Assembly (NCBI GenBank): GCA_052327205.1
Contig: CM126204.1
Location: 349,990,001-350,054,000, forward strand
Source: Somniosus microcephalus
Lineage: Eukaryota
Direction of reading: 5' to 3'
DNA length: 64,000 nucleotides
Shown: in pieces, positions 1 through 64,000 of the stretch
Layout of the letters: each line of letters starts with the position of its first letter
How positions within the stretch are numbered: the first letter of the stretch is position 1
The notes under the pieces: generated by a model
Databases searched by the model: none
Seen by the model: only the letters and a program-made list of their open reading frames with translations
What the model was told of the DNA's origin: nothing
Position numbers and translations under genes: made by a program

Positions 1-280
1 TTCCACTACCCTTTGTGCGAAGAAGTGCTTCCTGATAGCACCCCTGAATGACCTAGCTCTAATTTTAAGGTTATGCCCCTTTGTTCTGGTCTTCCCCCCC
101 ATCAGAGGAAATAGTTTCTCTCTTATCAACCCTACCAACTCCTTTAATCATCTTAAACACTTCAATTGGATCACACCTTAATCTACATTCAAGGGAATAC
201 AAGCCGAGTCTATGCAACCTGTCTTCATAATTTAACCCTTTTAGCCCCGGTATCATTCCAGTGAATCTGTGTTGCAACCC
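1..280 (-). mobile_element. CR1-type LINE ORF2 C-terminal fragment (cut by window edge)
   Basis: ORF 71..334(-) contains RFTGMIPGLKGLNYEDRLHRLGLYSLE..RLRCDPIEVFKMIKG, the typical CR1 ORF2 C-terminus. Confidence 0.85.
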
Positions 281-3116
281 CTTAGTCTGAAGTAGCCATG
301 CAAGAATACTTAGCGTATTGCAATAATGATTCATAATATGCTAGTAGACATCCCATGACATTGCTTGCAATGCATTGCAGAGTAATGTGTAACCATAGTA
401 TATGTTATACACAGAAAACAAAGAGGCATCTGAGATGGCAAACAGACCTGGGATTTGGAAAGAATTTTGTGAGCAATGTGCTCGGAGACAGTGAAGTAAG
501 TGTTAAAGTGTTTTTTGATTGGTCCCTAGGAAATTTGAGCCAGTCAGAAAAACACAGCAATTTTTTGTTTGACCCATGGACGCATTTAAAGTGCGACGCT
601 GCCATGTGCAATACTTCCACTATAGAGCTAGCAATGTGCACTTGCAGCAGTGCATTTGCACAGGCACAAAATATGTTATCAAAAAAATAAAACCGGCCCA
701 AATTATTAAAGGTCACTAAGAAAGAATGGGAAATACTGTAAGTATCCAACGTAAGTAGTACAAATCAATAAGGCTGAATAGTCTCCTTCTGTGCTAAAAT
801 TTCTGACTCTATGAAGTCTACAATGCTTCCAGCAGCAGCACGCTTTGGGGCTTTGGTAATGGTCAGTGATTAAAATGACAATGACTTGATTTGCAGTCGG
901 CAAGATCCCAGCTACAAATTATCGTGGAATGAGGAGGAGGGAAAGAATTTTAAGATTAAATAATGCACGCTTAATTCCTTTTTAAAAAAAAAAAAAAAAA
1001 AAATTTTTATGCCGGATTTGAATTCGATTCTGAAATGCAGCCCAAATGTATTTCTGATGATTTTAACCCAATATCTTGTTAAACAATTAATTTACCAAAA
1101 AAAAATTACAGCCTTCCTTTTGTTGATGCCTTGAACCTGGCACTGTATTTATTAAAGAAAATACCAAACAACACCTGTTTTGGTAAATCAATGCTCAGAC
1201 AGATACAGATGCCAGCAAATCTTAAATTATACTCCTGAGATGACGGCACCTTTATAAATACTCCAAATCTTAGCGGCCATCATTTTTTAAAACCGGCACT
1301 GTAAACGTGAGCTTTAGTTAATATGTAATGAATATAGCCATTTGGAATTATAAGGGAGTGGGAGAATGTAAAAGAGTCAGTGCATAGATATGATTTTTAA
1401 AATTGTTCTTTAATTTAATCTGTATCTGGTGAGCCAAAGCACTTTGGCATGATATTTGTCATGACTTGCATTCGCAATTGGATTTTTCGGTTGTGAACGT
1501 ATCCTTCACTATGTGTTTTATTCTGGAAATTATTCGTCAAGCTACGATGATGTGTGGTGTGTTGCATTTCTGTTGTGTTGTAAAAGATTAAAGTTTCTTG
1601 AAAATTTGAACCCCTCAGACTTACACTGGGGAAAAAGTCTACTGTCAGAACATGGGCCTCTCCCTCGATACACATTATTAGAGTCTTTTTAGAGACAAGC
1701 AGGCAATTTTGCTGTCATTGGTCTCGTTTGAACAGAATATGTTTATCCTTGCAATACTCTTGGGGGAAGGTGTCAAAAACGGATCACCCATGTGCAGGTG
1801 ACACAGCTGTTATACAGTCAATGGAAGTCTTTTTTTTATGTTACTATTAAAACAGCTACTGCAGACATATTCTTTCTCCTGTATGATTTATTACATAAAC
1901 TGTGAGAGTTTACAGTTGCAATAAGAAATGGTCACTATTGACAGCTAATAACATTTTAACACAAACTTCAGATACTTAACTGCAATTTCTCTTCATACTG
2001 CCTAAGTATATTTAATTATATATGATTACATTCGATTGGTTTTGCTCATATTTATTTAAAATAAAATGGCTGTGTCATTGGATACACAAGATGTGATTTA
2101 AAACTAATAAAGCTTTGTGCTGCAAATATTAACATGCAATCTGACAGCAGTTTTACTTTGGTAGTTGTTTTCTGCTCTTCAAAATCACAGATAGGCCTTG
2201 AAAAAGCAAAACATTTTATTTCATATATTGATACATATATTCTTTATAAAAGTGAACCCTTTGCAAGGTGAATGGTGCTGCGGCTTAGAACAGAACTTTT
2301 TGTCCACTAGCGTCTGCTGTTTTGGAACTGGCTCAAATAGATCATATGAATCCCTCCTATCTCAGATGACTATTAAGAGATTTAAATCAATTTTTTTTTT
2401 GAGGGGGGGCAGATTTCTTTGTTCGTGGATTCGACATGGCAGCCGAGAAAAATACTGCTTCTGTACTGTCCTTAAATGTAACACAACTGACCACTACTTG
2501 AGAGGGCCAGTCAGAGTTGTTTTAAAGGGGTACATGGTTTGGAAAATGAGATGGGGGTAGGAGATGTTATTTTGCGATTTGGGTTTAGAGACATTGTTGA
2601 GACAATGTAGGGAGTACAGTACTCTGCATTGCATATGGGCTGTGTTATGACTATTTTAGGAGTATTTCATGCTGTCGCTAGGTTCAAAGCGAAGAGGTGT
2701 TACATTCTACTGCAGTCACTGCTCACTTTTCTAACCATACAAGGACATGAATTATTATAAGCTATTAAACAATGCTGCTAGACCCGATAATAGTTGGAAC
2801 AGCTTCTTTTTTACAGTTATTAAATGTTAAATAAATATTTATTACTGAAATTTGATGCTATTTGAATCCTCTTCAATGAATCCCCTTTTTCAACAAATTG
2901 CCATGACAAAATTTCACTGTAGTAGCAGCCACTTGATTGTTACTGACAGTTTGCGGAAACATAGAAAGAAGCAAGCTAGGAGTCTGACGCTAACTAGGTA
3001 TCACTATTGCGCACGTTAGTGATGAACTTTCTGATGGCCTCTGACTTGACCAACCCCATAAAATGTGAAAAATCCAAAATATGTAAACAAATTGCTGATG
3101 CATGAGCAGAAAGAGT

Positions 3117-3395
3117 GACCACTACATCACCAGAAGGATTGGATATACACAGTCACAAGAGTAGCAGGGAACTGGACACATGACCACTAGACCTATAAGG
3201 AATTGGATATCTGGGTACTAGAGAAGGAAGCCTGGAGGAGAGTAGAGAATTATATGTATAGACCTGCTGTGGCACTGGTGAATTGGAGCATAAACCATCA
3301 CTAGACCACCAGAGCATTGAATGCATAGATCACCATTAGACCATTATGGAACCGAATGAATGAACTACCGCTAAATAACCTGGGACTCAGATATG
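3117..3395. repeat. Degenerate tandem repeat, period about 33 bp
   Basis: Recurring ccactagacc / ggaattgga-like segments, e.g. catcactagaccaccagagcattgaatgcataga followed by tcaccattagaccattatggaaccgaatgaatgaa. Confidence 0.5.
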
Positions 3396-4686
3396 AAGCA
3401 GCAATTTGTTCCTCTGTACGCGTAAGGCACATTTTGGTTTAGAGACACAAGCATCTGAATCTAAATGGTCTGAATTGGGGGGGTGGGGGGGGGGGAAACA
3501 ATTTATTTTTTGATTAAGTGAATTTTGATCTAATTCAGACGTTGCATTTGGACTCCCGATTCAATGCCTGTCCCGAGCGAACATTTACAAAAAGCTTTCA
3601 GCCTTAGAGTGATTTGTGAACGGCCGTTGAACTTGGACTCACTGCTTTCTGTGCCCCATGACGTGAGCGTGAGGTAATATACTGACTGTTTACCTCAGAA
3701 GGGGAGATTGCAGTCCTGAAACTGGCTGCTTCCTGTTATCGGCTAGAATAATCATTTTTAAAAAAGTGGCATTGATTTAGCCCTTGCACAGAGATTAACC
3801 ACTTTTTAACTGGAGGCAGCTGTTCATTGATCTGTGAGACACATTCACTGCTCCTGTGGTTAAGACAATAGTAAAATAGACTTTAAATTTTGCTACAAGC
3901 CTGGTAATAGTTTCATTATAACAGGAGTCAACAGTTATATAGTAGGTAAATCAGGGTGTTGAGAATCTTTTTTCATTATAAATGGGGGTTTAACAACATT
4001 CGAGTTCATCATAAATAGGGTTCACTGCAGTTCATTTCATAATTTTGTCTTTCTTGAATGTAGTTGTATTCTTTTTGTTTTGTGCTGATGGTCAAATATT
4101 ATGGTGTTGCTGAATGGCGTCCTTTAAGATGATCATAAGGTAGTGAGTAGTAAAGAGGCAAAGCAGGAGTGAATTTTTCAGGACCGATGTGACAAGATTC
4201 CATCTTGTTACTCACTTGTACAAAAAAAATACAAAGCCACTGTGAAGAAATATAGCTGCAGTACAGATAAGTTCTAATACATTTTTGAAATTCAAATACC
4301 GAACCAGAGAATAATAAACATCGGTATATACACAGAATTTTTTTTTATATCAGCGCAGTTTTTTAAATTATTATGCTGTATTTCCCTGAGTAGGAAAGAT
4401 GCTGCTAGGCATGCAAGGCTGCTGTCAAGTGGGTATTCTTGACAAATAAAGTGCTGTCTTATGTGTAGAATGCATGGCAATGAGTGGCTGTAGGTGACAT
4501 CCATGATTTAGAATACACCCCACCATCATTATAAGGCTCTCCATCATAATGCTGTCTCTCAACGTTTTCATTTTACGTTTTATGTTATGTTACAGGACAT
4601 TCATTGTAGCACACACCTTGTTATCATGAACAAAATACTTGGGTCTAAGGATGACACTTTAATGAGGGTGGAGTGTATTTTAGAGG

Positions 4687-5119
4687 TAGTTATGAACTTA
4701 GCAGTAATCCACAGATAACGCGTAACTGTATAGAACTAACAGGATATGTGGCATGACAGCAGAAACCAAAGTGTCATTATTATGAAGAGTTTTCAGTCAG
4801 GATTGTTAGGTGTGGTGCTTGGGCGGTAGACTGAATGTTACATGTTTCTGTCAGTGGAGCATAGAGTGCCATTGGCCCTGGATGTAGCATGTGTGAGGGC
4901 ACCCCAATTAAAATACAGATAAACAGAGGTGGACAGCTATGATTTTTTTTAACAAGTCATCTTTTTATTTAAAATTTTAAACAATACAGAAAAAAGTGAT
5001 ACAAACAGTAGTTACGAACCTAGCAGTAATTCACAGATAAAATGTAACTGTACAAAAATAACAGGATATGTGGCATGACAGCAGAAAGCAAAGTGTCATT
5101 ATTATAAACAGTCTTCAGT
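4687..5119 (+). repeat. Direct duplication A (~110 bp; 4687-4797 and 5008-5119)
   Basis: Both copies read gtagtta(t/c)gaac(t/c)tagcagtaat..cacagataa..gtaactgta..taacaggatatgtggcatgacagcagaaa(c/g)caaagtgtcattattat. Confidence 0.9.
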
Positions 5120-5123
5120 TGGG

Positions 5124-5966
5124 TTCCAAACACATTTGTAACAGGTTCTACGGTGTTCAGATCCAACATGCACCAAATGTTATGCTTTACTCACTCAAAA
5201 ACAGTGATTAATTTTACATCTTTAAATGTCAATTTTTACGAAGATGAACACAGTTCGCAAGACGAATGGATTTGTTTCTCAAAATTATTGCAAAAGCAAT
5301 CCGTGGCATAAGAGCGTTTATTCCAGATATAATACAAAGATGAATCAATTGATGGTGTCTAGTAGTCTAACATTGTGGCAATAAGAAGCCTGAGTGATAC
5401 AGGTGACTAGGAGTAGATGAATAAATGGGGAAACATAAGAGAACACACATAAAATGAGACATGGTTCCCCTTTAAAGATGCTAAGTAGAGTTCCTAATCT
5501 CCCCAATGAGACTGTAACATAGAAAGGTGGCTCTACTGCCAAAGACAATATTTTCACCTCCAACCAGAAAATTGTATTAAAGGACTGGCTGGTTTTGTCA
5601 TTTCTCTAGCTTTCTGGAGACTTTTCTAATAATTCCTTATTGTGCATAATAGCAGTTGTATTTTTGCAAGTAATTCAGTGCTAATGCATTATACATATAT
5701 TATCAGCTTAAAAAAATTGGCATTATGAATTTATATCTAGTACACAATAATTCTCAAACAGTATTAGCATGTCTTAATGAGGCATTTTAATAAGATGATT
5801 CCAAACACATTTGTAACAGGTTTTACTGTGTTCGAGTCCAACATGCACCATGTGGTATATTTTACTCAAGTACAGTGATTAGTTTTACATCTTTAAATGT
5901 CAGTTTTACAAAAATGAACACATTTAGTCCTCAACTAAAATGGTTTCGTTTTTCAAAACTATTGGA
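5124..5966 (+). repeat. Direct duplication B (~170 bp; 5124-5295 and 5799-5966)
   Basis: Both copies begin ttccaaacacatttgtaacaggtt and share tccaacatgcacca and ttttacatctttaaatgtca. Confidence 0.9.
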
Positions 5967-7554
5967 AAAAAAAAAGAAATGTGGTAATTATATATAATCT
6001 GTGAACAGACTAATGTATTTTGGAAAACCAACAATATCTAACTTGAAGCAACATAACACAAATGGATAGCTGTAGCTCCAAAAAGAGCAATATTTACAAA
6101 AAAAACCCTGAATCTTGCAGATTCATGACCAACACATTTTTGCATCTAACAAAATTCAGCTACTTTACAGTCAAAGAAGTTGACACTGTGTTTGTTGAAA
6201 AGTTTAATTAGTAAAAACCTCTCCCCAAGGCCTGTGATGGCACAAGGTGTAAATGGAGATGCTGTCCCAGCTTGCTTGCTCTGCAGTACACTACATCTCG
6301 TGCACAGATGGGCTGGTGAAGAAACTGTGAATGGACAAATGATAACAGAATATTCAGTAATTCCAACATCAGCTCATTAGCAATCTGTCAGAGATTTTAA
6401 TTTGTGCAGTGGTGAAAAATGCAGAAATGCAACACAGTCAGAAGACAAGATTTAGGAGTTATAGCACCTAATTGAAAAGGCTTTCATAATGAAGCAACAC
6501 TGACTGGGAACTTTGAGAATAATCAGGAATTTGTTTCAAATCCGCCATTGGTCATATAATAGTGTACTGTGGGATGAGGTATGTTAATAGCTTGTCAGTA
6601 AAAATAAATATTTGAATTTTGTACATGTTCTTTGGGTAATAAATTATATTAGTCAGATTTCAAAAAGACGAAATACCTGCGGCCTATTTAGATCTTTTTC
6701 TAAAATTAGCAATACTGTAAAATTGAATTTTCCACAATAGGGGCGAGGAGAAGACTGAAGTAACTGGACAGTAAACACCCCTTTTCTATCTTTTCTCCAA
6801 AGGTTTAGTGAAGTTTCATTCAGTCAAAAGAGAATTTTAACATGATTTTAACAACATATTATGCAGCTGTGGAGTCACTGGAGAGTTAAAAGAAAACAAT
6901 GGGTTATGATACAAAGTATAAAATTCAGATCATGAATTCATTCTGTACACACCCTACAGGAACAAGCATAATGCAGTGCACTTCTATTTACTGTATAAGT
7001 AATTATCTGCAATGTTTTCTACACTTCTCTGGGGTATACACATAAGAAGAGTAGATATAGAGCCTGGTTTTATATTCGCTATTAGTGGAGTTGCCAACGC
7101 AATGCTAATAGCAATTACTTTTGTATTTTATATGACATGGTACTGTGTTAATCAGCACAGCTGTTTTAATATTGAATTAAAATTTGACTATAATTTGGAA
7201 TAATGAATATCTGCTTCCGCCTTTTTAAAGCACTGTGATAGGAGTGAAAGGAAGGAAAGACCATTTTCAAGTCTCGTTCTTAAGCCATTAGACTTACGAG
7301 GCATTCCTGAAGTTTAGGGATGTAGCAGAATAACAGACTTCTGTGACCCCCCCCCCCCCTCCCCACTTCACAAACCATCCCTGGAGTGATATTTTAAAAA
7401 GAAAAAAAAATAGTTGCAGCATCACTAACAGGGAAATATATATGAATGTGACACTCACCACCAAAATACTTGCATTTTATATACTGGTGAAACCTTGGCC
7501 GGAATTCTCCCACTGACATGCGTGCAGGTTTGGAAGCAGTAAAATTTGCAGAAA

Positions 7555-8618
7555 ATGGGAGCGCACTGGGAACACGCCATCATCCCGCCTCCTCGTGCTT
7601 TTAACAGGGGCACGTCTGCCAACACAGTGTGTACAGGCAGAGGATGCGCTTCCTCAACACGACAGAGCAGCAGTGCCAAAAGAGGCCCAGGTCATCGCAG
7701 CCATTTGCAGCTTGCTGGAGCAAGACCTGCGGCCCAGAGGACCTGGTGGACCCGCCTTCCCAGTGGCTGTCAAAGTCACCAGCACCCTCAACTTCTTCGT
7801 CTCAGGCCCCTTCTAGGGATCTGCAGCAGACAATTGCGGCATCTCGCAGTCGGCCGCCCACAGGTGCATCACACAGGTCACCGATGCCATGTTTAACAAG
7901 TCAGCTAATTATGTCAACTTTGCCACTGATGAAGCCAGTGTTACTGAGCGGGTGCTCGCTTTGCCACTCTTGCTGACTTCCAACGGGTGCAGGGCGTCAT
8001 CGACTGCACACATGCGGCCATCAGGGCACCCCCACATACCCAGGAGTGTTTGTGAACTGCAAAGGCTTCCACTCTGTCAATGTTCAGCTCATCTGCAAAC
8101 ATAGGAAGATCATCATGCATGTATGCACCAAATTCCCTGGCAGCTGTCATGACTCTTTCATCCTGCACCAGTACACTCTCCCTCAGCTCTTCGCACTGCT
8201 AAACAGACTTACCGGCTGGCTGCTTGGAGACAAGGGATATCCACTGAAGACGTGGCTCATGACACCCTTGAGGAGGCCAAGCAATGAGGCTGAGGAGCGT
8301 TATAATGAAAGCCACATGTCCACCAAATATGTCATTGAACAAACAATAGGCATGCTGAAGATGCGCTTCAGAGGCCTTGACAGATCTGGAGGAGCCCTTC
8401 AGTACGCACCAGCGAGGGTCTATACAATTGTCATCATTTGCTGCGCGCTGCACAACATAGCACAGCAACGAGGATTACAGCTGCATGAGGAGCAAGGCAC
8501 AGAGCACACAGCCTCTTCAGAGGAGGAGGAGGAGCCCGAGGTCCACATGCCGGCAGCACCAGAGCACATTGCTGCCCAGGAGGCCAGGCATAGGCTCATC
8601 ATTGCCAGATTTACTTAA
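7555..8618 (+). pseudogene. Harbinger (HARBI1-like) DDE transposase, frameshifted
   Basis: Fragments in several frames: VYRQRMRFL, PVAVKVTSTLNFFVSG then TAG at 7814-7816, [63 protein letters not shown]; catalytic D-D-E residues recognisable. Confidence 0.93.
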
Positions 8619-9337
8619 CTTCCTGCATTGCACCCATATGGCTGCCACATGCAAGATCCACCCCCCCACAACAACACCATAAAGTGTCCCTACAATGACT
8701 AAGCCATTCCTTTCACACTGACCCCCATTGTTGGAGGTAACGTTATGTCTCACCATTAACTCCAACTCACTAAGCCACTTCCAAAGTAGCAGACAAAAAT
8801 GGGCATGACTGGAAAGTGGTGAAAATAAATACTTTTACATGTGTCATAACAGTAATGGAACCTTAACCGTAACACTTCTTTAAATACCCATGTGCTTACC
8901 CTTGTGCATCTACTTCTGTGTCATTTTTCTTTTATGCGTGCTTCGAAGAGGTGTAACCCCTATAGCTTCAGTAGAGGTAGAGGCAGGCTGCTCACTTCCT
9001 TGCTGCGACTGCGTAGACACTTTTGGCAGACATCGTCTAGGTTTTGGAGCCTGTGATGGCCCCGCCAAGGTCTGCTCCACCTGTGACTGTGCAGGGACAG
9101 ACTCGGCCATCGCGATCCGAGGAGGCATCTGGGGCTTTGACTGAGGGGGGAGAGCAATGGGGGAGAAGTGTGAGCCCTTTAGAGAGGAGCCCCCACTTCC
9201 ATGTCCCCTCTCACCATCATCCCTCTCATGGGCCACCCGCACCTCCCTTCTAGCAAGGAGGTGGAGAGCACCTTGCTGCACAGCAGTGGGGCCATGAGGA
9301 CCCAAGTCTATGTTTATGTCCCTCCTAGAAAGGAGGT

Positions 9338-9558
9338 TGACGTAAGAAAACTACTAGGCACTTGGTCTGAGTATTAAACAAGGCTTTAATCAACTGTTTT
9401 TCAACACTAGTTGTGTCCTTCACTAGTTCCTGTTAAAGAATGTCCTGAGCAAGCTGGGCCCATGCCCAAGTATTTATACTCTCCCTGGACAGCACCACCA
9501 GCAGGCCGCCCAGTATTATTTCATAAGTCTTTCCACATGAATGACAAGATTCATGTCA
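9338..9558 (-). mobile_element. Solo LTR copy 1 (inside Harbinger Myb exon 3)
   Basis: TGAC...GTCA ends; near-identical to copies at 21520 and 28226 in reverse orientation; flanks gaggt/gagcc (degenerate 5-bp TSD). Confidence 0.85.
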
Positions 9559-10622
9559 GAGCCTTTGCCATCTGTTGTCCATAGCTAACATCTACTCATG
9601 CGAGTGGCGCATTAGCTGCTCCATGCAGGTGGCCATCCTTTCCATGGAAGAGCCTACAGTCACCATCGCCTGTGACACGGTGGTGCTCATGTTGGAGATG
9701 GACTCCTCCATTCTCTGCACATTTTCAGACATCGAGGCTGCAAAACCTGCCAGAGCCTCCTCCATTTCTTGCTGCCCCTCCAGGATCGCCCTCTTTCTCG
9801 ATGGTCCCCGAGGCTCAGCGTCTGCATGCAGCTGAGCAGAGCTTGGAGCGTCCTGCGCCCTGCAGCGCGGAGTCTCCACTGCTGTTCCTGTTAACACCAC
9901 CTGCTCTTGCTCACTTGTGACTTGTGAGACACCAGGTGACAACACTACTCTATCTCCCACAGGACTCACCGAGGTGTGTGTATCTGTGCTGGTGCTGTGT
10001 GCGCTTGGGTCTGCTGACGGTGCACCCTCAGAGACTGGAGGCTCCTCTGAGGAGTCGTCTTCCTTCTCCGGCTGGACAGTGGAGGGGGGCAGGGGCACTC
10101 ATGGTGGACCTGTGGGAGAGTAAAGAGATGATTTAGAAATGTTATATTAAGAATGGGTAACAATACCATTATGCACATGATGAACATTCACTGGCTGCTG
10201 ACGTCAGTCACCATATGAGTGACTGCTGTATGCCATGTGGCTGTATGAGATGTAGTTCTGTCACCAGGTTGCTGAGGGGTCCCCCTCTCTCCGTCTCCCA
10301 CCGCCAGCAGCTCTGCAACGCTTGAGACCTCCAGGGCCACCTCCTCTGCTGGAGTTAAAGTGCTGAAGGATGGAGGGCCACCTCCGGTTCTCTCCCTCTC
10401 CCTGTTGTTGTGCACGCTCCTCTCCTGCAAGGAGGGAAAGAAGAGAAGTTTGAGTGAGAGTGATGGCATGAATGTAAGGATTGTGTGGGTTACATCTGTA
10501 GAGGGTGACTATGAGGGAATGTGGTGCCAATGCCAAATAGTCTCCTTTTGTGGTGTTACTTGGTACGATTGCCTTAGGATGAGGGTGAGTGTGAGGGGTG
10601 GTTAGTCAGAGGGGGATGTGAG

Positions 10623-10848
10623 TGATGTAAACAGACTACTGAGCACTTGGTGTGAGTATAAAACAAGGCTTTAATCAACTGTTTCAAAACCATGAGATTC
10701 TAGTTACATCACTAGTTCCTGGTTACAGAAACATCCTGAGCAAGCTGGGCCCACGCCTAAGTATTTATACTCCTTGGACGGCGCCACCAGCTGGCCGCCC
10801 AGTGTTATTTCATGAGTCATTTCTTCATGAATGATAAGATTCATGACA
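10623..10848 (-). mobile_element. Solo LTR copy 2 (diverged subfamily, in Harbinger Myb intron 1)
   Basis: TG...CA ends; shares aaacaaggctttaatcaactgttt and cctgagcaagctgggccca with copy 1; flanks gtgag/gagag (4/5 TSD). Confidence 0.85.
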
Positions 10849-11309
10849 GAGAGTATGTACACAGAGAGAGAGGGATGGGTGGACGTGCAAGATATGTTGG
10901 TGTGAGTAATGATGTGCAGGAGCAGGATAGGGAAGGCAGAGTGATGGGGATGTGGTGACAGGCACAGCAGGATGAGGGTGAGTGTGGCTTTGTACTCACC
11001 TTTCATCAGACCATTGAAGCGCTTCCGGCACTGCACACAGTTCTGCCTCACCACATCCCTACTATTCATGTCCTCAGCTATTTGGAGCCAGGTTCTTGGG
11101 TAGGTCTCTTCTGCCCATCAGCAGGGAAGAGGACCTCCCTGCGTGCTCTGGTTCCCTCCACGAGAATATGTAGGGAGTCATCGGAAAACCTGGGTGCAGC
11201 CCGCTGCCTTTGGAAAGTCATGTTTAGAAATCTCAGCAATAACAAGATCCTCCAATATACTCCCTCCACGTTACTGAACGAACCTTCAAATGCCATCCGG
11301 CCAAGGCTG

Positions 11310-11350
11310 CTTTAAATATCCCCTCTGGAAATGAGTCATCGATGACGTCA
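11310..11350 (-). promoter_or_regulatory. Putative promoter of the Harbinger Myb gene
   Basis: TATA-like ATTTAAA(-) near 11311-11317, AP-1 site TGAGTCA 11332-11338 and CRE TGACGTCA 11343-11350, all upstream of the ATG at 11221. Confidence 0.4.
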
Positions 11351-12050
11351 TCAGCCCGGTACCATTTGCTAGGGCCGGGAAATGTGCGTGTCCGCCTTAA
11401 TACGGGCAATTAACTGAAAGTCGCTCTGAGGAGCGGGCTGATCAATACATCGCGGCACCGACCTGCCGCGCGGCCCGCACGCACCTGACCCAACCTGACT
11501 TGGTAAGGAAAATTCCGGTCCTTGTTTCCGTAACCTGTAAAGTAATAATTTAGCTTCAGCATAAAGAAAAAACCAAATTAACTCAATCAAGTGCACTGTA
11601 CAAACTACAAAAGCAGATTTTTGTTTTACAAAAGTGCAAGTTTTATATTTACAATAGGATGGTGTAAAGCAACTTAAAGAATTTGAATGCGAGGTTTGCA
11701 CTGTATCATCAGCGAATGTTACAGTAACAATCCCTTTTAAATGAACAATTAACACAGCATTGTGACCATTGAATATATAGGCCAGAGAATTGGTGGCATT
11801 GCAGCTGTTATTTTCTGATGTGCGGCCTCCTACGTGCAAGATCTCACCAGTGTGGAGGAACCTTAGAAAGTTCAGCCCTGCGTATCTTACCGTGCTGGAC
11901 AAAACATTAACACGTCAGATTAATATTTTACTGAATTGTATTCGAAGTGGGTCACTTCCTGCAATAAAACAGAAGAAGTCAAATATAATCGGACCAACCA
12001 ACTATAGCTTGGAACTGTAAATGCACATAGACAGCAGCCCTTCCGTCTTC

Positions 12051-12190
12051 AGGGGATGAAATTCAATTTCGGCAGGGGCACAAAAATGGGCGGTAGGAGA
12101 TCGGTCACCTGTTATCCACCCAGCCCAATTTTCATTTCTATTGAACGACAGCCCGATTTGCGTCCTCACCGAAGTTGAATTTCAGCTCCT
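12051..12190. mobile_element. MITE with ~22-bp TIRs (Harbinger-like ends)
   Basis: Left aggggatgaaattcaatttcgg vs reverse complement of right end aggagctgaaattcaacttcgg; related to 22071-22264. Confidence 0.75.
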
Positions 12191-12668
12191 TCGTGCGCTG
12201 GAATACCAATGTATGGCTCGGTGAAGTGGTGGGACACATGCTCGATTCCTCAGTTCAGCCAAACCACTATGAGTGAGCAAAGGCTGGACACCTTCTGCAG
12301 TAGGGGAGGGAGATGTTACAAAATCACTCTCACACATCTGTCAGAACTGACTGAAGCGTGGCATTGGCGGAGGTTGGGAAGAGGTTGATTTCCATAGTCT
12401 GTGCTGCAAGAAGACCACGAATGTGGGGTGGAAGCCAGAAGGTAATATATTCTCAAAAGGGAAGGTACGTAAATCATTTGCGCCATTAAAGCTACACTGT
12501 ATATAAACAGTACTATGCTATAGGGGCTACGTGATGTAGTGGAGATTGGTTTAATGTTGTTCAGTTCACCTGAGATGCAACGACAGCCTAATGAAGGCAA
12601 GAGGGTGTACCACAACGGTGGAGTATATTCCTGCAATGAAGCAAAAATGCCACACTGGAGGTCACCAT

Positions 12669-13082
12669 TAATGAACAAGGACACAAGGGTGATGGGCGAA
12701 CGGGACTTGGTGCGAGTTAGGATACGGGCAGCAGAGTTTCTGGATGAGCTCAAGCTCATGGAGGGTGCGAGGTGGGAGGCCGGCCAGGAGTGCATTGGAA
12801 TAGTCGAATCTAGAGGTAACAAAGGCATGGATGAGGGTTTCAACAGCTGAGGAGCTGAGGCAGGTGCTGAATAGGGTGATGTTCCGGAGCTGGAAGTAGG
12901 CGGTCTTGGTGGTGGAGTGGATATGGGGTTGGAAGCTCAGCTCGGGGTCAAATATGACACCATGGTTACAAACAGTCTGGTTCAGCCACAGACAGTGGCC
13001 AGGGAGAGGAATGGGAGTCAGTGGCTTGGCAACGGAATTTGTGGCGGGGACCAAAGACAATGGCTTTAGACTTCCCAATATT
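12669..13082 (-). mobile_element. L2 LINE ORF2 fragment
   Basis: GVIFDPELSFQPHI..LSSSAVETLIHAFVTSRFDYSNALLAGLP; homologous to 34140-34997. Confidence 0.9.
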
Positions 13083-13556
13083 TAATATACCCATTGTGCT
13101 CATTCTCCCAATATGCATTCATCAGTATTAAATTTAATTTACCATTGGTCTGCCCAGCTGCATAACAGCTACAAATCCTTCTGCAAAACCTTAACCGCAT
13201 CCTTTGTCCCTGCTGCTCTCCTTATTTTAGCATCATCGGTGAATTTAACAACCTTACTGTCAGGATCAGTTGCTCTTCACACCCCCATGCCTTTAAAGAT
13301 GGTGGGTGTGTGCTGGATTCATTGAAAGTAAAGTGGAATGAAACACAGACAAAGTTCACTATTACGCTGACAGAAATAAGGAAACTCCTCCAGTATCATC
13401 ATTGGTGACATGTGCCATGCATGGAGATAATGAAACATGTCTTCCTTCCTTCAAGATGATATTGCCCCTGAAGAGAAGTGTAGGTCTTTGCAGTGTCCTG
13501 CTCTAGTAATTGGAATGGCCAAGAAAGACCCATGTCTTACCAGCTCAGGAAACACT

Positions 13557-14060
13557 GGGGTGAATTTTCACACCTCCTGCCTGATGAGTAGTGCCCAGAA
13601 ATTGGTGGGCAATGATCTACCAGCCCGCTGCCGCCATTGCTGCGGCCATGGCGATGTTCGCTGGGGCCTACCGCTGAGTCATGCACACTCCGATCAGTAT
13701 CAGCTGGCAGCCAGGATGAAGAGGATCCCAAAGGTAAGTTCTTCTTAATTTTCCTGGTGCCAGGAGGATCAAAAATAGTCCTCCAAGCTCCACAAAACCA
13801 GCCGGGACCACTGCATTCGGCTCCCCCCCCCCTCAGAGATTGGGCTCTCCCCTTTTATTACTTACCTTCCTCCGGCCCAAAGGCCGGCTAGGCCACCTGA
13901 TACCCTGGCAACCCAGAGCTGGTAGGTTGCCCAGCGTGCTCGATCTCTGGCCACAGCCGGTCGGCCCTATGCTAATGGGGCCCGGCCCTCAAAATATACC
14001 AGACCTCACGCTCGACCTCTGGCGCGTCCTGCTAGCCAACTGCCTGAAGTCCGCTCGGGG
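13557..14060. mobile_element. GC-rich non-autonomous DNA transposon remnant
   Basis: Begins ggggtgaattttca (same TIR style as other MITEs here); abrupt GC/CpG-rich block; right boundary unclear. Confidence 0.5.
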
Positions 14061-14201
14061 AATAAACAAACCTACAGGCTCTCAACTATGTGAGGGATAG
14101 AAGGGTTTACAGACAGGTGAATTTTCAGACAGTTTGAGTAGAACTAATAATGAATAATGTCTTACCAGATCGGTAATGTGGACCATATCATTGGTTGAAA
14201 C

Positions 14202-17200
14202 TTTTTTAAATTCATTTTTATGGGATGTGGGTGTCGCTGGCAAGGCCAGCATTTATTACCCATCCCTAATTGCCCTTGAGAAGGTGGTGGTGAGCCGCCT
14301 TCTTGAACCGCTGCAGTCTGTGTGGTGAAGGTACTCCCACAGAGCTGTTAGGTAGGGAGTTCCAGGATTTTGACCCAGCGACGATGAATGATCGGCGATA
14401 TACTTCTAAGTCAGGATGGTATGTGACTTGGAGGGGAACTTGGAGGTGGTGGTGTTCCCATGTATTTGCTGCCCTTGTTCATCTAAGTGGTAGAGGTCGC
14501 GGGTTTGGGAGGTGCTGCCGAAGAAGCCTTGGCGAGTTGCTGCAGTGCATCTTGTAGATGGTACACACTGCAGCCACGGTACGCCGGTGGTGGAGGGAGT
14601 GAATGTTAAAGGTGCTAGAGGGGGTACCAATCAAGCGGACTGCTTTGTCTTGGATGGTGTTGAGCTTCTTGAGTGTTGTTGGAGCTGCACTCATCCAGGC
14701 AAGTGGAGAGTATTCCATCACACTCCTTACTTGTGCCTTATAGATGGTAGAAAGGCTTTGGGGAGTCAGGAGGTGAGACACTCGCTGCAGAATACCTAGT
14801 CTCTGACCTGCTCTTGTAGCCACAGTATTTATGTGGCTGGTCCAGTTAAGTTTCTGGTCAATGGTGACCCCCAGGATGTTGATGGTGGGGGATTCGTTGA
14901 TGGTAATGCCATTGAATGTCAAGGGGCGGTGTTTAGACTCGCTTGTTGGAGATAGTCATTGCCTGGCACTTCTGTGGCGCGAATGTTACCTGCCACTTAT
15001 CAGCCCAAGCCTGAACATCGTCCGGGTCTTGTTGAATGCAGGCATGGACTACTTTATTATCTGAGGAGTTGTGAATGGCACTGAACACTGTGCAGTCATC
15101 AGCGAACATCCCCATTTCTGACCTTATGTTGGAGGGAAAGGTAATTGATGAAGCAGCTGAAGATGGTTGGGCCTTGGACACTGCTCTGAGGAACTCCTGC
15201 AGCGATGTCCTGGGGCTGTGATGATTGACCTTCAATCACCACAACAATCTTCCTTTGTGCTAGGTATGACGCCAGCCAGTGGAGAGTTTTTCCCCTGATT
15301 CCCATTGACTTCAGTTTTACTAGGGCTCCTTCATGCTACACTCGGTCAAATGCTGCCTTGATGTCAAGGGCAGTCACTCTCATCTCACGTCTGGAATTCA
15401 GCTCCTTTGTCCATGTTTGGACCAAGGCTGTAATGAGGTCAGCAGCCGAGTGGTCTTGGTGGAACCCAAATTGAGCATCAGTGAGCAGGTTATTGGTGAG
15501 TAAGTGCCACTTGATAACACTGTCGATGACACCTTCCATCACTTTGCTGATGATTGAGAGTAGACTGATGGGATGGTAATTGGCCGGATTGGATTTGTCC
15601 TGCTTTTTGTGGGGAGAGGACACACCTGGGCAGTTTTCCACATTGTCGAATAGATGCCAGTGTTGTAGCTGTACTGGAACAGTTTGGCTAGAGGTGTGGC
15701 TAGTTCTGAAGCATAAGTCTTCAGCACGATAGCCAAGATGTTGTCGGGGCACATAGCCTTTGCAGTATCCAGTGCACTTAGCCATTTCTTGATATCACGT
15801 GGAGTGAATCGAATTGGCTGAAGACTGGCTTCTGTGATGGTGGGGACCTCAGGAAGAGGCCGATATGGATCATCCACTCAGCACTTCTGGCTGAAGATGG
15901 TTGCAAATGCTTCAACCTTGTCTTTTGCACTCACGTGCTGGGCTCCACCATCATTGAGGATAGGGAAATTCATGGAGCCTCCTCCTCCCGTTAGTTGTTT
16001 AATGGTCCACCACCATTCACGACGGGATGTGGCAGGACTGCAGAGCTTTGATCTGATCTGTTGATTGTGGGATCGCTTAGCCCTGTCTATAGCATGCTAC
16101 TTCCGCTTTTTAGCATGCATGTAATCCTGTGTTGCAGCTTCCCCAGGTTGGCACCTCATTTTTAGGTGCGCCTGGTGCTGCTCCTGGCATGCTATTGTAC
16201 ACTCCTTATTGAACCAGGGTTGGTCCCCTGGCTTGATGGTAATGGTAGAGTGAGGGATATGCCGGGCCATGAGGTTACAGATTGTGGTGGAATACAATTC
16301 TGCTGCTGCTGATGGCCCACAGCGCCTCATGGATGCCCAGTTTTGAGCTGCTAGATCTGTTCTGAATCTATCCCATTGAGCATGGTGGTAGTGCCACACA
16401 ACACGATGGAGGGTGTCCTCAGTGTGAAGATGGGACTTCGTCTCCACAATGACTGTGCGGTGGTCACTGCTACCAATACTGTCATGGACAGATGCATCTG
16501 CGACAGGTAGTTTGGTGAGGACGAGGTCAAGTAGGTTTTTCCCTCAACACCTGTCGCAGGCCCAGACTGGCAGCTATGTCCTTCAGGACTCGACCAGCTC
16601 GGTCAGTAGTGGTGCTACTGAGCCACTCTTGGTGATGGACATTGAAGCCCCCCCACCCAGAGTACATTCTGCACCCTTGCTACTCTCAGTGCTTCTTCCA
16701 AGTGGTGTTCAACATGGAGGAGTACTGATTCATCAGCTGAGGGAGGGCGATAGGTGGTACTCAGCAGGAGGTTTCCTTGCCCATGCTTGACCTGAAGCCA
16801 TGAGACATCATGGGGTCTGGGGTCAATCTTGAGGACTCCCCAGGGCCACTCCTTCCTGACTGTATACCACTACCCCTGGTGGGTCTGTGCAGCCGGTGGG
16901 ACAGGACATACCCAGGGATGGTAAATGGAGGAGTTTGGTTGTAAAGGTATGATTCTGTGAGTATGACTATGTCAGGCTGTTGCTTGACTAGTGTGTAGGA
17001 CAGCTCTCCCAATTTTGGCACAAGTCCCCGGATGTTGGTGAGGAAGACTTTGCAGGGTTGACTGGGCTGGGTGTGCCGTTGCCGTGTCCGTAGCCGGTGC
17101 CAGGTGGTCAATGCCTTGTGGTCCATCCGGTTTCATTTTTATTATTTTGTTTCGTAGCGGTTTGTTACAACTGAATGGCTTGCTAGGCCATTTCAGAGGG

Positions 17201-17492
17201 CAGTTAAGAGTCAACCACATTGCTGTGGGTCTGGGGTCACACATAGGCCAGACCAGGTAAGGAGGGAAGATTTCCTTCCCTAAAGGGCATTAGTGAACCA
17301 GATGGGTTTTTACGACAATCCGATAGTTTCATGGTTGCCATTACTGATACTAGTAATTATTCCAGATTTATTTATTTAACTGAATTTAAATTCCCCAGCT
17401 GCCATGGTGGGATTTGAATTCACATCTCATGGATCATTAATCCAGGCCTCTGGATTACTAGCCCAGTGACATTACCACTATACTACTGTCCC
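14202..17492 (-). mobile_element. Apparently full-length single-ORF LINE (APE + RT) with tRNA-like 5' head; degenerate
   Basis: APE start VFLTNIRGLVPKLGEL..PDIVILTESYL; RT motifs NYHPISLLS, QFGF, ALDIKAAFDRV, GVPQSSVQGP, MFADD, LGVTIDQKLNW; A-rich 3' end near 14202-14218; A-box TAGTATAGTGG (17485-17475) and B-box-like AATTCAAATCC (17420-17410). Confidence 0.92.
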
Positions 17493-18702
17493 AATATACT
17501 GCTGTGTGTATGGATTATTGAATCATTAAGAAAAAGGAGGTTGAATCCAGAGAGGCTGCAGCTGTACCTCTGCTTCTTGACTGCCCACTGTTGATCAGGG
17601 GATGAAACGAACCAACTATTAATGTTACAAAGTCACTTCAGCACAAACACCATAGTATAAACGGACTATTCCCACCCAAGTGTCATTAGCATTTACTTCT
17701 TATCTGTCATACAACATTTTTGCAACCTTCACTTTTTCAATGATTGCACTTTCCTCTATACGGTTTAGCTTTCTTTTTCATTTTTTTCTTTTCATCCTTT
17801 TTCTGTTTTAACTCATCTGGAGTTATATTGATTTTTGTTGCTGGATTTCCAAAGGGCACAGCATCAATTAGGCTGTATACACAACAGATTCTTTGTCAGA
17901 TAGAGAGGCGAAGAGTGGGGCTGTTTAGTAAATGCAGGTACAGCGTAGATACTGAAAGATGTCTACCTGGTAAAGATACTAAGTAATCTCATGCTATGTG
18001 ATGTTCTCAGTCCCTTAACCATCTTCATTTGTTTTTTTATCAACCTGGATGTACAGTTTTGTGTACTCACGCTGCTGCTCTCTGCTCTTTGCCCCTGGAT
18101 ATCTGCCAGTAGGGGAACTGGAACGCAAGGGGTGAAGACTAGAGGTCAGCAGTGTGAGTACACAGAGACACGTTACTGAAATTCATCTCCGCTGTGAAAA
18201 CTTGAATATTTTCACAGTGGAGAGCCCTAGGAGAAGTAATTTTTTAAAATATAAAACAGATAAGGTTCTTTAGTTCCTACTTATAGGTTGGAGAAATAAC
18301 AATTATGTGACAACAGTGGAGCCCAGCAGCTTTAGTCTTATACATTGAGCTGAGGAATTAGATGTGATAATAAGATGGTTTCCACTCTACTGATAACTAT
18401 TCTCCAGGTTTCACAGACTGGTTCACACATTGCAGAGCACCCCAGGTAGTAAGGTTCAAGCAGCTATTCCTTTGTGCATCCCTTGTTTGCCGTGCACAAT
18501 CCGGAAGTTGATGTCGCTTGTTATTCTCTTCCCGCTGTTTGCCAATTTTTCCAGAGTTTGAATAGCTGGTGCTGCATAATAAATAAAAGATGTTGCATTG
18601 GGAACAATAGAATGTCCAGTTTGTTGTGTACTGTGCGTGACCTATAAAGGTTTTCTTCACTTGTAGAATAAACTGGATATCCCATTGTTCATCCCTAAGC
18701 AT

Positions 18703-19517
18703 TAGAGTCATAGAGTCATAGAGTTTTACAGCACAGAAAGAGGCCCTTCGGCCCATCGTGTCTGCGCCGCCCATCCATCCCTGTCCAGTCTAATCCCATT
18801 TTCCAGCATTTGGTCCATAGCCTTGTATGCAATGGCATTTCAAGTGCTCATCCAAATGCTTCTTGAATGTTGTGAGGGTTCCTGCCTCTACCACCCTTTC
18901 AGGCATTGAGTTCCACATTCCAACCACCCTCTGGGTGAAAAAGTTCCCCCTCAAATCCCCTCTAAATCTCCTGCCCCTTACCCTGAATCTATGCCCCCTT
19001 GTTATTGACCCCCCTACTAAGGGGAAAAGTTCCTCTTTGTCTACCCTATCTATGCCCCTCATCATTTTGTACACCTCAATCAGGTCCCCCCTCAGCCTTC
19101 TTTGCTCCAAGGAAAACAACCCCAGCCTGTCCAGCCTCTCTTCATAGCTGAGGCGCTCCATCCCAGGTAACGTCCTGGTGAATCTTCTCTGCACCCTCTC
19201 CAAAGCAATCACATCCTTCCTATAGTGAGGCGACCAGAACTGCACACAGTACTCCAGCTGTGGCCTCACCAGCGTTTTGTACAGTTCCATCATAACCTCC
19301 CTGCTCTTATATTCTATGCCTCGGCTAATGAAGGCAAGTATCCCATATGCCTTTTTAACCACCTTATCTACCTGTTCCGCTGCCTTCAGGGATCTATGTA
19401 CATGTACACCAAGGTCCCTCTGACCCTCTGTACTTCCTCGGGTCCTACCACTCATTGTGTATTCCCTTGCCTTATTTGTCCGTCCAAAATGCATCACCTC
19501 GCACTTTTCAGGGTTAA
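18703..19517 (-). mobile_element. CR1 (HER1-like) LINE 3' end, 5'-truncated, reading frame intact
   Basis: ORF 18790..19560(-) FNPEKCEVMHFG..LYKTLVRPQLEYCVQFWSP..FFTQRVVGMWN; 3' UTR gggccgaagggcct and (tagagtca)n tail. Confidence 0.95.
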
Positions 19518-19561
19518 AAGTGTGTAGAGCTGGTTTACAATGAATCGCTTTGAATTTCAAT

Positions 19562-19890
19562 GGCCCGGATTTTGCGGTGGGTACGGCGGTGTGAGTACAC
19601 CGTCATACCGCCTTTGAAATCCACCGCAAGTTCGGGATTTTCACATGAGCTTACGCATTCGCTAAATCCCAAACTTGCGGTCTGCCAGCGTAAGCGTTGA
19701 CAGGCCATCCGTTCCACCTCTGAAAACCTAGTTGCTGGCGCAGAGTTGGGCTATTTGCCCACCAACTGCCCAGCAATTACGCACGGAAATTTTACAGCTA
19801 GTGGAAGCAAGCGCAGGGCCTGTTTACACAACGTAAGGGGATACCCGAGATGATAAAAATGCTTTTTTTAAAATTAAATGATTTAAATTT
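19562..19890. mobile_element. One arm of a Harbinger-type MITE with subterminal hairpins
   Basis: Starts ggcccggattttgcggtggg, matching the reverse complement of 28740-28760; internal inverted repeat ccgcaagtt..aacttgcgg. Confidence 0.6.
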
Positions 19891-19914
19891 TTAATGAGAA
19901 GAAACCCTAGTGTA

Positions 19915-21125
19915 TATAGAAACATAGAAGATAGGAGAAGGAGTAGGCCATTCGGCCCCTCGAGCCTGCTCCACCATTCAATGAGATCATGGCTGATCAT
20001 CCAAATTCAGTACCCTGTCCCTGCTTTCTCCCCATACCCCTTGATCCCTTTAGCCTTAAGAAATATATCCAACTCCTTCTTGAATATATTTAATGAACTG
20101 GCCTCCACCGCCCTCTGTGGCAGAGAATTCCACAGGTTCACCACTCTCTGGGTGAAGAAATTCCTCCTCATCTCTGTCCTAAATGGCTTACCCCTTATCT
20201 TTAGACTGTGACCCCTGGTTCTGGACTCCCCCGCCATCAGGAACATCCTTCCTGCATCTAGTCTGTCTAGTCCTGTTAGAATTTTATAAGTTTCGATGAG
20301 ATCCCCTCTCATTCTTCTAAACTCCAGCGAGTATAAGCCCAATCGACCCAATCTCTCCTCATACGTCATTCCTGCCATCCCAGGTATCAGTCTGGTGAAT
20401 CTTCGCTGCACTCCCTCCATGGCAAGAACATCCTTCCTCAGATAAGGCGATCAGAACTGCACACAATACTCAAGGTGTGGTCTCACCAAGGCCCTGTACA
20501 ACTGCAGCAAGACATCCTTGTTCCTGTACTCGAATCCTCTCGCTACGAAGGCCAACATACCATTTGCCTTCTTAACCGCCTGCTGCACCTGCATGCTTAC
20601 CTTCAGCGACTGGTGCACAAGGACACCCAGGTCTCATTGTACTTCCCCTTCTCCCAATCTATTGCCGTTCAGATAATAATCTGCCTTCCTGTTTTTGCCA
20701 CCAAAGTGGATAACCTCACATTTATCCACATTATACTGCATCTGCCATGTATCTGCTCAATCACCCAACCTGTCCAAATCTTACTGGAGTTTCTCGGCAT
20801 CCTCCTCACAGCACACACGCCCACCCAGCTTTGTGTCATCTGCAAACTTGGAGATATTACATCTAGTTCCCTCGTCTAGATCATTTATATATATTGTGAA
20901 TAGCTTGGGTCCAAGGACCGATCCCTGCGGTACCCCACTAGTCACTGCCTGCCACTCGGAAAAAGACCCGTTTATTCCAACTCTTTGCTTCCCGTCTGCC
21001 AACCAGTTCTCTATCCAAGTTAGTACCTTGCCCCCAATCCCTTGTGCTTTAACTTTACACGCTAATCTCTTAAGCGGGACCTTATCGAAAGTCTTCTGAA
21101 AGTCCAAATACACCACATTCACTGG
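19915..21125 (-). mobile_element. CR1 LINE 3' 1.2 kb
   Basis: ORFs 20781..21122 ([30 protein letters not shown]) and 20007..20420; tagaaaca-type tail. Confidence 0.95.
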
Positions 21126-21316
21126 TATATTAAAGCTGTAGGTTCTTTTGAAAATATTTCATAACTTTCTGCACTGTGCACAGTATTTGTTTAGAAGTGG
21201 GAATGAAAATTAATAAATTGGATTCCCACGATAAAAGCTAAATCTGATAGTATTATAAAGGCTGTAGTAAGGAAGTATTGTGGTAATTTAAATGAATGAA
21301 AGACATCTGTTTTCTG

Positions 21317-21486
21317 ATTGGAGGACCAGGCCCACGTGATCCCAGGTACGCTTCCGCACAGGCTGCGTCCCTGGGATCCGTGGCCCGTTACGCTGCCCTC
21401 CTCCTCGCAGCGTCAGAGTGCAAGTTTTTGCAGGAGAGCGGCCATTAGGCTCTGGAGGTGTGCAGCCGACCGCAATTTCTGGCCCA
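21317..21486. mobile_element. GC-rich MITE end fragment
   Basis: CpG-rich block ending ccgcaatttctggccc, the same TIR style as 19562 and 28760. Confidence 0.5.
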
Positions 21487-21519
21487 TTGATTTTTTTCTG
21501 AAAATTTCTAAATGGTTAT

Positions 21520-21747
21520 TGACATGAATCTTGTCATTCATGTGGAAAGACTTATGAAATGATACTGGGCAGCCTGCTGGTGGCACTGTCCAGGGAGAGT
21601 ATAAATACTCGGGCATGGGCCCAGCTTGCTCAGGACATTCTTTAACAGGAACTAGTGAAGGACACAACTAGATCTCCATGTTGAAAAACAGTTGATTAAA
21701 GCCTTGTTTAATACTCAGACCAAGTGCCTAGTAGTTTTCTTACGTCA
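21520..21747 (+). mobile_element. Solo LTR copy 3
   Basis: TGAC...GTCA; TATAAATA and ATTAAA in LTR order; flanks gttat/gtcat (4/5 TSD). Confidence 0.9.
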
Positions 21748-21769
21748 GTCATCACTGAAAGTGCAGAAA

Positions 21770-22068
21770 GAGAAAGAACTTGCACTTATATAGCGCCTTT
21801 CATGTGTTCAGGATGTTTCAAAATACTTCACAGGCAATGAAGTATTTTTGAAGTGTAGTCACTGTTGTAATATGGACAAACGCAGTAGCCAATGTGCGCC
21901 CAGCAAGTTGCTCCAAACGGCAATGAGGCAAATGACCATGTAATCATTTTTTAGTGGTGTTGATTGAGGGATGAATGTTGGCCATAATAACTCCCCTGCT
22001 CTCCTTCGAATAGTATCATGGGGAGGAAGCGCAATGGGGCTTTTGTTTAATCCCTCAGCCAAAGGTTG
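21770..22068 (-). mobile_element. DeuSINE-type (SacSINE1-like) SINE with L2-derived tail
   Basis: acttgcacttatatagcgccttt is the reverse complement of the L2 3' end at 34971-34992; body homologous to 30508-30722; family name from recall. Confidence 0.7.
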
Positions 22069-22070
22069 GT

Positions 22071-22264
22071 GGGGCTGAAATTCGACTTGGGCGGGAGCGC
22101 AAAATTGGCGGGAATGCAAAACGGCCAGTGCCGCCTGTTATACGCCCCGCCCGATAGTCAGTTCTACTGAAGCCTATGGAACGGAATATCGAACGGGACG
22201 TATCACGAGCGGCAGATGCGATACCGTCTGTTTTACACCCCCGCCTAAGCTGAATTTCACCCTC
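22071..22264. mobile_element. Near-palindromic MITE
   Basis: ggggctgaaattcgacttgggcgggagcgcaaaa vs reverse complement of right end gagggtgaaattcagcttaggcgggggtgtaaaa; inverted similarity continues inward. Confidence 0.8.
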
Positions 22265-22267
22265 AGT

Positions 22268-22441
22268 CAATGCTCCCTGTGAGCTGCGCTTTGTTTGTGC
22301 CGCCTGTTTCTTTTAATGCGCGGCCGCTAAAACTTCTGGTCATGCGCAGTGTTTACAATGTAAAAGCCGGTTAGCCGCCTGCGCGGGACCTTGCAGATGA
22401 CTGCGCGTCCATGCACGCGGTGCAGCTTAGCAGGAACATTG
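22268..22441. mobile_element. hAT-like MITE
   Basis: TIR caatgctccctgtgagctgcgc vs caatgttcctgctaagctgcac; flanks ccctcagt / ccc-cagt (8-bp TSD with one deletion). Confidence 0.75.
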
Positions 22442-22504
22442 CCCCAGTACCTCTGATATTGTAGCAATCACTCAGTACTAAATATTTCTGGCTACAATCT
22501 ATTG

Positions 22505-24690
22505 ACGAAATGTAGGGAAGGAAAAAAGAAAAGGGGGTGTGGCAGTATTGATCAAGGAAAATATTGCAGTTCTACAGAGGGATGATATACCAGACAGTTC
22601 AAAGACTGAATCTATTTGCTTAAAGTTAAGGAACAGAAAAGGAGCTGTTACACTGATCGGTGTTTATTATAGACACCCCAAATAGTGAGAAGGAGATAGA
22701 GAAGCAAATCTGTAAGCAAATTTCAGAAAATGTAAAAATAATAGAGCAGTAGGGGACCTCAATTACCCTAATATAGACTGAGAAAAACAGTAAAGAGGGT
22801 GACAAATTCCTAAAATATGTACAGGAGAACTTCCTTAATCAGTATGTTTCTAGCCCAATGTGGAAGGAAGCAGTGCTGGATCTAGTTCTAGCGAACAATG
22901 TTGGGCAAGTGGAGTGTGTTTCAGTGGGAGAACATCCGGGTAATGATGATTTTTTTTTATTCGTTCATGGGATGTGGGCGTTGCTGGCAAAGCCAGCATT
23001 TATTGCCCATCCCTAATTGCCCTCGAGAAGGTGGTGGTGAGCCACCTTCTTGAATACAACTGAGTGGCTTGCTAGGTCATTTCAGAGGGCAGTTAAGAGT
23101 CAACCACATTGCTGTTGGTCTGGAGGCACATACCGGCCAGACCGGGTAAGGGTGGCAGATTTCCTTCCCTAAAGGACATTAGTGAACCAGATGAGTTTTT
23201 TTATGACAATCCGGTAGTTTCACAGTCACCATTACTGATACTACCTTTTTATTCCAGGTTTATTTAATTGAATTTAAATTCCCCAGCTGCTGTAGTGGGA
23301 TTTGAACTCATGTCTGCAGGATCATTAGTCCAGGCCTCTGGATTATAAGTTGAGTAACATAACCACCAAGTAGGCTTAAAGTAGTTACGGAAGGGGACAA
23401 AGAAAAATCAAAGGTGAAAACACCCAACTGGAAGATAGCCAATTTCAGTGATTTGAGGAGGATGGACTGGAAACAAAGATTGGCCAAGAAAACAGTAAAT
23501 GAGCAATGGCAGGCCTCCAAGGCAGAGATAGTTTGGGTACAAATCAAGCATATTTCCATAAGGAGGAAAGATAGGGCATCCAAAGCTAGAGCTCCTTGGA
23601 CGACAAAGGAAATAGAGATTAAAATAAAACAGACAAAGGAGGTTTATGACAAATGTCAGGTCCAGAATACAGTAGAAAACCAGGCAGAATACAGAGAGCA
23701 CAGAGGGAAATTGAAAAAGGATATAAGAAGGGCAAAGAGAGATTATGAGAAAAAATTAGTGGGTAACATAAAAGGGAACCCAAAAATCTTGTATAAACAT
23801 ATAAAAAGTAAAAGGAATGGTGGGGCCGATTAGGGACAAAGAAGGAAATCTTCTTGTGGAGGCTGTGGTCATGACTGAGGTACTGAATGAATACTTTGCA
23901 TCAGTCTTCACAAAAAACGAGGATGAAGTTAATGGCGCAGTAGAGGAGGAGGGAGTAGAGATATTGGATAGGATAAAAATAGATAGAAAAGAAGTGCTAA
24001 ATAGGTTGGCATCACTCAAAGTTAACAAGTCGCCTGGTCCAGATGGGATGCCTCCTAGGTTGCTGAGGGAAGCTAGGGTAGAGACAGCAGAAGCTCTGAC
24101 CACAATCTTTCAATCCTCCTTGGATGTGGGAGTGGTGGCAGAGGACTAGAGAACTGCAGATGTTACACCCCTGTTCAGAAAAGGAGAGAGAGAGATAAAC
24201 CTGGTAACTACAGGCCAGTCAGTCTAACATCAGTGGTGGGAAAACTACTAGAGACCATCGTCAGGGACAAAATTAATTCTCACTTGGAGAAGCATGGGTT
24301 AATAAGGGACAGCCAACACAGATATGTTAAAGGCAAATCGTGTCTGACTAAGCTGATTGAGTTCTTTGATGCAGGTAGTGCTGTAGCTGTTATATAGGTG
24401 GACTTTCAAAAGGAATTTGATAAAGTACCGCATAACCGTCTTATTTGGAAAATAGAAGCACATGGGATTAAAGGGATGGTGGTAACTTGGGTATGTAATT
24501 GATTAAGGGATAGGAGGCAGCGAGTTGTGGTGAATGGGTGTTTGTCTGACTGGAGAGATGTATGCAGTGGGGTCTGCAAGGAATCGGTATTAGGATCAAT
24601 GCTTTTCTTGTTATACATAAATGACCTGGACTTGGGTATAGGGAGAACAGTTTCAAAGTTTGTGTATGATACAAAACTTGGCAATGTAGT
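22505..24690 (+). mobile_element. Older CR1 ORF2 fragment (endonuclease to RT), interrupted by a SINE and truncated by an antisense CR1
   Basis: ORFs 23414..23833, 23817..24149 (LNEYFASVFT, KSPGPDGM), 24527..24712 (YINDLD..KFVYDTKLG). Confidence 0.9.
22950..23367 (-). mobile_element. tRNA-headed SINE equal to the 5' head plus 3' tail of the LINE at 14202-17492
   Basis: 22960-23055 matches 14211-14307; 23056-23367 matches 17166-17478; intact B-box AGTTCAAATCC (23308-23298); A-rich tail at 22950-22960. Confidence 0.92.
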
Positions 24691-27441
24691 ACATAGAAAC
24701 ATAGAAAAATAGAAACATAGAAACATAGGAGCAGGAGTAGGCCATTCGGTCCTTCGAGCCTGCTCCACCATTCAATATGATCATGGTTGATCCTCTATCT
24801 CAATACCACATTCCCACTCTCTCTCCATACCCCTTGATGCCTTTTGCATCTAGAAATCTATCTATCTCCTTCTTAAATATATTCAGTGACTTGGCCTCCA
24901 CAGCCTTCTGTGGTAGAGGATTCCACAGGTTCACCACTGTCTGAGTAAAAAAAATTCTCCTCATCTCAGTCCTAAATGTCCTACTCCGTATCCTGAGACT
25001 GTGACCCCTCGTTCTAGAGCCCCCAGCCAGGGGACACATCCTCCCTGCATCCAGTCTGTCTAGCCCTGTCAGAATTTTATATGTTTCAATGAGATCCCCT
25101 CTCATTCTTCTAAACACTAGTCAATACAGGCCAAGTCGACCCAATCTCTCCTCATGCGACAGTCCTGCCATCCCAGGAATCAGTCTGGTGAACCTTTGCT
25201 GCACTCCCTCTATGGTAAGTATATCCTTTCTTAGGTAAGGAGACCAAAACTGCACACAGTACTCCAGGTGTGGTCTCACCAAGACCCTGTATAACTGTAG
25301 TAAGACATCCTTGCTCCTGTACTCAAATCACCTTACAATGAAGGCCAACATACCACTTGCCTTCCTAACTGCTTGCTGCATCTGCATGTTTACTTTCAGT
25401 GACTGTTGTACAAGGACACCCAGGTCCCTTTGTACATCAACATTTCCCAATCTATCACCATTTAAATAATACTCTGCCTTTCTGTTTTTTCTACCGAAGT
25501 GGATAACTTCACATTTATCCACATTATACTGCATCTGCCATGTATTTGCCCACTCACTTAACTTGTCTAAATCGCCTTGAAGCCTCTTTGCATCCTCTTC
25601 ACAACTCACAATCCCACCTAGTTTCGTGTCGTCAGCAAACTTGGAAATATTACATTTGGTTCCCTCATCCAAATCATTGATAAATATTGTGAATAGCTGG
25701 GGCCCAAGCACTGATCCCTGCGGTACCCCACTAGTCACCACCTGCCACCCTGAGAAAGACCCATTTATTCCTACTCTCTGTTTCCTGTCTGTTAACCAAT
25801 TTTCAATCCATGCCAGTATATTACCCCCAATCCCATGTGCTTTAATTTTGCACACTAACCTCTTATGTGGGACTTTATCAAAGGCCTTCTGAAAATTCAA
25901 ATACACCACATCCACTGGTTCTCCCTTATCTATTCTCAGTTACATCCTCAAAAAACTCCAGTAGGTTTGTCAAACATAATTTCCTTTTCATAAATCCATG
26001 TTGACTTTGTCTAATCCCGTTGATATTTTCTAAGTGTCCTGTTATCACATCCTTTATAATAGACACTAGCATTTTTCCTACTACTGATGTTAGGCTAACT
26101 GGTCTGTAGTTCCCTGTTTTCTCTCTCCCTCCTTTTTTAAATAGTGGGGTTACATTTGCCACCCTCCAATTTGCAGGAACTGTTCCATAATCTATAGAAT
26201 TTGGGAAGATGACAATCAATGCATCCACTATTTCCATGGCTACCTCTTTTAGTACTCTGGGATGCAGATTATCAGACCCTGGGGATTTATTGGCTTTCAG
26301 TCCCATTAATTTCTCCAGCACTATTTTTTTACTAATACTAATTTCCTTTAATTCCTCCTTCTCACTAGACCCTTGGTTCCCTAGCATTTCTGGGAAGTTA
26401 TTTGTGTCCTCTCCCGTGAAGACAGAACCAAAGTATTTGTTTAATTGCGCTGCCATTTCTCCCGTTTCTGACTGTAAGAGACCTACATTTGTTTTCACTA
26501 ATCTTTTTCTTTTTACATACTTGTAGAAACTTTTACAGTCTGCTTTTATGTTCCTTGCAAGTTTACACTCATACTCTCTTTTTCCCCTCTTAATCAATCT
26601 CTTGGTCCTTTTTTGCTGAACTCTAAACTGTTCCCAATCCTCAGGCTTGCTACTTTTTCTGGCAACTTTATATGATTCCTCTTTGGATCTAATAAGGAAA
26701 CTCTCTTTTAACCGGCACCTAAATTATCCGGAAATCTCTCTTAACCGGCAAAATTCAGGAGTAGGTTCAGGTAAGTTTGACTATATATTAGTGGCCTTGC
26801 AACCGGGGGTTCCTGGATCTGTAGCCGTGTAACCGGGGCTCCTGCACCTGTGGCCGTGCAACAGGGACTCCTGGATCTGTGGCCGTGTAACCGGGACTTC
26901 TACGCACGTGCCGTGTAAATGGGGCTCCTGCACCTGTGGCCGTGTACGGGGCTCTCGTACCTCGGTAAGTATACCTCTCTGTAATCCGGACCTTTTGATC
27001 AACCGGCACCACGCCGGTCCCGTCGGTGCCAGATAAAAAAGAGTTTCTTGTACTATCCTTAATTTCTTTTGTTAGCCATGGTTGGGATCCTTTTCCTTTT
27101 GTGTTTTGGCGCCAGAAAGGAATGTATAACTGTTGCAATTCATGTATTTGTTCCTTAAATGTTAGCCATTGCCTGTCCACCATCATGCCTTTTAATGAAG
27201 CTCCCCAATCTATCATAGCCAACTCCCTCCTCATACCTTCGTAGTTTCCTTTGTTTAGATTTAGGACCCTAGTTTCGGATTGGACGACTTCACTTTCCAT
27301 CTTAATGAAGAATTCTATCATGTTATGGTCACTCTTCCCTAAAGGACCCCGCACAACAAGATTATTAATTAACCCCTTCTCATTGCACAATACCCGATCT
27401 AGGATAGCCTGTTCCCTAGTCGGCTCCTCAACATACTGGTC
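24691..27441 (-). mobile_element. CR1 LINE, ~2.4 kb of ORF2 plus 3' end, containing a MITE insertion
   Basis: ORFs 26788..27390 (LGKSDHNMIEF), 25926..26597 (NYRPVSLTS), 25328..25915 (KFADDTK), 24800..25117; (tagaaaca)n tail at 24691-24728. Confidence 0.95.
26695..27050. mobile_element. Tc1/mariner (pogo/Tigger-like) MITE with internal minisatellite
   Basis: TA duplicated at 26693-26694 and 27051-27052; TIR aggaaactctcttttaaccggcac vs caagaaactcttttttatctggcac; removing it rejoins the CR1 sequence ggatctaata|ctatcc. Confidence 0.88.
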
Positions 27442-27477
27442 TATTCAAATCTCTGAAGTAAGTGTCTTAAAATTCCT

Positions 27478-27612
27478 ATTCAGACGAAGGGTCATCGATC
27501 TGAAACGTTAACTCCGTTTCTCTCTCCACAGATGCTGCCTGACCTGCTGAGTATTTCCAGCATTTTCTGTTTTTATCTGAGATTTCCAGCATCTGCAGTA
27601 TTTTGCTTTTGT
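27478..27612 (+). mobile_element. Penelope-associated short repeat with degenerate hammerhead ribozyme core
   Basis: cagacga-agggtcatcgatct-gaaac, followed by cacagatgctgcctgacctgctgagtatttccagcattttctg, which I recall as a common shark Penelope terminal sequence. Confidence 0.65.
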
Positions 27613-27737
27613 GCTAAAATTTACTGTTAGGTGCTGTGTGGAAAGCAATGCCAATTGATTTGCATTGAATTCTGATAAACAGAACCATAAGAGCCATAAT
27701 ACAAGCAGATTTATGACAATAGTCTGACAGAAAAGTA

Positions 27738-28760
27738 GTTCCAGTTATTTGCAGTCAGCGGCGAAGCAAAGGCGCTCGCTGCTGACCCCGAAGAAAGCTG
27801 CCCACAAAGATCTCGCGAATTCTGTGGCGAGAAGTTTGGCTTTTCCAACGTTCAGTTGAGATCAGTGTAAGTTAATGGGGAATCCCTAACGCGAGCTGCT
27901 GTGATGTCAACAAGCTGTCATAAGCAGCCAATCACAATGCAGAATTCTCACAGACAGCAAACCAGGAAGTGAAGAAGCTCCTTTTATTCTGACTTTTAAA
28001 AAATGTTGTAGAGAGCAAAACAAAGATTGATGCTCTCACATGGGGAAAAGGTAAACCTGAAATAAATATCAACAAACCTTTTTTTAAATATAATTTTTTT
28101 TAACTTAAAAATTTCAATTTTATTAATAAGGGAGAAATTTGAAACTTCGCAAAATTAAAATGAGCTTTTCTGGGTCATAACGTTTGTTTAGCAGTCAATA
28201 CGCTGTTAAAACCCCAGTTACACTTTGACATGAATCTTGTCATTCATGTGGAAATGACTTATGAAATAATACTTGGCAGCCTGCTGGTGGCGCTGTCCAG
28301 GGAGAGTATAAATACTCGGGCACGGGCCCAGCTTGCTCAGGACATTCTTTAACAGGAACTAGTGAAGGACACAACTAGATCTCCATGTTGAAAAACAGTT
28401 GATTAAAGCCTTGTTTAATACTCAGACCAAGTGCCTAGTAGTTTTCTAATGTCACACTTAATCCAACAAGGCCTAACTTTTAATGGGGAAATTAACAGCG
28501 ATGTTACCGCAGAAAAGCCCAAGTATTTGTCAGTTTCACTGATTTCCCTGATTACACTGATTGCCGGCTCTGTTGGGAGGTGGGGGGGAGGGGGGCCACA
28601 GCGCAGCCAGTGTCGGAGCAGTGAATGACTGATCGCAACTTCAGGATTTTCCTGTTAGGATGCGCATGCGCTACATCCTGAAGTTGCGGTCAGTTTCAAA
28701 GGGGTAATGACAGCGAACGCTATTCATTCGCTGTTATTACCCACCGTAAATTCCGGGACC
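27738..28760. mobile_element. Harbinger-type non-autonomous element (~0.8 kb without the LTR)
   Basis: Degenerate TIRs gttccagttatttgcagt and accgtaaattccgggacc; subterminal hairpins cgcaacttcaggat..atcctgaagttgcg and gtaatgacagcgaa..ttcgctgttattac. Confidence 0.65.
28226..28454 (+). mobile_element. Solo LTR copy 4
   Basis: TGACA...TGTCA ends; perfect 5-bp TSD CACTT (28221-28225, 28455-28459); TATAAATA 28307-28314; ATTAAA 28402-28407. Confidence 0.93.
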
Positions 28761-29545
28761 AAAATTACAGATGGGAATGTGTGGCATCTTTTACTCAGAC
28801 TGAATCTGTCTTGTGGTACGAATGTATGTCAGTAACACTGCTTTGATCAGTACGTTTGTGTTATGTTCTATATATCTTTACACTATCTTGGACTATTGAA
28901 CTTGAGAATTATTTCCTTAGTTCTGTGTTATTTTACAGTAGTGATCTAACACAGCCATTACTTTATCTGCTTCAGAACCCCATCTCCCAGTTCATGTGTA
29001 ATGTATCTGGAATTATACTAAACACAGCAATCATTAGCTAATTTAAAAGTGGTTTATGATCATGCACAGTAAGATCACTGACATGCTGTCATTATTTTAA
29101 CATAATCATCCAGCAAAACCACAGAATGGACTCATATGTTTCTTTAATACTTTGCTGCCCAACATAAAATCAGCACATGATGACATGATAGTGCTCTGAG
29201 ATCACTGACCAGCAGGTTTGATGTAAATACTGAAGGTGGTTAGGCGGCTCTGACATCGTAATGACCCTTGTAAGGTTTTTAAAGCTGTATGTTCAAAAAA
29301 AATGTTTTTTTTAATGGCCTTCAATTACTGAGTAACAGTAATGTAAGGGATACTGTATATATGTTAATCTATGGATGTGTACATCACCCATGAGAGCACC
29401 ACTTAGATCACAGGCTGGAGCCTCTAGCTTGGGTTTATGTTTGGGCAGTTCATTTACTGCCTGATTTTGCACTGGATTTACCCGAGTTCTCCCAGTACTG
29501 ATGACAACTCATGTGGGTGGGGGCGGCCAAGTGGAATTATCACCA

Positions 29546-29836
29546 CAGAATCATAGAATAGTACGGCACAGAAGGAGACCATTCGGCCCATCGAGTCTGC
29601 GCCGGCTCTATCGGAGAGCAATCCAGTCAGTCCCACTCCCCCGCTCTTTCCCCAGATCCCTGCAATTCTTTCTCCTTCAAGTATTTACCCAATTCCCTTT
29701 TGAAGGTGACGTTTGACTCTGTATCCACCACCCTATCAGGCAGTGCATTCCAAATCCTAACCACTCGCTGCGTAAAAATGTTTCCCCTCATGTCGACGCT
29801 GGTTCTTTTGCCAATCACCTTAAATCTGTGCCCTCC
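29546..29836 (-). mobile_element. CR1 3' end fragment
   Basis: ORF 29627..29818 IFTQRVVRIWNALP; ccattcggcccatc 3' UTR motif. Confidence 0.88.
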
Positions 29837-30277
29837 ACTTATTGACTTATTATTAAACTATTATTATTATTACCTGTGCCCAATTTTTATCTATTTGGAT
29901 TTAGCACCCATAAAGGGAAACTAAAGCAGTCTTTATTTTTTACGGTGTTGCTGAAATGCATTTTCTGAGCATCTTCTTCTTGTACACAGAGATGGAATTG
30001 TGTCCCCAGCAAGGTGGGCCCCAGTCCGACAAAATCTTTACATGGCATTCAAGGGAAGTCAGTTAGACAATTATTAAAGTTGATTTTTTGCATCTAACTT
30101 CACACTTTACTGCTGGATCAGGTGTTATGCCATCCTTATTCTGACAGTGATATTCTTTATTTGAAATATAAAAGAGGATAATGTATTCAAACGAAGGTCA
30201 TACAGAGGTCAATGGAACAAACCTCAGCAGGCAATGTTTTCCACCAGCAGTCAGCTCTCACTCACAACAGAATCACC

Positions 30278-30397
30278 GGCCAGCCACAGTTAAACCCGCA
30301 AGTGGGCAGGTTGGAGGCGGGTTGGGGTCGGGATTCACATTTTCAACACTTTAACCTCCCGCCCGACCCCAACCCACCCATTTCAAAATTACCCCCT
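30278..30397. mobile_element. GC-rich MITE remnant
   Basis: Inverted repeat gggttggggtcggg / cccgaccccaaccc; ends aaaattaccccc. Confidence 0.5.
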
Positions 30398-30507
30398 TAG
30401 TGTCATTATTGGGAAGTACATTATAATTTATAAAAATTGTAGACTCATGTGACTCAAAAATAATTAAACTGCCAGCGTTCTGTTGTCCAGCACCTTCAAT
30501 AATGACA

Positions 30508-30722
30508 AAAGAAAAGAGAGACTTGCATTTATATAGCACCTTTCACGACCTCAGGACATCTCAAAGCACTTTACAGCCAATGAAGTACCTTTGAAGTGTA
30601 GTCACTGCTGTAATGTAGGAAATGCGGCAGCCAATTTACGCACAGCAAGCTCCCACAAATAGCAATGTGATAACGACCAGATAATCTGTTTTAGTGAGGT
30701 TGTTTGAGGGATAAATATTGGG
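30508..30722 (-). mobile_element. DeuSINE-type SINE 3' half
   Basis: acttgcatttatatagcacctttcacgacctcaggac..gaagtgtagtcactg; homologous to 21770-22068. Confidence 0.75.
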
Positions 30723-30977
30723 CTGGTACTAGCTCTAAAATTCACTTCTGCATTTCTTATTTTTTTTTAAACTTCAAACATGTATAATTGCGATAAAAGT
30801 AAGATTCCTGAGTGTAATCACCAAAGAAAATCACACTATCAAAGTAACATAGGCCCTTGGCATTAATGTTCACTCACTGAACGTAGATTGTTTACGGTTG
30901 CCTACATCCTGGAATTTTTAAGTTTATTACTAAAATATACAAATAAATATAACATACAGGGGTCGATTGGGCTTATT

Positions 30978-31120
30978 TTCAAAAGGGAGTTGGATAAATA
31001 CTTGAAAAGGAAACAATTGGCAGGACTATGGGGAAAGAGCAGGGAAGTGGCACTAATTGGATAATTCAAATAGCCGGCACGATGGGCCGAATGGCCTCCT
31101 TCTGTGCTGTATGCTTCTAT
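30978..31120 (+). mobile_element. CR1 3' tail
   Basis: ttcaaaagggagttggataaatacttg..gatgggccgaatggcctccttctgtgctgta. Confidence 0.85.
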
Positions 31121-31262
31121 ATGGGAAATTGGGAGATTTCCAGAGAGCCCCTGTCAATGGTTCCATAACGCCATATTATTGGGGCCACCCTTTCTTTGTG
31201 AAAATCACTAAGAATCCAGTGCCCTTTTGGGGAACCAGTGTGTCCCCTTTGATAATATAATA

Positions 31263-31565
31263 TAAGATAAGAAAGAGGAGCAGGAGTAGGCCATTCGGCC
31301 CCTCGAGCCTGCTCCGCCATGCAATAAGATTGTGGCTGATCTGATCTTGGCCTCCACTCCACTTTTCCGCCTGTTCCCCATAACCCTCGACTCCCCTGTA
31401 GTTCAAATATCTGTCTATCTCCGCCTTGAATATATTCACTGACTCGGCCTCCACAGCTCTCTGGGGTAGAGAATTCCAAAGATTCACGACCCTCTGAGCG
31501 AAGAAATCATCCCCATCTTAAATGAGCGACCCCTTATTCTGAAACTGTGCCCCCTAGTTCTAGAT
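31263..31565 (-). mobile_element. CR1 3' end fragment
   Basis: NLWNSLPQRAVEAES; ggagcaggagtaggccattcggcccctcgagcctgctcc as in the copies at 19930 and 24725. Confidence 0.9.
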
Positions 31566-31637
31566 TATATATATTTCAGAACAGTTGTTGGCCTTTTCTG
31601 TTCAGAGGTAAACGACAGGCCTGTAATATCTGATTTT

Positions 31638-32118
31638 GGGTCTTGGTGGAGCAGTGGATTACAAAAATGTCTTTTTACTGCTGGATTCTGAGTTCAAATC
31701 CAGCCTAGACTGAGCTAAGGCAGCTTCCCAGCTCTGTCAGTTTGTATCTGTCTATAGGAAACTTAATTAAAATGAATTTAATCTTAGCTTCAATCAAGGT
31801 CTCACTAGATGCAAGCCAAAAAATAGCTAAAAAAAACCTGACACTAACAACTCTTGACACTAACAACTCGCGCTTATTCAGAGGCCAGAGAGATGCATTG
31901 CCCTTCTTCAGCATTTGTGATTTTATTCTTACCTCTATACCAGGCCATAGGGAAGGCTGATCAAATGGAAATATACTGTTGCAAGAGAAGCAAGTAGTCT
32001 TCTGAGGTTGGGGTTAAGGCACCTTGTATTTAACCCATGCTGAACCTGACCTGGGAGTGCTTAATGTCAACACTGAGTGCAAAAAGTGCAAAATGTTCCA
32101 TTTCTCAGCGTGGATATC
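31638..32118 (+). mobile_element. Old tRNA-derived SINE, possibly LF-SINE-related
   Basis: A-box-like tggagcagtgg and B-box gagttcaaatcc followed by agcc; downstream ggggttaaggcac and cccatgctgaacctg resemble my recollection of LF-SINE segments. Confidence 0.45.
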
Positions 32119-33576
32119 AACACGTTCTCTCGCACACATCGCTCTCACACACATACAATTCCACAGATTTTAGACATACGTATTTATTTTGAAACCGCCA
32201 TGTGGAAATTGCACCTTTTCTTAATTCGAATCAAATTGGGAGGAAACTGCAACCTAATAGTTAGTAGATGTGGATCTAATCATACTTAATCTGGTTTGAT
32301 TTGGACCATGAGCCAGGTAAATAGATATTTCAAAATGAAGTTAATAAATAGCATAAAAAGCAACAGCATCACAATACAGTGAAACTACTTCCATTATGTT
32401 AATAGTCTTGATATCTAACACTGCTCATGAATTGACCTGAAATATGACACTGCTTTACATGGAAACTTCATTCGATCACTGATTTATTAGTGGAAGTGAT
32501 AGTTGAAGAAATCAAGATAATTTGGAATCATCATGATCCAAATTCAGTTTGCATAAGTAGGCTATTGCGTGTTGAGTGTCAAAATTGAATTGAATTGTAA
32601 ATTTATTAGAAGACCTTAAGACATAGGTGCAGACCATGATGAAAGTATACATAATATTGATTACAGACAAGATTATGTCTACAATCCAGGCTTTCAGCAA
32701 GTTATCTTTTTTGTCAAAAGATTAGCTGTTTGAAATTTTTACCCTTGTTAAATTTAAAGACTTAACAAAACTAAATGCATGGACTGAATTTATGACAGCA
32801 GACAGGAAATGATTTGGATTTCTATACACTTCATGGAGGGTTCCACTCAGCCAGCTATTCAGTTATGTGAAGTCTATTGTACTTGTACTCTATTAGCCCC
32901 CAGACTAATGAGGCATTTGCAGCCCCTTTGTACCCAGTGACAACAACCTTTGACCTGTCTTAGCTGTCATGGGAATTTCGATTCACCGTACGAGTTTGGA
33001 CGTAACATGGAGAGATTTTTGTGCTAGATGTTGTTTCCCTGGAGTCCACCTAACATTTTCCGCTTTTCGTGTAGAAGTGCACTTCTGTGGCGGCCCTTAC
33101 TGAACTGATGGACATAAGAGGGCTGCTCACAGTCCTTGTTAAATGGAGTTATCTCTAAGGTCTTACCACAGATATGTTCTAGTAAGATGTGTTCACTCCC
33201 ACCCTGCCCCCACCCCACTCCCACATTTCCAAACGGTGTTCAGAAAAGTACTTCACTTTTATTATCAGGTTAACTTGCTCTAAATATATGTTAAATATGC
33301 AACTCTTTAAAATTCCAGTACTATTTGATTTATTTTAAGAATCTGAGATGATGCTGGACTTTAATGTTAATTCTTATCAATGACTTTAGGCAATACCTTA
33401 TAAATCTCAAGTGTAGATCTTATGTAAGTCATTTTATCAGAATTTTTCTATATTACAATGTATATGAATAAATACAAAAACAATGTTACAGGATCGTGCG
33501 GTTTCATTTTATTTGCTACTGTGCAGAGGAGTTAGTACTGAAATATATACAGTAAACAGTCAACCCCTCTTCAGAC

Positions 33577-33775
33577 TACATAGAATTACATAGAATGTAC
33601 AGCACAGAAACAGGCCATTCGGCCCAACTGGTCTGTGCCAGTGTTTATGCGCCACACAAGCCTCCTCCCACCCTAATTCATCTAACCCCCATCGGCATAA
33701 CCAACTATTCCTTTCTCCCTCGTGTGTTTATCTAGCTTCCCCTTAAATGCATCTATGCTATTTGCCTCAACCACT
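33577..33775 (-). mobile_element. CR1 3' tail
   Basis: acatagaat repeats, then acagcacagaaacaggccattcggccc. Confidence 0.8.
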
Positions 33776-33940
33776 CCGAGTTGAATTTCTTAATAGAAAA
33801 GTAATTCTTGATTAACATTGCTCTTTATTTGGTACTCACTGGCCATTTGATCGACAACTTTGTAAAACGTGAAATGTTGTTCTTTAGACTTGTATTTTTG
33901 AATAACCTGCAAACTTGTCAGAGTTTTTAATTATTATTTT

Positions 33941-34068
33941 ATAGAATCATAAAATCATACAGCACAGAAGGAGGCCATTGGGCCTATCGTGTCTTTGAAA
34001 GAGCTATCCAATTAGTCCCACTCTCCTGCTAGTTCCCCATAGCCCTGCAAATTTCTCCTTTTCATGTA
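33941..34068 (-). mobile_element. CR1 3' tail
   Basis: atagaatcataaaatcatacagcacagaaggaggccatt. Confidence 0.75.
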
Positions 34069-34139
34069 TATTTTATTAAATTGTTTCCAGTTAAGTTACA
34101 GGAATTGCTAACATGCAATGCAGCTCACATGTACTTCCG

Positions 34140-34997
34140 GTACTGGATGAACAGAAATTTCCTCCAATTAAATACTGGGAAGACCGAAGCCATTGTCTTC
34201 GGTCCCTGCCACAAACTCCGTTTCCTAGCCACCGACTCCAGCCCTTTCCCCGGCAACTCTCTGAGGCTGAACCAGACTGTTTGCAACCTTGGTGTCAAAT
34301 TTGACCCCGAAATGAGCTTCTGACCACATATCCGCGCTGCCATTAAGACTGCCTATTTCCATCTCCATAACATCATCCAACTTCACCCCAGCCTCAGCTC
34401 ATCTGCTGCTGAAACCCTCATCCATGCCCTTGTTACCTCTAGACTTGACTATTCCAACGCACTCCTGGCTGGCCTCCCACATTCTACCCTACGTAAACTT
34501 GAGGTCATCCAAAACTCTGCTGCCCGTGTCCTAACTCGCACCAAGTCCTGTTCACCCATCACCCCTGTGCTCGCTGACTTATGTTGGCTCCTGGTTAAGC
34601 AACGCCTTGATTTAAAAATTCTTATCTTTGTTTTCAAATCCCTCCATGGCCTTGCCCCTCCCTATCTCTGTAATTTCCTCCAGAGCCCTACAACCCCCCA
34701 CGATATCTGCACTTCTCTAATTCTGCCCTCTTGAGCATCCCTGATTATAATCGCTCAACCATTGGCGACCGTGCATTCAGCTGGCTAGGCCCTAAGCTCT
34801 GGAATTCCCTCCCTAAACCTCTTCACCTCTCTACCTCTCTTTCCTCCTTTAAGACGCTCCTTAAAACCTACCTCTTTGACCAAGCTTTTGATCATCTGCC
34901 TTATGTGGCTCGGTGTCAAATTTTGTTTCATAACGCTCCTGTGAAGCGCCTTGGGATGTTTTACTATGTTAAAGGCGCTATATAAATGCAAGTTGTC
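34140..34997 (+). mobile_element. L2 LINE 3' end
   Basis: WMNRNFLQLNTGKTE, LGVKFDPEMSF, ETLIHALVTSRLDYSN, GDRAFSWLGPKLWNSLP, FKTLLKTYLF; ends aaaggcgctatataaatgcaagttg. Confidence 0.93.
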
Positions 34998-49331: not shown

Positions 49332-52300
49332 ACATGCCACACATCAATTTCAGACATGATCAGCTAAGAACGCATTTTTACCTTCAGGAAGTGTCCATGG
49401 GATGTGGCTTTGTCTTTTGTATGATATTAACAAGTACTAATAGTTGATTGCGGCTGTGTTAGGAAGGGGTTAGGAACACAGGCGCTATGTACGCCAAGAG
49501 GCTGGGGATATAGGTGCTATGTCAGGAATACAGGCGCTATGTACGCCAAGAGGCTTGGTATTGTTTTCTTACAAGTGCTGAAGATAGGAATTATACATCT
49601 AGTATGCGCCATAAGCAAATTGTTTTATGTACTAAAGACAGCATGGTGCCGTACATCCGATCACACTAAATTAAAATCATATAATGTAACATTTACGTTT
49701 TCTTATAAGAACCAATTAATCGCAACTATTTTTGAGTAAACAGCGAAGTGATATTTCCCTGTCTTAAAAACAGCACAACTGCCAATAGGTGCAGAAAATA
49801 ATATCGGGCAAGTAATGCTCGTTACAGATCTTTGCACGAATAGGAAGTGTCGGAGTCACACACCTGTCTGTAAATATCAGAAACGGTCTGACCTGACCTA
49901 TCAAACCATAATATTGTAGTGTTGGATCATGTCAGAAAATAGGAAATAAGCTGGACTGAACTTTTAAAGGACTTCGAACAACTTCTAATGTTAGATGACA
50001 CACAACAGGTGCGGTGTACAGGCTGTATCTGTCTGGCATGCGTATACAGTGCGATTTGTTGCAAATGAGATATTTTAAGTGTTGTTTTTATAATACAGAA
50101 ACTCTGTCGGCCATTAGAGGCCCAGTAGAACTTATATCCTCTTAAGCGTTTTGTTTTGTTTCTAGATTATACTTTAAATACTTTAAGAACAAACTTTAAA
50201 ATATCGCAGACAACAAAGCACCAAACATTCTATTTATTTTATTTCCATCATATTAATTCCTATCCTTTTCTTACCAAGTAAAAGGAAAGACAGTTATACA
50301 TTTCAAGTGTTCATTTTCGCAGAAAGCTACACAGGTACTAACAGTTCTGATATATACATGTATTTACTGCTTGTACAGATACATCTATAGAATCTAAAAC
50401 GTGCTCAAGTACCAATCAAAACCCTAACCTGTAGGAAATATTGTTTTAGTAAGTCCAGTGCTTGCTTACAACGGTTATTTTTATTGTCCAACGTAAAGTG
50501 GGTATCTGTCCATAACGCGTTTCACACAAAGGTGATACATGTACACGGGTATCTAGGATCTATGTGCACCGATATACAAGTTAGTTCATCCCAAACGTGT
50601 ACCATATTTGTACATGGTGTTCAGATCGAAAGTTGTGCAGGCTTTGTATTTATCGATTTCTGATGCAAGCTTATAGTTTTTCAACCGCCTAATTTCTATG
50701 CTAACTGTTGCACAATTTAAAGTTTGCAAATGTACTACTTCGGCATGTCCTGTCAACCTCTCGTTACCATTTAGATGAGTTTGACATTTCATCGGGCACT
50801 CTATCCAAAACATCTAGCCCAGTTGTTCATTTGTATATCACTCAGTTAAAGATCATAATAAATAATATTGCAGTTAAAAATACGATGGTTTCAAATACAT
50901 CTTGAATTAATTTATTGAGAGCTGATTGTGAAGTTTGCATCTGCAGGTTCACTCTGCGAATTCGGCCAAGGAGGTTGGGTTATGTGCTCGCGAAGATTCA
51001 GTAACCAGCAAAATCAATCCTACAGGCGCTATTCAGTTTCTCCAACTCGTGGATGAAATAATACAACCACTTGTACAATTATTTATGCCGAAATTTTAAA
51101 CATTGATTTCCCCCCACCCCCCCCTTCCCCTTCATGCCTATGAATATTCGTGGGTGTAAAACTCTTCGCTTTCTCTGTATCCGCCTACGTTTTGCTATTT
51201 GCTTATATCAGAAATGTAGAGGTTCAATGAAAACCCAACCTTCAGACGTACTACCTATGAAACCGGTGCATTTATTTACAATACTGCACAAGTGTTGCAC
51301 AAACCGAATGATTTCATCATATTAAATATATGAACATTAGGTTAAAAATGATACTTTTGAAACAAGAAAGGTACAGACCTCTATAGGTATGTGTCACATC
51401 ACTGCAATAATACAGAAAACAGTAATCAACTTGACCTGAGAGTCGGCCTGGGCCAGTCTTTTTAAAAGGGGTTGGTCCGGTGGATATCCAGAACAAGGAG
51501 CTCGGGCGGCAAAAAGGCACATCAGAGAGTAGTGTTGGACTGCAACAGATCCCTCTCATTATGTAACTCTTCAGAGAAAGGAGAGATGGAAAACTGACTG
51601 AGGTACGCTACTCATTCCATTTTAAAATCGTAGAACAATGTGTGAATTTACCCTTTTATGTTTTGTTTACATATGTATAAGTCCTTCGTTTAAATATTTT
51701 CCACACGCCATACAGCTATAGCAATTAAATTTCTCTTCACGCAACCAACCTGTCTATATTTCGGCTGTATATGTGTTTAGATCGTAGCTAAAGTAATACA
51801 CACAGGCTATATTTATGCAGCTGCAATAAATGCTCAGCATTACATAGAACGTCTTCGCGATCTTGTATTACTTTAGAAGAGTTGCTAGACGTGATCAATA
51901 TCTTTCCTTTTAAATATGTATTAACACTACAGCTAGTTCTCTTGTCTCTGAAGCATGGGAGCATTTTTCCGTGAGATTTTTAAATTGTCAAGAGAGAAAA
52001 AAAAAAGATTCGGTAAACCGACAAAGACAATAAAAATGTATGTTACCTTGGTCGGAAAAGTCCTTAAAATGAAAAGCTGAAGTAAAATCCAAGTCCTGAA
52101 AGTTTGAATCATTCATTAGCACCTTATAATTACCCTGCTAATTAGGCTGACACAGTACTTAATCATGAGTAATACGCCGTCATGTCATTGGCACTTCCCA
52201 TTATTCTGACATTCAACAAGACCCAGGTTTCAGGCCGTACTGAAATTAACACAAGTTGATACACTCTGAAACACCAGTGGAATCATTTCCAGTCCCCCGG

Positions 52301-53334
52301 CGGATCCGCAAAAAAATATATTTCTCTTTTCTCGCCAACAATGCCAGAAGACGCTTTGGCGGAATCGCGCGATTATGCTTCAAAAACAATTAACTTCGTC
52401 CAAGACTGTTAAAGACAATGCAGGGTAAAGCACCGCAATAAAAAAGGAGCATTTAAACGCACACATGCACGCACACACATGAACAGGATCGACGAGTAGA
52501 GTATTGGGGGGAAAACACACGCACGAAATTAAGGCAATGGAACAAATACACCAAGTTGCACAATGATATGTTATTTAAATGTTCTGCAGCTTATGTTTCA
52601 CGAACGACCTTAACATTTGTATAAATAGGAAAAGAGTCAAAGCGAAGAGAATGATATAGGATGTTGCAGCGTTTCAAGTTGAAGGATAACTACAAGAGCT
52701 GCTTGTTTCGATCACTGCTGCCTCTTGCAAGATGTGCACAAGATTGTAGCATTCTCCTCTGATCATGCAATGCTTGAGTCAGGGGTAAACAAAACAAAAA
52801 TAACATTTGTTTAGAAAAGCGAATAATTTCCCAGTCACCCACACTGTAAACAATCTTTACTTTGCATTGGCATTAAACAGGCTTAATTGGTGCTGATGGG
52901 GGGTAAATAAACAAAGATTAAAGTGATCATTCGCCGGGGCAGAAGATTATGCAAATGAATATATATTTATTTACGATGTAGTATGTTGCATTTACAGTAG
53001 GAATTTGTGTAAGATGGCCGTTTCCGATTTACTCCCTAGATTTTAAATTGGACGATTTAATATATATAACAAGAATAGTTTCAATTGTGTAAATGGACCT
53101 ATTGTTCCTGTGGTTTTATTCGTGATTCCCCCTTTTGTTTTAGAATATGCCAGGCTATGGTAATAATGGTTGAATAAACGATGCAATCGCAGCATTTTAA
53201 ATATATATATATATATACATTTTAAATGAAAGCTATATTTTGGGGAGTGTAGCTTTGAATGCTGCAGACGCTGGCGGTTGACTAAAAGAGCATCTCGGGC
53301 TCGATCGCCTGCTCTAAATTGACAAGATAAAATA

Positions 53335-53480
53335 CGGCCTGTCTGATTGGCTTGTTGCTTGTAACGTCAGCCTGTTAGGCATTAGCAGACCAATGGGCGG
53401 AAAGAGTAATAAAATATGCGCTGGATTATAATAAGGAAAAAAATATGACACTCTGCAATGGCAGTGACGTCAGGTTAGGA
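53335..53480 (+). promoter_or_regulatory. Putative barhl2 proximal promoter
   Basis: ATTGG 53346-53350, CCAAT 53390-53394, CRE-like TAACGTCA, AT-rich TATA-like attataataa near 53425, full CRE TGACGTCA 53465-53472; about 450-580 bp upstream of the ATG. Confidence 0.55.
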
Positions 53481-53920
53481 AGCAATTGTCGCCCAGCTCA
53501 AGCGATTACTAGCTAAAGAGAGCGTGGTGTCTCGGAGTTATCCCTGCTTCATCCCGCCACACCTCAACTTCCAACAAAGTTGAATAACTAGCGCAAACGT
53601 CGTGGATTATCCCAGACTTTTTTTTTCTTGCAAATTCCTGATGTATTAATTTTTTTTTTAAAGTTTGTTTTTTGAAAACCAAATCTGTGCAAGGCTATCT
53701 TTGTCTAGCCAAGTTTATAGCACGTGCGAGCTTACATTTTCATTTTGTTTAAAAAAAAATTCTCTGATGCTTCAGAAGACAGCAAAAAAGAAACGGTTAG
53801 TCCACACACACACACACACACTGATTGCCAACGCTTCTCCTTTTTGAACAGCCTCATCGCAAACTCAATTAAAGTACTGGTTGTGATGAAGACGCGCTCT
53901 TAAAATTCTAACCAACCGCG

Positions 53921-54446
53921 ATGGAAGGATCCAGCGGGTCTAGCTTTGGAATAGACACTATTTTGTCCAACAGTTCCGGCAGTCCTGTGCTGGTGAACGG
54001 TGATTTTCGCCACGGTGACAACAGGACTTCAGATTTCAGAAATCAGGCCACCCCGTCCCCGAGCTCGGAGATAGACACTGTGGGGACGGCTCCCCTATCG
54101 CCGCTCTCCATGGAGCCGCACCAAGAGCAACATCTCGGCCCGGACAACCTCCATCCCCATCAGCAGCAAAGTTTGCAACAGCAGCAGCAGCAACAGCAGC
54201 AACAGCAACTGGCAGCCGGCAGCTCCGGCCCCAGGACTTCCACCTCCTCTTTTTTAATCAAAGACATTTTGGGCGATAGCAAACCGCTGGCAGCCTGCGC
54301 CCCTTACAGCACCAGCGTCTCGTCACCCCACACCCCCAAACCAGAGGCAGAGTCCTTCAGGCAAAAGACAGAACCCGAAGAGTGTAAAAACCGGGACAAG
54401 CTCGACAAACGAGATGACACTCAAAGTGATAGCATCAAATGCAACG
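53921..54446 (+). CDS. barhl2: BarH-like homeobox 2, coding exon 1
   Basis: MEGSSGSSFGIDTILS..NGDFR..QATPSPSSEIDTVGTAP..RTSTSSFLIKDILGDSKPLAACAPYSTSVSSPH matches vertebrate BARHL2; two eh1/FIL motifs; donor G|GTGAGT; 526 nt (phase 1). Confidence 0.97.
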
Positions 54447-55995
54447 GTGAGTCCGCCTGTCTCTTGTGATTTTTTATATTATTATATATATATATATATA
54501 TATCGGTGCTGCTTGTTTTTGGTAATTTGCAACTAACAGTTTTGCAAGTGCTACAGACATATGTAACGCTGCACACTGACAGCTTTAGGTGGCATGGAGG
54601 GAATTGTCAAGGCTTTCAAGACATATCATGAACAAAAACCGAGAGCTTCGTTTGAATAATGTTTGGGACGCTTCAGAGGTTACAGTCCTGGCTAATGATG
54701 CTTATTTGTTTCGTTCAGGGGTTCTTTAAACATTTGCTTTCGACTGGTGGCGTGTCGCTGTCACCTTTGTTTATTCTTGTTTTGTGCCGAGGCACTGAGA
54801 CTAGTAAATAGACTGTACTGTATATCCCACGCCTTTTCAAAACTACTGAGATTGAACGCATATGTAATTGCGAGCCGGCAGCACACGGGAGCTGTTCATA
54901 TTCAGGGCAATGCTAACGTGGGTTGCAAAGACAGGCAGGCCTAGTTATTTTTTCTCTCTCGCTAAATTATCGTATCTTCTCGCTTTTATCGGTTGTAATT
55001 AGGATATGGGAAGTGCAGAAATGCACCCGCAATTATTCATACAACGAGGGGATTATTTAATGCACTGAATTACACGGAATCAGCAATTTTAGAACGCCAG
55101 CCGATTTTGATGATTTTTTGGTGGGGAATATACACGGATTGATATAATTGGTCCTTTCCCCGCGACAGTTAACATGCTAATAGTTTATAATGACTGTTAT
55201 AACAAGTATACAATAAAGGAAAATGTGCGATCAATAGAATGATCTTTTTTTATATACTAAATCCGCTTTAATATAAGATGATCACTTGCCAAACACTTCT
55301 AATGATACTTTATCACCATCAGCCATCTCCCGTTGTTGTAAATTGTGTGTAAATGAAAAAAACTGGCCTTATTTTTATAATTCATTCAGTGATTACTATT
55401 AGCATAATAGAGAGGGGGGAAAAAAACAGATGTAGAGTCTGGTCTGGCGATTTTTATGCCCAAACCTCCCCAGTGGGTCAATTAGAGAGATTATTGTTTT
55501 TCCTGCAGGGGAGATCATGGAGCGCTGCAAAAACTGGTACAAATAGAGATGGATTGACATATCGATTTCCCAGCATTTCAGGAAAAACTCAAAGTTGACA
55601 AATAGTATCCGGAATTCTTAAAGCCATCAGCCGGACGTGTATCCCTATCGAAAGATTCGAAACACACTGAATCAGTTACAAGTTTAGTTCTCGTTACTAT
55701 TAAGGTCGATGGGTCGGCAAATAATTACATTTAATTTTTCTTTTTGCATTTTAAATACACGGGCTTTTTGAATTAATTAATAGATTTAAAATCGGCACAA
55801 ATATTGTGCTATAAATTGGAACTCTGTGAAAGGCACGCAAACGGCTATTTTGCACATGCAAATGATATGCAAAATTGTACGGGGAAATTTGAACTTTTTT
55901 TTGCAAATAAGGTTACAGGATGCTTCTCAAACTAACATTGCTGTTATTGGTGCTGGGCACTTGGATTCATGCGCTGCGATTATATCTCGTGTTAG

Positions 55996-56221
55996 GAACA
56001 AAAGAAGAAGGCGACCGTGAAATAACGAGTAGCCGGGAAAGTCCTCCTGTGCGGGCGAAGAAGCCTCGGAAAGCGAGGACGGCCTTCTCCGACCACCAGC
56101 TCAATCAACTGGAGCGCAGTTTCGAGCGCCAGAAATACCTGAGTGTCCAGGACCGCATGGATCTGGCCGCGGCTCTCAACCTGACTGACACCCAGGTCAA
56201 AACCTGGTATCAGAACAGGAG
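55996..56221 (+). CDS. barhl2: BarH-like homeobox 2, coding exon 2 (most of the homeodomain)
   Basis: Acceptor gttag|; [76 protein letters not shown] with the Bar-specific WYQN; donor AG|GTACGT; 226 nt. Confidence 0.98.
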
Positions 56222-57710
56222 GTACGTGAGACGTACTGATACAATCATTGCCGCAATCTGTGTACATCGAAACGGTGCTGCCCACAATCTGTGTATAATC
56301 TGTGTCGGTATATTATAGAAACTTATCTTATACAAGATGGCACATATTCTGCTTTAAACAGTCAGGCTGTAAAAGTATTTCCACCCTGAAGATAAGCACG
56401 CTGCACTGAAATAACGGTGCGAACTATTGACAGCACCAGAAATGCATGGACACTAGTCAGCTGCTATGCACAAAAACAAACGGAAACTGTGCTCCAGAAG
56501 CGGATTTCTTTTTGCACTGAGAGCGAAAGGGAGAGGTTCTAAGACAAACACAAGGAATCCATGAACACTTCAAACATTTTCAAAATAGTTCCTGTACATC
56601 TTCAAACTTTGCAAGCAGAGTCCAATTTTAGCCTTTAGGTTTATCAGATGGAGATTGGCTTATTTTTTTTAATGATCTTATTTTAAAAATGCGTTTTATA
56701 TGTTTCTGTAAAGCAAAGGATGTGCATTGAAGTGGAGGCTTTCAGCTACTGTTTAAGATCGCAGCTATATTTTCGTGAAGTGTGTTTATTGTAAATGCAT
56801 TTGGGCGCATTTGTTCGATTTTAAAAAATAGTTTAATTTGAAATGTTCTCAAATTGTACGTTAAACATCTACGTTTAGAACGCAAAGAAAGGCCATTTTT
56901 TTCACCGAACGCAATTCTGTTTTAGTTATAAGATATTCCGATATCTTCGTCCATCCTCGGCTACTAAAACAGGATGCGAAATTTTGCTTTGACCGCAGTT
57001 CAGTGTAACTGGAGTTGAAAATGGGCGTCCAGTTGCCATCCATGCCACAGTTTTTCTGTCTCATTACATACAGTTTTCAGCCATGCTAACTCTGTCAGAA
57101 AACATTAACCTCAGCTGTTCCCAAATCTAAACACGGTTTAATGCATTATACTTTTTAGCCTTTTAGCTTATTATTCCAATCCGTTTTTGTTAATTGCTCA
57201 GATAAAGCTTTGCACAGCGCGCATGCACACTGAAGACATTTAGCTGAAGCAGTCTCCTATATTTGCCTCGGAGCCATGCATTCCCACCTTACTGTGGGTC
57301 AATCTGGCATTAACATTTCAGTTGCTTATATTTACTAATTTGGCTTGCAATAAATTAACATACCGAGCCGCTCAAAATAGGTTTAATGCTAAGAATGGCT
57401 TGTGAGTTGCGAAGATTCGTCCTTTTTAATACACATTTATTGGAGCTATTTGTTTTTAAGCATAATCTAAAATATTCAGAACCTCTCTAATTATATAATC
57501 AATCTGTGCACAGCTTCAATTCAGTATAAGAAGCGCATTTGAAACCCCCAGATAAATGCCATTGCTGGGTATTTTGTGCTCTGCGTTGCCTCTTGTTACA
57601 CCATGGTGTGGAGATGCCGCCTCTTTCATTTCACTTAAGGGTTATTTGCACGGTGTTATTTACAAAGGCCCCCTCTAATTGTATTCTTGGCTATTTCTGC
57701 ACTATTTCAG

Positions 57711-58002
57711 GACGAAGTGGAAGAGGCAGACGGCGGTGGGACTGGAGCTGTTGGCCGAGGCCGGAAATTACTCCGCTTTGCAGAGAATGTTCCCATCTCC
57801 CTATTTCTACCACCCGAGCCTACTCACTAACATGGACACGACGGCGGCGGCAGCCATGTACATGTACCGGACTCCACCGCCTCACCCCGGACTGCAGCGA
57901 CCGCTCGTCCCGCGGGTCCTCATCCACGGGCTCGGCCCGGCAGGACAACCTGCACTCAATCCCCTGCCCAACCCCATCCCCGGCACACCACACCCCCGGT
58001 GA
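57711..58002 (+). CDS. barhl2: BarH-like homeobox 2, coding exon 3
   Basis: Acceptor tttcag|; TKWKRQTAVGLELLAEAGNYSALQRMFPSPYFYHPSLL..QRPLVPRVLIHGLGP..PIPGTPHPR*; exons sum to 1044 nt = 347 aa + stop. Confidence 0.98.
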
Positions 58003-58355
58003 AAAACAGAGAGGGGGGGGGGTGTTGGGGTGGGGTGTGTGTGTGTGTGTGTGGAAAAAAAACACAAGACTGTGGAAAAGCCGCTAAGAGGGACATAAAA
58101 CGGACTCTGCTCTAATGTAAGAGAAAAGAAGAAAAAAGGTCAAGGCTAATGGACTTGGAACTTTGCACTGATTTCTCATGACCTTTTTATCTGAACGTGG
58201 CATGCACCAGAATAGTAAGAAGTGTACATTTCGAGGACTGGGTGATTTACGCGTATTTATTATATGTCGTCAGAGAAATCCGGGTTGAAACTATATAAAC
58301 ATTAGTAAAGTACATACAGATTTTTTTTCTCATTTTCATGCAGTCTTTTCAATCA

Positions 58356-58361
58356 AATAAA
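58356..58361 (+). terminator. Putative barhl2 polyadenylation signal
   Basis: First AATAAA I found after the stop codon, followed by GT/T-rich sequence (gtgttttatttcgtagtttggtttctgtc). Confidence 0.65.
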
Positions 58362-61300
58362 TACTTAGATCAAGTAAACTAGTGTTTTATTTCGTAGTTT
58401 GGTTTCTGTCTTTTAAGTTAAATGTAAAAAAAAACATTTAAATAGACTGTATTTAATAAGGCAATATATAACATGTAATAATTATTTATGGAATAGTGTT
58501 GCGATTGAAAGGACATAATTGGGTTGCTGGTGAGATTTGATTCTAAAAGGTGAGCCAAATGGAAAGTTTCCAGCGAGATGCAAAGACTAATTGAAAGGGG
58601 GCTCTATGGAAAGCTGGGTTACGAAGCTCCGGTTAATTCGCCGAAATAATATTATGACGTGAGTTGAAATTGCGACAAAAAAATAGTCAGCGACCAGGCT
58701 GCTTTCCGCCATCAATTAGTTCGGCAAAGTTTGGAAATTTCATTTGGGGAGGGAATCTTGTGATCCAGATGCAAACAGGAGATTGATTTATCACCGCGCT
58801 TGATTTTAACAAAATTATCATTGCTGCCGGTATTTTTTTTTTAAAGTATGTTTTGGGATGTTTACAACGGCAGCTAGTGAATATTGTATGGGTGCTCCCA
58901 ATTTTTTTTTTTTGGAATAGTTAACAGCGCATCATAATGGATGGTTTGTTAGGCTGGCTGGCCTGCCTGGGAAACGGGAGTTTGTCCCAGTCTGGCAGCT
59001 GTTGTAGGGAAGCATACGCTTGAAAGCACCGGCTTCGCCAGACAGCAGGCGCAAGGCTGCTCAGCGTGAGCAATTGGAGGGGGGGAAAAAAACCCAGGGC
59101 GAGCATCTTTAATGCGAGAGAGAGATCGCAGCCATAATCTCACCTACACCCCTCACCTAGTGTGATCTAACGGCGACTACGTGGTAATGACAACCAAAAG
59201 CTTTTAGTCACCTTCCCCTAAGCTCATCAAAACACCGTCTGATCTTGCTCTAATGCGCGGTGACAAATCTCCAACCGCCTTACACTGAATTAAGAAGGAC
59301 GAAAAAAGAACCCAATTGTGTAACGTCAACTTTTGGCACAGCCAGTAAAACTTTTCAAAATGATAACTGAAATGGATTTACTGCGATGATATTGAATGTG
59401 TTTTAAATATTGTTGATGGTATATTGTAGCTAATGAGTACAGCAAATGGGTATTACTGTACTATTGATGAATTGGTGAATTGAAGGTGTGACCTGTCAAA
59501 AAAGGAAAAGAGTCGCGGAGCAGGAATTTACCTAATTATACACTGCTGATATATAATTTATCAAAGCGCATGGCTCTTTCTAAACAGACTTGCAAACAAA
59601 ATTCCCATCTGCTGGCACCCTCCCAGCAGTCAGGGGTTTATTCCCCTCAAAATATATATCAGCGTTTTGCGTGAGGTAGCCGAGCCCACAGAGCATCGGC
59701 ATCAGCGAGCTGGACTGCCTGTAATTATAAAGAAATAATGAAGTTACATAAACATTAATATACATTTGGAAGTAAAAAAAAATGATCATTTCCCCTGGAG
59801 GTTTGTAGTCGCATGGTGCTTTCATATGAATAGACTCCAGAATGCAAGAGCCTCGGGGCACCTTTGTTTTGGATCCCGTAATTGCAGAATCATTTGCTGA
59901 TTTCTCTACTAATAAATTCGCGTTAAAAACAGATTGACCTCAGCAACGGCCTAATGAAAGGGAATAAATGGCACGGTGACGCCCACCTCATTTTCCCCTC
60001 ACTCGCTGAACCTTTGCAATCACCTCGTCTCTGTTGGGGGCTGTTTGTTCAGTCCCTGATCAACCTGCTTTCAGTTATTTCCTATAATTAGAATTGACGT
60101 GCCCAGATTGTATTAGTTTCAAGTTTATTATGTGGACAACAATCATTTCAGACGAATTTACTTCAGAAGCTGATTTTTCCGCCGCAAGTAACGAGATGGA
60201 ACCTGTTGTCAAATTGAACCCATCAAATTGCAGGGTTTGAGCCAACAGGGGATCGCGAGGGTTCAAAGTGACAACTTGGAACGAAATCTTCCCCTTTAAC
60301 CGGACATGGAGCTTAATGACTGTCCTTTTAGCCAGAGCTACACGTTTATCAGTTCGACGAGTTACATTAACTTCAACTTTTCGCTACTTTTCTACTCGGA
60401 GTATTATTAACAGTAACAACCCATGTGCAACGCTTACTGTCTCATAGATTGAGAACCCAGACTGACTGCCTGACCCAGGCGCTTGCTGTGTTTAAACAGG
60501 TTATTTAACTCCGGTAACAGCAACAAACCCGGAAATAATTCGCCAAATTGGAAGTTCAAATCTCCTGCAAGATCAAGAAGTTGTTTAATTTGTTTAAGTT
60601 GTTACAGTCTAATTACACAACCAATTCGAGAATGTCAGTTACATCTTCCGAACCAAAGGTCATGTTAGTATTTCACTTGTGCTGACTAAATAATGTCATT
60701 AGCAAAAACAAAAACACTTTTAACAACAGTTTAAAATAAATCGTCGTTATCGGGTGAATACGAAACTTAAATGATCCAAGCTCAATTAGATATTTAAATT
60801 GGCGATTATTTAATTTTTATGTTATTATTGAGAGCTTTCAGTCCAATTCGCTTTTTAAATTTGTAATTTTGATCATTCCGAATGATATGAATTAGTTATT
60901 TCAGGGCTGACTTTGCATACAGAATAAATTGATATTGGACTAACGAATACCTACCCACAGATTAATGCTCTAAAATAAATGATAGATTTTTGGTCATTAA
61001 GATTTTCTAAAAGCTTCCACCGCAGAAACTCTCAGAATTAAACAGAAGGTTACTTGCAAGCGTTGGTGTGATTACGGCTACAGTTTGGTGGGCCTCGCGT
61101 TCTGCCTCATAAACCTTTGTTGAATGCGCTCTAATCCTGTTGTTAGATAACCTGAGACGAACGCTCAGTGGGACCGACAGGATCTGCGTCTGTTTTTAGT
61201 TTACACGGCGCATCCCTCTCCTGGCTGCTTGGAGAGTGCAAAAACGTCGGAGGCAAAGAACACATAGTTCAAAAACTCCGTGTCACCATTTTATACAAAC

Positions 61301-63699
61301 AAGCAGTGTGCAACGTCATAACACATCTAACGTGAGTGACTGAATATAGTAATGGAAGAATGTTTATAATGCAAAGTTTAATAGCTCAGCCTAAATTATG
61401 CTACTTGACGCGCTCTTCCTGTTTGATTCACTCAGCCACGGAACACCTCTGGTAATTGCTCTATTCTCGCGCCACTGTCACTCCTCACATCCAGCATTTA
61501 CTTCAGGTGTTCCTATTGACAACAAGACAGGTATACTGCGAAAAAATGTTCCGCCAATTAGATATACCGTATGTTTTGTCTGTAAACAGTTTGTGCAAAC
61601 CCACAAGGTTTAAACTGGCGTTTATATTTTTGCTTTCAGATTAACTGTTTGAGGACAACAGAATTATTTCTTGACCAATTTGAATAACAAGATTCTTCTT
61701 AAAGTACCTACAGAAAATACGTAGAATTCTCATTGGCTACACCTTCTGTAATTCGACCGTCAATTTTAAGATATTTAGAGAAAATATAGCGTTCACACAC
61801 TAGACAGTGTTTACTGTACAATTCAATGTGTACAAAATACACCAGCAATCCCATGGAAAAATGGTAATTCACGGCTGCACGTCAGCTATAAGTGAAACAC
61901 ATTCTAATGGTTGTGTTGCCCGAGGTTTAAAAGGACTTTAATTCATATATAGTTATTTGGGCCTAGTTGTTCTTTGCAGCTTTTAATTACATACTTTTTT
62001 TGATATAAAATTGCAAAAGTTTCCTCCCATATATCTCGCTTCTGACTTTATATTAACAAGGGTCGGAATTCAAAGTTATCACAACTTTCATCTTACATAA
62101 ATATTATTTCAAACAAATGCATTTCCAGACGTATCCAGCTGCAAGCTACAACAATTAAATTAATACTAAAAGTGACAGCGACACTCCCAATTAATCTATT
62201 TAAGAATTCTTTTCAAACTATTCAGTATGCAGAACTATTTGAAGCAAGAAAATGAAGTCCTGATGTTGCATTCTATTAAAAAGTAAAAACCGTGGCGCCC
62301 TTTTGCATTAACGTTTCTTGAATTTGAGTTTGGTTTTAAGTTCTGTGACAAACTCAGACGATCAACTATGTGATCATTGCAAGGAAGCCCTATTATTAAT
62401 TTACAAATTGTATTAAAGCTTATCTGCTCTCATTCCTGTGTTTTGCTTCTGTGTCCTCGCATTGGCTTGTTATCAATGACCGATTTGGTATTGGCTATTG
62501 AATGCACTGTAACAGTCGAATTATCACTTATTGCATTTCAGCCCATGGATTGGCAACACATTCATGTGTATCAGTACCTGTAGCGCAGGTTTAAAACGTG
62601 CGGTTGAGGTTTTAGAATGGGTATTGTATTAAATGATCTTGCCCAGTGACTGGTGATAACACTCAATATGGTAACATGATACTAAATCCTATTTACATTT
62701 GAAAAGCATCCCTTACTTTGCTCCTTTTTGACTACAGTTGGTGAGTGGTTTGACTGAATTCCGTATGATAATGAAAATTAAATAGAATACTGGTTCTTTA
62801 ATATAAACCTTCCTGTATTTGGTCACAATGACAGTATTGTGTTTTGATTCACTTGCCTGCCTCTTGGCAAACCTCGTAACTCTGCGGATAAATATACACA
62901 ACTGAAGAGGTTGATCATATAATACTGCAGCACAGCAGTTGATGCATTACTCGCCTTTACTTGGCGTGGGTTTCACTTCCCAACCAACCATTCGTTCTGG
63001 GGAAAGGGCGTCGACTAAGGGCGCTTTATGGATTTACACGTACAGTTGTACTTGTGCTGTAGACCCGCATATGCAACCTGATAAACATCATTTCTTCCAG
63101 TGCGAGACTATTCTTACTTAACAAATTTAACCCATTTCTACGTGTCCCAGTCTTTGAAAATAAATACACTTATATGTTTAGGTGAGTTCAGCCTGCCACA
63201 GTTTTTGTGTTGAGAGGACGCTGCCTGCAATAGGCGGATACTGGCGGCTTCTTGCTGTCACAAACACATTTCCCTGGACAATTCTGAACAGATTTTAAAA
63301 GACAATTTTACTCCGGGTGTAGGTTCCGTGGTGTCATTCTAGTATATAAAGTGCTTCACATATATCTCAATGGTGTGGTATAACTAGGCGCTGTCTTCAG
63401 TATCTCCGCGACCAGAAAATGTGGCCCTAGTTTGGTGGGCGAGTTCAGCGCTGGTCCTGATACATCGCTCTCCAGCTTTCTTCTTGTAATTTTTCATGTA
63501 TTTGTTTTTTCTAATCATTGTTCCTACAGTTTATCTGTGTGCCGACACTCGGATGGTGCCTGGTACTGAGAGGAAAGCGTGTTGCTGCCTGGCCTTTCTG
63601 AGGGACAGGACGGGAGGCGGTGCTGGCTGCAGGTGAGCATTTTCTGGGGCGGAGGAGAGAAACGGGCAGCCCGGGGCAGACTTCACGCCAGGTGAGCAA

Positions 63700-64000
63700 T
63701 GAGGGAGAGAGGAGAGGGAGAGGAAGAGAGGAGAGGGAGAGGAAGAGGGGGGGGAGAGGAAGAGGGGGGGGAGAGAGAGGGGGGGAGAGAGAGAGGGGGG
63801 AGAGAGGGGGGGAGGTGAGGAGGAAGAGAGAGGGGGGAGGTGAGGGGGAAGAGAGAGGGGGTTGAGGGAGGGGGAAGGTGGAGAGAGGGGAGGGAGAGAG
63901 GGAGGTGGTTGGGGGAGAGGGGGGGAGAGAGGGGGGAGGGGAGGGAGAGAGGGGAGGGGAGGAAGGGGGAGGGGAGAGAGAGGGGGGAGAGGGAGGGGGG
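63700..64000 (+). repeat. G/A-rich low-complexity polypurine tract
   Basis: About 300 nt almost only G and A with many G4-G8 runs; runs off the window edge. Confidence 0.95.

Follow-up and report, generated by a model that had tools for sequence, protein, structure and literature searches.

SINEs and LINEs are separated by the polymerase that transcribes them and by their coding capacity, and the A and B boxes usual in SINEs are internal polymerase III (Pol III) promoters. In the bipartite model of Kojima 2018 (PMC5786205), as set out in the accessible text, a head is joined to a LINE that has undergone deletion and does not code for protein, bodies come from RTE and Vingi alone, and SINEs cannot encode protein. 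As for LINEs of the CR1 group, the accessible parts of the relevant papers report Zenon from sharks, rays, coelacanth and hagfish, in every case lacking ORF1 and ending in a poly-A tail (PMC13343379), and name CR1-Zenon as a SINE partner in bivalves via 3′ tails only (PMC11481361). Pol III is halted by runs of at least four T, subject to context effects, according to the accessible portion of PMC4758252.

We analysed a 64,000-nt stretch of DNA (hereafter the window), in which the minus strand at 17492-14202 carries a broken 3.29-kb APE-RT LINE that has no ORF1 and starts with a tRNA-like head. The features of this element, and of a shorter relative nearby, are as follows.

14202 to 17492, minus strand: near full-length, decayed copy of an elasmobranch Zenon (CR1-group) LINE, 3,291 nt, delimited by head similarity and contig depth.
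17406 to 17492, minus strand: tRNA-like head (cmscan tRNA, 15.7 bits, E 3.8) whose extra arm is long, also found in 7/7 elasmobranch Zenon consensuses.
17475 to 17485, minus strand: A box, eroded in this copy; its start reads TGGC or TAGC in the consensuses.
17410 to 17421, minus strand: B box, eroded in this copy; GGTTCGAATCC in three of the seven consensuses (CarCar, RhiTyp, ScyCan).
17166 to 17405, minus strand: body, neither Deu nor Meta, common to the short form (head plus body 84% over 316 nt to 23366-23055).
17088 to 17165, minus strand: LINE-specific A-rich linker (by eye, 29-37 nt long in the consensuses), conserved AUG at 17136 and Arg-rich leader.
14266 to 17130, minus strand: broken single APE-RT ORF of about 950 codons, with APE at ~17051-16460 and RT at ~15600-14900 including a FADD motif; the frame breaks at least 6 times and contains 4 stops.
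14202 to 14307, minus strand: 3′ tail with the last ~13 codons, 3′ UTR, A-rich end and stem-loops, common to the short form (89% over 106 nt to 23054-22951).
22951 to 23366, minus strand: short non-coding form of 416 bp, head plus body directly onto the tail, a type of joint also present in public contigs.

Judged by its sequence, the element is an elasmobranch Zenon LINE, present here as a dead copy. It displays the single APE-RT ORF, lack of ORF1, poly-A tail and high identity to a published consensus by which Zenon is recognized, a definition that we took from the accessible part of PMC13343379. By eye, its first ~400 nt are ~92-93% like SquAca_Zenon-1 (3,314 nt), with ~24 substitutions and 6 gap positions in ~400 columns. 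The family assignment is based on these features and on this consensus likeness. The depth of public contigs over the element covers 14218-17521 and is ~0 outside. The first-pass annotation had suspected that the element might already be catalogued, and indeed the Zenon family of elasmobranchs has been, within the CR1 group, in PMC13343379. That annotation also allowed for longer copies with an ORF1 upstream of the endonuclease; all seven published elasmobranch consensuses leave no room for one, as far as their visible 5′ ends go, and neither do the ~400 nt upstream of the APE-RT frame in the window copy. The absence of ORF1 is normal for Zenon and no consequence of head capture. While the family itself is known, its tRNA head, and the likely use of this head by Pol III, were not found in print. 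The terms “tRNA” and “polymerase III” occur 0 times in the main text of PMC13343379, as accessible, so that both the head and the TTTT avoidance reported below are undescribed there. In a search of the openly accessible literature, no account turned up of a Zenon that carries a tRNA head or is driven by Pol III. The junction pattern had 0 matches in metagenome contigs, the body motifs had 0 in viral, metagenome and prokaryote contigs, and a protein search of viral contigs gave 23 candidates, 0 of them confirmed. Our best explanation, to which we assign a probability of roughly 0.6, is an elasmobranch Zenon with a tRNA-derived 5′ end that was gained before the shark-ray split, is driven by Pol III and moved as a unit.

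As for the head, the three signals named in the first-pass annotation are present on the minus strand: an A-box-like TAGTATAGTGG beginning at 17485 (17485-17475), a hairpin taatccag..ctggatta (17457-17438) and a B-box-like GAATTCAAATCC beginning at 17421 (17421-17410). The hairpin, however, is perfect in the window copy only, and in a cloverleaf its two halves fall into different arms, the anticodon arm and the extra arm. The anticodon arm of the head spans 17466-17450, with the loop triplet AGT. The fit of 17486-17406 to the cmscan tRNA model is weak (15.7 bits against a gathering threshold of 29) and includes 23 inserted nt at the variable arm, and ARAGORN reports 0 tRNA genes in the 64-kb window. 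By these scores, the head of this copy, taken alone, is without significance as a tRNA; the family consensuses carry better boxes. The tRNA-derived head with A and B boxes that characterizes SINE2 is discernible, weakly in the window copy (E 3.8) and more clearly in the accessible consensuses, while the short, non-coding nature of a SINE2 belongs only to 23366-22951 and not to a 3.3-kb element with an APE-RT ORF. The head alone folds no better than shuffled sequences (z 0.18), and the whole leader weakly better (z −2.14, 3/100). Its long extra arm makes the head, we assume, tRNA-Leu-like, and the element presumably resembles the salmonid SlmI (tRNA-Leu head, RSg-1 tail). In one sequencing run (X1), 8 contigs contain a backward joint of 37 nt at the 5′ end of the head (17450-17486), as would be expected if the organism concerned has a subfamily in which part of the tRNA head is duplicated.

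The body that follows may represent the 5′ UTR that Zenon had ancestrally, or else a SINE body not yet described. Two candidate labels, SacSINE1/Deu and MetaSINE, were dropped because the body is unlike the Deu and Meta alignments in the accessible Fig. S4 of PMC7245038. Even with as many as 3 mismatches allowed, the Deu core motif is not matched in 17166-17492 (5 chance-level matches elsewhere), and the core motif of the 66-bp Meta domain has no match in the element (1 chance-level match elsewhere). The accessible supplements of PMC4824008, PMC11481361 and PMC4758252 contain no match to the body motifs.

The published consensuses indicate that the head belongs to the family. We compared CarCar, HypSab, RhiTyp, ScyCan and SquAca-1, -2 and -3 (2,886-3,314 nt), of which Supplementary Table 2 of PMC13343379 was visible for the first 400 characters each. 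Within these 400 nt, the tRNA head and the same junction are found in 7/7 consensuses, from five species of sharks and a ray. In all seven the tRNA 5′ end is the starting point and the A box follows ~8-12 nt in, and A and B boxes are retained across sharks and the ray, the HypSab B box being degenerate in its consensus. The visible supplement text contains a 12-nt motif of the body 6 times, and it was noticed in six of the seven. Across the first 400 nt of the two hagfish and one coelacanth Zenon consensuses, the head is absent (0/3) and TTTT runs are present.

Public contigs, from 4 runs examined out of 24 listed, extend this picture. Depth declines ~10-20 fold from the 3′ end to the APE, which is as expected since LINE copies are 5′-truncated, persists through the head and falls to ~0 beyond 17521. 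In two large runs the summed head depth is only ~1.4-2 times the APE depth, a ratio that is not a copy number. One run (X16) has a 7-14-fold excess of head; that it consists of RNA is a guess, and the excess is no measure of expression. A raw-read run (X22) contributed 156 reads only and was uninformative. Among the contigs listed, one from another copy (37 differences in 223 nt) covers 17131-17353, i.e., reads across the junction. The first-pass annotation had asked whether other copies continue into the same head at the same junction, and the seven consensuses, over their first 400 nt, together with this independent contig answer that they do. The recurrent unit that it proposed, an ORF1-less LINE whose full-length form opens with a tRNA-derived head, is what all seven visible 5′ ends display. 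This shared arrangement shows, at the level of sequence comparison, that head, body and APE-RT ORF moved together as one 3.3-kb unit.

Avoidance of T4+ terminators on the sense strand had also been predicted, and the window copy conforms: there is no TTTT in 3,291 nt, compared with 16 such runs of A, 12 of C and 10 of G. This test, whose bearing on Pol III is indirect, covers one copy, the published consensuses being visible for their first 400 nt only. Mononucleotide shuffles give a mean of 5.26 TTTT (P 0.007), while dinucleotide shuffles give 2.39, from which the observed 0 does not differ significantly (P 0.083). When the protein is kept, 2.71 runs are expected with its codon usage (P 0.042) and 4.84 with the element's own fourfold-site composition (P 0.001); TTT runs, of which there are 8, are likewise fewer than the 14.8 (P 0.005) and 22.3 (0/2,000) of protein-keeping nulls. 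Considering both strands of the window, no stretch free of TTTT is longer than 13991-17531 (3,540 nt), which brackets the element; the next longest measures 1,356 nt. Five other LINE fragments of the window contain 14 sense-strand TTTT in 5,718 nt. The LINE fragments that served as TTTT controls, which we take to be CR1-like and L2-like, come from 18709-19602, 19916-21126, 24709-26690 (−), 23808-24667 (+), 12316-13086 (−) and 33940-34570. Under the protein-keeping approach, control LINE stretches have 9 TTTT in 3,588 nt against 12.7 and 13.5 expected (P ~0.1), which is slightly low but not absent. Inspected by eye, the best-supported 40 of 925 family differences include 20 that remove and 5 that add a sense-strand T, and none creates a run.

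Using intact homologues of 960-1,000 aa, tblastn traced APE-RT homology from ~17087 to 14272, and Pfam RVT_1 matched in 2 of 10 pieces scanned. The first-pass annotation was right that there is no ORF1 and, as regards type, that there is a single APE-RT ORF. Its frame, however, does not start near 17050 but reaches ~17130 via the Arg-rich leader, and it is broken here into 7 separate in-frame stretches with 4 stops. At three of these four stop positions most family contigs have another letter, which argues that the family ORF was open. Upstream of the coding frame, the window copy contains 12 AUGs. The AUG at 17136 is shared by six of the seven consensuses in their visible part, and its frame differs from that of the APE here and, judged by eye, in HypSab as well; an in-frame AUG at 17126 is private, since compared with SquAca-1 it takes one substitution plus an indel of 2 nt to create it. 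Plain cap scanning is therefore unlikely, given the 12 upstream AUGs and a conserved AUG out of frame with the APE. Within 17088-17136, the Arg-rich leader in the APE frame overlaps a ~50-codon out-of-frame ORF that starts at the conserved AUG, and translational coupling between the two is possible. A predicted 311-aa eukaryotic protein (P0001), in which an RGM-family part (PF06534) is fused to the Zenon leader and APE start, is probably a gene-prediction chimera.

Could Pol II, from an internal or flanking promoter, make the coding RNA of a family to which the head nonetheless belongs? The tRNA part would then be an RNA structure, a TFIIIC-bound element or a passenger, Pol III would serve short forms only, and T-poverty would be compositional. 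We regard this as a real but distinctly less likely possibility. The sense strand is T-poor overall (21%, TT observed/expected 0.76) and the dinucleotide null for TTTT is not significant, both as composition would have it, yet the absence of TTTT survives the protein and codon-usage nulls and coincides with the element boundaries. Pol II RNA is easier to translate, and an uncapped 3.3-kb RNA for a 950-aa protein needs a special mechanism, which counts against transcription by Pol III; the 12 upstream AUGs, on the other hand, speak against simple cap scanning of a Pol II transcript. An AATAAA at 14257 could serve Pol II polyadenylation. Comparing CarCar with SquAca-1 by eye, the visible extra-arm stem contains two two-sided and one one-sided pair-preserving changes, with one flanking pair broken, and this covariation hints at a role of the head at the RNA level. 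Short elements derived from lepidopteran Zenon are, in the accessible text of PMC6740152, without a Pol III promoter. By contrast, all seven elasmobranch consensuses open, in their visible part, with the 5′ end of the tRNA, and the A box follows close behind.

It is improbable that the head-bearing long form is a passenger chimera spread in trans by protein from a headless, or otherwise headed, master Zenon. Such a passenger would account for the scarcity of intact ORFs, which number 3/612, 0/2313, 1/1419, 1/294, 0/396 and 0/59 per copy set in the accessible table (the SquAca-1 cell is garbled), and for an in-frame AUG not being seen to be conserved, partly by eye and in the visible consensus starts. 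The seven consensuses, however, offer no alternative 5′ end over the part visible, no prominent loose end lies at the junction among the loose ends listed in public contigs, and the three stops that most family contigs do not share point to an ORF open in the family. Current activity is doubtful in any case, since nearly all Zenon copies are broken.

The two ends of the element also occur without its coding region. The A-rich end lies at 14221-14202, contigs of 3 runs have loose ends of poly-A type at 14217-14223, and the 3′ tail folds better than shuffled sequences (z −2.93, 0/200 as good), as does the tail of the short form at 23366-22951 (z −5.69). The latter has lost ~14 nt to erosion at its 5′ end; its B box is present and its A box eroded. 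It consists only of the 5′ and 3′ ends of its partner LINE, as do SIDEs of the Persaeus type, but differs from them in having a Pol III promoter, and it is not SacSINE1, since its body is neither Deu nor Meta. In public contigs, 8 of the 15 joint places listed (4,908 more exist) are head-to-tail, among them 14301/14307 to 17166, 14315 to 17159 and 14329 to 17152. Joints 14315 to 17159 and 14329 to 17152 retain LINE-specific linker bases, so at least some short forms descend from the long form. A TTCAA or TCAA repeat is found at the linker start of several consensuses, in their visible part, and at the tail start (14307). This repeat would fit deletion or template switching, and does not give the direction. 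From its composition, 23366-22951 is taken to be a SINE-shaped internal-deletion derivative. Four copies of an unrelated, AT-rich repeat of ~230 bp (9338-9561, 10619-10855, 21519-21747 and 28223-28454; 81-97% alike) also lie in the window; the one copy that was read shows no evident tRNA-like head. The idea that a SINE merely inserted beside a 5′-truncated LINE at this one locus, to which a free short form 5.5 kb away and the lack of any target-site duplication found around 14202-17492 to link both ends might lend colour, is refuted by the identical junction in 7/7 visible consensus starts from five species and in an independent contig, and the head at 17406-17492 is without a tail of its own, which leaves it a negligible probability.

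Returning to a Pol III-driven Zenon, the following course of events would account for the observations. A single-ORF Zenon would have gained its tRNA-derived 5′ end before sharks and rays split, most simply by the RT switching template onto a tRNA or a tRNA-SINE. The internal A and B boxes would then most likely power Pol III across the whole element and, because runs of at least four T halt Pol III, TTTT would have been purged from the sense strand, including the ORF. Every new full-length copy would bring its own promoter, as in SINEs, while the A-tail would be DNA-encoded and the RT would recognize the 3′ stem-loop, by analogy with other LINEs. Translation would be unusual, through internal or non-AUG initiation or a frameshift, given the many upstream AUGs and the conserved AUG that is out of frame. 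Internal deletion, leaving head and tail, would yield ready-made SINEs such as 23366-22951. That Pol III transcribes the full Zenon unit is, on the strength of the boxes and the T-run pattern, probable. The broader proposition, for which we see slightly better than even odds, is an autonomous protein-coding retrotransposon transcribed by Pol III, i.e., an “autonomous SINE” kept across sharks and rays, whose 950-codon ORF has been rewritten against terminators, whose uncapped RNA is translated without a conserved in-frame AUG, perhaps via the tRNA-like fold, and which gives birth to SINEs by internal deletion.

If true, a high-copy LINE lineage running on a tRNA promoter would break the split between SINEs and LINEs, and would be a natural example of a Pol III RNA that encodes a long protein. 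It would also let a LINE turn into a SINE directly, in one step, with the LINE's own 5′ UTR supplying head and body, and this route bears on the origin of SINE bodies. Repeat annotation will cut such elements into a SINE and a LINE.

Among described systems, the element is closest to the published elasmobranch Zenon (Stuart et al. 2026, PMC13343379), with which it shares the single ORF, lack of ORF1, poly-A tail and length of 2.9-3.3 kb, and from which, as far as that source is accessible, it does not differ in sequence type. It also resembles the Zenon elements of hagfish, coelacanth (CR1-5_LCh) and Lepidoptera, and the lepidopteran derivative Persaeus (accessible text of PMC6740152), in having a single ORF, a poly-A tail and short derivatives that combine the 5′ and 3′ ends, with a short direct repeat at the break. 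However, the three hagfish and coelacanth consensuses are without a tRNA head in their first 400 nt, and Persaeus is stated in that text to be without tRNA homology or a Pol III promoter. SINE2 elements with a LINE-type tail have the same succession of tRNA head with A and B boxes, body and LINE 3′ tail, which is exactly how the 416-bp form looks. In contrast to the Kojima 2018 model (PMC5786205, accessible text), the head here sits on the coding LINE itself, so a SINE would arise by deletion alone. RTE-1_DAn and elements related to it, as described in the same paper, are also LINEs containing a tRNA-like sequence, but belong to the RTE clade, a distinction drawn from that description only. 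SacSINE1, which occurs in sharks, DeuSINEs and MetaSINEs likewise have tRNA heads; those of MetaSINEs are tRNA-Thr-like, the loop triplet of the element being AGT, and the body of the element, unlike theirs, matches neither the Deu nor the Meta domain shown in the accessible Fig. S4 of PMC7245038. The element is the published elasmobranch Zenon, tRNA-SINE-like at its 5′ end, and by definition not a SINE.

Follow-up and report, generated by a model that had tools for sequence, protein, structure and literature searches.

A 417-nt noncoding element at 22950-23366 (minus strand) of the window, i.e., the whole 64-kb (64,000-nt) stretch of DNA analyzed here, consists of the head and the tail of a decayed LINE located at 14202-17493, as found by self-BLAST of the window. 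The explanation that we consider best, although we put it slightly short of an even chance, is that a CR1/L2-group LINE carrying a tRNA-type head, and with RNA polymerase III (Pol III) probably making its RNA, gave rise to a SINE by internal deletion. With somewhat more hesitation, we propose an autonomous LINE family that would be transcribed end to end by Pol III from a captured tRNA promoter, would have purged its coding sequence of terminators, and would give birth to SINEs by a single deletion. If this were true, the head and body of such a SINE would be inherited from the LINE, not added to a LINE tail.

The self-BLAST comparison yielded two matches between the short and the long element. 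The tail of the short element (22951-23054) matched 14202-14307 (106 nt, 88.7% identity, E = 1e-31), and the remainder (23055-23366) matched 17166-17478 (316 columns, 84.5% identity, E = 4e-94). These matches abut on the short copy with neither gap nor overlap, and both breakpoints were borne out by alignment. The self-BLAST and alignment results confirm a preliminary description of this DNA in which the end of the LINE was joined directly to its start, with approx. 2.86 kb absent. The accompanying claim that nearly all coding sequence is absent has to be qualified; 2,858 nt are indeed gone, but the tail includes the last 13 codons of the ORF, which identifies the shared ~105 nt as LINE-derived and means that some coding sequence is retained. 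Both elements lie on the same (minus) strand, with 5.46 kb between them. The short element is composed as follows:

22950-22963, minus strand: A-rich 3' tail (a T-run on the plus strand), aligned to the tail of the long copy
22964-23054, minus strand: LINE-derived tail with the last 13 ORF codons, the stop, the 3' UTR and two hairpins
22983-22997, minus strand: terminal stem-loop, with one loop base differing from that of the long copy
23054/23055, minus strand: head/tail junction, with microhomology of at most 3 nt, offset by one base
23055-23290, minus strand: body of ~235 nt in common with the LINE 5' region by alignment, without Deu motifs
23291-23366, minus strand: 5'-truncated tRNA-like head, with a B box at 23298-23309 and only the 3' part of an A box
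14308-17165, minus strand: segment of the long element missing from the short element (2,858 nt, self-BLAST)

About 14-15 nt are missing from the start of the head in the short element, and with them the 5' part of the A box. It contains no reverse transcriptase or endonuclease sequence and its length falls within the range of SINEs (100-700 nt). Its size, its A/B-box head and a 3' tail in common with a partner LINE are those of a tRNA-derived SINE (SINE2), and the joining of the 5' and 3' termini of one LINE, with the middle gone, is that of a bipartite LINE. Retention of a promoter-type head and a 3' stem-loop in the short form, as initially described, is thus supported, and a SINE architecture is present. 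The suggestion that these parts mark out the minimal cis-elements is unsupported, the short copy itself having lost part of the A box. The corresponding features of the long element are:

14202-17493, minus strand: decayed LINE (3,279-nt sense strand counted)
14202-14307, minus strand: tail that folds into two hairpins, the terminal stem-loop being at 14236-14250, and finishes in a short A-rich stretch
14266-17132, minus strand: single broken endonuclease and reverse transcriptase ORF, from the ORF list (ten in-frame pieces used, 2,592 nt)
17166-17404, minus strand: body of the 5' region, in common with the short element (self-BLAST, alignment)
17405-17493, minus strand: tRNA-like head of 89 nt (Rfam alignment and motif positions)
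17475-17485 and 17410-17421, minus strand: A box and B box, respectively, of the head (motif positions)

The head of the long element presents AGT (Thr) in the anticodon loop, carries a 23-nt insert in the variable region and ends in CCA. The Rfam tRNA model aligned the D, anticodon and T arms of this head, albeit weakly (15.7 bits, E = 0.6; gathering score 29). ARAGORN reported 0 tRNA genes, the head of the long element included, and the head overall folds no better than shuffled sequences (z ~0.1). Judging by the A and B boxes and the weak cloverleaf alignment, we regard the head of the long element as tRNA-derived. The body of the long copy alone had no Rfam match, and an Rfam search over 13.5-24.5 kb gave chance-level matches only. 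Neither element contained either of two Deu-domain motifs that were drawn from an alignment in the literature, each of which had one chance-level match in the window (51969 and 63539). An identity with SacSINE1 or another DeuSINE, which had been considered first, was dropped given the absence of these motifs, in a comparison made at the level of motifs only.

The second, upstream hairpin of the LINE tail is also kept in the short element, the tail of which starts 4 nt before the first stem. Tail folding was more stable than expected from shuffling in the short copy (z = -5.15; 0 of 200 shuffles as stable) and in the long copy (z = -2.9). Among the 28 tail pairs compared between the two copies, one change was compensatory, one pair was changed on one side and two pairs were broken in the long copy; with two sequences, this covariation was indistinguishable from that of shuffles (226/500). 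The terminal stem-loop had been noted in the preliminary description and is present, but the letters quoted there spell the plus strand of the long copy (14236-14250), from which the short copy differs. The tail of the short element matched the long element only and none of the classical CR1 copies in the window (sensitive BLAST, nhmmer).

The ORF of the long element is not intact in this copy, being broken into at least 10 fragments. Pfam RVT_1 was matched by 3 of the 11 ORF pieces, and N-terminal pieces matched a eukaryotic gene model, P0007, with 56% identity across 91 aa and 67% across 42 aa; the segment of P0007 that they match has a weak Exo_endo_phos match (E = 0.009). Both the endonuclease and the reverse transcriptase that characterize an autonomous LINE are therefore represented. 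Compared to CR1 copies in the window, identity was 26% at the endonuclease end, 41-44% in the best segments of the reverse transcriptase pieces and 23% in the C-terminal piece; Atlas matches of the reverse transcriptase were to unclassified eukaryotic reverse transcriptase clusters. Our reading of these similarities is that the long element is probably a CR1/L2-group LINE distinct from the classical CR1s nearby. The interval between the shared head and the ORF start is ~35-120 nt, too short for an ORF1.

Both copies have an ATG in the shared body (17220), from which a frame of 82 codons runs into the beginning of the ORF in another phase. The start of the LINE ORF might lie inside the portion kept by the SINE; a protein search with the head-spanning frame gave no support for an ORF start inside the shared body, with 0 of 17 candidates retained among longer proteins. 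A search with the endonuclease N-terminal frame retained 1 of 51 candidates, i.e., P0007. This gene model fuses the C-terminal domain of RGM to the endonuclease start of a LINE of the long-element type, most likely as a mis-predicted exon. P0007 shows that there is a relative elsewhere but contains no head.

If a LINE is driven by a tRNA-type promoter, its sense strand would be expected to lack Pol III terminators, a prediction that was set before counting. No run of four or more T was found in the 3,279 nt of the sense strand, as compared to 5.35 expected (P = 0.002, mononucleotide null), and A, C and G runs of the same kind numbered 15, 12 and 10, respectively. The long element coincides with the longest stretch that is free of four-T runs on either of the window's strands:

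13995-17530, minus strand: 3,536 nt without a four-T run, the next longest such stretch being 1,352 nt

Among 472 control windows, from which those with N or overlapping the long element were excluded and which overlap one another and are thus non-independent, none was free of four-T runs (minimum 6); only three matched the T content of the long element, with 6, 7 and 12 such runs. Four-T runs numbered 18 versus 18.4 expected in 12 control regions chosen by hand, which comprised 8,936 nt of CR1, L2, RTE-like, Harbinger-like and exon sequence. The shortest Pol III terminators described in the relevant section of PMC8466645 are TTTT and T-V-TTT, and we also applied a combined definition (T4+ or T-V-TTT) after this source. 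The sense strand of the long element contained 0 of these combined words as compared to 9.3 expected (0 of 2,000 shuffles as low), versus 45 observed and 32.6 expected in the controls and 23 observed and 26.8 expected on the antisense strand of the long element. The A, C and G analogues of the combined words (observed/expected of 28/27.0, 20/25.0 and 13/10.3, respectively) were not depleted. The absence of terminators suggests that the LINE has possessed its head for long, which speaks against a one-off chimera, and that Pol III may transcribe it; the pattern fits such transcription without proving it.

Other null models bear on which polymerase makes the long RNA. The same genealogy would hold if Pol II made that RNA, either starting at the head or reading through; in that case the tRNA-like fold may be a processing or translation signal, comparable to the 5' ribozyme in R2, and the scarcity of T-runs may reflect the composition of the LINE clade. 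We judge this alternative unlikely, although not far-fetched. A dinucleotide-shuffle null for four-T runs only is borderline (P = 0.052 for the whole element and P = 0.154 for the ORF alone), which counts against Pol III and is in keeping with Pol II. Under a synonymous-codon null, applied to T4 and TTT words, the long element was depleted (T4, 0 versus 2.6, P = 0.04; TTT, 8 versus 16.8, P = 0.0025), but N-half CR1 pieces were likewise depleted (T4, 1 versus 7.8, P = 0.0015; TTT, 27 versus 36.4, P = 0.02); use of the Phe codons TTT and TTC did not differ significantly (P = 0.23). LINEs are, moreover, generally held to be Pol II-transcribed in the passages concerned of PMC5786205 and PMC10886601, and the ORF has to be translated; Pol III RNAs are described in the latter source as uncapped and usually short, so that translation from such an RNA would need an unexplained route. 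On the other hand, composition shared across the clade does not readily account for the host CR1 of the short element, which is free of four-T runs and yet contains 8 terminator-like words over 1,493 nt, versus 0 in 3,279 nt of the long element; nor does Pol II transcription sit easily with the undepleted A, C and G analogues and the retained A and B boxes.

The short element interrupts ORF2 of this classical CR1:

22480-22949, plus strand: left part of the host CR1 ORF2 (endonuclease region), by translation and by tblastx to a second CR1 copy
23367-24390, plus strand: right part of the host CR1 ORF2, in which the frame resumes ~3 codons past the left part

Compared to another, uninterrupted CR1 copy in the window, the host is short of ~3 codons at the insertion site. 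No target-site duplication of at least 7 nt flanks the short or the long element. It had been argued that an A-tail of its own and a position inside a CR1 mean that the element retrotransposed in its short form. This does not follow, as a full-length insertion that later lost its middle would leave the same A-tail and the same CR1 flanks.

One alternative dispenses with a short family altogether: a full-length element would have entered the CR1, and its middle would have disappeared during or following insertion, at this single locus. The A-tail and the CR1 context are expected equally in this case, no second short copy was found in the 64-kb window, and a possible 3-nt microhomology at the seam would fit end-joining. 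We nevertheless find such a deletion improbable, as what remains is a promoter module together with the two tail hairpins, the start of the tail lying 4 nt ahead of the first stem. A random internal deletion would leave 250-450 nt of the 5' end and 60-110 nt of the 3' end with a probability of ~0.002, which makes a one-off deletion of this architecture unlikely, although the finding itself was picked for its SINE look. That the remnants are exactly the promoter module and both hairpins favors a selected SINE. A further alternative, to which we assign an equally low probability, reverses the relationship, the short element belonging to an ordinary, older family of SINEs and the long element being a one-off chimera that arose by a jump of LINE cDNA onto SINE RNA or by local recombination. 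Template jumps to tRNA or snRNA at the 5' ends of LINEs have been recorded for R2 and L1 in the part of PMC3414825 concerned, exchange of modules among SINEs is described as common in passages of PMC5499810 and PMC7245038, and divergence between the two copies is greater in the head than in the tail (K2P of 0.141 and 0.084, respectively), although the tail comprises just 91 columns and these values are too imprecise to order the copies. Such a jump, however, would have to hit the head/tail seam of the SINE exactly, with no tail residue, as well as the near-full 5' end of the ORF, and it would leave the terminator-free 2.8-kb ORF unexplained; for these reasons we favor the step from the long to the short form. 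The initial proposal of either SINE birth by LINE deletion or capture of a SINE head by a LINE can be narrowed in so far as the step seen here is explained more economically by deletion of the long form, while the two options may be successive, an older head capture from a tRNA or a SINE being compatible with a long-to-short step. It also counts against the explanation by a tRNA-headed LINE and internal deletion that only one long and one short copy were seen and that the tRNA match falls below the Rfam gathering score.

The preferred explanation would start from a single-ORF CR1/L2-group LINE, the 5' end of which consists of a tRNA(Thr)-derived internal promoter and a body of ~235 nt. The tRNA-type head would have joined this LINE by a template jump of the reverse transcriptase, either directly or via an older SINE, and its CCA end points to an RNA template. 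The fused unit would then have been replicated until its sense strand had lost Pol III terminators; the lack of terminators is what we observe in the long element, their loss during replication being the presumed cause, and a terminator-free sense strand implies that Pol III probably makes the whole 3.3-kb RNA. An internal deletion, of which the junction is observed and a resulting family is conjectural, would have fused the head to the last ~105 nt with both hairpins, which the LINE protein would recognize, so that a complete tRNA-type SINE would result in one step. Finally, an older CR1 would have received a copy of the short RNA, reverse-transcribed in trans; in the process, ~15 nt of the 5' end and ~9 nt of the target would have been lost.

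The sharing of both ends with a LINE, which the preliminary description set apart from usual SINE/LINE pairs, is real, although similar cases have been published (PMC5786205, PMC3414825). Bipartite non-autonomous LINEs (RIME/Ingi, NARTc/L1Tc, Vingi-1_EE derivatives, Bov-A and RTE-N), as presented in the section of PMC5786205 that covers them, likewise consist of LINE ends joined by internal deletion and are mobilized in trans, to which we liken the short element. In the same section, head-plus-tail forms without an ORF are reported only for RTE, Ingi, Vingi and R2, whereas the parent here resembles the CR1/L2 group; moreover, the published forms are held to be Pol II-transcribed with a tRNA head added later, whereas the parent here already carries the tRNA head. 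R2 SIDEs, in the part of PMC3414825 that describes them, are also short and internally deleted and keep a 5' functional RNA module and a 3' recognition sequence, and 5' template jumps of R2 have captured mature tRNA with CCA at the LINE 5' end; a possible R2 subfamily with snU12 is mentioned as well. Unlike the elements described here, however, the R2 head is a ribozyme and not a promoter, the tRNA captures are single events, and insertion is specific to rDNA. RTE-1_DAn and elements akin to it are LINEs with tRNA-like sequence but belong to the RTE clade, and the passage of PMC5786205 on these elements is silent on the position, promoter function and terminators.

Among SINEs of cartilaginous fishes, SacSINE1 and LmeSINE1 (DeuSINEs of cartilaginous fishes and coelacanth; section of PMC5499810) share with the short element a tRNA head, a long body and a CR1/L2-group tail, and are similar in size (463 nt in a passage of PMC2746220 versus ~430 here). 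SacSINE1, however, is described in the former source as sharing just the tail with its LINE, L2-2_CM, and the Deu motifs are absent here. The HE1 V-SINE of sharks and rays is similarly a tRNA SINE paired with a CR1-type LINE, HER1, via the 3' tail (passage of PMC3747384); by comparison with the description of HE1, the pair studied here may differ, its tail matching the long element and not the classical CR1 copies of the window.

The short element is thus a variant of known head-plus-tail derivatives, in a LINE group (probably CR1/L2) not listed as a source of such derivatives, and the tRNA-headed, terminator-free parent LINE is a more unusual feature, and the stronger lead, than the shared ends. 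In the pertinent passages of PMC5786205, SINEs are usually explained by a small-RNA head grafted on a LINE tail, and the origin of the SINE body is called unknown; a LINE that already has a tRNA head and body would allow a SINE to arise in one step and would itself supply the SINE body. These data suggest that one deletion can turn a tRNA-headed LINE into a ready-made short parasite, and the range of clades with internal-deletion derivatives would grow past the four reported. Should Pol III indeed make the 3.3-kb coding RNA, the split between Pol II for LINEs and Pol III for SINEs would be broken, and translation of uncapped RNA would come into question.

Searches for further copies covered the window and several collections. 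Sensitive BLAST and nhmmer found no further copy of the head, body or tail in the 64-kb window. A protein search with the reading frame across the junction gave no candidate, and phmmer with the 39-aa junction peptide gave six weak matches (E = 1e-4 to 7e-4) that consist of multiple stretches, none clearly across the seam. Two exact-motif scans of prokaryotic genome contigs and a blastn search of plasmids and phages gave 0 matches, a blank that says little with vertebrate genomes outside their scope, and a motif search in the full text of papers likewise gave 0 matches. Overall, the collections searched, which do not include vertebrate genomes, yielded no second copy with linked head and body or with the same junction, and no tRNA-headed CR1-group LINE or Pol III-transcribed autonomous LINE is described in the titles and abstract openings of the literature searched. 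It is quite possible that the family is already catalogued, Repbase and Dfam lying outside the comparison.

Several other features were observed in the window. Remains of a Harbinger-like DNA transposon occupy 7605-11117, with a DDE_Tnp_4 match on the plus strand (7977-8618, E = 3.5e-29) and a weak Myb/SANT match on the minus strand (10704-11117). These remains are interrupted by two copies of a ~230-nt repeat, which is present in four copies (9338-9561, 10619-10855, 21519-21751 and 28219-28454; 81-97% identical) and, with three copies 93-97% alike, is probably young. A minus-strand pair of ~215-nt repeats (21767-21981 and 30508-30721; 77% identical, with a simple T/C-rich tail end) probably represents 5'-truncated copies of another SINE or L2-type element, and we presume that they may be SacSINE1 3' ends. 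At 26788-27050, a short insert with internal repeats breaks up a CR1 copy but keeps an open frame. An isolated A-box/B-box-like spacing on the plus strand (31644-31700), dissimilar to the short and long elements, is possibly an old SINE head. Exons of a vertebrate-like homeobox gene, which we take to be BarH-like, are located at 53912-58087 (Homeodomain, E = 1.9e-20), ~30 kb from the short element. Assembly gaps at 41273-41717 and 44484-44951 together comprise 913 N, and a degenerate tandem repeat (63690-64000) forms the right end of the window.
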